Assembly (NCBI GenBank): GCA_963815195.1
Contig: CAWFGE010000009.1
Span: forward strand, 32,001 to 96,000
DNA length: 64,000 nt
Direction: 5' to 3'
Origin: an uncultured Planctomycetaceae bacterium
GTDB taxonomy: Bacteria > Planctomycetota > Planctomycetia > Planctomycetales > Planctomycetaceae
Shown: positions 1 to 64,000 of the stretch, in pieces
Layout of the letters: each line of letters begins with the position of its first letter
Position numbering within the stretch: position 1 is the stretch's first letter
The notes under the pieces: model-generated
Databases searched by the model: none
What the model was told of the DNA's origin: nothing
Seen by the model: the letters and a program-made list of their open reading frames with translations, nothing else
Translations under genes and position numbers: made by a program

Positions 1-20
1 ACTCCGCAGTGGGATTTTCG

Positions 21-420
21 CTAAAACTTTTCACGCAATCGGCGACCGTCCGTTGCGGGCGTCGACGGCCTCTGCGATCTCTTCCTGAGTAACCCCTCGG
101 TCAGGTCATGCTGGCGTTTCTTGCAAACGTCGATGGTCGAGCCGCTGCCGGCGAAGGGGTCGATGACGATCGAACCCGGCTCCGTGTAGAGATACAGCAG
201 ATTGTCGAGCCAACGGGGTTCCGAGTTGCCGAAGTGGTCTGGCCCCGGAGTTTTCGTCTGTTGTTTCCAGACGTTGTAGATCGGGGGATCGAAATCGGCG
301 TTGTTTGTCGAAAATTTCACCGTGGAAATTTCAGCAAATTCCTTCACCCAATCGGACGGTCTGCCGCGGGGTGTCGATGGCCTCTGCGATCGGCGGCCAC
401 GTGAAAGGCATTTGGCCATC
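21..420 (-). pseudogene. Fragmented phage-type HTH / N4-N6 DNA methyltransferase remnant
   Basis: ORF 21..419 has the SAM-binding motif IVIDPFAGSGSTIDVC. HTH-like segments (IAEAIDTPRQTV.DW and TQEEIAEAVD) lie in adjacent frames on both sides. The rest of the MTase is absent. Confidence 0.6.
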
Positions 421-1259
421 GCCAGCCAGGGGCGAGTTCTTTAGCTGGCTGAAGAACCGCCAAAATCTCGCGATAATGCTCTCATCGAGGAGACCGGCTA
501 AAACAGCAGCTTTCGCCGATGCGACTTCGCTTAAGCAAACGCGGAGATTCACGAGGGCGGGGCTGCTTCCAAGTCACCCGACCAATTCACTTTGGGACCA
601 GCCGTCCTCTTATGCGCGGCGGGGCCAACCTGGGAATCAAATTATTCGCCGGTGCATAAAGTGGCAGGATTTCGTAACATTGGCTCTCATCCGGGATTCC
701 GGCGAATACAGCAGATTTTGCTCATGTGACTTCACTGATGGGAAATTCGACGGCTCAACAGGAATTGGCCAATAGAGCCGCTGTTCGACGTCATCCTCGT
801 CCAAGATTTTAAGCTGCCACGTAAAGGGTGAGAGAATTATTCAAAATCCACCTTTGGTGGGATTTGAACCATTCAGTCCGACGCGAATCTTTATCACAAC
901 GCCCATTTGGAAAGACCATTCCAATACGCCGGCCCGGAGATATAACACGTGTTATAAACTTGGACGGCGATTCTCCATGTCCCCAATTGGCGAGGTCATC
1001 AATGGCAGATTTTACCATGCCGATGCCAGCACGACGAAGCAATCTCCGCCAGAACCGCTCGGTAAAGTCGACAGGCGCGTTGGTCAAAGTATTAGACGGA
1101 CGACAGCAGTCTGCCGCGGAATCGGCGAAGCAACGATTTTATAAGACGTCTAATAAAAACGTACTGATGGACCATCGATAGGAGATTCAGCGACTGCAGG
1201 TCCCCAACGCACCGATACCACTCAAAGAGGCCTCCGTTCGCTGGAAATCATGGCCATCG

Positions 1260-1289
1260 CCCCATTTACCACTCGAGTGGTAAATGGGG
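1260..1289. promoter_or_regulatory. Perfect 30-bp palindrome ccccatttaccactcgagtggtaaatgggg
   Basis: Sequence equals its own reverse complement; apparently intergenic; function unknown. Confidence 0.4.
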
Positions 1290-1711
1290 ATCGCGGGATC
1301 TTGAACATCTGAAGGCGGTTTTTCGACGGATGATCTGCAGAAACACGAAATGGCCTGTGGCGCTCGACGTCAAAGATTTGCGATACTAGATGGCTCGGGA
1401 GTTTCGGCGGCTCGCCAGACGTTTCGCGCCGTTACTACATGTCTAGTAAAATCGGATCCTCTGCTTCTCTCGCCTCCCAGGCTCGCATCTTGAATTTGAA
1501 CTATGCGGCGCCGACCTCTGAGCGAGCCTTTGAACAGAAATGGACCAATTATGCGATGTCGCATAATCCCAGTGTCTCGATTGGACTTCTAGAGAATTCG
1601 ACACCTTCAGTCCTGCGACGGCGACTCATTTTTTGAACCGATGAGATTCGAACACCGGAATACGGATCGGAAAGGATTTCAAAGCCCAAGCCACTGATTT
1701 AGCCGCCACCA

Positions 1712-2592
1712 TCAATGAAAGCCATTAATGCGAGATTTTGGGCCTTCTTCATTCAATAGCTTTTGAGCTGCAACGGAAGTTGGGGACTCCAAAACGTCTT
1801 CGGTGGTTCCGAGTTCGACGATTTGTCCCCGATCGACGACCGCAATGCGGTCGGCCAATTGCCGGGCTAAGGCCAGGTCGTGAGTGACGAACACATAGCC
1901 CAGCTTATGGTCTTCCTGCGCAAGCCCAAAAGCAGATTGGCAATGGAAGCCTGAACCGAAACATCCAAGGCGCTCGTCGGCTCATCCAGAAACACCAGCC
2001 TCGGACTGCGCGACCAAAGCGCGGGCGATGGCGACGCGTTGCCTTTGACCGCCGGAGAGATGCAGTGGCGAGCGGAGAGCCTGCTCCGAGTCGATGCCCA
2101 CGTTCCGCAGTGCATCGAGTGCCATCTCCCGGCGGGCGCGGCAAAGCGCCGGACCGGCGGCATGACACCAAGCCGCGATCCGGTCCAAGAAGTGTCGGGG
2201 TTCATCTTCCGCTTTCGGCAGATCGTAGATGCGCAGCGGATCGGTGACGATATCCAGGACGGTCCGGCGATCGTTCAGCGATTCACGCGGATCCTGCGAG
2301 ACGAACCCGAACTCGCGTCGCCGGCGTCGCCATTCCATTCGTCCACAGGAATAAAGATCCCGCGGCCCATCGGAGGTCATTAACCGAACGTGTCCCTCGC
2401 TCGGAGCCAACAGCCCCGCGAGAATGGCCAGCAGCGTCGATTTCCCGGAACCGCTGGTGCCGCAGAGCGCCAGGATCTCCGCGGCCCGAACGTCCAGATG
2501 ATCTACTACCAATTGAAACGCCCCGGCCGGCGCAGAGGAGGAATACGAGAACCGCAGGCTCCGCGCTTCGAGCAAGATGTGATTTTCCTTAA
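1712..2592 (-). CDS. Peptide/nickel-type ABC transporter ATP-binding protein (OppF/DppF-like), split by indels
   Basis: Walker A GTSGSGKST, signature LSGGQRQRVAIARAL, Walker B VFLDEPTSALD and H-loop FVTHDL are spread over ORFs 1982..2683, 1867..2205 and 1712..1894. Start is approximate. Confidence 0.88.
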
Positions 2593-3551
2593 CGGATCGG
2601 GGCATCGAGGGCATAACAGGCCGCAGAGTGGTTTGGCTGAATTTCATGAAGGACCGGTTCTTGAAGGGCACACCGCTCTTCAAAGTGCGGGCAACGCGGA
2701 TGGTATTTGCAGCCGGCCAGTTCCGTAACCGCGGCCGGCACTTCGCCGGGAATCGGCGTCATGGATCGGTGCGCGTCAATTCGTGGCAGGCAGTCGACCA
2801 GCGCCCGCGTATAGGGATGCTTGGGATCGGTCAGAGCGCGATCGGCGGGGCCGAGTTCGACGATTCGCCCGGCATACATCACGGCCACCCGATCCGCCAC
2901 GGCCGAGACCGCCGTGAGATCGTGCGTCACCAGGCAAACGGCACAACGGGCATCGGCCAGGCGGCGGATCGTCTCCAGCACATCAGCGCGAGTCGGTGGA
3001 TCGAGCGAGGCGGTCGGCTCATCCAAAAGCAGCACGCGGGGCTCATTGACGATCGCTTGAGCAATAAGGACGCGTTGGCATTGGCCCCCCGAAAGCCGGG
3101 CCGGTCGGCGGTCGGCATCCCCTTTGAGGAATTCGTCCGGCAAACCGGCTTTTCGCAGAGCGGCTTCGGTGCGGTCGATGACCGCGCTACCTTGCCGGCG
3201 TGCCCCTTCGAGAACGCTTGCTCGAGCGGTCATCAGGGGATTGAGACCCGATCGCACATCCTGCGGCACGTACCCGATGGCAAGTCCCAGGTAGTCCCGG
3301 CGCCGGCGGTCGTCGAGTTTCAGTAAGTCGACGGGTTGTTCCTCGTGGAGACTGATTGTGCCGTCGACGATATGCAGACCCGTCGGCAACAGGTCCAGAA
3401 TGCTATTGATCAACGTGGTCTTGCCGCTGCCGGTCTCGCCTACCACGCCCAGAATCTCGCCCGAACGCAGTTTCAAATTCACCCCGCAGAGGATTTCCGT
3501 TCGCTGCGGTCCTCGCACGGTCAAATTGCTCACGGTGAGGATGTCGCTCAT
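2589..3551 (-). CDS. Peptide ABC transporter ATP-binding protein (OppD/DppD-like)
   Basis: GETGSGKTT, LSGGQCQR, LLDEPTASLD and the C-terminal HPYT...GCKYHPRCP...C..C domain. Confidence 0.93.
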   Translation of the reverse strand: MSDILTVSNLTVRGPQRTEILCGVNLKLRSGEILGVVGETGSGKTTLINSILDLLPTGLHIVDGTISLHEEQPVDLLKLDDRRRRDYLGLAIGYVPQDVRSGLNPLMTARASVLEGARRQGSAVIDRTEAALRKAGLPDEFLKGDADRRPARLSGGQCQRVLIAQAIVNEPRVLLLDEPTASLDPPTRADVLETIRRLADARCAVCLVTHDLTAVSAVADRVAVMYAGRIVELGPADRALTDPKHPYTRALVDCLPRIDAHRSMTPIPGEVPAAVTELAGCKYHPRCPHFEERCALQEPVLHEIQPNHSAACYALDAPIR

Positions 3552-4413
3552 GGAGAATCCTTTCTCAAAGCGAGGAGACCCATTCCATGAAACAGAACCT
3601 GTGGGATTAGGGCGATCCAGAGAATGGCGGCGATCGTAACCAGCATTTGAAGCCGCGCGGTGTCATCGATGAGGTTGTTAAAACTCTTGGCGAGTGTCCG
3701 TCCCAGGCCGTCGAACTCGCGGTACTCCACTCCGAGATAGGCCAACCCCACTTCCGCCGCCACGAAGCGGGGCAGAACCGACGCCGTGATCCAAGCGATG
3801 TCCTCGACGAGATGCGGCCAGACATCATGGCGAAACGTGTACCCAGCGGAAGTCTCCGCAGGCTCTCGATGCCAGCACAAAGCCGGTTCGGCTGACAGAT
3901 CGGACCCGCTCGGCGATCAGCCGGGCTCCCGAGGGAATGGCAAAGAACACCAGCACGGATACCATGCTGGCGTTGACGAGCGAGGCCGGTGCCGTTCGCG
4001 GCCAAGCGGCGGCGATCGTAATGAGAACGGCCACTTCCGGAACGGCCATCACGCCCAAGTTCCCGGCCGCTATCAGTGACGCCAAAATCCGCGACCGCGT
4101 GAAACCGTGAATCGTTCCCACGATCAATACGCCCACGAGGACCGCAGCCGTTCCCAACAGCGCCGACCTGAGCCGTTGCGCTGATCGCGCAGGCGAGAAC
4201 GGAGACAAACGGCCGGCCGAGATAATCGGTTCCCAGGAAATAACTTTGCTCGCCGGCGGATTCGCTCTTCCACGCAGGCGGCAAAAAACTTCCGGCTTCC
4301 CGCGCGGGCACGCCGGCCACCAGATGCGGCAGGAACACGACCAGCGCGGTCAATCCCAAAGCCAGCCAGGCCGCCGCCCTGGTCCCGGTCTGACGGAAAT
4401 CACGAGTCGCCAT
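3548..4413 (-). CDS. Peptide ABC transporter permease (OppC/DppC-like), split by indels
   Basis: FLGTDYLGR motif, hydrophobic helices and E.GLAYLG motif across ORFs 3607..4560, 3825..4208 and 3548..3880. Confidence 0.85.
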
Positions 4414-5302
4414 GGGCGAGTTCTCCGTCCGGGTCGAGGTAGATGCTGACGGCTTCGGCCAAAAGCACTCCCGACGACAGCACGAGAAAATAAAGCAGCG
4501 TCGCGAAACCGGCGAGTTCGGCATGGCCCCGGGTGACCGCTTCGATGAACGCCTCGGCAATGCCTCCGAGGCGAAACACGCCCTCTACAAATACCGAGCC
4601 CACGACCAATCCGGCCAGACTGAACACCGCCTGCGTCAGCACGCCGGACGAGACGATCACGTTCGGCAGAACGTGCCGGCGCCAGACGGCCAACGGAGCG
4701 ATCCCCCGCGCACGGGCCACGCGGATGTATTCCTGCCTCAAAATGCGTTCGATCCCGTTGAGCCAAAGGGCGGTCGTGCCCGGCAGCATCAGTACAACGA
4801 GACTGGCGATCCCCACCCCGGTTCGCAAAACGCGGCCGGGATGCGGATTGAACTCGATAAGCACAAGATAAAACATAATCACCACCACCAGGGCGGGTAC
4901 CGCATGGGTGATCGGGTAGATGCGTTCCTGATGAAACACCGCCCAATCCCGCCAGATGGTCGCGAGCGAAATGGCGAGCACCAGCCCCAGTCCCCAACCG
5001 AGCGTCCAGCTCAAGAGCCCGATCGTCCCCGTCACCGGCAGCCGATTGACGATAATGCTCTTCACCGGGCCGGTGTGCGAGTGGCCGAAGTCGGTCAGTG
5101 CCGACCCGATCACCGTTTTGACCCAGCGGCCGTAGCGCGTGCTGAACGGTTCGGGCGGCGGAGGTTTGATGCCGCTCATCCGCAGGCGATCGTCCGCGCG
5201 TTCATCCGTCCGGCTGACGATATAAAACGAGAGCGTGACGGTCGATGCCCCGAACAGCATCAGCACGGTAAAAGTCGCGGCGAAGCGTTTCAGTCCTTTC
5301 AT
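4400..5302 (-). CDS. Peptide ABC transporter permease (OppB/DppB-like)
   Basis: EYIRVARARG...RHVLPN loop, GSVFVEGVF, about 6 TM helices. Confidence 0.92.
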   Translation of the reverse strand: MKGLKRFAATFTVLMLFGASTVTLSFYIVSRTDERADDRLRMSGIKPPPPEPFSTRYGRWVKTVIGSALTDFGHSHTGPVKSIIVNRLPVTGTIGLLSWTLGWGLGLVLAISLATIWRDWAVFHQERIYPITHAVPALVVVIMFYLVLIEFNPHPGRVLRTGVGIASLVVLMLPGTTALWLNGIERILRQEYIRVARARGIAPLAVWRRHVLPNVIVSSGVLTQAVFSLAGLVVGSVFVEGVFRLGGIAEAFIEAVTRGHAELAGFATLLYFLVLSSGVLLAEAVSIYLDPDGELAHGDS

Positions 5303-7131
5303 GGCATCACTGGTCTTCGCTTCCGGCGCGGGACGACCTTGCGGAGCCGGAGGTTCTCGATCACCGTCCGGTCCAATAGGGGGTCATCCGCCCGCCCCGT
5401 GAGAGCCAGGCCGTTGACTTCGTAATCCCGGCGGACGGCGACCAGCCGGCGATCGACCACCAGATGAAACGCCGGCTGCGCTTCGGACCAGGACTTTTGC
5501 AGTTCCAGAAGGGCCCGGTTCCGCTCGGCGGGATCGGGCGAGGTGGCGTAGATGTGAAACTCTTCGTCCACGCGCCGTTCCCATTCCGTCGCGGGCGATT
5601 TTTGATAGGGATTCACGAAGTGCATCGGTCCCGAGCTTTCGAACAAATGCTTGAGCGTCGTAGCATCGGGCGCACCGCCGAGGAGCATCACGGCCGCTTC
5701 GTAATCGTAGGTCTTGTCAAGCCGCGTTACCATGTCGCCGAACCTCTCCTCCACCACTTTGACGCGAATGCCGATCTTTTCGAGCTGCAATTTGATTTCC
5801 TCGGCGGTTTTTCGCCGGCGGTCTTCGTCATCTTTGGACGTGCGGATTTCCAATTCGAGCGGAATCCGCCCCGAGGCTTCCTCGTAAGTCAGCCAGCGTT
5901 TTCCCTCGGCGTCCGGCTCGCCCGGGACAACCCCCAATACGGCTAGCTCCGCAAGAGCGGCTTTGGGATCGAGTTTGGGCGTGACTTCCTCGAGTACCTC
6001 CCGGGGAGCGGCCCAACCGTAAACCGGCGAGACCGGCCCGAACAGCGGATCGGCATAACCATCGAAAACTTTGTGAATGACGGCCCGGCGGTCGATGGCG
6101 TGCGCGAGCGCCCGGCGAAATGCCACATTCTGAAACAACTCCAGTCGTTTCGGATAGGTTTTGCGCCAGGGGACGCGCGGATTCTGGTTCAGCCAAAAGA
6201 ATGTGCACAAGCCGCCCATGCCGCGGTCGAGAATCTGAAAGTCGACATCGTCTTTGAGCCGCCCCGCTTCCATCGGGCCGACCAGCCGGTAGACGTAGCG
6301 ATCATCGTTGAGGAAGTCGAGGGTCGAGGTCACATCCTCGTTCCGCAGGATGAGCGTGATTCGCTTCAAATACGGCCGGGGCTGCTCATCGTCCTCGCGG
6401 CCCCAAAATCCATCGTTGCGGAGAAGCTTGATCTCCTGCGTGTCTTGAGATTCCACAAAATACGGCCCGAAGCCTTTGAGATACTTGAGTTCCGGCTGCT
6501 GAACGCCCACGGCCCGGCGAAAGGATTCGGGATCTCCCGACACAGGCTCGAAAACCTTGCGCGGGGCAATCGTTACTCCGGAGACCGCCCAATCGAACGA
6601 ATGGAACGGCTGCGGCAGATCGAATCGAACCGTTTGCGAATCGGTTGCGGAGACTTTCATGGGTTTGCCATCCAAAACCAGATTGCCCCGCTGTTTGCAA
6701 TCGAGCCGCGTGTCGAGACAGAGATTGAACGAAAACACCACATCATCGGCAGACAGCTTGATGCCGTCGGGAGTTGCGGCGTCACGGAGGTGAAACGTCC
6801 ACACAAGCCCGTCCGAAGACACCTCGTGAGTCTTGGCCAACCCCGGCACGAGGCGGTCCTTGACGGGATCGTAATGCAAGAGCCGGTCGTGAATCAGCCC
6901 GAGCAACAGCCCTTCGTATGACTTGTTGCTTTCCACGAAGTTATAGCTGCTGGGTACAGTATACATCCTGTGCATATGGCCCAGATCGCGCCATTCCCGT
7001 TCGCCGTCGGTCGACGCACTGGAGATCCATCGCCCCAGAACCACGCCCGCCGCGAGGCCAATCAAGCCCACAAAAATCACGCGGCCGATGCGGGGTGGAT
7101 TTGAACCCTCTTCATGAACCATTTCTGACAT
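5299..7131 (-). CDS. ABC transporter substrate-binding protein, family 5 (OppA/DppA-like), N-terminal membrane anchor
   Basis: PGLAK..EVSSDGLVWTFHLR, ADDVVFSF, FRRALAHAIDR motifs. Confidence 0.92.
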   Translation of the reverse strand: MSEMVHEEGSNPPRIGRVIFVGLIGLAAGVVLGRWISSASTDGEREWRDLGHMHRMYTVPSSYNFVESNKSYEGLLLGLIHDRLLHYDPVKDRLVPGLAKTHEVSSDGLVWTFHLRDAATPDGIKLSADDVVFSFNLCLDTRLDCKQRGNLVLDGKPMKVSATDSQTVRFDLPQPFHSFDWAVSGVTIAPRKVFEPVSGDPESFRRAVGVQQPELKYLKGFGPYFVESQDTQEIKLLRNDGFWGREDDEQPRPYLKRITLILRNEDVTSTLDFLNDDRYVYRLVGPMEAGRLKDDVDFQILDRGMGGLCTFFWLNQNPRVPWRKTYPKRLELFQNVAFRRALAHAIDRRAVIHKVFDGYADPLFGPVSPVYGWAAPREVLEEVTPKLDPKAALAELAVLGVVPGEPDAEGKRWLTYEEASGRIPLELEIRTSKDDEDRRRKTAEEIKLQLEKIGIRVKVVEERFGDMVTRLDKTYDYEAAVMLLGGAPDATTLKHLFESSGPMHFVNPYQKSPATEWERRVDEEFHIYATSPDPAERNRALLELQKSWSEAQPAFHLVVDRRLVAVRRDYEVNGLALTGRADDPLLDRTVIENLRLRKVVPRRKRRPVMP

Positions 7132-7182
7132 CTCCAGACCACACAGATTTGATCAATGCCCACGGAAGGCAGGTCGCGAGCT

Positions 7183-8145
7183 TCATCCGAGTTCAACCGG
7201 AAAGCGACGCACATGCCCCGTCACCCGGTCGAGCACGATGGCGGCTCCCGTGGAATCCGCCGCAACATCCAACCCGCCGGTGACGCAGCCCGCGGCGTGG
7301 TCGGCCGCGGAGACTCGGGCGTTGATTTCAAACGACTCCGGCCCTGCTAAGAGCTTTTGAAATTCGCCGCGCTGGTCATACAGCTTGACCCGCGGACGGC
7401 CGCGTTCTGCCGTGAGGTAATTCCCATCCGGCAATTGCACAAAGCTCACCGGGTTACAGCATCCGCCGAAGCCTTCAACCGTCCGCGAACGCCGGCCCCA
7501 CGCCTCGACGAATTGCCCATCCGGCTGATAGGTTTCAATGCGATGGCGAGACGCATTCGCGACGTGGAGCGCTCCGTTCGCGCCCAAGTTGATGGAGAAG
7601 AATTCCGCCGGGGCCTGGAAGCCGTTTTTCCCTTCAATCGTGCCTTGGACCTTCCCCTCGTTATCCAACTTCCAAATCCAGCGGCGGCCGGCATCGGCGA
7701 CGAACAACGTCCGCTCGGAGACGGCGATTCCGGACAGGACCGTTTTCCGCGAGAACGGTTGCCAACTTGCAATTTGCCGGCCTGCGGGATCGAACAATTG
7801 CAGATAATCGACCAACCCCACGTACAATTGTCCCTGCGCATTCACGGCCAGACAGCGCGCGGGACGCGAAAGAGGAATCGCCTGTTGTTTTTGGCCGCGG
7901 GCATCGAAGACAAGAATCTGCTTGTCGGCTGCGACGTAAATCTGATCTTGGGGACCGACCGCGATGCGACGGGCTCGCTTCGCTCCCGTGGAAAAGACCG
8001 CGGGACGGTCGGCAATGGGTGTCGGCTCCGCAATCGCTTTGGAGCCCGCGTGGAAAACGACCGAGGCCGCGGTTCCCAAGAGGGCCATACCTTGCGCGGA
8101 CTGACGCAGAAATTCCCGGCGGGGTTGCTTGGGAGAATAAGTCAT
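7183..8145 (-). CDS. Tat-exported NHL-repeat beta-propeller protein with GCCNP motif
   Basis: RREFL twin-arginine signal; NHL-like repeats (LFVADAG, RHRIETY); GFGGCCNP. Confidence 0.8.
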   Translation of the reverse strand: MTYSPKQPRREFLRQSAQGMALLGTAASVVFHAGSKAIAEPTPIADRPAVFSTGAKRARRIAVGPQDQIYVAADKQILVFDARGQKQQAIPLSRPARCLAVNAQGQLYVGLVDYLQLFDPAGRQIASWQPFSRKTVLSGIAVSERTLFVADAGRRWIWKLDNEGKVQGTIEGKNGFQAPAEFFSINLGANGALHVANASRHRIETYQPDGQFVEAWGRRSRTVEGFGGCCNPVSFVQLPDGNYLTAERGRPRVKLYDQRGEFQKLLAGPESFEINARVSAADHAAGCVTGGLDVAADSTGAAIVLDRVTGHVRRFPVELG

Positions 8146-8185
8146 GTTGGTGTTCTCCGAAAAGGGACATGGACAGGGGACGTTT

Positions 8186-10246
8186 TTAAGGATTAAGGTT
8201 CCAAGACAGACATTTCACTTCGCGGCTGTCTCGCAAATAGAGCCGGTCTTTCACAATGGCCGGGTGCGACATCGATTCCACGTCGCGGTCTCCAAAGGGA
8301 CGGAGATGGGCCAAGGGCTTGTAGGTGTCGCCATCGACCGGGATCAGAAACAGATCGCCGCTCGTCGTCCAGACGATGATCCGCTTGTTCCCGGCGATGA
8401 GGTTCGTGTGGTCGTAAAAGGCATCGTTTAATTCGCTCCACGCCGTTTTGAGGTTCTGTTTGAGGTCTAAACAAAACAGTTCTCCATAAGCCGAGCAAAA
8501 CACGCGACCGCCCGATACAACGGGACTGCAAGTGTCGGGAGCCAGATCGTGGTTCTCGGCGATAGGGTGGGGATTGAGTTTTCCCGAATTGTCGAACTCG
8601 TAGAGCCGGGTATTGTTGTTCTCGGTGGCCACCAAAAGTTTGCCGTCCAAATTCATGGGCGTGCCCACGTTGAAATCGGAGCGCCGAGGTGGAATCATTT
8701 CCCACATCCGTTCGCCCGTGCGAGGATCCCACCCGCCCAGACCGGCGACATCGTAGCCGACGATCTGCCGAACTCCCGAGAATGTGCCGAGGAGAAATGC
8801 AGAATACGCCGCCGCGTGTCCGGGCGCTTTCCAGACGGTTTTTCCGGTCTTTAAATCCAAGGCGACGAGCGAGGCGTCTTTTCCACCGGGGTTGACGATG
8901 AGTTTGTCGTCCACGACCAAGGGCGGCGAACTCCAGCCCCAATTCGGACGCTCCGCACCGAAATCCGCCGCGAAATGCTTTTCCCACACGGGCTTTCCCG
9001 TCGCCAACTCAATGCAGTGCAAATCCCCCAAGGCCCCCAGCAGATACACGAATCCTTCATGGATCACCGGCGCGGCACGGGGGGCGTTGGTGTATTCGAG
9101 CCTGGCCGCCGCGGGAAATTCCAGCGTCCAAGCTTCTTTTCCGTTCGACGCGTGAAAGCAACGGAAAACATCCCGCGTCAAGTCGGCGTCTTTATCCGGC
9201 ACGACGACAAACCGATCCGTCGCGGCGATTCCCGCCAAAGCCGGCCCGGTGACTTGAGCCGTCCACAGCGTTTTGAGTTTCTTCGGAAACGTATCCGGCA
9301 CGAATTCCGACCGCCCATCGCGACGCGGTCCTCGCCAATCGGTCCAGCCTTGATGCTGCGCGGACATCGCCGCCGTTTTTTGTTCCAACGGTTCAAAGCC
9401 TGTCTTCGATTCCAAGGCCTTCAAGAGATCCGGCTGCTGTTTCACCTTCGGCAGCGCTTGGAGAAATTGCTCTTCTTCGGCCTTTGAAACGTTTTCCGTG
9501 GCAAAGAGTTCAATAAACGGCACGGCGTCGGTCGTGCCGATGATACGCAGTTCCCCTTTGGCGATTTTGCCGCAGCCTTCCAGGAGGGGTGGGAGATAAT
9601 CGGTGATGACGGTGGCATCCGCTTCGCCATCCGAGACGGCAAACACGCCCGCTTCGATGCTGCCGGCCGTTTGTATCGTCACGTCGTTTTGCAGTTTGGC
9701 CTTTTCAAGAGCCTTCCTAGCCGCGGCATGCGATTCGGCATCCGCTTTCGGCCCCAAGACGAGCTTTCGTCCTTTGAGATCCTCCAAAGTGCCAACGGGC
9801 GAATTCTTGCGGACGACAAACGCGCCTTTCACCGTGAAGGCTCCCGAGGTATTCGTCAACCGGGCGATCGCGCGGACGGCCAGCTTTTCCGATTTCGCAT
9901 CGAACTCGACCATCGAACGTTTCCCAATAACAAAATCCAGCGTCGTCTTCGCCCGGCGTTTTCCCAATCCCAGACTTTCCTCGAAGACGACGTTCACCGG
10001 TTGCTCAAGCTCGGTGGATAAAAACATCGCCAGCCGATCGTATCGGCGTTGCCCCAACCCGGGCACGCAGGTGCAGGAAAGCGGTTCCGCGAGCGGGTCC
10101 GTGACCAGTATCGTGAATGTCCGCCGAGGCCCATTCGCCGGAGAATCCTCGGCATCGGCCGATCCCGAAAACGGCCCCCACACCAACAGCGCGAAAGTGA
10201 AGAAGAATCTCCGAAGAGATATGCAGCAGCCGGCTTGCTCGGACAT
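8186..10246 (-). CDS. Fusion of PhnD/SsuA-like substrate-binding domain and PQQ-like (BamB-type) beta-propeller
   Basis: Signal peptide; DPLAEPLSCTCV; SPVGTLEDLKGRKL; then WTDWRGPRRDG and repeated A.D..TGK..W blades. Confidence 0.82.
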   Translation of the reverse strand: MSEQAGCCISLRRFFFTFALLVWGPFSGSADAEDSPANGPRRTFTILVTDPLAEPLSCTCVPGLGQRRYDRLAMFLSTELEQPVNVVFEESLGLGKRRAKTTLDFVIGKRSMVEFDAKSEKLAVRAIARLTNTSGAFTVKGAFVVRKNSPVGTLEDLKGRKLVLGPKADAESHAAARKALEKAKLQNDVTIQTAGSIEAGVFAVSDGEADATVITDYLPPLLEGCGKIAKGELRIIGTTDAVPFIELFATENVSKAEEEQFLQALPKVKQQPDLLKALESKTGFEPLEQKTAAMSAQHQGWTDWRGPRRDGRSEFVPDTFPKKLKTLWTAQVTGPALAGIAATDRFVVVPDKDADLTRDVFRCFHASNGKEAWTLEFPAAARLEYTNAPRAAPVIHEGFVYLLGALGDLHCIELATGKPVWEKHFAADFGAERPNWGWSSPPLVVDDKLIVNPGGKDASLVALDLKTGKTVWKAPGHAAAYSAFLLGTFSGVRQIVGYDVAGLGGWDPRTGERMWEMIPPRRSDFNVGTPMNLDGKLLVATENNNTRLYEFDNSGKLNPHPIAENHDLAPDTCSPVVSGGRVFCSAYGELFCLDLKQNLKTAWSELNDAFYDHTNLIAGNKRIIVWTTSGDLFLIPVDGDTYKPLAHLRPFGDRDVESMSHPAIVKDRLYLRDSREVKCLSWNLNP

Positions 10247-11382
10247 CAGGGTTTCTCCGCAACGGCGGGTTTGGGGGCTAACACGCGAATGATGTGGGCG
10301 CGCACATCCATCACAAAGATGCGGCTGGCATCGCGATTGACTTCAATGGGGATATAGCACGATTGGGCCGCCAACCGGCTACCGCGATCGAACACGGTCG
10401 TATCCACATAGCCGACCAGCCCCAAATACATGCCGTCGGCGGAATAGGTCTTCACGCGGCCGACGCCGGATTCGGCGGTATAAAGCACACCGTTCGGCCC
10501 GAAATCGAAGTTGACCGGATTGCAACACGCGGCAAAACCTTCGAGGCTTTGTCGGTCGCGGCGGCCCCAGGTGTCGTGCGGGTGGCCCTCGAAGGAAAAC
10601 CGATTCACCCGGTGCCGGGAGTTCTCCGCGACCAGGAGCAGATCGCCTTTCGTGTCCAGATCGATATGGGAGCAACAGCCGAATTGCCGTTTCACGATGA
10701 GTTGGGGATCGCTGAAATCCCGGCGGAATCGCACGATGTCTTCCACCGCCCGCAGACTGAATCCATCGCCAAACGCGACGAAGAAGAACGTCTCGTTGGC
10801 CGTCACGCCGCTGATGTGGGCATCCTTGTACTGCCCCTCCAAAATGCTCGCGGTGTCAAGAACCTGCAGGAGTTTTCCGTCGTTCGCAAAACGGGCGAGC
10901 TTGCCGTGCCCTCCCAAATAGATCGTGCCGTCCTGGCAGCCGTGAATCATTGTCGGCGTGACCGCTGTCATGGGCCACGTGGCCAGGACGGTCCCCGCTT
11001 CATCGACAACTTTGATGGCATAATTCCGCGGCTCCAGAGGTTCAAGCACGCCCAGACCCCGAGTAAGATGTCGGCGGAGCATCATGTCTTCACGGGTGAT
11101 CTTCCGAGGAGGGGCAGGAGGTTCGGGATCCCGCGCCGCTTCCTCGGGATCCCTCGCGGACCAACTCACACCGCAAAGGAGACGGCCCCGAGAATCCATC
11201 GCCATAGTTTCGATCTTGCCGTTCGGGCCGATCTCGAATTGGATCGGGGCAACCTCCCGGTGGGTCGGCTCCTCCAGATTGTTTGCCTTGGCAACGAGGG
11301 CCGCCCCGAAAACAATGCTGGCGGCGCCAATCAGTTTGTATCGCAAACAGCCGGCGGGCGATGACATAGGGAATACCTCCAC
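10246..11382 (-). CDS. Secreted NHL-like protein with two vicinal-Cys motifs
   Basis: Signal peptide; FGCCSHID and FAACCNP; paralogous to the C-half of 7183..8145. Confidence 0.75.
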   Translation of the reverse strand: MEVFPMSSPAGCLRYKLIGAASIVFGAALVAKANNLEEPTHREVAPIQFEIGPNGKIETMAMDSRGRLLCGVSWSARDPEEAARDPEPPAPPRKITREDMMLRRHLTRGLGVLEPLEPRNYAIKVVDEAGTVLATWPMTAVTPTMIHGCQDGTIYLGGHGKLARFANDGKLLQVLDTASILEGQYKDAHISGVTANETFFFVAFGDGFSLRAVEDIVRFRRDFSDPQLIVKRQFGCCSHIDLDTKGDLLLVAENSRHRVNRFSFEGHPHDTWGRRDRQSLEGFAACCNPVNFDFGPNGVLYTAESGVGRVKTYSADGMYLGLVGYVDTTVFDRGSRLAAQSCYIPIEVNRDASRIFVMDVRAHIIRVLAPKPAVAEKP

Positions 11383-11490
11383 GGTTAGGAAATGCTGCGG
11401 AATTCCCTAGACGGATCTCGGCCTCGGGAGTTGAGGAAGCCGAGCGCAGCAGAATGCGGTCATGCACATCGTCGAAACCGCAAATACAGA

Positions 11491-11585
11491 AACGGTCCAC
11501 ATGCAGTTATTCCTCGAAGCGGAACAACTCGCATGGATCCCTCCGGGGGATCGGACATGTCACAGACTTTGCGGACCCGTGCTGC
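11491..11585 (-). promoter_or_regulatory. Nested stem-loops directly after the small leader ORF
   Basis: Inverted repeats on the minus strand: acgggtccgca/tgtggaccgt, gatccc/gggatc, catgcgagttgttcc/ggaataactgcatg. Confidence 0.5.
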
Positions 11586-12029
11586 TTACGTGCGCGGAGG
11601 ATGCTCAATGCGGAGCGGATAACCATCGGAAAGATGGAGAGCCGCAAACATCGAGAGGGCCCACTGGGCCTTTGGCGATGGCTCGGCTTCGGCGACCGGT
11701 TGCCAAAGGTGGTCGAATCCTGCCGGCGCTCTGGACGTTGGAACTATCGGCACTGGCGGATTCGGATCGCGGCCGCAGTTCGGTCTCCGGCAAGGCGGAG
11801 GGGCGGGCCGGGAAGAATGCGATTCTGAAGAGGTCCGATTGGTGGCCTCTTCATCTATTTCCGTTTTCTTTCCCGCGTGCGACAAATAGTCCCCGCACGT
11901 GGCAAAAACGGATGCGGGCAAGGCGGCGCAGAGGACGAGCGCTAGGCTCGTCCCACAAAACAAAACGCGAGGATCGGGGGAACAGCCGATATGAGATTTC
12001 GACGGGAATGGAGAATTGCCGATCAACAT
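11586..12029 (-). CDS. Small secreted Cys-containing protein ending RIEHPPRT (DUF2946-like leader candidate)
   Basis: Hydrophobic signal, ATCGDYL, CRRPNC, Pro-rich linker, PP-containing C-terminus; lies upstream of the operon in the same orientation. Confidence 0.6.
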   Translation of the reverse strand: MLIGNSPFPSKSHIGCSPDPRVLFCGTSLALVLCAALPASVFATCGDYLSHAGKKTEIDEEATNRTSSESHSSRPAPPPCRRPNCGRDPNPPVPIVPTSRAPAGFDHLWQPVAEAEPSPKAQWALSMFAALHLSDGYPLRIEHPPRT

Positions 12030-12373
12030 ATCAATGCACGATAAAGCGAGAGTCGGTGAATGTCAATCCGGCGACTGATTCGGCTCGCGGCGACTTCGCA
12101 ACTTCACGGCGGCGAACCCGCGAAAACATTCGCCAATCTCTTTCACACGTTGGTGAAAGATTCACCGCAACAGTCTGACGTCGACAATGAATTCCACTGC
12201 GAATGGGAATCCCATCAGGCATATTCTACAACATGGCCAACCGTCCCTGCATGGTGCCGAACCGCTTTTATTATTGGGACGCGTTCAACGATCCGGATCG
12301 GCGAAGGGCCGGGACCGGCCTGGGGCTGGCCCAACGAATTGACCGTGGTGCCTTGGTATGGAAAGGACGAATT

Positions 12374-14064
12374 ATGACCTGGTCGGCGGCGAATGCCGTG
12401 GGGAAAATCGGACGGGAATACGCGGGGCGTTTGCATGTTTGCCAGGGGTGCAGCGCCGGGGGCGATGTGTCCGATTGGTCGCTGGGATAAACCGAAGCCG
12501 GTGGCAACAAAATCGAAACCTGCCGTGACGGCGACGCTGGAAACCGAACGCATCGCCCGCGATGTGACCATCGGCATTTCCGCCTTCCGTCGGCCAGGCT
12601 GCGTGGAACGGCTTGGTGAAATCCATTCGCCAGTTCTATCCGACCACGCGAATCATCATCGGCGACAATGGCGATCAGCCCGCAAACGTGGCCGACGACC
12701 ATCTGACTTATCTGCGGTTGCCGTTCAACATCGGTTTGTCCGCCACGCGGAATCGGATCGTGGATGCACTTGCAAACGCCATATCTGTGGCTGTTGGATG
12801 ACGATTACGAATTCACGGCGGAAACGCGATTGCAGCCGGTTCTTGGATGTGCTGGATGCCGATGACGCATCGGCGTGGTCGGTGGGGCCTTGGTGGAAGA
12901 TGGCCAACCGGCTTCCACTTGGGCACAACGCTTGGTGCTGGAAAACGGCGTGCTTGAACGGCAAACCCGTGCGGCGGGATATTCAATTCGCGGGCCAGAC
13001 GCAATATCTATCTGGCCGACACCGCCAACAACTTCGCGTTGTTCCGCCGCGAAATGCTGGCCGACCATCGTTGGACCGAACCGCTGAAACTTCGCGAACA
13101 CGCCGATTACTATTGGCGGGTCAAACAGGCGGGCCAGTGGCAGGTCGCCGTTTGCGAACAGGTCCGCTGCAAGCACCTGCGGGTTCAGTCGCCCGAATAT
13201 AAGGAACACCGGCATCGGAATCACGAATTCTTAAACACGATGCTGGACCTGTCGGGCCTAAAAGAATTGAACATCCTGCCCGGCAGCGATCCCCGCATGG
13301 CCGTGGACGGTCGGCCCAACATCGTCGTCTTGGGCGTGGGCAATTCGGGCACCACCATCGTCACCAAAATGCTGCATGCCTTGGGTTGGCAGGCGGCGGA
13401 CGCCGATGAGACGTTCGGGGAATCCGTGCGGCTTCGGGACATCAATGAATCGGGGGATTTCAGCGGGGCGGCGGAATACCTGGCCGGCTTGCCGCAACCG
13501 TGGGCGATCAAAGATCCCCGGCTGGTTCGCACGTTGGGCCGTTGGCAGCCGTTCTTATTGCCGTATAAGCCCGTGTTGGTTTGGGTGATTCGCGACCGCG
13601 AATCCGTGCTGGAATCGAAACGCAAACGCGGTGTGCCGCGGGAATCGGCGTCGGGGCAATACGATTCGCAGATTCGGCAGGCGGGGCGGTTGTATGCGGC
13701 ATGGACGGGACCGAAATGCTGGATCGAATATGAACGGTTGGCGGATGCCGTGGGGTTGTGGCGGGATGGGAATGGGAAATTGTCGCGGGATCGGGCGCGG
13801 GAAATTGCCGTGCGGTTGGGGACGGAATTGACGGAAGCGGAATTGGATCGGCTGTATGATGTTGCTTGTGAATTTGCGGGCGACGAATGGAAGTACGTGG
13901 GCCAGGATGCGGGTGGGCTTTGGATGGTGGCTTCGGGCTTGCCTGCTGGCGTGCGGTTGGTTTGCGAGGGCGTGCGGGCGGATGTGGTGGAACGGGTGCG
14001 GGTGGTGAGGGGAGAATTTGTGGGAAACGGGTTTGCAAAACGCCCACCGGTTGGAAGAACATAA
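12374..14064 (+). CDS. GT2 glycosyltransferase fused to a sulfotransferase-like P-loop domain, split by indels
   Basis: DVTIGISAFRRP, IIIGDNG, NIGLSATRN and LLDDD across frames; then NIVVLGVGNSGTT and WAIKDPRL in 13039..14064. Start uncertain. Confidence 0.72.
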
Positions 14065-14119
14065 GAACGAATGCGCGAATGTTGCTATACTGAGCCCGAA
14101 CGATTTTGGGGAGATTCGC

Positions 14120-14791
14120 ATGAGTGCTAACGAAGAAGCGTTTGCTTTCCATACCATCGTGGGTGAACATTCAGATCCACTAATTGATATCAAGCGCGGT
14201 GCCAGGAAGATTTTCGGGATTGGATTAAGCCGCACCGGAACGAAGAGTCTGGCGGCCGCGTTGAATCTGGTCGGGGTCAAAACCAAGTGGTATCCGCAAG
14301 ATCCCACTACGTTCCAAGAGTTGGCTGCGGGCAATTATCGGTTGAGCATTCTGGAACAGTATGACGCCTTGACGGATACGCCGGTCGTTCCGTTTTACCC
14401 GCAGTTTGACCAATTATATCCAGGCAGCAAATTCATCCTCACGGTGCGAGAGAAAGAATCGTGGCTCCGCTCGTGTGAAAAACATTGGCGAAACTTGAAT
14501 CTTCGCGGGTTGGAAACCGACGACGCCCCGGTTTGGCGAAAATTCGCGTTCTTTATTGACTGCTGTGTGTACGGTTGCAATGGCTTTAATCCCTCCCGAT
14601 TTGCCTATGTTTACGACCGGCATGTGGAGAACGTGATGCAGTATTTCGACTCTCGCATCGGCACGGATCTGTTGGTGCTTAATGTATGTTCGGGAGAGGG
14701 ATGGGAAAAGTTGTGCCCATTTCTAGGGCTGCAGTCGCGAGCAGGATCCTTTCCGATCGTCAATGATTTCAATTCCGCTCTTTTGGGATAG
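14120..14791 (+). CDS. Sulfotransferase family protein (Sulfotransfer_4-like)
   Basis: KIFGIGLSRTGTKSL, YPGSKFILTVR..ESWL.S, EGWEKLCPFLG. Confidence 0.88.
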   Translation: MSANEEAFAFHTIVGEHSDPLIDIKRGARKIFGIGLSRTGTKSLAAALNLVGVKTKWYPQDPTTFQELAAGNYRLSILEQYDALTDTPVVPFYPQFDQLYPGSKFILTVREKESWLRSCEKHWRNLNLRGLETDDAPVWRKFAFFIDCCVYGCNGFNPSRFAYVYDRHVENVMQYFDSRIGTDLLVLNVCSGEGWEKLCPFLGLQSRAGSFPIVNDFNSALLG

Positions 14792-14878
14792 CGACATCAT
14801 TGACTTTAGAAAAGGGTAGAGGAGGGTCGAGGAACGACTTGAGTGGTTTATTATGGCTTAATGGGGGAGTTATAATTG

Positions 14879-15286
14879 TTACGGCGGTTCGTTATTCAAA
14901 AGGCGGAAGTGGTAAGGATAATCCTCTGCGCGTTCCAGCTTTCCACTCTCGTAAAACTCCTCCAATTGATTTGAAATGGATTCTTCCGAATAATCTCCCC
15001 CTTCTATACTCTCTAGATACTGACATAAGCGCCATGCATCAAAAATATCCTCGCCATCAACGATGCCAACATGTGCATCTACTACGGTGGAATCTTTGTC
15101 GCATCGAAAACGGATTCCGACACCGTGGGGGTGAGCTTCCCAAGTTAATTCTTCAAGTTTGATATATTTGGGGACAGTGTCGCGTAGGTTGAGTTCGTCC
15201 AATTGTCCATTTAGATTTGCTTGGAGTACCTTCAGTAGCGCTCGTTGGATTGCAACGAATGTCTTAATTATCTCGATCGTTAGCAT
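14879..15286 (-). CDS. Putative immunity protein (DUF6896-like) of cassette 4
   Basis: Starts about 10 nt after the ParB-like tip; W..HPHGVGIRF...VVDAH motif; AT-rich. Confidence 0.65.
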   Translation of the reverse strand: MLTIEIIKTFVAIQRALLKVLQANLNGQLDELNLRDTVPKYIKLEELTWEAHPHGVGIRFRCDKDSTVVDAHVGIVDGEDIFDAWRLCQYLESIEGGDYSEESISNQLEEFYESGKLERAEDYPYHFRLLNNEPP

Positions 15287-15296
15287 AGTATTTCCC

Positions 15297-16690
15297 TCAC
15301 CAGCGATGAGATAATCCCAGGTTTTCTGCAGCCTCAGCAGCTTGTTGAAGCAACTTTTCCCCATACTCTTCGCTGACTTCTTCAATAATGACAGGGATCT
15401 TTTTTATGCCAGCAGAACCAGCCGCTCGTGCTCGGTGATGGCCATCGATGATGATTTTTCGACCTTTGACAATTGCGATCCGAATTGGCTTAGTTGGATC
15501 AAAGCCCTTCGTTTTCATCGACTTCGTGAGTCGTTTGAGTTGGCTGCTTGAAAATTCGCTTTTCAACTGCCTTCCATAAAGTTCTCGTACTGGCACTAGT
15601 AATCATGTGTCCCCTGTATTATGCACCAAAACGCCAATCCGCCCACTTGGTAAACATGCTCCCCTTGGACTTCCAGGTTATAGACGCGCTCCGGCTTCTC
15701 TCGCGGTAAAGCCTTCACGAATTTGGCGGTATGGCCAGCGGCTTGCAGGGTTTCGCCGGGTTTGAGTTCGTCGGCGCGGATGGTTCTTGCCGGTCCACGC
15801 TCCAGAAGCGGTGGTTTGGTGTGCTGCCGATGGGTTTGGGTTGGCCTTCGATGTAAATGTCGATGACTTGGGCGGCGTCGTGGATGAACTTGCCGGTGAT
15901 GATCGGGCCATCGCCGGGTTGGATTTTTGGGCAGGGGCCGATGGACAGGACCAAGGCTTCGTCATTCACTCCGCACTCGGGAATCGAGATGTGGATCCGG
16001 CCGCCCGCTTTGGCTTGATTTAGATCCAGCCACCATAGAGGACGCAGCAATTCAATCCGGCAGTTCCCGCCGCTCTCTTTTTCCGCCCGCAGAATGATCT
16101 GCCGCCAGGTCGCGGAATCGACGTCCACGCCGAACCGGTCGTCGAAATCTCCCTTCGGATTATGGGCGTTCGTCCGCTCGCCCACTCGCACTTCGCCAAT
16201 GGGCTTGGTATGCGGGCATCGCTGCTCGGCAAGAGGAACGCGATCGCTAATAGCAAGGTAACAATCCCGCCCGTCACGCCGGCCCAGGCGCGGCCGACCC
16301 ACTTGGGCGGTTTCTTGCGCTGCCCGGTATCTCTCGGTTTTGGTTTGGGCTTGGTAGGAACTTCCATCGGAATGGCTTCGATATTTGCAATCGGTCGGGA
16401 AATCAGCGGCGGATCTTCCTCCAGTCTATCAAGCAAATGGTTCTCCGTGAACTCCCGAAAGACCGCAGCATGGGCGGTTTCGATTTCGCTTGGTTCAAGA
16501 ATCACCGGCCCCTCGCCAGCCAAGGCCGATTGCAATTGCCGAGTGCTCCGGCCCGGAACTAGTTTGTCGAACAGTTCTTCCGCCTTTTGCTGCATGTCGT
16601 TCACGTCGGCCTTTTCCGCGGCCAACGCGGCGAGCGTCTCCGTCAACGCCGCTTGCAAGCCCTCTTTGAGTTCCCTTGAGTTCCCTGAGC
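15297..16690 (-). pseudogene. Orphan toxin cassette 4: internally deleted pre-Hint region, Hint variant B, ParB/Srx-like toxin tip
   Basis: Homologous to the main toxin; VYNLEVQGEHVY..VLVHN (HN at 15623-15618); tip has IIDGHHRARAA; in-frame TGA at 15605-15603. Confidence 0.82.
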
Positions 16691-16703
16691 TACTGACAAC
16701 ACA

Positions 16704-17189
16704 TCAATCGGTAAGTATCAGGCTTATAATAGTTTCTCGATCGTAAAATGAATTTGAAGTATCACCCACTGGGCATAAGTCATACGCTGCATAGGACCGA
16801 TCGAATTCCTGCACATCGAAGCTAACGCGAATCGACTTATACTTTGGCTTCACTGCGTTCACAGACAAAACCCGACCCTCTGTCCCATAGGGCGCCAGCC
16901 CCCGACCTGGGATTGTCACGACGACGACCGGATCCCCTACTTTGTAATGAGATAGAACGGACGCTAGTTCCGCTAAGGCTTGGCATAGCTGCGAATCCCC
17001 ACCATTACAATCCATCGCGAAAATCAATACACGGAGTTTCGCAGGGGAAAGGCTACATTTGAGGACTCGTTCGGTAGAATCAACGAACTCCGGCAAAGAA
17101 AATCCTTGTCCGCGAAGTACCGCTTCCAACCTTGCGAACTGAGATACAGTTAAATTGAGGGAATATTCATAATCCATCCAAATCACCAT
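16704..17189 (-). CDS. Putative immunity protein of cassette 3 (no recognisable family)
   Basis: 161 aa, AT-rich, directly downstream of the PIN-like tip. Confidence 0.65.
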   Translation of the reverse strand: MVIWMDYEYSLNLTVSQFARLEAVLRGQGFSLPEFVDSTERVLKCSLSPAKLRVLIFAMDCNGGDSQLCQALAELASVLSHYKVGDPVVVVTIPGRGLAPYGTEGRVLSVNAVKPKYKSIRVSFDVQEFDRSYAAYDLCPVGDTSNSFYDRETIISLILTD

Positions 17190-18738
17190 TAGCGACGTAC
17201 TACGGAGGACAGAGTTTCTTGAAATGTCCCGAATTTAGTCCAGAAGCTGGCATTTGTTTGCCGATCTTCTCCCAGATTTCGGGGTGATGCTTGCTGACAG
17301 CCTCAAGAGTCTCCATTGTAGTCTTCAATGCCTGCTCTGGACCGACCTTGTTGCTTGCACGAATAACTTGGTTCATCCCTTGAAGTGCTTGAAGTTTTCT
17401 GTGATCAAGATGCCGCCCTCTTTCTCAACCATCTCACGAATCGCATCGTCGGTCATTCCAGACGTAACCTTTTGCACATTATATCCCGCATTCGTGAGAT
17501 CGTCTACCATATAAAAGACATTCTCATCGATCCAGATCATGGGCAGTTCGCCTGTTGTGTTGTGGACGAGTACCCCCAATGGTGAAACTCGATAAACGTG
17601 TTCGCCTTGGATTTCCAGGTTGTAGACGCGTTCGGGGTTTTCTCTCGGGACGGCCTTCAGGAACTTTATAGTGTCACCGGCAGCTTGCAGGGTTTCGCCG
17701 GGTTTTAGCTCATCGGCCCGCACGAACTCTTGGCGGTCAACCGACCAGAAGCGGTGGTTGGGGGTGCTGCCGATGGGTTTGGCTTGGCCTTCGATATAGA
17801 CATCGATGACCCGGGCGGCGTCGTGGATGAACTTGCCGGTGATGATTGGACCATCGCCGGGGGCAATCGGCGGGCAAGGGCCGATGGAGAGAACCAGGGC
17901 TTCGTCGTTCACGCCGCATTCGGGAATCGAGATGTGGACTCGGCCGCCGACTTTGGCTTGATTGAGATCTAGCCACCAGGTTGGCCGGAGCAATTCGATC
18001 CAGCAGTTCCCGCCGCCTTCTTTTTCGGCCCGTAGAATGATTTGCCGCCAGGTCGCGGGATCGACATCCACGCCAAACTTGTCGTCGAAATCTCCTTTCG
18101 GATGATGGGCATTCGACCGCTCGCCCAATCGCACTTCGCCGATGGGTTTCGTGTGCGGCCCGCTGCTACTCGGCAAGAGAAACGCCAGCGCCAACAGCCC
18201 TGTCACTATTACACCGGTCAGCCCGGCCCAAGCGCGGCTGACCCACTTGGGCGGCTTGTTATTCTTCCTGGAACCTCTAGGCTTTGGTTTCGGCTTGATA
18301 GGCGCTTCCATCGGAACGGCTTCGATATTTGCAATCGGTCGGGAAATCAGCGGCGGCTCTTCCTCTAGCGTATCAAGAGAATTGCCTTTCGTGAACTCCA
18401 GAAACACTTCCGCGCGGGCGGCTTCGTCTGGCTCGACAACAACCGGCCCCTCGCCGGCGAAGGCCGGTTGCAATTGCGGCGTGCTCTGACCCGGGAAGAG
18501 TTTGTCGAACAGTTCTTCCAGCTTAACGAGCAGTTCGCCGAAGGGCATGAAGTTCGTCACGCTATTCGCGAAGGGGTCGAATTCCTCCGACAGGTCTTCC
18601 CCAGTCCCCAGCGAGTTTCCAAAGCGTTTCTTCCACAATTCGTAAGCCAGCGGACTGAGCACTAGAATCCCCAACGCGCTAACCACCAGAAACACCTTCA
18701 GCTTCTCGCCGCCCTCGCCGTCCAGGTGTACTTCGGTC
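17190..18738 (-). pseudogene. Orphan toxin cassette 3: TM-containing insertion, Hint variant B, PIN-like (DUF5615-type) tip
   Basis: Begins at TEVHLDGEGG, without the catalytic Cys. Tip WIDENV...GMTDDAI...GILITENFKHF continues past a 1-nt homopolymer indel near 17376. Confidence 0.8.
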
Positions 18739-18761
18739 TATTCGAAATGCGGTTCACAGTG

Positions 18762-18971
18762 CTACGCCAGAATCTCTATTCCAATTAATTCCTTTTTCGA
18801 ATCAAAATCCAAATAGACACGCGGCCCCTTATAGTCTTCAATAATCTCGTGAAGCCCTATCGTTCGGGCCACACAGCCAGATGTAGGTTGTTTCGGAAAT
18901 CCAGGTAACTTGATGTACGCAGTAGCTGTATTTGTTGAACTCGCTTCAAACTGAATATTATCAATTGACAT
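18762..18971 (-). CDS. DUF2283-like protein, putative immunity protein of cassette 2
   Basis: AYIKL...VARTI...YLDFD...LIGIEIL pattern. Confidence 0.75.
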   Translation of the reverse strand: MSIDNIQFEASSTNTATAYIKLPGFPKQPTSGCVARTIGLHEIIEDYKGPRVYLDFDSKKELIGIEILA

Positions 18972-19071
18972 AGCGATTAGTTACTCCGGATTGTTCAAGC
19001 TGTTTTTCTGCGATTATTTGACAATGAAAAGAGGAATCTCGGCATACAAACGATATTGAATAACTGCCACT

Positions 19072-21748
19072 TCAGTTGATTACTGTTCGCAAAATAGCTT
19101 TTCCTTTCTTAGTGAGTTCATAAACCGCCTTTCCATTTCCAAATGGCACCAAAATTGAATCAGCACGTCTTGGATCCGCAATTGTACCTACCGGTAAGCC
19201 ATTCTGGTTGATGGATTTGGTCAGAGATCTTAACCCCGCACTGGCTGACTTTGTATCAGGGGACACACCTCGTTGAAATGCTCGCTCTGCTGCATGCGCT
19301 ATATCTGAATTGAGTGCCTTTTTAAGTCGAGGTAAACCAAGATGATCTAGGAGGCTATCTGTTGCAGAATGTACGTTAGGCAGTCCGGGGCCGAGGGGAT
19401 ATGTATTATGCACTAATGCGCCAAGGTGGCCCACCCGGTAAACATGTTCGCCCCACACTTCCAGGTTGTAAACAACCTCCGGCCCCGCGCGGGGCGTGAT
19501 GCTTGTGATGCGGCAGGTGCCTTGCAGGCGGGTGTGGACCTGTTCGCCTTCTTTGAGCATTTCGGCCGGGACGAATTCCTGGCGGTCTTCTGACCACCAC
19601 AAATGGTTGGGGGTGGTGCCGATTTTTTCCCGGCCGTCGATTTCGATGTCTAGGATGCGATTCACATGGTGACGGAAGATGCCGGTGACCAGTGGTCCCT
19701 TGCCGGGAGCGGGCTCGGGACAGGGATCAATCGAAACGATCTTCGCTAACCCGACCACTCCCATTTCGGGCATTGACAGAGGGACGGATGCACATGGTTG
19801 GGCATCGGCGGCCGCGATCCATTGCGGGGATCGCGCCAGATCGAACTCAACCTCTCCCCCGTTGGGTTTGGGAAGGCGGAAATGAATGAGCTTCCATGTT
19901 TTCGGATCCGGTTGCGGCAGATGGGGACCGACCTCCGAGCGAATCGGATTTCGGCTTTCCGTGCGGTCAAAAATCTTGACTTCGCCGATGGGCTTGGTAT
20001 GCGGCGCACCGCTTGGCAACAGGAATGCCAGCGCCAAGAGCAGCGTCACAATCCCGCCCGTCACGCCGGCCCAAGCGCGGCCGACCCACTTGGGCGGCTG
20101 ATTTTTCTTCCTGGAACCTCTAGGCTTAGGTTTTGGCTTGACGGGCGATTCCATTGGAACGGCTTCGATATTTGCAATCGGTCGGGAAATCAGCGGCGGC
20201 TCTTCCTCTAGCGTATCAAGAGAATTGCCTTTCGTGAACTCCAGAAACACTTCCGCGCGGGCAGCTTCGTCTGTCTCGACAACGGCCGGTCCTTCGCCCG
20301 CAAAGGCCGGTTGCAATTTTGCAGTGCTCTGGCCGGGGAAGAGTTTGTCGAACAGTTCTTCCAGCTTAACGAGCAGTTCGCCGAAGGGCATGAAGTTCGT
20401 CAAACTATTCGCGAAGGGATCGAATTCCTCGGGCAGGTCTTCCCCGACGCCCAGCGAGTTTCCATAGCGCTTCTTCCACAATTCGTAGGCCATCGGGCTT
20501 AAGATCAAGATCCCCAATGCGCTCACGACCAAAAACACGTTCAGCTTCTCGCCGCCTTCGCCATCGAGGTGCACTTCGGTTTCGTACACGAAGCAACCCC
20601 TTCCTGTGAAGATCTTGCGAACGGGGCAGGGCAAGAGCTCGGCCACCGCTTTGCCGACCGCCGGGAGTTTGAGGAACTTGCTCACTGGCCGGGCGATGAA
20701 CGCGGCCGCTTTGAACAAGCCCTTCCCCACGAAGCCGACGAGTTTCCCGAACCCCGCAGCAACCGGCGTGAAGGAGAACGCCAGCGTCATCGTGCCTTCA
20801 AACATTCGGCCGCGAGCGAAGTAAATCGTGGCATTGACTCTTTCGATCCAGTTGCTGATCGCCGTCCCTACGACCGGCACAAACGACGCCTTCAATGCCA
20901 AAATGTGCAGTTCGTTTTGCAACACGTCCAGCACGTATTCGTTGGACTCCTTGATGAACGTGCCCACGAAAATTTCGGTGTAATGCAATTGCTGGTTTTC
21001 GAGCGATTCGATTTTGGCGGACTTTTCCAAGTCATATTGGTCTTTGAGGGCCTGGGAATCGGCTATCACCAGCGACATCGTGGCCTGGTTGGAATTGATC
21101 CGGTTCGCCACGTCGCGTTCGGCGGCGTCTTCTTGCCGATGAGCTTCCGCGGCTTCGTCCGCCTCGCGGGCCCGCAGGTTGCGCTCGGCGGAGGTCAAGT
21201 CGTGCTTGGCCTGGGCCATTGCCCGGTTTGCCTGGGCCTGGGCCTGCTGAAGTGCCAAGGTCGCCTGGTTTTTGATGTCCTGGAGGATCGCCTGGCCTTC
21301 GGTCTGCTCCTCAGTCAACTCGGCAATCGCCTTTTGCAGCATGTCGTTGACGTCGGCCTTTTCCGCCGCCAATACGGCGAGCGTCTCCGTCAAGGCCGCT
21401 TGCAAGTCCTGTTTGAGTTCCTGGAGGGACTGCTCGGCATCCTTGGTCAGCGAGAGGAAGCGGCCGATGGGGGCGACCGGCAGGGCCGGGTCTTCCACGA
21501 ACGGCGAGCGGTTGTACTCGGCTAACACGCCGATGACCTGGGCGCTGATCGTGGCCAGCGAGCCGAGTTCGGTGCCGGTATAGATCTCGCCGATCATGTC
21601 GTAGGCGTCGAGCGAGCCGTTGATGTCGTTCCAGACCCACACGTGCCAGATGCTGCCGTAGCCGTCGTTGGGGTCGGGATCGGCGGAGGGATCGCCCCCG
21701 GTGCCCGCCGTGGCCCAGCCCATAAACGACCCGTAGGCCACCAGATAG
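19072..21748 (-). pseudogene. Orphan toxin cassette 2: ~2.3 kb near-copy of the main gene 3' region (coiled coil, PT-TG-like, TM-split Hint A) with a different 110-aa tip
   Basis: 19405-21748 closely matches 22661-25010 and diverges immediately after HN (19410-19405); no convincing start or export signal. Confidence 0.87.
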
Positions 21749-24700
21749 GAGCAACCTTTAAGCTCATCCGTCGAAGCTACGCGCTTCCATCGGAGTCGGG
21801 CCAAACACGTGAAAAAACGTCTTCGAGTATCGGATCGTTGTTGTCTAGTGGGCACCAATCGTCGGGCGGGGTAGCAGATTCAATCTCGTCCCACGTTCGT
21901 TCCTGGAGTTTCTTCCAATCATCATATTCCCATCCAGAGTAAGAAACGAAGCTGGGCGTGGGCCACCTCGTTCGGGCATCGATGCGTCGTTCTCGAAGCC
22001 TCTTGCCACGATTCCATCCGTGTCGCAAGTACTGGCATAGAGTTCGGACAAGTGCCTCCATAAAGGCCTCACGAAGCTTTCCCTTGCTGTCTGCGTCAAC
22101 ATAGAAGGCTTCCTCGAACTGCCTTAGTGCGAGAAATTTTGCATCGTCTGCGCCTGCTGTCTGGCGCAGACTGCCGAACATTTCACCAAAAGACTCACCC
22201 CCTCTCGACATTACAAATGCAAACGCATCATCATAGCCCAAGCGTTGGACTAATGAACGAAACCTCTGTTGCCAATCTGAATTCCAAGCTTCCATCGCCA
22301 TGTCAATCCTCAATCAGCGTAGGGCAGGATCGGCACGTCCCTCAGTCCCATTTCTCGCATGAACCTGTACCCTTCCTTCCAGATTTCCCTCGGTGTCAAT
22401 TGTCGACCCGCCTTCAATTCGGCAGCCGCGAGTCTTTCCATCATTCGTTCGTTCCACTTCATCGTGTGTAAAGCCGAGTGGGTTCCTTGGTCAAGAGCAA
22501 CGGTGACTTTATCGATGTCAAAGCCGCGATTTCTGAACCACTGACGATTCTCCTGGGGAAAGATGTGGTGACGCGGGGGACGCGCGCCGCCAGCACCAAC
22601 CTTGTTCGTGATTCGCAGATTACGTTTTGCTAATTGCTCCGTGACGTCGTCGGGATATACATTGTGCACTAACGCGCCCAGTTGGCCCACCCGATAGACA
22701 TGCTCTCCCCAGATTTCCAGGTTGTAAACAATCTTCGGCCCGGCCCGGGGCGTGATGTTGGTGATGCGGCAGATCCCGTGCAGGCGCGTGTGGACCTGTT
22801 CGCCTTCTTTAAGCACTTCGGCCGGGACGAATTCTTGGCGGTCTTCGGACCACCACAGGTGGTTGGGGGTGGTGCCGATTTTATCCTGGCCGTCGATTTC
22901 GATGTCTAGGATGCGGTCTACATGGTGGCGGAAGATGCCGGTGACCAGCGGCCCTTTGCCGGGAGCGGGTTTGGGACAGGAACTCATCGAAAGCACTTCG
23001 GCTAAGCCGACGACGCCCATTTCGGGCATTGATAGAGGGACCGATGTGCCGGGTTTAGCGTTCGTGGCCGCGATCCATTCCGGGGAACGCGCTAGCTCGA
23101 AATCGATTTCTCCGCCTTCGGGTTTCGGAAGGCGGAAATGAATGAGCTTCCAAGTTTTGGGATCCGGTTGCGGCAGATGGGGATCGACCTCCAAGCGCAC
23201 CGGATTGCGGCTTTCCGTTCGGTCAAAGATCTTGACTTCGCCGATGGGCTTGGTGTGCGGCCCGCTGCTTGGCAATAGAAATGCGAGCGCCAACAGCCCC
23301 GTCACTATCCCGCCCGTCACGCCGGCCCAGGCGCGGGGAATCCACTTGGGCGGTTTGTTTTTCTTTCCCGAATCTCTCGGTTTTGGTTTCGACTTGACAG
23401 GCGCTTCCATTGGAACGGCTTCCAGATTCGCAATCGGTCGGGAAATCAGCAGCGGGCCTTGCTCCAGTGTATCCAGCAAATGGTTTTCCGTGAACTCCCG
23501 AAAGACTCCAGCATGGGCGATTTCGTCTGCGTTATCTCTTGGGGGACTCGCTACTTCACCCGCGAAGGCCGGTTGCAATTGCGGCGTGCTCTGGCCGGGG
23601 AAGAGTTTGTCGAACAGTTCTTCCAACTTGGCGAGTAGATCGCCGAAGGGCATGAAGTTCGTCAAGCTGTTCGCGAAGGGGTCGAACTCTTCGGGCAGGT
23701 CTTCACCGATCCCCAGCGATTTTCCATAGCGTTTCTTCCACTGGGCGTAAGCCATCGGGCTTAATATCAGAATCCCCAAGGCGGTGACGACCAGGAACAC
23801 ATTCATCTTCTCGCCGCCCTCGCCGTCGAGGTGCACCTCGGTCTCATAAACGAAGCAACCCCTTCCCGTAAAGATTTTGCGGATGGGGCAGGGCAAGAGC
23901 TCGGCCACCGCTTTGCCGACCGCCGGGAGTTTGAGGAACTTGCTCACTGGCCGGGCGATGAACGCGGCCGCTTTGAACAAGCCCTTCCCCACGAAGCCGA
24001 CAAGTTTCCCGAACCCCGCAGCAACCGGCGTGAAGGAGAACGCCAGCGTCATCGTGCCTTCAAAATACCGGCCGCGAGCGAAGTAAATCGTGGCGTTAAC
24101 TCTTTCGATCCAGTTGCTGATCGCCGTCCCCACGACCGGCACAAACGACACCGCCGTTGCTATGAAGTGTAGTTCGTTTTGCAACACGTCCAGCACGTAC
24201 TCGTTGGACTCCTTGATGAACGTGCCCACGAAGATTTCGGTGTAGTGCAATTGCTGGTTTTCGAGTGTCTCGATCTTGGCGGACTTCTCCAAGTCGTATT
24301 GGTCTTTGAGGGCCTGGGAGTCGGCTATCACGAGCGACATCGTGGCCTGGTTGGCGTTCACGCGGTTGGCCACGTCGCGTTCGGCGGCGTCTTTTTGCCG
24401 ATGGGCCTCGGCGGATCCGTCCGCCTCGCGGGCCCGCAGGTCGCGCTCGGCGGAGGTCAGATCGTGCTTGGCCTGCGCCATCGCCCGGTTCGCCTGGGCC
24501 TGGGCCTGCTGCAGCGCCAAGGTCGCCTGGTTTTTGATGTCCTGAAGGATCGCTTGGCCTTCGGTCTGCTCTTCGGTCAAGTCGGCAATCGCCTTTTGCA
24601 GCATGTCGGTGACGTCGGCCTTTTCCGCCGCCAATATGGCGAGCGTCTCCGTCAGCGCCGCTTGCAGATCCTGTTTGAGTTCCTGGAGCGACTGTTCGGC

Positions 24701-25010
24701 ATCCTTGGTCAGCGAGAGGAAGCGGCCGAGGGGGGCGACCGGCAGGGCCGGGTCTTCCACGAACGGCGAGCGGTTGTACTCGGCTAACACGCCGATGACC
24801 TGGGCGCTGATCGTGGCCAGCGAGCCGAGTTCGGTGCCGGTATAGATCTCGCCGATCATGTCGTAGGCGTCGAGCGAGCCGTTGATGTCGTTCCAGACCC
24901 ACACGTGCCAGATGCTGCCGTAGCCGTCGTTGGGGTCGGGATCGGCGGAGGGATCGCCCCCGGTGCCCGCCGTGGCCCAGCCCATAAACGACCCGTAGGT
25001 CACCAGATAG
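19405..25010 (-). repeat. Direct repeat pair 19405-21748 / 22661-25010, with partial copies at 17556-18738 and 15618-16690
   Basis: Long stretches of nucleotide identity visible directly. Confidence 0.92.
21777..22313 (-). CDS. Cognate immunity protein of the main toxin
   Basis: Overlaps the toxin stop. W...W..R....V...GY and PP.DW.PL..ND.IL resemble, from memory, partners of myxobacterial DUF2380 toxins. Confidence 0.75.
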   Translation of the reverse strand: MRIDMAMEAWNSDWQQRFRSLVQRLGYDDAFAFVMSRGGESFGEMFGSLRQTAGADDAKFLALRQFEEAFYVDADSKGKLREAFMEALVRTLCQYLRHGWNRGKRLRERRIDARTRWPTPSFVSYSGWEYDDWKKLQERTWDEIESATPPDDWCPLDNNDPILEDVFSRVWPDSDGSA

Positions 25011-28000
25011 ATGATGTTGTCAAAGGCGTACAACTGGGCGTCGATCGTGCCCACGGCCCAGGCGCTGAGGTCGTCCCCGGCGGTGATGTTCCCCGACAGC
25101 GTGCCGTAACTGATGAGGTACACGTCATCGCCGGCGGAGCCGAACGCGGTGAGGGCTTGCGTGGCCATCAACTGGGCCAGTCCGTCCACGTCCATGTTGG
25201 TGACGCTCAAGAAGCCGAAGCTGGTGGCGTTGAAGTTGCCGCCCGCAGTCACGTCGGCCGTGACACCGAGCCCGAAGAGTTCCACACTCCCGCCCGCGAT
25301 GATCGTGATATCCAGGAAACCGCCGATGCTGGCGGCCAGCACCTCTTTGGCGGCGCTCGCATCCACGTCCGCATTGCCGTTGCTGAGCACTGTCACGGAC
25401 TCGTTTGTGGAGGTGAGCGAAAGCGAGGTCAGCCCAGCCTCCGACCAGGCGAACACATCATCCCCGGCGGTGGCGGTCGTGGTGGTGATCTGTCCCAGGG
25501 CGAACAAGTTCAGAGTGCCACCGACCGAGATCTGCATGCTGTTGATGGCGTCGAGCGATCCCACGTCCGCCGATCCGCCCGCCGTGACGGTCCCGGTGAG
25601 CGAACCCGTGGCGAAAACGTCGGCTTCGCCGGCCGTGGCGATAATGTCCCCGTTGTAGCTGCCCATCACATTGACCGAGGCGGACTGGCCGGCCGAGACG
25701 CTGCCATCCGCATCGCCGAAGGCCAGGAGGTCTGCGAAATCGCCCGCATCGATCGTCCCGGAGTATGTGCCCAGCGCAGTGACGGAAGCCGAGCCACCCG
25801 CGGTCACGTCGGATTCCAATGTCTGCCCGTAGGAAGCCACGGTCGCATCGCCGCCGGCCGAGACATTCCCGGTCAAATCGGACAGGGAGACGACGTCCGC
25901 ATCGCCGCCCGCGTTGACATCGCTGCTAAGGTTGCCGACAGTCGTCACGGTGGCCTTGCCCGTGGTGGCGGTGACGGTTTGGGACAACTCTCCGAGCACC
26001 CAGACGTCCGCGTTCCGTCCGCCCGTGACCGTGGCCGTCAAATCGGAGTATACGGTGACGGTGGCATCCTGGCCTGCCGAGACGGAGGCCACCGCCATTG
26101 AATACACGGTCACGTCCGCATCCTGGCCCGCCGTGACGGGATTGGAGAGTTGGCCGAAGGACCACACGCTCGCATTGCGGTCCGCGTCCACATTGGCTCC
26201 GACCTCCCCCCACACGGTCGCGTCCGCATCGCGGCCCGCATCGATCGCCCCCGACAGATCGGAAAACGTCCACACGGAAGCGTCCAAGCCGGCCGTCACG
26301 TCGCCGTCGACGTTTCCGCCGGCCAGAACACTGGCGGATCCCGCCGTGGCGGTGACATTCCCGGAAACAACAAGGATTGCGGAAGCGGACGCATTCCGCC
26401 CGCCCATGACATCCGCACTGATGTTTTGCAGCGCGACCACCAAGGCATCCCGGCCGGCCGTGATGGCGGCATTGGAATCGGCATGGGTGGTCAAGGACGC
26501 ATCGCGGCCTGCATCGATCGTCCCTGCTGCACTGACCGTGCCTTTGGAGAACACCGAAGCGTCCTGTCCAGCGTCAACCGCCGCCTGGAGGGCGCCAAAC
26601 GTTGAGCACGTTGGCATCGCCCATTTCTGCGGTCACGGCGGCCGTCACATTGCCAAAGGCGAACACGCTGGCATTTGCGCCGGCCGTCACGGATTTCGTA
26701 AGTTGTGCGGAGGTTGTGACCGTGGCATCTCCCGTGACGGCGGTGATCGTGCCGGAAATATCGCCATCGAGCGCCGCGCACGGTGGCATCCGTCCCACCC
26801 TCGATCGTCGCCGAAACCGCTTTGCCAGCGAGCACGCTCGCGGATTCCGCGGCGTTGACCGAACCGGCCACATCTCCTTTGGCGGCGACGCTCGCGGAAC
26901 CCCCGGCGGACACGGTGCCATTGAAATCTGCCAGGGAGATCACATCCACGCCGCTTCGATCGGACGTGTATGTGCCCGTGGTGGCGGTTTCGTCCTCGGC
27001 GAGCGACCCGGCGTCGATGTATTCCCGCGCTGGAAGGTTCCGGTCAGATGGTTTTGAGCGAAAACGTCCAGCCCCCCCTGGTAACTCCGCACATCCAAAT
27101 CCACGGTGTCCAAACCGGTGATCGTGATCTGATCGCGGGCCCGGACTTTGCCGTCGAGCGTGCCGAACACGACAAGCGTGGCTTCTTGGGGATCGCTGCC
27201 GGAAGACGAGGACGAACCGGCACAAGCCTCCAAATTCGCGTTCCCTCCCGCGAACACGTTGACGGAACCTTGTTGGGCGATGCCGACCGTGCCATCGTTG
27301 ATGTTCGTCGCACGGAAATGCCGACATCCCCTTCTTTGGATGTAATGTTGGCCTTGAGGTCCGTCGCTCCGGTGACGCTGGCATCCTGTTGGGCGGTGAT
27401 GGTCGCTCCGCTGATCGTTTTATTTCCCCAAAGCGATGCGCTCCCGGCGTCTGGAGGTGATCGTGATATTGGAAACGGTATCCCAACCGGTCACGGAAGC
27501 GTATTGCCCCGCCTCGACTTCCCCACCGCTCAGTTTCCCTTGGGCGATGATGGTGGCATTCCCGGCGGCGTCCGTCTTGGCATCTGTGACCGTTCCAAAC
27601 GCCTCAATTTGGATATCGCCCGAGGATGTGACGGTGGCCCTGTGATCCCCGTGCACGGTCATGCTGGCGACAGCGACGAAACCGGGCGGTGGTGGATCAG
27701 TGCCCTCGGTGCCTGCGTTGATCGTGCCGCTCAGATTGCCCCAGACATCCAAGCTGATACTTCCGGAAGCATTCAGCGTAGCATTCAAATCGCCCATCAC
27801 GAGCGCATTGATGTAGCCATTCTGCCCGTGACGCTGACGCCTTGTTCGACCGATTCCCAAGAGGTAATATCCACAAACCCGCCGGCTGTGATCGTGGAGT
27901 CTTTTATCCCCTCACCGACTTCGATGGAGATTGCACCTTCATCTGCCGTGACGTTCCCATTCAAGTCGGCCCAACTCTTTACGGCGACGCCACCGCTCGA

Positions 28001-31000
28001 ATGAACCGTGCCGGTGATCGACTCCAGCGCACGGTTGCGATCCAGGACTCATCATCACCTGTGGTGGTCAAGTCGCCTTTCATGGCCCCGTACGTCATCA
28101 AGTCAATCGACGTATTTGCGGTAATGTCAGCAGAGGAGTCCCCCACGGCTTTCACCGTGACCGAATCCGCATTGGTGATGGTGCCCTTTAATGCATTGGA
28201 TTCAATCTTCACCTCCCCATCGGCCTGCGAGTTGAGATCCACGTCTCCCGCCGCGTAGACGGTGAGTTCGCCGACGTTACTCCCAATGTTGGTGTTGCGG
28301 ATCCCGTCATAGGTAACGAGTTCGACTTTAGAAACGAGATACTGTTCGCCATACGAGGGATTGATGTCGGGAGCCTCAATGGTATCTTTTGCGATCAGCC
28401 AGGCCTTTCCGACAAAGCGCAACTTTTTGACGTCCATCTTGCCCGTGCTGAAGACAAATGGCGAGGAAGTGGCAGCTTCGATGAGTTCCGTGCGGATGTA
28501 ATTGCTCTCCACCGTGGCAGTTATTTCTGCTTCGACTTTGGATGTAATGGTTCGCATGGCCTGGTCCGTGACGGACCCTTTCTTGCTGATCACGTCGCCC
28601 TTGGAGTCTTGATACGCCCAAATGTTGGTGTCGCCTTCGCCTTGCACTTTCTTGGTGACGGATCCCCACGAAATCACTTCGACGCTCCCCGCTTTTCCGA
28701 TGACATCGCCCGTTACGGAACCGTAGGCTGTGATGATGACGCCGCCCCCATTCGCGGTCACGTTGTCGCTCACCGTATCCCAGGATTCAAGAGTGATCGA
28801 ACCCGTTTGGGAAACAATTTCGCCTTCAATCGGTCCCAGGGCCCAGACCACCCCCAGGCTTCCGCCGGCCTCAATCCCGTTGGAGATCTTGCCGAACACC
28901 GTGACGTCGCCGATGTTGCCACCCGCCTTGATGTGGCCTTCAATTTGCCCCTCGATCCCGAGAAAGGGATATTGTCCGGTTTGGGCCGCGTATAAGACCC
29001 AGGCCTCTTTGACCCGGTAACCATTCCAAACCCGCCTGCGGCAGGGCGTCATTGCTGTAAACGGATTCCTGGGCGGAAACCACCATTCCCCCAAGGCCAG
29101 AATTGCTCCGATATTTCCCGTCGCAGAAACGTCGTTTTTGATGCTGCCGCCGCGGGAGGTTCCCGAAGTGATTTCCCCAATATCTTCACCCGAATTGACG
29201 CTCGCGCCAATATTCCTTACCGGCCTGGACGAGCCCGATATCTCCTGAGGTTGTTTTAATAGTTCCATTGATGTTTCCGGCGGTCGATGTGATGCCAGTC
29301 AATGTCTGCGCATCCGCATCGCTTCCGATCCGCTCGTCCGCCGAAATCGACCCGTTAATATCATAAGTCGCTGAGATCGAATCGATGTTGTTTCCGGCAG
29401 AGATCTCGGCATTGATGGATCCAAAATAGGCCGTCACGCTTCCAGAGATCCCTCGGAGGCGGTGATGGTGCCCGTGATGGACCCAGATCCCGTGTAGCCT
29501 CCGTACCCGCCCGCTTCGATGGCGTCAATATCCGTCTGGGCCGTGATGGTGGCATCTTCGATGGAGCGGTCGGCGTCCACGGACGTGATTTTCCCCGCCG
29601 TGCTTTCAATGGTCGGGGAACCTGCAGAACCTGTAATGGACCCGCCGGTCACCAGGTAGGCGGCCGCCTCAACCTCGCCAATGTCGCCCACCGCGCTGAT
29701 AGTCGAATTGGTAATATCTCCGCCGCGGCGAATCAAAAATCGTCCCCGAGGATCCACCGGCACAGCCGGCTTGCACTTTGGCAATGCCGCCCGTGTCGGC
29801 CATAATATCCCCGGTCAGGTTCCCGCCCGCGGTCACATGATCGGTAATGGACACCGCGCGGATGCTTCCCGTAATGTCCCCACCGGCCTGTACATACTGA
29901 ATGTCTCCCCGGCGGTAATCGTGCTTTCGATTTTCTGGTCCGCATCGACCGTATCGATTGTCCCGCCGGCCGTAATGTCGCCCGTCAAATCGTCATCCGC
30001 ATCGACGGTAGTGATGTTTCCATCCGCATCGACCGTCATGGTGAGATTGCGTCCAGAATCGAGCGTACCGATCCCGCCGGTCACATCGATGCTGCCGGAA
30101 AGATCGAGCCCGGCGGTGACGGAGGTAATCCCCGCACCCGAACCAGTCGTGGATATTATCGCATCGACAGTGCGTCCCGCGGTAATTGTCCCAATTGACG
30201 TCCCCGCAGTGATTGTCCCGCGGACATTCCTGGTGGCGGAAACCGATCCCACCGCGTCACTGGCCGTGAGGCTCACACCGCTTCCGAAATCTCGCACTGG
30301 CCGAGGTCACATCTCCGTCTGTCGCATCGAGTGAAGCGGTCAAAGTTCCACCGGCGTCCACCGAAACAGACGCCGCAGTGATGGTGCCATCAACATCCCG
30401 TCCGGCGGTGAGGCTCAATCCTCCGTAGCCTCCGTACCCACCCGAGGAACTGCTGCCGTCCGCCGTCAAGTCCGCTTTGCTGTCCCACCCGACCGTCACC
30501 GAGTTGATATAATTCCCGGCGTGGATCAAAGCCGTGCTGTCGATATTGTCCGCCACAGTGATGGTGGAGATATCGCCGGCGGCATCAACCGTCCCCGCGA
30601 CGCCGCCATACGCCTCGACTTCCTCGATGTCCCCACCCGTCGCCTTCACGCTGCCTGCAGACGTCAAATCGCCGTCCACGTGCACTCCTTGATATATCGT
30701 CCCGCCTGCCTGCACTTGAGCGCTGATGTCCCCGCCAACCCAGACGGCAAAGTCGCCCGAATTGGGATCCCCAATGTCTCCCCCGGCGGTCAGATTCGCG
30801 CGTGATGTCCGTATTCACGTGCGTGTTGAATATGGCCCCTCCCGCATCCACTGTGCTATCCAGGACGTATAGGCTGAGGTCGCTGATATCTCCTGTAGCA
30901 TCCACCGATTGGGTTTGCCTGGCGGTGAGGGAGCCAATATCTCCGCCAGCGGTCACAGTCCCGATCTGACCGAAGCCACTTGCCGAAGACCAGCATCCGC

Positions 31001-34000
31001 CATATCCGCCATAGGCGCTGGCGGAGGTGACATCGCCCGTGGCCGTGATATTGCCGATGTTGTCGGCGGACACAGAAACGTTGAGCCCGGAAACGTTTGT
31101 GACATTCCCACCTGAGAAAACAGAAACATTCCCGCCCGCCGAGACGTCATTGACAATGTCCCCGTCCGCACTGAGGGACAAGTCGCCGCTGGAGCTGCCA
31201 TTCCACGTGAGTTGTCCGCCGGAAACACTCACGCCCACATCGGAACCGCTTCCCGAGACGGTGACGGTTTGCCAGCCCCAATCATCGACATAGACCGTGT
31301 CACTGCCCGTATTCGTGACAAGGAGCAGGCCCGGTCCTGCCCAAGATTCGCCGGCGTCCAACTGAAGATCCTCCGGGTCTGTGGCCAATTCGGGCCGTTG
31401 CAAAGAACAGACCAATTCGACCTGATAGGGGCCACTCGTGGTATATCCGTCGGTAGTCACGAATTCGAAACGTCGTCCCGCTTCCGGTATAGCTGAAGGT
31501 GCCGTCCGGGCTGAGGCTCACCCCGTTCGCCGAACCGTAGATTTGTGCGGTAACATGATCTCCGTCCAAATCCGTCTCCACATCCAACACATCCCCTGTA
31601 ATAGTTCCTTCCAACGCTCCATAGCCATAGCTGCCATAACTTCCGACTGTCTCGAAATAATCCTGAGCGACGGCCCGCCAGGGGCCGACAGAAAGCGAGT
31701 TGTCAACCTGTATATCGACGGTTTGGGTGGAGCTAATACTGCCCTGAGGATCGAGGACGTGAAAGGTAAAACTGTCGCTGCCCACATAGCCGGGTGTGGG
31801 CGTATAGTCGAGATCTGCCGTCGTCGTTAAGCGCGAGACTTCCATGGGAAACGTCCGTGTCCAGCACGGCTTTGAGCAACGTGCGAACCTCGTCAGTGGC
31901 GTCCTTTAAGAGGCCCTGACCAGGGCCGACGCTGAGCGACTGGTCATGATATACATTGTAAGATTGGTTGCTGGCTGTCGGCACATTGTTATTGACGGTG
32001 ATCTCGGCCGTTTGCAGGGCCGTCTCCGCCAGACCGTCCGAAGCTTTGTAGGTAAACGATGTCGTGCCTTGAAAATCGTCGGCCGGAATGAACACAAACG
32101 ATCCATCCTCGCGAAATTCCAATTGTCCGTCCGCTGCGGGGACGTTGCCCACGAGTTCCGCTTTCAGGACGTCTCCGTCGTCATCGGTGTCGTTGGCAAG
32201 CACCCCGGATTCCGCCGCGACAACCAACGGCGTCTGGGCCGTCGTGGAATAGCTCTCACTCACGGAACTGCCGTAACCTGCTTGTCCTGCCTCGGGCGCG
32301 CGTATTGGTCACGTCAATGGTGACGGTGACGAAATCGGAGACTTCAAAAGCGTTCGTGATTTTATACCGAAACGTAACTTGTCCCGTGAAACCGTCGTCC
32401 GGGGTGAAAACAAAGGATCCATCCGGGTTCATTTGCAAGGTTCCGGTACTCGGTGCCTCATAATCGTCAATCCAAACCACGTCGCTCAGCAGGCCGAAAT
32501 CATTGTCCAACACATTCCCCGTCAGCACGTGATCGTGGAGGATCGTGTAGCCGTCCGCCGCAGGCTGCAAGACGAACACGTGAATGTTAGCCGTCGCTGT
32601 GATGTCGTCGTCAAGTTTGTAGGTAAAGGAATCATCGCCTCCGAAACCGGCTGTTGGGGTGTAGGTGAAACTCCCGTCCGAGTTAAAATGCAACGTGCCG
32701 TTGGAAGGTCCGCTGACCAGTGTGGCGTCCGGGAGATTCCCGTCGGTGGCCCAGTCGTTCTTCAACACGCCTTCCGCAGCGGAAACGGTGAGCGAACTAT
32801 CCGCCATGACGCGGTATCGGTCGTCATACGCCGCAACTCCCGGTCCCTTGGCAACCAGCGTGACCAGGACATCGTCGCCATAGCCCGACCCGCCATAAGC
32901 GCCCACGCCATCACTCAGCCGGTATTTGAAGAGATCGAACGAAAGCCCTCGCCCTGTGGAATTCGGCGTGTAAAGCCAACTGCCGTTTCCTTGGTCGGTC
33001 AATGACCCGTATTTTGGTTGTTCGGCAATTTCCACAGTCATCGCATCGCCATCAACGTCCATGTCGTTGGCCATCAGCATGTCCGCGGTAATCGTCAAGG
33101 TTCCATTTTGGGGAAAGTCGAAGACGTCCATCCGCCCGAACGGCGCCGTCTTTTCCACTTCGAGATCCACCTCGACCGATCCCCCGTATTCGGCGCCGTC
33201 CCACGCGCGATACGTGAAGGAATCGTCGCCCGCCCAATGCGAATCTGGAACATACGTAAATGATCCATCGGCACTGAAACTGAGGCTGCCATGTTCTACG
33301 GTCGTGACAAGATCGGCCACGAGCGACCCCTGGTCCTCCAGGTCGGCATCGAAATCGTTGGACAACACGCCCGCGGCCGCCGAAACGGTCAGCGTTTCAT
33401 CGTGGGTCAAGCGATAGTTGTCCGAGAGCGGTTCGGAGCGGCATTGCGGACATCGATCGTCACCAACGCTTGGCCGCTTTCATCGACGCCGTCCGTCAAC
33501 TTGTAGGTGAAGGTTGTGACCCCTGTCCAAGTGGGCGACGGGCGAGTGTAAGTAAATGTGCCATCCGAATTGAGCGACAGCGAGCCTGTGGAGACACCGC
33601 TCACGAGAATCGCACTGATGGGATCGCCATCGGGATCCCAATCCTCATCGGTACCAATGACGTTGCCCGTGGTGCTGTTTGTAGAATGGTGAAAGACAAA
33701 GTCGTCGTCATAGGCATAAGGCGCATAATTTCGCACGTCGATTGTGACGGTGACCGGATCGCTAAACTCGGCGCCGTCGCATCACGCGATAGGTGAAAGA
33801 GACCGATCCGGAATAGCTCGAATCGGGCGTGTAAGTGAACGTGCCGTCAGAATTGAAGGCAAGCGATCCATAGCTGCCGTAGCCGTACCCGCCGATGTCG
33901 TCCACCAACTCGGCCTCGACGGTATCACCGTCCCAGTCCGTGTCGTCCCACAACACGTCGCCGCTGACCGCGACGCCGTGCTGGGTTTCAAAATAATTGC

Positions 34001-35766
34001 CGTGGGCCCAGGGGATATTGTTCCACACGTCGATCGAGACCGTGGCGGTTTCACTGTCGTCGGCTCCATCATTGAGCTTATAGGTAAAGCTGTCGCCGCC
34101 GACGTAGCCTGCGTTCGGTGTATAACTAAATGTGCCAGCGGAATTAAACGAGAGTGTCCCATGAGATACGTCCGAGACGAGGATTGCCGTCAAGGAATCC
34201 TGGTCACCGTCATAATCGTTGGCAATCACGCTTTGGCCTGCAGGAAGAGAACCATCGTGATGAACCCGAAAGCTATCGCCCACAGCCACGGGAACCTTGT
34301 TTTGCACGATCAATCGCACGGAGGCGCTCGAAGTTGTCACGCCGTCACTGATCTCGTACGTAAATCCGTCCGTGCCCACAAAACCTGGATTCGGAGTGTA
34401 CTCGAACGTACCGTCCGCATTGAAGGTCAAGGTTCCATTGGAAACACCTCCCCCATAGGAGAGCGACGCCGTGAGCGAATCGCCGTCGTCGTCCCAATCG
34501 TTCGCCATCACCGTCTCTCCGGACAGCGTTTCTCCGTGATGCAAGCGGTAATGGTCCGAAGCGGCACCAGGGACCGTATTCCAAACGTCGATCGTCACCC
34601 CCACGGACCCGCTCGTGGCAAGACCGTCCGATACGGAATAAGTAAAGTCATCTTCTCCGACGAATCCGGCATTGGGCGTGTAGCTGAAAGAGCCGTCTGC
34701 GTTGAACGTCAGGCTGCCGTGCGAGGGGCCACTGTCCCAAGTGGCCGTGAGCGTTTCCGTCGGATAATCGACATCGTTGGCCAATACGCCTGCCCCTGCA
34801 TACGAACCAGCGTGGTATCATGGTGGACGTGATACAAGCGGCTGTTGCCTTGCGGGGCTTCGTTCCAAACATCCAGCGTGACCGTTCCCGTGCCCACTTC
34901 CGTGCTGCCATCCAAGACGCGATAGGTAAAACTGTCCTCGCCAAGATACCCGGCGTCCGGCGTGTAGCTGAAACTGCCATCCGTACTCAACGTCAATGTG
35001 CCGTCGGCGGGCCCGCTTACCGTTTCCGCCGTCAGCGTTTGGCCGGGCGTGGCTTCCCAATAGAGAAGTACCCCCTCGTCCGTATTCACGGTAAGCGTCG
35101 TGTCGTGATGGGCCTCGAAGAACCGCGGGCCGGCGGTCGGCGCGGCCGTCCCCACGGAAAGCGTCACCGTCGCCTGGGTCTGTGCTCCTGCGGCATCCGT
35201 TAGCTCATACGTAAAGGAATCTTCTCCCTCGATCCCGAATCCGGAGTGTAGGTGAAACTTCCGTCGTTATTGAGGGTTAGCGTTCCGTGCTCCGGATCGA
35301 CAACGACCGAGGGCGTTTGTGCATCGCCGTCAAAATTGCGGTCATTGGCCAACACCCCAGAGCCGGCGGATATTCGTGAGAGTTTGGTCCACGTCGGTCG
35401 AATACGAATCGCCTAAGGCCCGAGACGCTGTGTTCGTGACGTGGATGAGAACATCTTCCTGGTCGGTCTCCGCCCCGTCAGAGACTTGATAAGTAAAACC
35501 GTCTTCTCCGACAAATCCGGCATTGGGAACATAGGAAAAGCTGCCGTCAGCGTTTAGCGTGAGCGTTCCATCTGAGGGGCCGCTGACCAATGTCAGCGTG
35601 AGAGGATCCTCGTCGGCATCAAAGGAGGCAGCCAATACGCCCTCGCTCGCGTCCACAGATAAAGTCGAGTCATGTAATGTAGAATAGACGGCGGGAGCCG
35701 CCACGGGGGCGGAATTTGTCACTTGCAATGTGACCGAAACCGGCGGCGTCGTGCTCGCCCCATCAT
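22310..35766 (-). CDS. Giant adhesin-type polymorphic toxin 1 (about 4,480 aa retained; 5' end missing; many indels): Big_9/VCBS-type Ig repeats, beta-helix stalk, coiled coil, PT-TG-like, TM-split Hint, DUF2380-like tip
   Basis: GVLANDxD / DGSFTYTP repeats at 31.3-35.7 kb; (V/I)xAGGD repeats at 25-31.2 kb; GCFVYETEVH at 23857; VHN at 22666; tip HHIFPQ..R.WF..RGFDID...H..LH...WN. Confidence 0.85.
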
Positions 35767-35836
35767 CGGGCAGGCATCAGTCCCAGAAACTAAGCCACTG
35801 GGCAGGCATTAAAACAAGGCCAAGCATACCAAACCG
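35767..35836 (+). repeat. GCCACTGGGCAGGC element-end motif at the toxin-1/Hen1 breakpoint
   Basis: gtcccagaaactaagccactgggcaggcatt (35780-35810) plus a partial copy cgggcaggcat (35767-35777); matches 56858 and the 58.5-58.8 kb cluster. Confidence 0.8.
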
Positions 35837-35868
35837 TCCCCGCGCTTTTTACATAGTATGTCAATGGC

Positions 35869-36786
35869 CTAATCGCCTTGGGTTATCGCGAATAGTTTTC
35901 CTTCGCCGCAGCCGAGGTCGAGAACCGTACGGGCACCGCTGGCCCGGAGAGCAGCCATGACCGCTCCGTGGCGTTGATCGTTGAGACTCAACGGCATTTC
36001 CAACGACTCCTCTCGCTCGTCTGTCGCCGCTTGATCTTCGGTCGATTCAACATCTTCCTCCTCGACCAGCCGGGCCAGCGCCTGCCGGAACAGGCTGGAT
36101 CGGTGCTTCAGGTAGCGGCGAGTGATTTGCTCCTTCTCCGGGTGCGAGGCCAACCAGCCGCCGCCCTTGGCCAGCAACTTTTCCAATTCGTCTTCGCCGA
36201 CGAAATAATGCTTCTCGTTATCAAAGACCGGAATGAGGACATACAGGTGCGTCAGCAAATCGGAGAGCGTCTTCGTGCCGCTGATCGTGGCCGAGTAATA
36301 AGGACTTTCGCCCCACTCGGGAAATCGTTCATCGAGCGGATGCCCAACGGCTTCGACCGTGTAGCCCAGCGGCTCGAAGATTCGATGCAGGAAGTCTCTC
36401 GCCGCCACGGACTGGCAGGACATCAAACCGGCCGTCAGCGGAATCGGAGTCGTGACGAGTTCCGGTCGATCTTTGCAGCGTCCACCTAAAGCCGTGCCGA
36501 AGACCTGCGAGATCGCCACGCTCATGAAGGACGAGGCGACGTAGGGGCGGTCATTGACGTAATGGCCGAGCAGAAAACTCTGATCCCGCCCCCTTCGACG
36601 CACCATGCCCACCGGGTCCACGTCGAGCAACAAACAAGCCGTGCAGCGATCCTCTGTCGCCTCAGGGTAAAAAACGTGTGCCTGCCCGAAGCTCAAGTCG
36701 AAGCTCTGAAAGCGATCCGGGTGCTTGTGCAGCAGAAACCCAAGATCGGTGGCTGGGTTGTGTTCTGTGGAGATTGTGAGCAGCAT
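35869..36786 (-). pseudogene. hen1: 3'-terminal RNA ribose 2'-O-methyltransferase Hen1, C-terminally truncated
   Basis: MLLTIST...ATDLGFLLHKHP, YVNDRPYVASSFMSVAI, HLYVLIPVFD..KHY; ends just after motif I LDLGCGEGK. Confidence 0.9.
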
Positions 36787-36826
36787 TGGGCACTCGTATT
36801 CATCGTTTTTGGTGCTGAAGGCGGGC

Positions 36827-37956
36827 TTAATTATCTGTTTTTCCGTCGCTCATCACCAGACTATGACACTCCATCCACGTCGGCGGCTCGCATTTCTCGG
36901 CCAATTTGCGGATCGACTTGTTCGGGAACGGCCTTGCTTCGAGCTTTGTTTTGGCGAAGCAAGCTCTCGAACGGCGGTTCGAGGTAGACAATCTCGATGC
37001 GGGCATTGTAATCGGCAAACAGGTCGAGCCAGCGGCCACGGGTCTGCCGCATCGTGTTCGTGGCGTTGAAGGCGAACGATGTTCCCGCCCGGAGCAACTC
37101 CCGGCAGCGTTCTCGTGGCAAGCTGGGCGACTTGCTCCTTGATTGTCGGTCGGCTCGACATCGAGTTCGCCACGGATGTCGTCCAGCGAAACGACGGGAA
37201 GTTCGGGTCGATTTCGTTCCAGCCAAGTGTTTTTCCCGCTGCCGGGCAAACCGGACATCACCGTCACGGTGCAGGAGAAGTCCTCATGCGGAACGTAGTG
37301 CAGGTTGGGTTCCCGCTGCCGAAAGAACGTGAAACGGGCATGGTCGGTGGCAAAGGGATACGGCTGATCGTAGCAACCGGATTCTTCGGCCATCAACTTC
37401 CAGAAGTGCAGATTCTCCTCGGGCCGAGTCATCGAGTCGGTGTCTCGGCCTCGGGTGTCCGCCAAAGCGAACAGATACAGCAGCCGATTGTTGACCAGCC
37501 ACGACAGCCGAACGACTTCGTGCGTCGGCTCGTCCCGTTCGAGCAGGAATGCCGGTCGTCCGTGATAACGAACCAGGCGGGCAATCTCCTCACGAGTCGT
37601 CAGGTCGCATCCCAGATCACGCAGGACCGCACGGGCGACGTGTTCTCCTTTGACGGCGTGCTTCGGGGAGCGAACTCGACCCGTTTCGGGGTCAACCTCC
37701 GTCGTCAGCGGCTTGGCGACATCGTGGAACAGAGCCGTAAAGATCAGGACGGTCTGCTCGTGCGAGTGTGAGCGACGGCCACTCTTCCAATTCGATCAGT
37801 TGCCCGAGGACCATCTTTGGTGTGGGTCCAGACATCGCCCTCGGAATGCCACTCGGCATCCTGAACGCAGTCCGCCATCGGCTGACACCACGGCTGGCCT
37901 TCGGCCCAGGCGATGATATCCTCCAGGGATGCCTGTTTGAGTTCTTGCCAATTCAT
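36827..37956 (-). CDS. HD-domain phosphoesterase plus P-loop kinase (AAA_33) end-healing protein, split by indels
   Basis: [45 protein letters not shown] overlap with the ligase stop. Confidence 0.85.
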
Positions 37957-38693
37957 GACCAAATATCCACACCCTCGGCGAGTCGGTTTGGCACCATCTG
38001 CTGATGTTGCCAGTGCGTGCTTTGCTTGATCTTTTCTACGAACTCCGGCCGCACAAATTTCGCCCGCCCGGTCACGACGCCCTCGGCTTCCGTCCGCAGA
38101 TACAGCCCTTCCATCAGATTGTCGATTCGTTTGGTGGCCGGGTTCTCAAACTGGCTGTCGAATTGCGAAGGTCCGATCAACTCGTCGAGTTCACAGCGGT
38201 CGATGGAACCGGTGTGAATCACGGGTACGGTTTCGATCCCTGATCCTTCCAATAACCCCAACCGCTGCTCCAGATCAAGGAACGCCTCTTGCTGCTTATC
38301 GTAAATGTCGAACTCGAAAAAGTAATGAGTGAGTTGGCAGTAAAGAATCGAATGGCGGGCGTAGACCCACTCCCCGAACAGAATAAACCGGTTTTCCAAC
38401 CGTTCCTCCAAAACATACCGCTTCACCGCCGCCCATTGCTTGAAGAGATCGTACTGCGGATGCATCCCCTCGGTGACCAGATGGCCCCGGCATTGGAGGA
38501 CCATTTGCCCCTCGTCGGAAAAATGGATGCCGACGTTCGTGCCATCGATTTTCTCCTCGACGATCAACGATTCATCAGCGATGAACGCTTTGGATTCCGC
38601 TTCGTCCAGATGTTTGTCGTCATCGGTCCCCTTCGAGCCAAACAAATGGGGCGTCCGGGGATATTTCACGAAATCTCCGTGTGAAGTGCCCAT
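37953..38693 (-). CDS. ATP-dependent RNA ligase family protein
   Basis: KYPRTPHL, motif [37 protein letters not shown]. Confidence 0.9.
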
Positions 38694-38728
38694 TGCAATA
38701 CCCCTGAATTTGAGAAACTCATCCAAAC

Positions 38729-38771
38729 AAAAAAGCCCACCCGGTGAATTGCACAACCACACCGAGCGGGC
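38729..38771 (-). terminator. Intrinsic terminator between the SEC-C gene and the RNA ligase
   Basis: Minus strand gcccgctcggtg...caccgggtgggc followed by TTTTTT. Confidence 0.7.
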
Positions 38772-38787
38772 CTGAAATGCTCATTCC

Positions 38788-39036
38788 CTAAAAGTAGTGA
38801 TGCCGGTTCACGCCGTCAAAAGCGGCCTTTCTTGAGGCAACATTTCTTGAAGCGTTTGCCGGAGTCGCAGGGGCAGAGATCGTCCCGTCCCAACTTTTCC
38901 TCCAGCAATTTTTCGCCGTGGACGATCCGCACGCCTCGTTTGACCTGCATTTCGGATGGGAATCCTCGGCGGCGCTTGCTCATCGTCTCGAAAAAAATGG
39001 CTGTTCGTCAAATTGTTCGTGTTTTCGGTTTGGCAT
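38788..39036 (-). CDS. SEC-C motif small protein (one indel in a T run)
   Basis: [29 protein letters not shown] before the ATG at 39036. Confidence 0.8.
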
Positions 39037-39208
39037 GGCGCACCTCCTCCCTTGGAATGGTTTTCTTGGGAGACACGGAAGTAGGGGAAAGGTTCGGCCA
39101 TTGGGGCGGATGGAACAGGGAAGGCAGAGGAACTCGGGGCAGCGGCGAGTTCTTCGCCGGTGGCGGGATTTGCAGGGGAGTCGTTCGCCCCCCCCCCCCC
39201 ACAACCCG

Positions 39209-40205
<997 letters not shown>

Positions 40206-40574
40206 ATGTGTGGATGAAGGAGTCCCACAAAAAGACAGGGTCGATGAGGTGAGGAGTCCCAGGCCCGGTAGGAGTCCCTGAAGACTTTCGCGCAAGTCGA
40301 TTTCGATGAATGGCACTTTGTCCCCCAGCTTCTGCAACACGCAGAAACCCGCTGGCATGGTCTACAACGACGTGCAGATCGTGGCGGCAGCAGATTCCCA
40401 CCACACTCCCACTTCGCGGCCCTGGCCGCACGGATGGGCATTGCTGGGAAGGAGTTGCCGCCGAGACTGACAGGGATACAGATTGGCAAGGTGCAACGAC
40501 GTTTTGCAAAAATCCCTGGTCAGCCGGGGTGGTAGCTTGCGCTTTTGATTGGGACTCCAGAAACGAAAAACCCT

Positions 40575-41135
40575 CTACTGTTGCTTCATCGGGAGCGGTT
40601 TGAAGACCAGCCCTTTCAATCCCTTGGCCTCCACAGTTGCCCTGAAGCTATCGTCCACGAACAGTTCGGCCCCACTTTTTAGGGGCGTCTTAAAGATGTG
40701 CTTGCCGTCAAGCATGTCGTCCTTGAAACAGTATTTGAAAACCTCACTCACACGTCCCGTGGCCGCATTGCGTACAAGCTCTGACCGCTCCTCATCAAGG
40801 CAGTCAATGATGTCCATCACGTTGACGATGTAAAACTGTTGACCAGAGGGATGTTTTATGGGCAACGCTTCCGTGCAGTAGCCGATCAACGGCTGTAGCA
40901 CCTCCCAAGCTCTTTGGCTGAAGATGGGTATCTTGTTGTAGTTGCTCAGGCTCGGAAAGTCGCCTTCGATACCGGGATTGTCATCGAAGCCTTCCACCGC
41001 AACCGGCTCCCACGACCCACCGACCGACTTAGAGTCATAATGCAAGCCAACAACTGGCTCGTCATCCTGCATGATGAGTCGGACACCATCATAGTGGTTT
41101 GCATCTGGACGGTATCGAAACCATTTCATCTTCAT
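40575..41135 (-). CDS. Imm11 (DUF1629-like) immunity protein
   Basis: GDFP, PIFSQRA, YIVNV..IDCLD..RS, IFK, LFVDD.F...VE..GLKG; directly downstream of the AHH tip. Confidence 0.85.
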   Translation of the reverse strand: MKMKWFRYRPDANHYDGVRLIMQDDEPVVGLHYDSKSVGGSWEPVAVEGFDDNPGIEGDFPSLSNYNKIPIFSQRAWEVLQPLIGYCTEALPIKHPSGQQFYIVNVMDIIDCLDEERSELVRNAATGRVSEVFKYCFKDDMLDGKHIFKTPLKSGAELFVDDSFRATVEAKGLKGLVFKPLPMKQQ

Positions 41136-41168
41136 CGGTGCTGATCCTAGCGTATTGAGAAACCTCGA

Positions 41169-44100
41169 TCACGGGAAAGTCCCGTTCAGAATACCCTGCC
41201 GGATTCGTGCGAGTTCATCCAGCACCGCCTGCCTTCCAGTTGCCCAGTCGTCAATACCCCGAACGGCGTCACGCAACCTGTTGTTCACAGCGTCGATGCC
41301 ATCGTGCGTGTGCAAGACGCTGCCACGATGGTGTCGAGGCAACACGTTCTGCGGCGCACCACGACCGCCAACGAGGGACACACCGTTCTCTGCGGCGTTG
41401 ATGTCGATCTGGTAACGGTCGAGGATGGCCCGACCAGGAGCAGCCCGAGTGTGCGTACCGGGTACGATGTGATGGGCGGCTTGCCCGGAACCGGGTTGGA
41501 TGCCAAGTCTTTGCCCCAGAACCCCACTGTCAGCGGCACTCTGTCGCCACGCCGGGTTTGGAAGTGGTCGTGGAGCAAGAAGTTTCGGAGTGTTCCATAC
41601 CGTTGCGAATTCCTTTGCTTGCTGTTCGGTCAGTTTTCGCCCAGGAAACACGGACTTTCCCGTATCATCCAGGAGTTCAAAAAAGCCTTTCAAGGGGCCT
41701 TCGGCGATTTCTTTATAAGTATACGCGTTATGGACCCAAACGGAAAAGCCCCAACTGCGGCTGCCGACGAAATACGTGTGGTCCTCGGCCACTCGCAAAT
41801 TATACACGGTTTTCGTTTCGTTTGTTTCCTCAATTTCCGAAACGATCGTCAACGTGTTGTCCTGTCCAACCAGCGCATCGCCCGCCATCAATTCCTTGGC
41901 ACGAACCCAGCCGATTTGATGGACGAAAAAGGGATGCTCGGCGGTTGCCTGGATCAACTGACCACCTACACGAATATTCAAGACGGGCGATGACAGTTCG
42001 AACACAGCTTCCACTCGGCGGGAGATCACAGGTGCCTGAGGATCATTTTCCGCCCGAGACAAGACGCGGTCTCCAATCTGAAACGTCTCAATCGGTTGAT
42101 CGCCCGTGGGCGTCAAGACGGGGGTGCCTGCGACGAAGCAGCGCTCCGCCAGGGCTCGAAGGGCGGGAGAGTGGATTGCCGTTTTTCCGACTCGAAGCAA
42201 GCCAATCGTCTGCGCAAGCACACCGCCTGCTCCCTCCATGATCAATGTTTCCGTCCAGAAGCCAACCTGCTCCTGTCGCCATTTTTCATCTTCGGACAAC
42301 GGGACTTTCACCCCCGGAGGGAGTCTCCATGCCGACTTGGCAAATGATCCAGAAAACGCACCCCCGGGCCTGTTTGGCACGGCTAGTTCATAGCGAATTG
42401 ACTTCCGCGAAGTCGCCTCGGCAACAAGTTCTCTTTTGAGCCTCGATTCAAGTTCGTCTAGTCTAGCTTTATTAATCTCCCGAAGAGGGTCCTTTCCTTT
42501 ATAGGCTTGAAAATGAGAACTGAAATCAGCGGCAGGAGTTTTGCCCTTGAGATCTTGAATTTTCGTTCTTAATTCGTATTTGATTTTGGCGTGCTGCCAA
42601 AGTTGTTCTCGATATTCGGAAGGAAGCGTCTCAAGGTCCTTTATATCAGCCAACAGTTGCAGAAGCGGAGCGTCCTGGATTTGTTGCTTACGTTGTTGAG
42701 CTTGCTTCATAACCGTAGTAGTAGACGAAACGAGTGAACTAGGACTGCTTCCTCCTGTTAAGCTACCTGGTCGAGAGTCTGGAATCATTAATTCTGCGGC
42801 CGGGAAGAAAAATCGCATTATCCATACTGCCGGCTCATCATTAAGAGCCAATGCAGTTGCCGGGTCGAAGCCGTCCCTTTTTAGATCCGTCGCTTCGCCC
42901 TCGACATCGCTGGGCCTCGTATTGCTAGTATCATGCCGACCGAATCGCTCCCCGCCTTCGGGCATGTCTTCCCCGACGAGATAGCTGCGATCCGTCTCCG
43001 CATTCGTGCTGGAAACGTCAAAAACCTGGGAGTTCAAATCAGGGGCTGATTCGGGTTGTTCAGGATCGTCAACATCGGGCGGCAAAGTGACAGCAGGCGG
43101 GTCGGCTGAGTCGCTAGGTTTCGCCGTGGCGATTAGGCTGGCCGTGTTAATGGTGGTTGATGTCGAGAACGACGAGAGCACCGGGGCGTTCGGGTCGAAG
43201 GATTGGTAGAGGTTGACAGGCTGAATGCCCAGGCTGATGCCGGTTTGTTGACGGCCATATTCGCTTGTGAGGTACGTGCTCAAAGCAGAGTTTTGGCTGT
43301 TAAGCAGCGTGAGCTGGGCCCCAGTTTCGCTGTTGATCAAAGTCTCCCACGCATCCGCTTCGCTGGTGGTGAAGGTGACCTGTGCTGTGGTCTCGGTATT
43401 CAGCCGTGTATGGTCTGCGCCGTTTCTTGCGACCAGGAAGTTATATTCGGCCGAGCCTCTGGCACTGGCCTGCTTGGCCCAGGGAGTGCCGTCATTTGTG
43501 GCGAGGTTTGCTAGCTGCGTTTGCAGATTGCTTGATTGATTTTCATTGTAGCTCGCCAGATCGTCGGCGACGTCCATGAGCATCTGGCCGTAGGCCGTGG
43601 CGTCGGCAATTTCCGCATCGTGGATGGCGCTGGTGAGGGTTTGAACTTTCGTCACTTCGGCAGTGCCTGCGGTGCTGTCCAATGTGCTTTCTGCCGATTG
43701 GAGCGAGATGTCGCGCTGGCCCTCTGCACCGAGTTCGGCAAAGGCATAATCCCGAGCAGCGGCAAGTTTTGTGGCTTCAGATTCGTCGTTTGCCGTCGCG
43801 ACAGCATTGTCGTAGGCCGTTTGGTCGCCATTCACCGTCAGATCACGTTCGGCGTGGGCGAGGGCGACTTTATGATCTCGTTTGGCGACTGCGACGGCGT
43901 GTTGATACGTCTCTTCGGCGGCGGCGGACTGCTCGCCGTAGAGTTCCCAAGCTGCGGCATCGGCGTCGTCCCTCGCTTCGATGGCGGGGGCGACTGTTGT
44001 GATATAAGTTTGCTGGGCACCTGTGTCACTGGCAGCAAGGCTGGTTGTCTGACTTGCTACTAAGTTGTCATAAGTTGTCGTGGCGGTATTAATATTCGTG

Positions 44101-47100
44101 GTTTCAGCTTCGTAGGCCGTTTCTACGTTTTGCCAGGCAGATTGTTCGGCGGTGGCTTGGCCGACTAGGAACGTTGTGTAGGGCAGGCTCGCAGTGTTGT
44201 TGAGGGTGGTCAGGCTCGTCAGGCGGGCATTATAGTCGCCGGTGAGGTAGGTTTCCTCGGCGGTGGCGCGGGTGGTGTTGAAGAGCGTGCGGGCTGTCGA
44301 GTCGGCGGTGATGCGGGTGGACTCGGCGGCGGCGATGCTGTTTTCGTAGGTGTTGTCGGTTGTGGTCTGGCTAGTGAGATAGGTGCGGTCGAGGCCGGCG
44401 ATGCCGACGTCGTAGGTGTCTTCGGCGGCGGCCCAGGCGTCGGTTTCGGTCTTGTCGGCCAGGGCCTCGGCGTCGGTCCAGGTGACGTCGGCATCGGCCA
44501 GGTCGATGGTATAGTTCATCTCCGCATCGGCAAGATCGGCGGTGTGGCCGTGCTCGGCGGTCTGGAGGGCGGCGGAGTTGTCGCTGCCGTCGAAGACTTG
44601 CGCCTGGGCCAACGCGATCTGATAGTCCCGCTCGGCCGTGGCCCGCGCGATGCGGCGGGCCTTCTGCGCCTCGGCCCGGTCGATGTTTAGTTCCTTATCC
44701 GCCGTCGCCACATCCACATCCCATTGTTCGTCGGCATGAGTCGTGGCGGTGTCATAGGCTTGACTCAGACCTAGTTCGCCGGTGCGGTAGATTTCCGCGT
44801 TGGTCTCCGAGCCGGTCAGATAGGTCACATCCGCATCGGCGATGCTGCGGCTTTCTTCCTCCTGGTCATCGGTCAGGGCATTGTCTAGGTTCGCTTCGGC
44901 CTGGGCCATATTGGTTTGAAAGGTGTCAAATACTGAAGCGAGGCCGCTCATCCAATCGGCAACAATGTCCGCCTGATAGAGGCCGTTCATAACCCCCTGA
45001 GAACTATCCGTACCGGCCAGGGTCTGATAGCGCGCTTGTTGGCCGCTACTCGTACCGGTAAGGTAGGTCGTCGCATCCGTAGCCAGCGCGGTGGATTCAT
45101 TCACGAGCGGCGAAACCATCGCCAGGCTGTAGGCTTCATCGGCGTCGGCGAGGGAATTGACGTAGCTGCGGTTGGCGTTTGCGATGTCGAGGTTATAGGC
45201 GTTCTCCGCGGCGGCTTCGCTGTTTTCGTAGGCGGTGCCGGCGGTGTTATAGCTCGTGTCGTAGGCGTCCTCGTCGGCGTTCGAGCTATTAATATAGACG
45301 ATGCGGGCGGTGCCCACGGCGGTGGCATAGGCAATTTCGGCGTCGCCGTAGGCGGTTTCGCGGGCGATCAAAGCGTTGCCGATACTGGTGACGCGGGTGA
45401 CGTTGGCGGTTTTGTCGGCGGCGTTTCGCTGATCCTCGGCAGCGGCGACGGCGGCGTCGTAAGCCGCCACGGATTCGGGGCTGTCCTGTTCGATGTACTT
45501 CTGAGCCACCGCGGGCATGACGGCGGCAACGTACTCCACGTTGGCTTGGGCGGCGGCGTTGTCGTAGACCCGGTGGGCATCCGCCAGGGCGACGGCATAG
45601 GTGCCGCGGGCATAGGCTTCGGACTCGGCCCGCGTCGCTGCGGCGGTCTCGGCGGCGATGTTGTAGACGCCGCGATCTGAGGTCAGGGCGATGCCATAGG
45701 TTTTGTTCGCGGCTTCCGTACTTGTGACAAACGCGATCTCGGCCGTGTTGTCACTTGTGACATAAGTGGTTTCGGCGGTGTCATCGGCCGCGGTCAAGGC
45801 GGCGTCGGCGGCGGAGAGGGCGGTCTGTTCGGCGGCGTCGGCGGTTTGCCAATCCGTCAGAAAATCCCGTTCGGCGGCGGCCGCGGCCGCCTGGTAACTC
45901 CTGAGAAGATTGGGCGGCAGGGCCCCGAGATCTGTGGCCTGGACGGTCCAGAGATCGACTTGAAACATATCGGCGGCATTCGTTCGCGACTTCGCGGTCG
46001 TCATCGTCCGCGGCGGTCGCTTGGGCGTCGTAAGCCGTGTCCGCGGCGGTGGACTCTGTACGGAACGTCGTCTCGGCGGACTCGGCGGCATTGTTATACG
46101 CCTCATCGGCCGTGGCGGCGGTCGTTTCCCAGGCGTTCTCGGCATCGGCGACTTCCTGGGCGAAGAGAATCCGCGCCCCCTTGACGGCGGTCGCCAGGGT
46201 ATTGGACGCCGTCGCCATGTCTTGGGCGTAGGTTACGTGATGGTTTCCCACGTTTTGGGTCCAGGTCAAGCGGCTTTGCGCGGCCGCGTTCGCCCGCGCG
46301 GTGTGGGCGGCGGCCTGGCTCACACGTTCCTGGTAATAGGCCGCATCGGATTCCGCCGCGTACTCCGTCGAATCGATGACATCCCATGCCAGATCATAAT
46401 CGGCATCCGCAATGGCGCGTTCGCGGGTCCACAGTGCGGCGTTGATGGCATTTTGGAGGGTCTGCCGCCCGGCGGCGAGGTCGTCCTGGTAGGTCTTGTT
46501 TTCCGCGACCACGGCCTTGGTGTGGGTTTTCTCGGCGAGAGCGGCGGCGGTGGCGTAATCGTACTGCCGATTGGCCAGTGTGGTGAGATACTCGGCCCGG
46601 TCGGCGGCGTCGGCGGTTTCTTCGGTGTAATCGGCCCCGGCCAAGGCCCCATCCAAAATGGTGCGGGCCGAGGTCAGCGATTGGATTTCGTTGATCTGGG
46701 CCTGACCGAAACTGGTCTCGAAGGTGCTGTCCGCCGTGGTTATGGCGGAGAGGTAGGCGGACTCGGCGCCGGCGAGATCGGACTGTAAGCCGCCCCAGGG
46801 CGTGGGGGTGCCGGTGTTGAAGGCGCTCACTCTCTGGGCGTAATCGCCGGCCACGCCGCTACGGAAGGTATTGCCGTCGGCGCTGGCATTTTGGTTGAGG
46901 GCGACTTCGTCCTCGGCGATGTGGTCCTCAGCGGTTTCGCGGGCCGGGTCCACGGTGTCCTCGAACGTCTTGATCGCCCCGGCGAAGGAGTCGTCTCGCT
47001 CCAAGGCGGCATTGATGGCGGTGATGGTGGCATCTCGCCGGGCCGCCGCGAACGCGACATCGCGAGTGTACTGGGCATCCGCCGTGCGGTTGCGTTCGGT

Positions 47101-50100
47101 TTGCTCGGAGGCGTGCAGGGCGACGGTGAAGTCGTAGTCCGCTTGCCCGCGGGCGGCGGCCAGTATCTCCCTCGCCGCGATGGCCCCGTAAGTGTAGGTC
47201 CTATTGACTCCCGCCATTTCCCGGTTGTAGTTTTCCACGTTCTCCGCCATTGCGGCGTCGTATGTGGCCGTACCACCACCCGCCTCTAAGACCAGTTCGT
47301 CCTCGGCATTGGCGATCGACCAATTGTTGACGGCCACGGTCGAATCCACCCACCGCGCGGCATCGATCACATGGATCGCGTCTTGATACGTTTCCACATC
47401 CTCGGCTTCCTGGTTACGGCGGTCCCGGCGGCTCGACGCATCTTGAAGTTCCCGATCCCGGCGGGCGGCATGGACCTCCAGATCGTAATCCCGGACGGCA
47501 TCGGCTTCCTGGACGGCGCGGGTCGTTGCCGCCGCGTTGTCCTCCTCGGCTTCGGTGTGGAGCGCGGATGCAATTTCCTCCTCTTCGGTGTGGGTGGCAT
47601 CGGCTTCCGTGTTGACCAGCGTTCCGGTTTCCGCGACGACGCCTTGGATGTAAGTCGTGCGATCGTGTGCCGAGTGCTGCTTGGTAGTCCGACCAGAAAT
47701 CCTGCTCAAAGCCGTCCCAGGCGACCAATGCCGATTCCTGATCCGAGACGATCCCGGTCGTCCGCGCCTCTTCGGCGGCCTCAAAAGCCAACGTCCGTGC
47801 CCGTTCGGCATCGGCATAGGCATCGTCTCGTACCTCGTCGGCCGCCGCGATGCGGTTGTCGCGGATTTCCGCGGCAATGGCCACGGCCACGGCATAACCG
47901 TGCTGCCGGAGCGCGCGTTGCTCGTTATCCCAGTATTCCACTTCCGCTTCGGCATTGTCCACGAGCCGCTGGGATTCCGAAATAGCCTGATCCCGCACCC
48001 GTGCGGCGTCGGACTCGGCGTCATCGAACACTTTCTGCGCCTGGGAATAATCTGTGGCATAGGTCAAGTCCGCGGCGGCAACAGCCGTTGACCTGATCCA
48101 TGTAGGCCTGATTATAGATACTTCGCCAAAGTGCTCCGGCATCAAGCGAAGCGGCATCGTAATCCGCATCCGCCTGCGCGGCGTAGGCGTCATAGCCGGC
48201 CTGGTCTTCGTTGGGGTCCGGGGCCCCTTCCATTGCGGCATCGTACGCATCCGAGGCCGCCTGCATCGCGGCACTGTAGGCCGCGTCCGCCGCTGCGACG
48301 CCCGCGATAAAGGCATCACTGGCGATGGTGATTTGATCGCCCCACGTGGCCGTGATGTCCAAATAGGCTTGATCGTAAATCGCCTGCGCCGCGGCCACCG
48401 TCGCGTCGTACTCTGCCTGGGCCGCCGCCGTTCTCTGCTCGTGGTTAATGGATTCCACGGCGAGATCGATCGTGGGATGCGGCGGCAGCGGGGCATCGCG
48501 GGCATCGCGGGCTGCTCTTTCAGCCTCCTGATATTCCTGATTCGCGGCCGCGATCTCTTGGGCGTGGACATCATCGGCGGTTTGGATGGCGTTCCGGTAT
48601 GCCGTCTCCGCGGCATTCACCGCCTGGTTGTAAGCGTTCTCCAGTGTGGCTAATTCATCCTGGTAGACGATGTCCTTGTCGAAGTCGTATTCCCGGCCGT
48701 CGTAGCGTGCCGGATCCACGTAAAACTCGTCCTGGCCCGTCCAGGGATCCGCCGCCAGGCTTGGCAAGTCCGGCCAGGCGAAGTCCGGCAATTCAAAGCT
48801 GGTGGGATCCCCGGAAAAATTCGCGAGATCGGCTTGATACTGGGATTCCGCGGCGGCGAGAGCGTTCAAATAATCGGTCTGCGCGGCGGCGAACTGCGTC
48901 TCCCACAACCGCTGCGCTCCGGAGAGCGTGTCGTTCAGTGTGTTCGTCGCTGTTTCCAGGACGGTCCGATAATTCGTTTCAGCCGTTTGCCAGGCCGTCT
49001 GAAAAACCTGGTCCGCCGTGTCAAGCGCCTGCTCATAAATGCTGCGGGCGTCCGCGGTTTGGTCCTCGTAGTCCGACAACTGGGTGCGATCCTGCTGCGC
49101 CGCGGTGCCGTCCGGGTCGGAACTGAAAACGAAGGCATATAAATACCACGGACTGACAATTGTTTGCCCATTCGCTTCCGTTGAGGTCCGGGCCCGCAGC
49201 GGAACGATCCCCGTTTTGGGCGAAGCCGGCGTATAGGAAAACTGTCCGCCGCCGGCCGTGGTGGCCGTGCCGTCCACCTTGCCGTCGCTGTCGTGGTCGA
49301 ACTCGATCGTGATCCCGTCTAACACGCCCTCGCCCGCGATTTGCCCGGTGACCTCGGGATCGGCGGTCACGCGGTCCGTGGCGGACAGGCCGGTGTCGTT
49401 GACGAGGTGCATCTCGCTGACGTGCAAATCCGTCCGCGGCAACTCTTCCAGCGTAAACGTGATCGAGACCCAACTGCCGTAAAGCGTCTGTTTTCCGTCG
49501 GTGATTTCCACGCGCGGGCGGCGACGGTGTGGCCTCCCGCCTCCAAGCCTTGCGGGGCGTAACTGAACGCACCCGTGTCACCCGTGACGGTGGTGCCTTC
49601 GTAGATGCCGTCCCCGTCGTGGTCGAACTGCACGATGATTCCGCCGACGTTCCCATCATTGGTGACCTGCCCGGTCAATGCCGCATTGGTGCTGATGTTG
49701 TCATCGGTCACATCGCCCGTGTCTTCCATCAAAGACAGTTGCGAAACTTCCGCTGGGGCATTGCCGGGCTTTTCATATGTGAAGCTGAATGCGGTCCAGT
49801 CTCCGGTGTTGACGGCCCCTGTGACAGGATCAGTTTCCCGCGTTCGCACCTGGTACGTCACCGCGCCCTCGGGCAGTTCGGCGGGCCGCATTTGAAACTC
49901 CCCGCCGGCGTCGGTTTGCGTGACTAGGTCGGCCGTGCCGTCGTTGTCGGTGTCCACCTCGATCGTCACCCCGCCCAGCGAGCCTTCATTGACGATGCGG
50001 CCCTTGATCGAAGGATCGCTGGTGATCCCGTCGTCGGTCACATCGCCGGTGTCCTCCGCCAGAGTCAGCGCGGCATAGGTCGGAGCCAGATCGGGCTCGT

Positions 50101-53100
50101 CTTCCAACGTAAACGTGATCGATTGCCAACTTCCGGCGAGTTCGGTGTGTGTGCGGGGATCCCATTCCACCGCCCGCGCAGAGATTGTATGCGCACCGAG
50201 CGAGAGGGCGTCCGGCGAAAACAGGAACTCGCCCGCAGCGTCGGGAAAGGCCCATTCGTCGGCCGCCTGGTCGCCGTCCAGATCGACTTCGACCGTGGTC
50301 CAGGCGAAATCGGTGTCGTTGGTCACGCGGCCGAACAGCGTCGGGTTGGCGGTGATCCCGTCCGCGGGATCGCTGCCGGTGTCGGCCCGCAGTTCCAGCG
50401 TATCAATTTCGGGGGGCTGATTGGTCACCGCTTCCAGGGTAAAGCTGAAAGGCGTCCACGTGCCGTAGGAAATCGTGCGGGTGGCCAGATCGTATTCGCG
50501 GGTGCGGGCGGAGATCGTCACCGATCCCAGCGCCAGTCCCGCGGCATAATACACGAAACCGCCCGCGGCGTCGCTGTGGACATCGTCATCGGCCACGCCG
50601 TCACCATCGAGGTCGAGCTCAACAATGATGTAGTCGCTGGTCCCCTCACCGGAGAGCGTGCCGGTGATCCGCCGGTCCGAGGTAACGAGATCGGTGTCGG
50701 ACGTGCCGGTGTCGTTTACCAGGGCGAGATCCACTACGTCCAAGTTGTCGTGGAGCGGGGCTTCCTTGGTGAAGCTGAAACTCGTCCAATCGCCGGCCAC
50801 CTGCGTGCCCTGCTGGACATCGTCAACCACGGCCCGGGCCTGAATGGTCACCGCGCCCGGCGATAGCGCGGGGACGTAATATATGAAACTCCCGTCGTAG
50901 GCGGTTTGGGTTTGGCCGTCTGCCACGCCGTCCCCGTCGCGGTCGAACTGCACGGTCACATAGGCGATAGTCTCCCCTTCAAGCTGGCCCGTGAGCGTGG
51001 GATCGGTCGTGATGCCGTCGTCGGTGATGTCTCCCGTATCATTCAAGAGGCCGAGGGAGGAAACCGTGGGGGCCGACACGCCCTCATACGTGAACGCGAT
51101 ACTGAACCAGTCGCCGAGAATGTCTGCGCCCAGTTCGGCATCGTAGCGGGCCGCCCGCGCCTGGACCGTCACATTGCCGGACGCCAGACCTTGGAGGCGA
51201 TATTGGAAACTCCCGTCGCCGGCCGTCCAGGTTGTGCCGTCCACGGCGCCATCCCCATTTTGGTCAAAGTCGATGCGGATCGGCGTTCCCGGCAATGCGT
51301 CCGTCTGCCCGACCAATGTCGTCATCCGTCGTAATCCCGTCGCTGTCCGAATCGCCGGTGTCGGTTTCCAATCCCAATGCAGTCACCTGCGTCGCCGGAT
51401 TGGGCACCAGTTCAAACGTGAACGATTCCCAAGGCCCTCTCAGGTAAGCCTGGTAGGACGTGCTCCATTCCAAAGCCCGCACATAAATGTTCTGGCTGCC
51501 GTAGGCCAAGCCGTGTGGCGTCGCGGTGAAGACGTTTTCGGCGGAATCGAGGGCCGTCCTGGTTCGGGCCGTGAGATCGACGGTGCCGTCGCCGTCCAGG
51601 TCCAATTCCACGGGGCGGTAGGCTTGGCTCGCTGTGCCTTGGACCTGTCCAGTCAGCGTCGGATCCCAGGTGACCTGTCCGCCTTGCGTATCGTTGACCA
51701 GGGCCAGACTGACGATCGTGTCGGTCGAGGGCGGCAGTGCGACGACCGTCAAGTCATACGCCACCCACGGTCCGGTGTCCGTCACCGCCCCGTCCCCATC
51801 CAAGCGGACCAGGCGATAATTCAGCACCAAGTCTCCCAGATAATCCGCCAGTGCGGGATCGCTGTCCCGCGGATCATATTGAAAACTTTCTCCCCCGGCA
51901 GTCGCGATGTCGACTTGGCCGTCCTCGACGCCGTCCCCGTTATGATCGAACTCCACCCGGCCGCTGCCGGTGGCCGTCGTGCCGTTCACGGTGCCCACCA
52001 CGGTGGGATGCACGCTGTCGCGGTCGTAGTCCGAATCGCCCGTATCCAGCCATAACCCGAAATCATCCACCGTCAGCCCATCCACGGCGGGGGGCGATTC
52101 CAAGGTATAGTCAAAGTCTTGCCAGCCGCCCGTCGATTGGATATTTCCCGCAGCGTCGCGTTTTACCAGCCGATATTGAAGCGACAGGCTGCCCGTGAAG
52201 CCGTTCAACGCGGGATCGAAGCGCAGGGGGTTATACACGAACGATTGTCCGCTCGCGCCAAAGGACAACACGCCTTCCGCCGTCCCGTCCCCATCGTGAT
52301 CCCATTCGAGATTGACGGTGCCGACCCCGAAACCGCCATCCACCGTGCCGGTGATCCGCGGATCCCAGGTCACCAGATCGCTTGAGGAATTGCCGGTGTC
52401 TTGGACCAATTGCAAATTATCGACGGAAAGCGGGGGAAGGCCGATTTCCAGCGTCACCGTAGCCACGTCGCTCATCGCTATGCCGTCATCAGCCCGGTAG
52501 GTAAAGGAGTCCACGCCCGTGTAACCCGATTCGGGATCGAACGTGAAAGAGCCGTCGCTGAGCAAGACCAACGTGCCGTGACTCGGCCCCTGGGCGACGG
52601 CGGCGGTCAGGGTATCGTTGTCGGCATCCGTATCATTCGCCAATAATCCCGTGGCTGTCGGCACGACCAACTGGGTGTCTAAACCGACCACGTAAAGATC
52701 GTCGTTCGCCACCGGCGCCGCATTCGAGGCCGTGATGGTCAATGTGACGGTGGCCGTGTTGCTCGTGTTTTGGCCATCATACGCCCTGTAGGTAAAGCTG
52801 TCCTGGCCCGTATAGCCGCTGTTTGGGGTATACACGAAAGAGCCGTCGTCCGAGAGGTTCAGTATTCCATACTGCGGCCCATTCTCGACCGTGGCGGTCA
52901 GCGGATCGTTTTCGGGATCGGTATCGTTGACCAACAGACCTTGGGCGGCATTGATCGTCAGTTGGGCGTTTTCCGCGACCTCGTAAGAATCGTCAACCGC
53001 CGTGGGGGCGCCGCTACTGCCGGCGGACGTCACGCTGATCGTGACCGTCGCCGTGCCGACCAACGCGCCGGGATCCACGGCCTCGACCGTCAGCGTGTAT

Positions 53101-54362
53101 TCCGATTGGGTGGCTGCATCGAGCGTGCCGTCCACCGTGATGTCCCCGGTGCTGCTGTCGATTGCAAAGGGCGCACTGCTAGAGGCGGCCTCGAATTGAT
53201 AGGTAATGGAATCGCCGTCCGCATCGCTGGCCCACACGCCCAATACCAAGGTGCCGACCGATGCATCGTCCTGAATCGACCCCGAATAGTTGGAGGAATC
53301 GAACGCCGGTGCAACGTTCCCGGTCCCTGTCACGTCGATCGTCACCGTGGCGCTGTTCCCATCGTCGAGTCCATCGTTGAGATGATAGGAAAACGAGTCA
53401 GATCCCACATATCCTGCGTCTGGCTGATAGACGAAAGAGCCGTCTTGCTGAAGGACGACGTGACCGTTTTGTCCGTCCGCATCCAGATGGGCCGTCAACG
53501 CGTCCCCCTCTGCATCGTAATCATTGGCCAGCACGCCCTCAATAACATTCACGGTCAACGACTGGTCCTGACTGATTGTGTAGTTGTCGTCGTAGGCTTC
53601 CGGCGGCGTATTCGTGCTCGTTTCCAGGACTTCAATCTCGACGTAGGCGATATCGCTGTTCTGAGTCCCGTCAGAGACATAGTAATAGAATCCATCATAT
53701 CCGCTGTAGTTTGGATCGGGCGTGTAGGAAAACGACCCGTCTCCCAGCAGATCCAGAAAGCCGTATGTCGCGTCCGTATCGAGGTGCACCGTGAGCGGAT
53801 CACCGTCTGGGTCGCTGTCGTTCGCCAAAACGCCGTTGCCGGTGCTCACAGTCAGTACGTCGTTTTCGTCCACGCTATAACTATCATCGGTGACTTGAGG
53901 AGGATCATTGACCGCCGTCACGCTGATGGTCACGGTGGTCGAGCCAACCAACTCGCCGGGATCCACGGCTTGGGCCGTGAGGGTGTATTCCGATTGGGTG
54001 GCGGCATCGAGTGGACCGTTGACGGTGATGTCCCCACTGCTGCTGTCGATCGCAAAGGGCGCGGTGCTGGAAGCGGTGTCGAATTGAAAGGTCACCATAT
54101 CGCCGTCACCGTCATTAGCCCACACGTTGAGAACCCAAGTGTCCTGCGCGGCATTCTCCAGAACCGTTGCGGCATAGCTGGATTGCTCGAAGACGGGAGC
54201 GACGGTCAACAGCACACGCTCCTCTAACCGCTCCACGTCCGCCAACCGGCGGGCACCTTCAGAAATTCGATTCCGGCGCACGGACCGGCAATGCGCCCGC
54301 CGAGAAAACGACCGCACGGACAACTGAAAAAACAAGCCACTCAGCCAATGGGTCAATTTCAC
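41169..54362 (-). CDS. Giant polymorphic toxin 2 (about 4,400 aa, several indels): planctomycete export motif, cadherin/Big_9/Ig repeats, Ala-rich helical stalk, Hint, AHH nuclease
   Basis: VERLEERVLLT; cadherin-like APVFEQSSY and FAIDSSSG; DTG..D..T.DP repeats; CFVAGT at 42140; VWVHN at 41732; AHHIVP...IDIN.AENG...H.G..H. Confidence 0.87.
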
Positions 54363-55564
54363 AGGTAGGCACTCCGTAGACGTGGCATTCAAGGGGGACT
54401 TGCACATCGCAGCATCCACCCGCACAGAAATCCGTTACCAAAGCGTTAGCGGATTAAAAAAACCTGACGAAACCGAGACTGATCGCGGTCGTGTAGCAGC
54501 CGAGAACAAATTGTGAATTGTATTGTAAGGCGGTCCCGAACGCCTCGGCAGCGGGAGACTCGCGAGAGTGCCTCCTTTCTAAAGGCAGGTTGATTAGACT
54601 GCGCTCACACAGGATGACGAGAAGCAACATCTAACACGAACGCGATCGTCAGAGCTACTAAAAAAGCCATCGCTGAAATATTTTTTCAAAAGTTTTTTGC
54701 CGGAATTGGTGGAAACACGTGAGCGATGTGGTAGTCATACCTATGACAATCGAATGGGAAAGATTTGTCGCACGCGAAACTGGAATGTTTGGGATGTTTG
54801 CCGGTTGCATGTGAGACCGTGAGGCGAGGTAGCTCAGTTCGACGACGGCCCGCTGTTTCGGAGGGTACCTTTGCGGTACAGAGCGTGCGGCCTTATAATA
54901 GGTGTGTCATATAATGTCACACTTTCGTCGAAAATCTCCGTTTGAACTTCCGAGCGTTGACCAACACTCTCCATTTCCTCCCGACAAAATTCGTCAGGCG
55001 GAGGTGCTTTGGGACCCTCCCCGTGGAGATCCAGAGTGGGGTCGACGCCCTCGCGAACGGACGGCCCGGTGGCCCAAATCCCACTTGGTCCGATCCCGGG
55101 ACAGCGGAGGGAAAACCGGGCGATCCGTCGAGAATCGCGGCAAGGGCTGACCACCGGCGTCCGCGTGCGGGAGACCAACGACCACGTGGAGATGGTAGTT
55201 TCGATTGGCGTCAATGGAATCTTCCGCCCTCGCTGTGGAAGGTAAATCCGATCCTCCTACAAACGCCGGCCGTGGTCGAGACGGTGGAGGATTGCCGGCC
55301 GCACGACCGAGGGCAAAACCGTCGAGAGCGCATCGCCCCCGCAGCGAAAACACGGGCCTCGAAGAGACGACAATCAGCCAGCTTCAATACCCGCTCACCG
55401 ACCGCAAGGACCTCTACCCGGTGCGGCCGGCGGTTTGTTTTCCACGGCCGTCGATCTGCTCGGCTTTTTCAGATGCTGGCGAACGGCGGCGAGTTTGATA
55501 GGCATCCTTTTCTCTCAGAAGGTGCCTTCAAGACGCTGGCCAGCAAGCAAACCCCGGACTCAAG

Positions 55565-55725
55565 CACGAGCTCGCCGAGATGCTGCCGCACGATGACGAT
55601 GCCAGCCGCCTAGCCAAGAACTGCTATCACTGGCCCGAATTCTTCCAGAAGCACGGGGTCGAGCTTTCCAAGTTGGATGCCAAAGCCACGGTCTGGGGCC
55701 ATTGCCATCACAAGGCGACGGGCGG
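55565..55725 (+). pseudogene. Internal fragment of an FAD/(Fe-S) oxidoreductase (CCG-domain region)
   Basis: ELAEMLPHDDDASRLAKNCYHWPEFF...ATVWGHCHHKATGG. Confidence 0.55.
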
Positions 55726-55748
55726 ATCCGGATACACCACCTGCCCGT

Positions 55749-55870
55749 TGACGCTGGGCCACGCCGCGGGCACGATTGCCCACAAGCATTACAGCCAAGC
55801 TCCTCAAAAGCTCCTGGATGACGCCATTGAGTGGCTGGGATATGAGTTGGGAATCACGACGGGGCTGTAG
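55749..55870 (+). pseudogene. C-terminal fragment of a tyrosine recombinase
   Basis: LGHAAGTIAHKHY (box II H...Y) then LDDAIEWL; strong hairpin at 55864-55919 at its 3' end. Confidence 0.6.
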
Positions 55871-56036
55871 CGGGCCGCTACTCGCGAAACCAGTCTAACG
55901 AGTAGCGGAGGGCTACAGCATCGCGGGCCGCAGCGGGGAGTTTCCATTGACGCCAATAGAAACAAGGGAAGCCCGGCCGAGTGTGTGGCGACCGGGCTTC
56001 CGGGGGCGGCCTGCCGAGTCCAGGCCCCGATAAGCT

Positions 56037-56442
56037 CTATTCTCCCTCTTCGAGTCGCAAGGGTGTCAACCAGCCAATCTCATCAAAAAACTGGATGGCC
56101 GATCGCATGCCGTCTCCGTGCTGAAAGGACTGGACACCCCCCGTTTCTTCCCAAAACTCAGCCGCCTGTAGCAGCTCTCGCCGGCTGCTCCCAGCGTATT
56201 CGTGGTCATATACCGATGGCTTGCCCAGCGAATTGAGAACGTCGGCCGGGACCAAAAACTCCCGCTCGCCCACTTCGTGTTCGTCGAAAGCGTCGTCGGG
56301 AACATCGAGACACAAAATCACGTTGCCCAGAACCCCGTCACTGGCGTCTAGCGGCTTATCAGCGGCCCAGACCGGGCCGCGAAACCCTTCTTTAAAAATT
56401 CGCCGGGTTTCGTCAACCGTCGTTGTTACGAAAACTCGCCAT
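56037..56442 (-). CDS. Hypothetical protein, possibly ADP-ribosyltransferase-like fold (1-nt indel near start)
   Basis: Reconstructed MRVFVTTT...IFKEGF..PVWAADKPLD...E...REFLVPA.VLN. Confidence 0.5.
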
Positions 56443-56622
56443 CACTGGCTCCGCTTTTCGGGGATGTAGGTTCCCGCCGGGACTGTCTTGGTTTCGACTT
56501 CGATTTCGTGCTCGGCTGCATGACGACTCAACCGTCTTGGTTTCGACGACGATTTCCCCGCCGCCGACGGTGCGGGGGTTTCCTTCGCGGATCGTGACTT
56601 CCTGGTGATCTTTTTCGTTCAT
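56413..56622 (-). CDS. Small hypothetical protein
   Basis: GGAGG RBS before MNEKDHQ; overlaps the next gene start. Confidence 0.35.
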   Translation of the reverse strand: MNEKDHQEVTIREGNPRTVGGGEIVVETKTVESSCSRARNRSRNQDSPGGNLHPRKAEPVMASFRNNDG

Positions 56623-56661
56623 CGCGATGACCTCCAAAAAAGTATTGACGCCAATAGAAAC

Positions 56662-56850
56662 TTACGTGAGCGGATCGTCAAAGCTGTTCACGCCGATCTC
56701 AACGAGAACCGACCGCAGGATGCGTTTCTTGGTTTCTGCCGATGTGGTGGAGTGGCTCCAGAGTTTCGTCAAGTCCGAACCCAATTCCAGCAATTGTTGC
56801 CGATTCTGATCGCTGAGAAAGATGATCTGGGACTCCGACTTGGCCATCTC
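56662..56850 (-). pseudogene. Internal fragment of a large serine recombinase
   Basis: LSDQNRQQLLELGSDLTKLW...TSAETKKRILRSVLVEI, recalled as the post-coiled-coil segment of this family. Confidence 0.6.
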
Positions 56851-56857
56851 GTCCCAG

Positions 56858-56914
56858 GTCTCAGAAAATAAGCCACTGGGCAGGCATTTCGAAAAACAAA
56901 AGTGTAACGAAATG
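56858..56914 (+). repeat. GCCACTGGGCAGGC element-end motif, solo copy
   Basis: gtctcagaaaataagccactgggcaggcatt..aaaacaaaagtgtaacgaa. Confidence 0.8.
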
Positions 56915-57421
56915 CTCCCACGATTGATACACTTGTCGGTTCGGTGAGATTGGCGGGTTCGGCACCCTTCGGTCGACCGACGGCCGAAGAATTCGAAACC
57001 GCCAAAACCAAACCAGAGAATCCCCCACATCCCGCCGAGTCCGCTGATTAGGCCGCTTCGGTGTCTCCAGGTTCATTGGCATCCCGCCCCGCTTCTATCC
57101 GCGCGTTCGCCGATTCTCTCTGCCAAAGAGTAAGAAGAAGAACCCCCGCAAAAATCCGATTCATCGGCGAAAACCCAGCGATTGGATACCCGCGCGGCGG
57201 GGGCGGGGTCTGAGAAGGACCCGCGCTTGCTTCCGCTTCCACTGAGATGGGAAAAGAGGCTCTTGCCGAAGCAGCTTTCCGAAACCCAGCCATTTGGAAG
57301 GGTAACTGCGGCAATTTTTTGTTACCCGCCCCTGTTTTGCACGAAATTGACAAGGAGGCCTTGACTCATTTCGGGCTTTTCGACTGTTATTGTCTAAGGC
57401 TTGTTTTCAAGGATTTTCGCC

Positions 57422-57761
57422 ATGACAGAGAACGCATTTGGAAGGGAATTGAGGACGAGCGGCCGATGTGACTCAGGCGGAGTTGGATGAACAACTGAAG
57501 CGAGGCTCCGGCTTCACCAGCAGCGTGGAGAATGCCCGCTACAACGCCAAGTCAAATGGATGGCTCCGAGAGGCCCTGAAAATGCTCGACGGCGAACGGG
57601 AACTGTCTGGAATGCTGGCTCTGTCGGCAGAAGATCAGCAGCGAATCGTAGGTAGATCGGATGAGCGAAGTCGTTCTCTCACTTCAGTGCCAGTTTGCAA
57701 CAGGAATCGACCGAAAGCGATTGAGGAAATCGCACAAGCGGTTGGGAAAGGAACGGTATGA
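57422..57761 (+). CDS. XRE-family HTH regulator (indel near 5' end)
   Basis: MTENAFGRELR + TQAELDEQLKRGSGFTSSVENARY. Confidence 0.55.
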
Positions 57762-58507
57762 TGCGATGAAATGCCGGCGAAGCGCTGGGCTAAATGTGAG
57801 TGACCCCTGCATCGTTGTCGCGATGAGGGGTCGGGGTTTGGGGCCTTGCGGCTCCCAATCGCGCCGGGGAGTTTAACCCTCTCCGGCGGGCAACGCAAGG
57901 CTCTTTCCAATTCTCCAAGGATGGAGATTTGTTGCCATGTATAGGCGATTCTGTTTCTTCGCGTTGGTCGCCATCGCTCTGCTTGGGCTTTGGCTTCGTC
58001 AAGGTGAAGCCGCTGCGTTGATTATTCAAATCCTCGTGCGGTTCATAACACGCTAAATTTCAAGCGGCGGAGATTCTGTGAATCTCCGCCGCGCTTCATT
58101 TGCCCAAAGCCCCGAAAAAAACGCGAGATTCTTTTTCCGGTGATTCCCAGCCGATGACGCCGTTGACACTGACAGTTTTGCAGGAAAGGATTTCCGACCA
58201 TCAGCTATTGGCGCAAGGGAACGGCCAACCGCCAACCCGTGATGACCGGGCTGGCCGTGGGAACCCCGGCGGTTTGCCGGAATCTGCGCAACACCATCTT
58301 ACGGACCAGTAACGCTTTTGGGAACGCGGTGAGCATTCCGAACGGTTGGGTCCCGATGTGCTGGCGGTTAACGTCATCTCGGAAATGAAAGCGGCGGCCG
58401 CCCAGACGCGGCCGTGGGACAGCTTGGCGGCCTGCCCTCTCACGGGTCCCCGACCATCCGGATACACCACCTGCCCGTCGGGGGGCGGCCACGGCGCCCT
58501 GAGCCCG

Positions 58508-58806
58508 GCCTTGAGGACTATGCCACTGGGCGAGCAATGGCGTTTCCGTCGCCGCAGACGAAACCTTACTTTGTCCCAGTATCTAGGCCACCGGGCAGGC
58601 TTGAACTTTTCGCTGGTCCAGCGTGCGGTCCCAGTATCGGTCCCATTATCCAAGCCACTGGGCAGGCGTTGAAACCCTCCGGTCGAGCACGGCTGCGTGT
58701 CTCTCGACGAGTTGTCCCAGCGTCTAGGCCACTGGGCAGGCATTGTGCGCCCCAGTATTCAGGCCACTGGGCAAGCATTGTACTAAAGCAAAAGTATAAC
58801 GAACCG
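58508..58806 (+). repeat. Cluster of five degenerate ~31-bp direct repeats GTCCCAGTATCTAGGCCACTGGGCAGGCATT
   Basis: Copies at 58508 (weak), 58573, 58640, 58714 and 58749. Confidence 0.85.
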
Positions 58807-58862
58807 CCGCTGCAGCGGGGGGCTACAGCGGGGAGCCCAGGTCATGTTGAATGGTCGCGCGG

Positions 58863-58927
58863 CTTTCGGGTTTGACTTTTCCAGAACCCGAAAGTACCAT
58901 AGGGCTCTTAAGGTCCATAAGGTCCAA
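58863..58927 (+). promoter_or_regulatory. Sigma70-type promoter with overlapping operator
   Basis: TTGACT(58872)-17 nt-TACCAT(58895), overlapped by the inverted repeat ctttcgggtt/aacccgaaag; tandem taaggtcca x2 downstream. Confidence 0.65.
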
Positions 58928-58955
58928 ATCCTGACAAACGAACTCGGAGGACGCC

Positions 58956-59150
58956 ATGAAAAAAAAGGGTAAAAATCAAGCAAGCCCAACTCGCCTGATT
59001 AAGTTCCACGTTTCGCCGCAGGAGCAGGACATCATACGGCTGGCCGCAGCGCTCAAGCGGACATCAATGGCCGACTTTGCTCGCCTGATTGTCCTGGACG
59101 AGGCCTTGCGCCTGACAAAAGGCGTCAGCCTGCCGGACCCGGAAAGCTAA
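58956..59150 (+). CDS. Ribbon-helix-helix protein (DUF1778-like)
   Basis: IKFHVSPQEQDIIRLAAAL...SMADFAR; GGAGG RBS. Confidence 0.75.
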   Translation: MKKKGKNQASPTRLIKFHVSPQEQDIIRLAAALKRTSMADFARLIVLDEALRLTKGVSLPDPES

Positions 59151-59205
59151 CGAGTTTCTATTGGCGTCAATGGAAACTCACCCCTCTAACCCCAAGGAGC
59201 GAAAA

Positions 59206-59789
59206 ATGCCGACGATTAATTGCGCTCTGTGCAAACACCCCGTCAAAATGCCGAAAGCAAGATACGAAAAAATGCTCGCATCCAGCAAAAAGCCGCTGTG
59301 CAGCCAGTGTCGTCGCTATGCCACGACAGCGGCCGAGGGCGACATAGAAGTATCGAACGATGGCGATACCTCTATGGTCTTGCGGGGAAAACCCGGAACG
59401 CCAATCGCCTCTCGCAAACTAAAACGCGTGGTGAACGAGACCCGCGACGAAGACGCCAACGAAGCGGATGCTTGGCGAGAACTAGTCGGGGCCCCACCAG
59501 CCGACCCCACGCAACACTGGCAAGACGCCAGCGTTTTCGACTACGAGGGGTTTGCTGACGACCTGACCTCACTGGTCCTACACTGGTGGCGTCTCGCCAT
59601 GACACCAGGCCCAAGGGCGACAGAAAAAAACCTACGACGCGCCTGTTGTATATCGCCGACGTGCTACGAGAGTTAGGCCACGATATAAGCGAGGATCTGC
59701 GAGAGCAGCAGCGGCGGGTTTCGCGAGAAGCCAACAAAAAGCACCAGGAAAAGCTAGACGTGCAGGGTCGGAAAACGGGCAAAAAGTAG
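59206..59789 (+). CDS. Hypothetical protein with N-terminal CxxC...CxxC (probable indel near 59600)
   Basis: CALC and CSQC; AAGGAG RBS. Confidence 0.55.
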
Positions 59790-59939
59790 ATTGCCCTAGA
59801 CTCTGCGGGCGAAATCCGGACTATATAGTGTATGACTCGCAGGCATTGGAGCCCGCGAAAAAAAAGAAACCCCAGCCGGTTTGCGACGGCGGCTGGGGCT
59901 TCAGGCGATTTTTCGACTCCCGTCCAGGAAGCTAATAGT

Positions 59940-61889
59940 ATGGTAACTAGCAGATCACGCAACGGCAACCCCAATCGCGGCCGCGCCGCGGAAAATGGCC
60001 ACGCCCCCCGAAACCGCCTGTCGCGGCCGGCAGCCCCGCCCGAACCCGAACCCAACCCTCGGCTGGTCGCCGCCCTTCCTGACGGGCGCCGCCGGATAAT
60101 CAGACCCGCGCGAGTCCGGGGCTCCGACGCGATCCCCGCGAACTGCCGCAGCATCACGATCCATGACCTGCCCGACTGGCCCGACGACGCCGTCGGCGAC
60201 ATGCTAGTCCTGGTGCACGACCTGGGCCGCCCGATCTACGTAGATGCCGGGCAGGAGCGCTATCCGGACGTATTCGCCGCGGCCCTCGCGGCGCTGGTGG
60301 GCCCATCAGCGGACCCCACACGATATACCCGCTCCTGTCACGCCGCCCTGATGGCCGGGGCGATCGCGCATCCCGAATCCGCCGAAGCGGCATATAACCA
60401 GATCGCGGCCCGGCTGCGGGCGTTGGGCGATTCCCGAACACACACGCAGTTAGTCGCATTTCTGCGACAGGCGGGGGGCGCGTTGTTCGCGGGCGGCGAA
60501 TCGCGCGAAATGACGCTGAAGGCGTGGGCGGAGAGCTATCTGGCCAGCCTGCCCCAGCCCACCGCCGCGGAGGAAATCGAGACCGGGGCGCCGCCGCCGC
60601 CGCTGATATATTACCAGGACGGGTATTATGCACGGCAAAATAATAGGTATCGCGAAGCCCCCAAAAAGGAGGTTAAGGCAACTGTTACCCGTCACGCGCA
60701 GTCACGGCCCGGCGGGGACAAGCTGGCCGATGGGACGATACGCAGCATCATGACCCATTTGGACGGCCTAACTGTGCTGCCCAGCCAGTCGCTGGATTTC
60801 CCGCTGTGGGTCGAGGCCTGGCCGGATCGGGTATCACGCTCGCCATATCTCGCTATGGCCAATGGCCTACTCGACCTGCAGGCACTGCTGGACGGCCGGG
60901 AGGAGCCCCTCCGGACTCACAGCTCGCGGCACTTCTCGCCGACGATCCTGCCCTACGAGTTCAACCCCCGGGCGGGCTGTCCCATATGGCGACGGACGCT
61001 GGCGAGGATCCTCCCGCGACGGGGCGATGGGGACCTCCGACGACCTATATTACAGCAGTTTTTCGGCTGGTGCTTGGCCGGCCCGTTACTTCCCGATTAC
61101 CAAAAATTTTTAGTGTTGTTTGGCGAAGCGGGATCCGGAAAGGGAACCTGTCTGCGCGTTTTGGACGCTCTGGTCGGCAAGGACAATCTGTCGCATGTGA
61201 CCCCGGCCGAGCTGGAAGAAAAATTCGGGATGGAATCGCTCTCCGGAAAACTCGTGAACTCGGCGGGCGATATTGGTGAGCACATCTCGAAAAAAGCAGA
61301 AAGCCGCCTCAAGGCGCTGACGGGCAGCGATGCCATGACCATCGCCCGAAAATGGCGCACCGACGCGATCCTACTACCCGAGAGCCGTCCCCGCCTGGCC
61401 TTCGCCGCGAACGCCATGCCGAGGTTCGAGGACCGCAGCAGCGGAACATGGCGACGGCTGATTGCGATGCCGTTTTTGAACCCGATCGCGGCCGAGGACC
61501 GTGACGTGCAGCGCGATGACGACCTGCGCGCCGAACTGCCAGGAATCTTCAATTGGGCGATTCGCGGGGCGCGACTGCTGAGCTACCAGGGGGCGTTTCC
61601 AAGCTGCGAACTCTGCCAGGCGGCGCTGGATGAGCACCGGCTACACTCGGATCCGCTCCGCCAATGGGTGGAGGCTCGCGTGATACTCGACCCCGCTGGT
61701 CGCGCGTGGGTCGATGCTGCCTATCGCGACTACCGCGACTGGTGCGCTGAGAGCGGCTATCGCGCGCTCGGAAAATCAGAATTCGGACGGCAAATCGGAA
61801 AAATCGACAACGTCGAAAGACGCTATCCCAGGGTCGGCGGATCCCGGCAATACCAGTACTGGGGACTGCGGTTGGCGGAGGGGCGATGA
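59940..61889 (+). CDS. P4-family / D5-like SF3 helicase (phage/plasmid primase C-terminal type)
   Basis: YLAMANGLLDL, LPYEFNP.A.CP.W, Walker A GEAGSGKGT, LKALTGSD, GTWRRLIAMPF, C-terminal wHTH (Y..WC.ESG). Start may be 59832. Confidence 0.9.
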   Translation: MVTSRSRNGNPNRGRAAENGHAPRNRLSRPAAPPEPEPNPRLVAALPDGRRRIIRPARVRGSDAIPANCRSITIHDLPDWPDDAVGDMLVLVHDLGRPIYVDAGQERYPDVFAAALAALVGPSADPTRYTRSCHAALMAGAIAHPESAEAAYNQIAARLRALGDSRTHTQLVAFLRQAGGALFAGGESREMTLKAWAESYLASLPQPTAAEEIETGAPPPPLIYYQDGYYARQNNRYREAPKKEVKATVTRHAQSRPGGDKLADGTIRSIMTHLDGLTVLPSQSLDFPLWVEAWPDRVSRSPYLAMANGLLDLQALLDGREEPLRTHSSRHFSPTILPYEFNPRAGCPIWRRTLARILPRRGDGDLRRPILQQFFGWCLAGPLLPDYQKFLVLFGEAGSGKGTCLRVLDALVGKDNLSHVTPAELEEKFGMESLSGKLVNSAGDIGEHISKKAESRLKALTGSDAMTIARKWRTDAILLPESRPRLAFAANAMPRFEDRSSGTWRRLIAMPFLNPIAAEDRDVQRDDDLRAELPGIFNWAIRGARLLSYQGAFPSCELCQAALDEHRLHSDPLRQWVEARVILDPAGRAWVDAAYRDYRDWCAESGYRALGKSEFGRQIGKIDNVERRYPRVGGSRQYQYWGLRLAEGR

Positions 61890-61897
61890 TCGGCGCG

Positions 61898-62290
61898 GAT
61901 CCCGCACCGATCTAGCACCAGATCTAGCACCAGATCCCGCACCAGATCCCGCACCAGACCCCAACTCTGACGCGACGATGAATCTGAAACGTGAAAAAAG
62001 GATCAAAATGATGTACAACGTTCACCTAAAATGGTGCGGGTGGTGCTAGATCGGTGCTAGATCTGGTGCTAGATCTACCTCGACCAAACGCTAGAAATAT
62101 AGGGGTGGTGCTAGTGGTGCTAGTGGATTCCCTATTAAGTTGCGTATAGGGAAATTTTTTGAGGGAAAAAAAAACGAAAAGAAAAACAATATCCAGATCC
62201 ACTAGCACCACCCGCACCACCCCTATATTTCTAGCGTTTCAGAGGGGGGGGGATCTAGCACCAGATCTAGCACCACCCGCACCACCCCCT
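61898..62290. repeat. Iteron-like repeats with a large inverted repeat: putative replication origin
   Basis: gatc(ta/cc)gcacca x5 (61898-61956), inverted copies (62032-62074), 43-bp IR 62086-62128/62197-62239 around an A-rich core, further copies at 62252-62288. Confidence 0.8.
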
Positions 62291-62337
62291 CACTCCATCA
62301 GCTTTCATCAACAATTTTCAACACTCAGAGGCCATAA

Positions 62338-63491
62338 ATGAAACCTTTAAATCCGCAGCTATTTAAGCTTCTTCAACTGCATTTTCAGACTGTTTTGGTC
62401 TCCAACGACGGCTGCGGCTCTGACCTGATCCGCAGACCCATTCGGGGCAGACGGCAAGGCCCGGTGGAGCGCCGAGATCGCCAATCCCAGTTCCGGTGAG
62501 CAGTACCGGGTCAACTGCCCATTTTGCAACGACGTGACGCAGCGGCTCTACATTCACCACCGTTACGGGTCGCGTGACGAGAAAACGGGCAGTGATTTTC
62601 GGGGGCTCATTTATTGCTTCAACGAAGAATGCCACGAAGAGGTAGCCAACCGCGACCAGCTACATGAGATGATTTTTTCGCGGGCTTCGTGGCGGGGGGC
62701 TCCCAGCGCTACCCAGATTCAGCCGGGCCGTCCTGAGGGGCCCGCGTCCCCGCCGCCAGAAATAAAGTATCCAGGTGCCACAATCCGCCTGGACAAGCTC
62801 GCGAAAACCCACCCCGATCATCCCGCGATTCTGTATCTGGAGGGGCGTGGGTTCGACCCCGGGATGTTGGGCCGGTTTTGGGATGTGCGCTACTGCCCCA
62901 CGAAATACTCAAACCGGATCATCATACCGATGCATAAGCAAAAAGCGGGCAAAAAAACGCTGGTGGGATGGCAGGCGAGATACATCGGCGATCCCCCGCC
63001 GAACGTGCCAAAATATCTCACCTGCCCGGGAATGCGCCGCAACCGGGAAGCCTACAATTTCGGCCCGGCTGTCCGTCGCCAGACCATTGCCATTGTCGAG
63101 GGCCCTACCGATGTGTGGCGTTTTGGGCCCCAAGCGATGGGACTTTGGGGCAAGACGATGAGCGAGTTTTTGCGGCAACGGCTTGTTAAAACGCTCCTAC
63201 GCCATAGCGACCAGACCGTCGTAGTGCTATTTGACCCCAATCAAAATCCAAAAGAAAAAGACAAAGGGAAGCTGCATCATATCGAGCGGCTAGTGTTCGA
63301 TCTTTCCGCCGAGTTGCAACGCGCCGAGGCTTCGCCGGCAAAGAGTTTTTGGAGTTCACCTGCCGGAGGAGCTAGATCCCGGCTCGATGGAGCGGGAGTC
63401 ACTTTGGCGAGCGGTCCAGCGAGAGGCCGACATTTTGGGGCTTGACGTTAGTTTCGGCAAAGCGTCGCTACGAAAAAAGAAAAAGGTATAG
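62338..63491 (+). CDS. Zn-finger + Toprim (DnaG-like) primase, split by indels
   Basis: MKPLNPQLF..., GEQYRVNCPFCND...CFNEEC, RIIIP, GWQAR, PKY, IVEGPTD, VLFD, and DPG in the final frame ending at TAG 63489-63491. Confidence 0.8.
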
Positions 63492-63561
63492 TTCTCATTG
63501 GCGTCAATGGAAACTCGGCCGCATCGCGCGGCCAGGACGATGTTTACTTTTTAGGAGAAGC

Positions 63562-63840
63562 ATGGACATGCGAAACGAAATCCAACCGACCTCAGTCCCG
63601 TTTCCGCAAGGCTGGGACTCAGGCACCCCCCAAGAACGCCGCAGACAGATGCTCGCGGATGGCCGGCGCGAACTGTTGACGTTGCTGAGTCATGGCCCAT
63701 TGCCTAGGCATCGGCTAGAGGCCAGTACTTCAATGACTGCCAATCGTCTCGATAGGGTTCTGAGGCGGCTGATTGTCGAAGGCAGCATCGAACTGGCCAC
63801 CAACGACGAAGGCGTCGAAATCTGTCGCCTCGTGGAATAG
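63562..63840 (+). CDS. Small winged-HTH-like protein bracketed by two 28-bp palindromes
   Basis: AGGAG RBS; LLTLLSHGP...L.......RLDRVLRRL..EG.I. Confidence 0.55.
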   Translation: MDMRNEIQPTSVPFPQGWDSGTPQERRRQMLADGRRELLTLLSHGPLPRHRLEASTSMTANRLDRVLRRLIVEGSIELATNDEGVEICRLVE

Positions 63841-64000
63841 TTTCCATTGGCGTCAATGGAAACTCCGTTGGCCTATGCTCCACAGTCTGCTCTGCCTTTC
63901 TCGAACTGACGCATTCGATCGGATAGCGAGGCGGGCCGGGATCATCCGGCCCATGCCTCCAGGCCTTTCGGCATACATTCGCCGTCCGCGCCTTGGAGAC

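Follow-up and report, generated by a model that had tools for sequence, protein, structure and literature searches.

The gene under study encodes a Hint domain that is interrupted by two predicted transmembrane (TM) helices and that, in relatives, can be divided between two genes. It lies in the window, by which we mean the whole 64,000-nucleotide stretch of a Planctomycetaceae contig analysed here. From sequence comparison and structural models, the two Hint halves very probably come together in the periplasm, in trans as well. That the domain acts as a split BIL-A/PT-HINT tethered to the inner membrane, whose splicing would ligate the toxin to its carrier and free both from the membrane, is in our judgement about evenly balanced. 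A more tentative extension, which we would not yet call the favoured outcome, is that, in the periplasm, the halves trans-splice any of several separately expressed toxins, even distantly encoded ones, onto the C-terminus of giant carriers of the adhesin or Rhs kind. The family as a whole suggests that many planctomycetes attach exchangeable toxins to a carrier as finished proteins, and not by swapping DNA alone.

The domain occupies the 3' part of a carrier-toxin gene (22310..26617, minus strand, 1435 aa), whose product runs from Ala/Gly-rich repeats through a helical pre-Hint region and the split Hint to the toxin. Cys1 is Cys921 of this reading frame (codon start 23857) and the terminal Asn is Asn1319 (22661-22663), a span of 399 aa compared with 138 aa in the ordinary contiguous PT-HINT of toxin 2, identified in the same window by Pfam and motifs (41727..42140, minus strand). 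As the earlier note had observed, the distance from Cys1 to the next Hint strand, TKPIGEV, is exceptional, with 201 residues versus about 15 in toxin 2. The N-terminal half (HintN) consists of Cys1 and the first beta strand, about 10 residues in all (23828..23857, minus strand), and its C, F, T and V residues are invariant across 23 relatives. Behind it on the same strand follow TM1 (23747..23800), a predicted stop-transfer anchor with its N-terminus out and C-terminus in; a predicted cytoplasmic loop (23333..23746), basic at either end (23720-23740 and 23345-23395), within which the gene is split in relatives; and TM2 (23273..23332), a predicted signal anchor running from in to out. The Cys that a lipoprotein anchor at TM2 would require is absent from the window copy. 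The C-terminal half (HintC, 198 aa, 22661..23254, minus strand) was delimited by Pfam, motifs, AlphaFold2 and fold alignment, and the motifs reported for it earlier are intact: TxxH at 22859-22873, VYNLE at 22715-22729 and the terminal His-Asn at 22661-22666. Cys1, the block B TxxH and the terminal His-Asn are invariant in the 23 relatives as well, and the catalytic positions are kept across the family. HintC also contains a second insert that had been overlooked, a small beta domain of about 80 aa (22937..23182, minus strand).

The TM assignments rest on hydropathy, charge bias and AlphaFold2 helices. In hydropathy over 19 residues, TM1 and TM2 stand highest in the reading frame (peaks of 2.22 and 1.91), while a search of the toxin-2 reading frame for peaks of 1.5 or more returned none. 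On the split Hint, the Pfam PT-HINT model (PF07591) matches only with its positions 44-136, at 17.5 bits versus a cut-off of 27.7; at 399 aa, and with only its C part matched below the cut-off, the segment does not behave as a contiguous domain of about 135 aa. Relatives pass the cut-off with the C part alone, and no NCBIfam model covers the Cys-to-HN segment. Since Pfam sees the C part only, these domains are likely to be under-annotated. Clusters in the ESM Atlas resemble PT-HINT at 0.84 or less, which we treat as a lead only.

AlphaFold2, supplied with 64 aligned relatives, returned a Hint horseshoe built from discontinuous parts, as the earlier note had anticipated: in the model, the distant Cys strand completes the fold. 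Confidence is high in both halves (pLDDT 97 for residues 1-10 and 91-98 for the blocks from 201 to 399), and helices are placed at residues 13-44 and 172-194. The model, from residue 1 to 399, aligns to the whole of the BIL-A domain 2lwy (residues 1-135; Z 16.4, 1.7 A, 130 of 138 residues), with Cys1 on residue 1 of that structure. The second structural match, tied with the first, is the Tetrahymena BIL2 (6y75, Z 16.3), in agreement with Foldseek, and the Hedgehog Hint fold follows at Z 14.8. The beta insert alone gave no match at Z of 5 or above among 48,161 chains, its best rows being Tudor-like and intein folds tied at Z of about 4 (best 4.1). When HintN and HintC of a relative, L030, were docked as two separate chains, the score was 0.90 versus 0.18 for the best of three controls, a pass that would be expected from the likeness to solved inteins alone. 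Among solved complexes, 116 of 157 attain the mark used, versus 2 of 215 mismatches. The docking runs share at least 72% of their contacts, the partner has a pLDDT of at least 61, and the contacts include TxxH and the C-terminal residues.

Searches with the Cys-to-Asn segment, in a set reduced to representatives at 50% identity, reported 4378 relatives at E of 0.001 or lower, of which many are ordinary Hints. Among the best 150, the Cys strand was found in 20 (cassette 1 of the window included), always 166-257 residues upstream. TM2 but not the Cys strand was seen in 98 short proteins; a further 18 short ones had no scored helix, 10 longer ones lacked the Cys, and the remaining 4 begin within HintC. 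In named genomes, a scan retained 68 loci (66 with a Planctomycetota title) and 116 HintC matches. Nineteen of these were too incomplete to class, and the remaining 97 comprised 19 fused copies, one copy with no helices, 69 stand-alone copies and 8 cut by the end of the locus. Matches occur in 13 of 41 near genomes and, with 10 candidates scored per genome, in at least 23 of 301 genomes of the phylum. Judged by sequence, the TM-split layout is a Planctomycetota family and is widespread there. It is no assembly artefact of this contig: the layout recurs in many genomes, and the source genome itself holds a divergent copy within an intact gene of 4261 aa.

In the 39 fused inserts compared, which are not independent as they include near-copies and one window copy, the length varies from 153 to 278 aa; both helices are present in 37 and a third in none. 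Chance hydrophobicity was ruled out as their source, shuffled inserts giving both helices in only 67 of 7800 trials. The loop side carries the Lys/Arg excess at TM1 in all 39 and at TM2 in 36, with mean counts of 0.5 before and 5.7 after TM1, and 3.6 before and 0.9 after TM2. According to the positive-inside rule, which is well established, this bias places the loop in the cytoplasm and the Hint halves outside the inner membrane, so that carrier and toxin would also be periplasmic. The paired helices and the topology proposed in the earlier note are supported by the wider family.

The two inserts are independent of each other, since the beta insert is also present in unsplit relatives (Cys-to-HN 210-213 aa), while some split relatives lack it and the TM split is also found with a short HintC of 134 aa. 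In a check for a single origin of the TM insert, the branch that sets four unsplit relatives apart was weak (77), among long branches. The flanks are variable adhesin or Rhs carriers on one side and variable toxins on the other, with no conserved host enzyme; an AHH nuclease, for example, stands behind HintC in relatives P0023 and P0058. Several carriers open with a leader that we take to be of the LExRxLL type, and the NCBIfam model LEPR-8K remained below its cut-off.

The earlier note had described a single chain. This is right for the window copy, which is fused, and does not extend to the whole family: in 11 of 36 script-classified carriers (10 of 35 distinct ones, L211 being a repeat of L070) the carrier stops inside the insert and a separate gene follows, with its own start, a basic stretch, TM2, HintC and toxin. 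Carriers were counted when the Cys strand and TM1 lay within 1.3 kb of HintC; in named genomes 6 of 25 have the two-gene form, as do 5 of 11 on metagenome contigs. Two further cases, G017 and L161, were recognised by eye outside the script count, G017 being an Rhs carrier with an open frame of at least 4066 codons. A carrier devoid of HintC is found in L189/L188, where its stop codon and the start of the following gene overlap. Between L040 and L221, the stop, a purine-rich leader and the ATG stay in register, with 504 of 670 columns identical (75% DNA identity), and L040 forms a two-gene clade with Gemmata algarum L063 (SH-aLRT 96). On a quick tree of 60 rows, the two-gene label requires at least four changes. 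L030, from which the docked pair was taken, and L037 are doubtful cases owing to other frameshifts in their carriers, and G003 was dropped, being frameshifted throughout. A TM helix with a basic tail closes the two-gene carriers.

Genes for a stand-alone TM2-HintC-toxin module are more numerous than carriers, and most of them begin with a start of their own. TM2 is present in 65 of 69 such modules in named genomes (six first modules of two-gene loci included) and in 44 of 50 from metagenomes. Where a stop lies within 35 codons before TM2, an in-frame ATG is found in 23 of 26 modules versus 7.7 expected. Shine-Dalgarno-like (SD-like) matches of at least four bases precede 26 of 65 modules versus 15 of 186 internal Met codons, the module count being inflated by taking the best of several Met codons in each. 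The later modules of L030 and L063 begin in the same way as the first one. An internal start as a rule in fused genes is not supported, as the Met excess sought before TM2 was absent there (12 vs 11 of 19; 10 vs 7 of 19); three of the 19 fused genes do have a Met with an SD-like leader before TM2.

In the window, the split Hint directly precedes a variable C-terminal toxin, which is followed by a small immunity-type gene. The toxin domain (22310..22660, minus strand) is SitA6/DUF2380-like (PF09533, 30.9 bits, cut-off 26.3; TIGR02269 at E 1.7e-6, below its cut-off). The gene overlapping its stop (21777..22313, minus strand) is by position the candidate immunity gene of this toxin, with no match in the Pfam and NCBIfam family searches. 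Tandem toxin-immunity pairs follow, in the classical orphan-cassette layout and all on the minus strand, and as the earlier note had seen, the insert recurs in them. Cassette 1 (19072..21858) carries a different toxin behind a long homology arm from 21748 and holds a complete Cys-TM1-loop-TM2-HintC (19405-20595). Cassette 2 (17373..18739), with a third toxin, keeps TM1, loop, TM2 and HintC in a copy that begins at residue 6, Cys1 being lost (17559-18737). Cassette 3 (15297..16674) has half a loop, TM2, a frameshifted HintC and a ParB-like toxin domain, its copy beginning in mid-loop (15632-16604). Each is followed by a candidate immunity gene assigned by position: 18762..18971, with a weak DUF2283 match, 16704..17189 and 14879..15385, the last two with no family match. 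Between the main copy and cassette 1, silent and amino-acid codon changes number 5 and 0 in the Cys strand, 8 and 2 in TM1 and 6 and 1 in TM2, while in the loop the order is reversed (26 and 32).

Upstream, the carrier continues in many frame pieces (26618..35776, minus strand) with cadherin/Ig and Gly/Ala/Thr repeats, and its start was sought there and not found. Single short-read contigs at a depth below 5 differ from the assembly by indels at 27450 and 28959-29080, so part of the frame breaks are probably assembly errors; this low-depth run does not span the split Hint.

By sequence or model, the giant carrier thus ends in Cys1, one Hint strand and TM1, and the toxin module is made of a basic tail, TM2, HintC and toxin, the two being joined by a dispensable loop, as in the window, or encoded by two genes. 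In the mechanism that we propose, both parts would be inserted with the Hint halves and the toxin facing the periplasm, where the membrane would keep the halves together and the Cys strand would complete the Hint fold. Cys1 would then form a thioester with the carrier, and cyclization of the terminal Asn would liberate the toxin's N-terminus. In turn, the toxin amine, or a Ser, Thr or Cys at +1, would attack the Cys1 thioester, and carrier and toxin would depart as a single chain, leaving both Hint halves in the membrane. The existence of two-gene loci indicates that the halves can meet in trans. As HintC should be inactive in the absence of the Cys strand, stand-alone modules would be kept in reserve as exported precursors with an anchor, of which any compatible carrier might take one.

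The logic for ligation is anatomical. Ordinary pre-toxin Hints are proposed to free the toxin inside the target (PMC3482391), which a Hint fixed in the membrane of the producer cannot do. The carrier can reach 10,696 aa (G094), and the toxin, placed at its membrane-proximal end, would ride along only if joined to it; in two-gene loci it is not linked to the carrier at all unless the two are ligated. The anatomy suits ligation at least as well as separate release.

The alternative that survives best, possible though less likely, is that the same split and tethered Hint, in cis or in trans, only cleaves, carrier and toxin being shed separately or non-covalently bound. This corresponds to the earlier note's model minus the loop gating, and all the architectural evidence fits it too. 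The chemistry speaks for it and against ligation: a Ser, Thr or Cys is present at +1 in only 57 of 148 representatives, with a non-nucleophile in the other 91 and Val in the window copy, and although splicing by aminolysis is possible for BIL-A domains, cleavage is their main product in vitro (PMC4031507, PMC7664689), one review holding that A-type BILs are unable to ligate (PMC7765530). On the other hand, cleavage alone would leave the toxin unlinked to a carrier with a hydrophobic pre-Hint region, and the diverse toxin starts, viewed over three residues past the Asn, show no conserved segment for binding the carrier.

An improbable variant would make TM2 a cleaved signal peptide, releasing a soluble periplasmic HintC-toxin that finds the anchored carrier in trans, with the membrane serving only to present HintN. 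The basic n-region, a TM2 that in most short forms starts no more than about 30 residues from the N-terminus, and the Ala-rich linkers after TM2 in many relatives would suit this reading. In the window copy, however, only about six residues, with no Ala-x-Ala site, separate TM2 from HintC, and in fused forms TM2 is internal.

It is very unlikely that only the fused genes function, the modules being silent recombination stock and the two-gene forms products of decay or assembly error. The three window cassettes do look classical, with varied start points within homology arms as in ordinary recombination orphans, and together with the lack of general internal starts they count against the trans-loading model; the assemblies of L030, L037 and G003 contain other frameshifts, and orphan cdiA-CT modules with neither start nor ribosome-binding site are described in Pseudomonas (PMC4725963). 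Family-wide, the classical orphan trait of lacking a start or export signal does not hold: the two-gene junction is conserved across diverged Gemmataceae-type loci, starts and leaders are enriched in modules, stop and start overlap in L189, and four carriers (L063, L070, L189, G017) stay open for more than 1000 codons up to the split. Both modes, own-start modules and recombination orphans, seem to exist. Least credible of all is the earlier suggestion of loop gating, under which a signal from the cytoplasm would control processing: a short acidic-hydrophobic motif, picked post hoc, occurs in 22 of 39 loops versus 10% of shuffles and in some two-gene carrier tails, but the loop varies from 57 to 173 aa, is poorly conserved, is unstructured in the model (pLDDT below 50 at residues 89-167) and, in about 30% of carriers, is interrupted by a stop.

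If trans-splicing is the right reading, this would be a split Hint at work outside the cytoplasm, at a membrane and in interbacterial conflict, and one carrier gene could field several toxins simultaneously with no DNA recombination. The Hint would amount to a sortase that is built in and turns over once, and toxin loading of this kind would be new. Two-gene loci make the old question of whether BIL-A/PT-HINT domains splice or only cut in vivo testable through the junction peptide. The system also lets us ask if the 'orphan' toxin cassettes are themselves expressed and put to use, with no recombination. Some planctomycete giant genes would thereby gain a role and an export step, and an N part of about 10 residues with loose +1 needs would be of interest for protein-ligation engineering.

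Several known systems share parts of this design. The C-terminal sorting signals of sortase and exosortase substrates include a TM helix and a basic tail. Two-gene carriers end alike, and they have a Cys, upstream of the anchor, that would form a thioester; catalysis would here be provided by the substrate's own Hint strand and the HintC of the cargo, in a single turnover. None of the LPXTG, PEP or GlyGly models reached its cut-off on carrier ends (LPXTG_anchor 13.3 bits vs 15.9 in L063, LPxTATN 16.2 vs 32 in P0008, nothing in the window copy).

Naturally split inteins are known to keep a +1 nucleophile. They rebuild one conserved enzyme with no membrane anchors, whereas here one carrier would meet several C partners at the membrane; with neither a conserved +1 nucleophile nor a conserved host enzyme, we do not file the split Hint among them. 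The likeness is closest to natural atypically split inteins, which likewise consist of two genes with a very short N fragment (15-37 aa, PMC13014065) and complete the fold upon association. The hosts of split inteins in fractured genes are proteins of DNA synthesis and repair (PMC2677866).

The BIL2 of Tetrahymena BUBL1 is a natural BIL that passes its N-extein to an amine; it differs in being contiguous and cytoplasmic and in forming isopeptide bonds with ubiquitin-like domains (PMC8616854). In the Hedgehog Hint, too, an external nucleophile acting at a membrane resolves the thioester made by the Hint (PMC5874633), but that domain is contiguous, transfers to cholesterol, and has neither His-Asn cleavage nor a TM insert. 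The available part of the same article names no split BIL, and the MafB Hints are contiguous (PMC7738311). As the earlier note supposed, we found no description of a TM-split Hint in the literature searched, in which subscription journals are little represented; the supplementary tables of PMC3482391 could list such domains.

The nearest relatives are therefore the BIL-A/PT-HINT domains themselves (PF07591; CthBIL4 of Clostridium thermocellum, 2lwy), which have the same fold, Cys1, TxxH, His-Asn and variable +1 residue and, in polymorphic toxins, the same place before a variable toxin, an immunity gene and cassette arrays. The known ones are contiguous and soluble, whereas in the split Hint the first strand lies 153-278 aa off behind two TM helices, or in another gene, and the toxin modules, unlike those of known PT-HINT, bring their own start and anchor. 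On present evidence, the split Hint is a variant, undescribed so far, of the Hint-processed polymorphic toxins.

A third layout of carrier and toxin module is presented by two loci of relatives (L189:3-3815 and L188:1-486), in which the carrier includes both transmembrane helices and a linker but lacks HintC. Here, the stop of the carrier overlaps the start of the next module, which brings its own TM2. Intact TM2-HintC-toxin modules are furthermore found apart from carriers: one in Kolteria novifilia (L050:5695-6915), about 4.5 Mb from any carrier seen, and another in the window's own genome (G000:C9:2475-3911), about 50 kb from any carrier seen. Of the loci from named genomes, only one, L025, is titled outside Planctomycetota; it is a 3.8-kb contig of a Chromatiales MAG, which may reflect misbinning or transfer.

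Within the loop, a short acidic-hydrophobic motif, picked after inspection, occurs in 22 of the 39 inserts with TM1, loop and TM2 in one gene, versus 10% in shuffles. The window copy has it in the region 23600-23650, and some two-gene carrier tails present it as well.

As for the other genes of the window, the toxin position of cassette 3, one of the tandem modules downstream of the main gene, holds a ParB/Srx-like domain (15297-15596, minus strand; TIGR00180, E 7e-9, under the cut-off). A second giant toxin locus (41169-54425, minus strand), broken into frame pieces, contains cadherin/Ig repeats, an ordinary PT-HINT and an AHH nuclease, with an LExRxLL-type leader at 54233 (minus strand) and an Imm11 gene at 40575-41135. 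Between the two toxin loci lie RNA-repair genes (35869-38762, minus strand), identified with Pfam as an RNA ligase (PF09414) and an apparently truncated, 305-aa Hen1 N-domain protein (PF12623), and the first visible carrier fragment comes directly after them. These genes possibly protect against RNase toxins, or else mark an assembly join. Upstream of the toxin loci, the D5-like primase/helicase gene (59832-61889, plus strand) is a sign of an integrated mobile element.

Finally, HintC of the main copy contains an 80-aa beta domain (22937-23182, minus strand) with near-invariant Trp, Gly and Cys-Pro. This domain is found in unsplit relatives and missing from some split ones, and is therefore independent of the transmembrane insert.

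Follow-up and report, generated by a model that had tools for sequence, protein, structure and literature searches.

Repeated 28-bp palindromes beside gene modules in Planctomycetaceae islands: a possible recombination site

A palindrome among island genes

The window analysed here, a stretch of 64,000 nucleotides from the genome of an uncultured Planctomycetaceae bacterium (labelled G000), carries an island in which a 28-bp palindrome recurs among genes for a helicase, a primase and small putative DNA-binding proteins and beside remnants of recombinase genes (Table 1). A sequence-only reading had counted six copies in the window. Five are full 28-bp copies exactly where it placed them, while the sixth, site 3, proved to be a half site in which the left arm and core are intact and the right arm has decayed to AATACTTTTTT. 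A motif search of the window returned seven matches (at five places, two of them matched on both strands), compared with none in 100 shuffled sequences. All six window copies have the core GGCGTC without change, as first described. The proposed 11-6-11 geometry fits the 28 bp but is not unique: because the palindromic arms reach 12 bp, a 12-4-12 or 13-2-13 layout is equally good.

Table 1. Palindrome copies and neighbouring features in the window
Feature	Position	Strand	Remarks
Site 1, full copy	55196..55223	+	4 differences vs site 4
tRNA-targeting tyrosine integrase, C-terminal remnant	55754..55870	+	last 38 residues: one difference vs intact P0003
GC-rich inverted repeat, terminator-like	55864..55919		integrase stop to site 2
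Site 2, full copy	55938..55965	-	between converging 3' ends of integrase remnant and ORF 56037
Small ORF	56037..56321	-	no family match; possibly no real gene
Small ORF	56413..56628	-	ribosome-binding site immediately after half site; no family match
Site 3, half site	56636..56663	-	decayed right arm
Serine-recombinase internal fragment	56662..56846	-	83% identical to three-copy gene
Small ORF	57468..57761	+	XRE-like by eye alone; no Pfam or PHROG match
Ribbon-helix-helix (RHH)-like gene	58956..59150	+	weak NikA-like and TacA1 matches, below cut-off
Site 4, full copy	59152..59179	+	consensus-type
D5-family helicase	59832..61889	+	primase-helicase type
Origin-like cluster	61898..62290		11-12-bp direct and inverted repeats
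DNA primase	62338..63491	+	read in three frames; two frameshifts vs P0122
Site 5, full copy	63489..63516	+
Winged-helix (wHTH) gene	63562..63840	+	349-bp module: site-RBS-ORF-site
Site 6, full copy	63838..63865	+
Tyrosine-recombinase gene, internal fragment	63858..64000	+	79% identical; source gene is one of a trio on C14

The four stop codons reported at copies were confirmed. They belong to the RHH-like gene (TAA, 59148-59150, 1 bp before site 4), the primase (TAG, 63489-63491, the first codon of site 5), the wHTH gene (TAG, 63838-63840) and the minus-strand serine-recombinase fragment, whose homology stops 9 bp before site 3 and whose in-frame stop overlaps that site. The primase tail is frameshifted when set against the full-length relative P0122 (recorded, like the intact integrase P0003, from a 59,024-bp contig), and the frameshifts are possibly assembly errors; the protein ends in KV-stop here versus VKQ in a 72%-identical relative. 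Searches for close relatives of the wHTH gene found none, either on the contig of that primase relative or elsewhere. At site 6, homology to the tyrosine-recombinase gene begins inside the right arm and extends to 64058. The right flank of site 5 (~25 bp) resembles the right flank of a copy at C17:376170, although the genes upstream of the two copies are unrelated.

The left end of the palindrome carries the in-frame stop of a recognisable gene in 5 of the 13 copies known genome-wide, an excess over random positions (p=8e-5) that weakens to p=0.056 when real sites are grafted onto random flanks. Most copies point in the direction of the neighbouring gene. The direct pairs 63489/63838, 59152/63489 and 55938/56636 are as originally described, and 7/9 neighbouring pairs are direct.

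Two proposed checks bear on whether modules break at the sites. Of 26 homology-block ends in the island, only 2 fall 10 bp or less from a site (p=0.17), which is suggestive but not significant; the islands are full of gene fragments whose ends are mostly away from sites. No excised or inverted junction was found at a site in three assembled-contig runs of low depth, and the joints in one of them (X1) coincide with IS-like repeats or lie at a distance from the palindromes. A sequencing linker artefact was rejected, as the copies differ among themselves and an X1 contig runs through site 2, differing at 21 of 680 bases; since X1 may be the source sample, this contig adds no independent support.

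Copies in the genome and its relatives

The genome-wide motif scan suggested by the sequence-only reading found 13 copies, all within four island loci, and not the scatter expected of a REP element. Beyond the window the series continues at window-equivalent positions 64622 and 67239 and on three other contigs. Two loci (C10:31406 and C11:19482) lie ~200 bp past tRNA-Val 3' ends, while C17 holds a 59-bp tRNA-Val duplicate ~107 bp ahead of an intact 502-aa integrase. The palindrome is ungapped over its 28 bp and its core is identical in 12 of the 13 copies; the C11 copy is lengthened to 19-bp arms. Most copies have no common flanking sequence, what is preserved being exactly the 28 bp. A matrix built from the arms of 17 sites gave 12 hits of at least 24 bits at a 6-bp spacer, whereas none of the other spacers between 3 and 10 gave more than one.

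Searches with the exact or near-exact motif found nothing in GTDB contigs, viral sequences or 40 relatives, and among 401 genomes of the phylum only G000 was positive. Two metagenome matches both fell within apparent coding sequence, and a plasmid search gave no full-length match. A relaxed search matched 54 of 397 family genomes. We examined 24 single matches from 29 relatives' loci, leaving out five at contig ends; because 21 of the 24 lie inside frames of at least 150 aa, single matches are taken as chance. Arm searches returned three single hits in 300 genomes across the class, and 36 single hits in AT-rich viral contigs. A CRISPR or solitary repeat was also rejected, the genome having no array of this sequence.

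Two of the 397 family relatives, G395 and G072, each carry one direct pair with similar arms and other cores, outside long reading frames. In G395 the cores GTCGAC and GGCGAC surround 13 kb of cargo; in G072 the core TACATA occurs twice, around a truncated primase homologue. The arms persist between genomes while the core changes, and the inner bases are invariant across three genera. The G395 copies are part of a duplicated 130-bp stretch, in which they share both flanks and differ at one core base, an arrangement that is not the product of a simple attB x attP crossover. Within G000, by contrast, the core varies less than the arms (differences 1/72 versus 26/264; Fisher p=0.010, or p=0.08 without the outermost base), as would fit a strand-exchange region. 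This comparison was made within the genome because a pair count over all 17 sites, although it beat shuffles, is inflated by relatedness.

The host dif candidate, the recombinases and a proposed mechanism

A canonical, single-copy dif candidate was located at C15:616872, exactly where KOPS polarity switches from 24:0 over the preceding 100 kb to 1:17 over the following 40 kb. The candidate occurs in 10/10 relatives. GC skew gives too faint a signal to locate the terminus, and the window island has no KOPS bias. This conserved dif candidate for the family, at a sharp KOPS switch, is a firmer result than our reading of the palindrome. With it, chromosome dimer resolution becomes testable in bacteria that have retained FtsK but are not known to carry FtsZ. 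A published survey did not succeed in predicting dif for this phylum (PMC3025954). In the open-access literature searched, we found no account of the palindromic site or of a planctomycete dif.

The statement that the palindrome is unlike canonical XerCD dif can now be made against the host's own candidate: the palindrome's arms match those of the dif candidate at 1/11 and 2/11 positions, and its inner arms read ATT-N6-AAT versus TAA-N6-TTA in the dif and pdif sites compared. With the dif candidate elsewhere and unlike the motif, and 13 copies in four loci, we rejected the idea that the palindrome is the host dif or marks a Xer-exploiting element. The genome carries xerC and xerD away from the palindrome islands.

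We consider it about an even bet (roughly 0.5) that the palindrome is a recombination site delimiting island modules, resembling both pdif modules and integron cassettes while being neither. The site would act as double-stranded DNA on which a putative single tyrosine recombinase joins, excises and reorders gene modules. One protein probably binds both arms, because a T-to-A change at position 4 is tolerated in either of them. Strand exchange would span the central 6 bp, and these would have to match between partners. A module between direct sites would leave as a circle, for example the 349-bp wHTH module or the 4.3-kb block of helicase, origin and primase, and a module enclosed by inverted sites would be flipped.

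The sequence-only reading had proposed a cassette-shuffling system of this element driven by its own integrase. Its recombination-site part has some support, but the role of the window's integrase is unsupported: only ~38 codons remain, the family (intact at C17) uses tRNA attachment sites, and 40 stretches around its homologues contained no multi-copy site of this type. Nor does the palindrome equal the duplicated attachment sequence, which is the 3' part of tRNA-Val. The enzyme may instead be supplied in trans by an island relative, the window holding no intact gene. Among the genomes compared, no recombinase tracks the site. XerC, XerD and one integrase lineage are common to the three site-bearing genomes; distant matches to that integrase lineage also occur in site-less genomes, and no lineage was found specific to the three, two of whose assemblies are fragmented. 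G072 and G395 have only distant matches to the C17 integrase family (best E 3e-8 and 3e-28, respectively). Using the integrase and the helicase as locus queries found nothing. A Replic_Relax relaxase was rejected as the actor, since the C17 ORF has no Pfam match and seven genomes have no match over the cut-off.

Other explanations and known systems

The palindrome might instead work as a folded single strand, which we judge unlikely. It could be an RNA hairpin that follows stop codons and serves in processing, stabilising or protein binding, or a DNA hairpin of the attC or REP kind. Most copies are oriented like the neighbouring gene, in favour of this reading. On the GGCGTC strand, the transition-type mismatches are G.T in eight cases and A.C in one, although six of the eight G.T pairs are one shared variant. 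Arms of the same site pair slightly above shuffled arms (113 versus 109.7 of 132, p=0.026), the C11 copy has its long arms, and folding of that strand is strong at sites 4 and 6 (z -4.3 and -4.9). However, 10/19 arm mismatches are T.T, T.C, G.G or C.C, and at sites 1, 3 and 5 folding is not better than in shuffled sequences. There is no obvious reason for a loop to stay unchanged beside a drifting stem, no site has an Rfam match, and there is no U-tract. REP elements of the GTAG and CGTC families are described as extragenic palindromes of 20-40 bp with G.T pairs in the stem (PMC3733652). Our repeat shares these traits, but its 13 island-only copies are not a high copy number, a GTAG/CGTC tag lies by the foot in only 2/13, and no RAYT transposase was recognised among the neighbouring ORFs scanned.

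It is rather improbable that the palindrome is a 12-4-12 operator bound by a repressor from the island (the RHH, wHTH or XRE-like protein). A homodimer would suit the symmetric arms, the sites adjoin genes for three small putative DNA-binding proteins, and sites 3, 4 and 5 sit 7-45 bp upstream of ribosome-binding sites and start codons. Against this, a centre steadier than the arms is the opposite of an uncontacted spacer. Several copies lie at converging 3' ends (as site 2 does) or ahead of internal fragments (as site 6 does), which leaves little for an operator to regulate. Two window copies cannot precede start codons. No site overlaps a promoter of the sigma-70 type, the type searched for; in G128 an RHH homologue is not followed by a site; and G072 and G395 carry sites, yet the searches for a wHTH relative came up empty.

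A serine-recombinase crossover site (13-2-13), cleaved at a central CG, is very improbable. The CG is constant in all 15 copies of G000 and G395 while its neighbours vary, and the genome has 23 resolvase-domain matches, with a fragment of one such gene ending at site 3; but G072's two copies are centred on CA, all 23 domains are outside the four loci, and accessory subsites were not observed. We give least credence to the idea that the copies are inactive leftovers, spread as decaying islands undergo duplication and deletion, since the abundant fragments ending mostly off the sites and the G395 duplication would suit it but the mostly unshared flanks in G000, the exact 28 bp and the invariant inner bases would not.

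Several known systems resemble the recombination-site reading. In the dif modules of Acinetobacter plasmids, multiple 28-bp 11-6-11 pdif sites, recombined by XerC/XerD, surround small accessory modules; identical or near-identical 6-bp spacers are needed, direct pairs excise and inverted pairs invert, each of the two arms has its own sequence, which matches the host dif, and from one site to the next the orientation alternates (PMC13141974). Our sites likewise bracket modules and share a 6-bp spacer, but both arms are one sequence, unlike the host dif arms, and neighbouring sites are mostly direct.

Integron attC sites have R and L boxes, at least 55 bp and extrahelical bases; cassettes are promoterless ORFs between co-oriented attC sites, and attC clusters without an integrase exist. 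A promoterless ORF between co-oriented sites and array polarity are found here too, and 5 of the 13 copies have a stop in or beside the site, an excess that is weak against grafted sites. In contrast, our 28-bp site lacks R/L boxes, extrahelical bases and an adjacent integron integrase, and its modules include the 4.3-kb replication block. The sites difSL and difH are single chromosomal terminus sites beside the recombinase gene. They belong to two Xer systems that work with a single recombinase, XerS/difSL and XerH/difH (PMC3025954). These resemble the proposal of one recombinase on a near-symmetric site, but differ in that here 13 copies lie in islands, and the genome has its xerC and xerD genes and its canonical dif candidate in other places.

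Looking forward, the reach of the finding is limited by its rarity, with three genomes found. If the palindrome is a crossover site, then attC and pdif would be joined by a third type of site for module shuffling in mobile elements, one that takes in a replication module; and if its enzyme were found, that enzyme would have a compact symmetric target with a changeable core. More doubtfully, Planctomycetaceae islands may run a cassette system not yet described, a parallel to integrons and pdif modules, in which a recombinase that has escaped recognition acts on a symmetric 28-bp site of the system's own and needs neither IntI nor XerCD. In that case, whole replication and regulatory modules would move between integrative elements, with gene fragments caught at the site edges.

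Copies of the 28-mer and their variation

The sequence-only reading had counted six copies of the 28-bp near-perfect palindrome with core GGCGTC (the 28-mer) in the window; five are full and the sixth is only a half site (table), while 100 shuffles of the sequence contained 0 copies. Because the two outermost bases of the core complement each other, the 28-mer is a palindrome with a single central mismatch pair; 11-6-11, 12-4-12 and 13-2-13 geometries fit it alike. The source genome (G000; 8.87 Mb in 25 contigs, C1 onwards) is that of a planctomycete, going by the names its homologues bear. A matrix scan of it recovered the half site along with 12 full copies; one further, weak match, C1:82558, looks coding. 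The core with its inner arms lies at 13 places: eight in the window's island on C9 (two past the window edge), two each on C10 and C17, and one on C11.

Beyond this genome, the 28-mer was not found at ≤1 mismatch in 40 relatives, exact scans of GTDB contigs and viral contigs gave no match, and two metagenome matches both fell within apparent coding sequence. A relaxed pattern matched 54 of 397 family genomes, mostly once and inside reading frames. Two of these family genomes carry direct pairs, with all four copies outside long frames. On G395:C198 the pair (cores GTCGAC and GGCGAC), each copy within a 130-bp repeat (95% identical), encloses 13 kb of DUF1501/DUF1553/FecR/ECF cargo. On G072:C667, chosen for its primase homologue, both cores are TACATA, and the first copy immediately precedes a primase fragment without its first 119 residues. 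Among 14 stretches around primase homologues (10 genomes) and 40 around integrase homologues, G072:C667 alone had a multi-copy site of the 28-mer type.

In the 12 full G000 copies, differences fell at 26/264 arm positions versus 1/72 core positions (p=0.010, or p=0.08 with the outermost base left out), whereas across genomes the core is altered and the arms are kept. An unlikely explanation is that the 28-mer acts as a single-strand hairpin: its arms pair slightly better than shuffled arms (p=0.026) and G.T mismatches outnumber A.C by 8:1, but 10 of the 19 arm mismatches are unable to pair and for three of the six copies in the window, folding is no stronger than in shuffled sequence. That it is an operator seems more doubtful still; with a free spacer, an operator would vary the other way round. 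Because the core is stable within the genome, the arms are stable between genomes, and both arms tolerate an identical T-to-A change at position 4, the variation fits one protein that would bind both arms, with the centre held by a need for partner identity. Such a requirement is reported for pdif spacers in the accessible text of PMC13141974.

Genes and island around the sites

The stop codons at copies and the direct pairs described from the sequence were borne out. Left ends of 5/13 copies carry the in-frame stop of a recognisable gene, compared with 3.9% of positions drawn at random in the island (p=8e-5). Stops are, however, spelled by the 28-mer itself, and a control with grafted sites gave p=0.056 for the excess. 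The winged-helix (wHTH) unit spans 349 bp as site, ribosome-binding site, ORF and site; searches of 5.8 billion and of 1.8 billion proteins brought up no close relative of its protein. Sixteen separate stretches of P0164, a 2,679-aa protein, match it. A serine-recombinase fragment ends 9 bp ahead of site 3, and a tyrosine-recombinase fragment begins within site 6. Site 5 and C17:376170 have a right flank in common, though the replication genes before them are unrelated. Of the 26 ends of homology blocks, only 2 fall ≤10 bp from a site (p=0.17); most island rearrangement therefore took place away from the sites. No junction at a 28-mer copy was seen in the contigs assembled from sequencing run X1.

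The 3' ends of tRNA-Val genes lie ~200 bp before copies C10:31406 and C11:19482. On C17, a 59-bp duplicate of the tRNA-Val 3' part precedes an intact 502-aa tyrosine integrase by ~107 bp, followed by an HTH gene and a DnaB-like helicase gene whose stop overlaps a 28-mer copy. A contig of 59,024 bases is the recorded source of both P0003, an intact tRNA-targeting integrase, and P0122, a full-length relative (72%) of the window's primase. Given the integrase tail, these relatives and the C17 setting, the window is a decayed integrative element of mosaic make-up; it carries a D5 helicase, a cluster of origin-like repeats and a primase. Part of its frameshifts may be assembly errors, since run X1 contigs differ by single-base indels. 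Duplications of tRNA-Val link the C17 end with the C11 start and the C10 start with the C5 start, which suggests that each of these contig pairs delimits one island or islands in tandem.

Coordinates of the sites and associated features (window positions unless a contig, C, or fetched locus, L, is named)
Feature	Position	Strand	Remark
Site 1	55196	+	full
Site 2	55938	-	full
Site 3	56636-56663	-	half site: left arm, core, AAT kept; remaining right arm gone
Site 4	59152	+	full
Site 5	63489	+	full
Site 6	63838	+	full
C11 copy	C11:19474-19517		19-bp arms, 8 added complementary bases per side
Integrase tail	55754-55870		C17 integrase family; nearly identical to P0003
Origin-like cluster	61898-62290		11-12-bp repeats, both orientations; 43-bp inverted repeat; separates the helicase gene from the primase gene
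IS-end-like short-repeat stacks	56856-56889, 58571-58780, 55724-55752, 58454-58482; L001 12655-12770; L003 12225-12500		recur in C9 and C17 islands adjoining 28-mer copies; IS family labels presumed
Site-bounded blocks	59152/63489; C10:27068/31406		4337 and 4338 bp; contents unrelated, near-equal lengths probably chance
C10 inter-site cargo	L004:8419-10598		Mrr-like restriction endonuclease, histidine-kinase ATPase, receiver domain; possibly a defence module
Large repeat-protein genes	15000-54425	-	frameshift-broken; several alternative C-terminal modules; cadherin/Ig domains at 51267-54425 (Pfam); tails intein-like and polymorphic toxin-like by eye
dif candidate	C15:616872-616899		ACCGAACATAA CGGACA TTATCGGACGT
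TAA-N6-TTA palindrome	C20:21086-21113		perfect 11-6-11; adjoins tyrosine recombinase gene C20:20051-20632, likely its own site
ATAA-N6-TTAT sites (11-6-11)	C7:42417, C7:78013, C8:31364, C12:3147, C15:138391, C16:85537, C18:31950, C23:1297		8 copies in G000, each ≤~1 kb from a resolvase-domain gene

Recombinases and the host dif candidate

No enzyme acting on the 28-mer was found among the tyrosine recombinases compared across the three site-bearing genomes. Common to all three are XerC, XerD and a single integrase lineage; genomes lacking the 28-mer have distant matches of this kind as well. The island integrase family, which duplicates tRNA sequence and adjoins tRNA genes in several relatives, has no more than distant matches in G072 and G395; because both are fragmented (87% and 92% complete), a missing gene there proves little. 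In this family (286 matches; alignment A1, P0001-P0118; also L003:4513-6021) the catalytic residues seem to depart from the canonical set: the arginine box of XerD is aligned to TQKD, and KSLKK takes the place of the usual HxLR, while H462 and Y472 are invariant. P0028 looks mosaic, starting like P0003 and continuing like P0002, which suggests exchange among coexisting related elements.

The 28-mer was rejected as the host dif: a separate candidate shares 1 and 2 of 11 bases with its arms. The canonical inner dif pattern yielded one 16-mer common to five near-complete relatives, occurring once in G000 and in each of five more. The 28 bp around it keep the arm TTATCGGACGT invariant in 11/11 genomes, the other arm varying and ending in ACATAA. 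In G000, whose xerC and xerD converge on C12, KOPS octamers (about 9 per 100 kb genome-wide) sharply flip polarity at this single-copy candidate, from 24:0 in the preceding 100 kb to 1:17 in the following 40 kb. It is present in 10/10 relatives tested (L186-L195), and this family-wide, canonical-type dif candidate is a solid finding. The accessible text of Kono et al. (PMC3025954) reports failed dif prediction for the single planctomycete tested.

As a crossover site, the 28-mer would function in the manner of pdif modules or integron cassettes, though membership tests placed it in neither class; it was also rejected as a REP against the features in the accessible text of PMC3733652. No description of the site was found in listings of openly accessible literature. 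That it is a serine-recombinase site is improbable, and an inert remnant is the least probable reading. With a probability of about one half, we read the 28-mer as a crossover site, neither dif nor attC, marking the limits of modules in planctomycete integrative elements.
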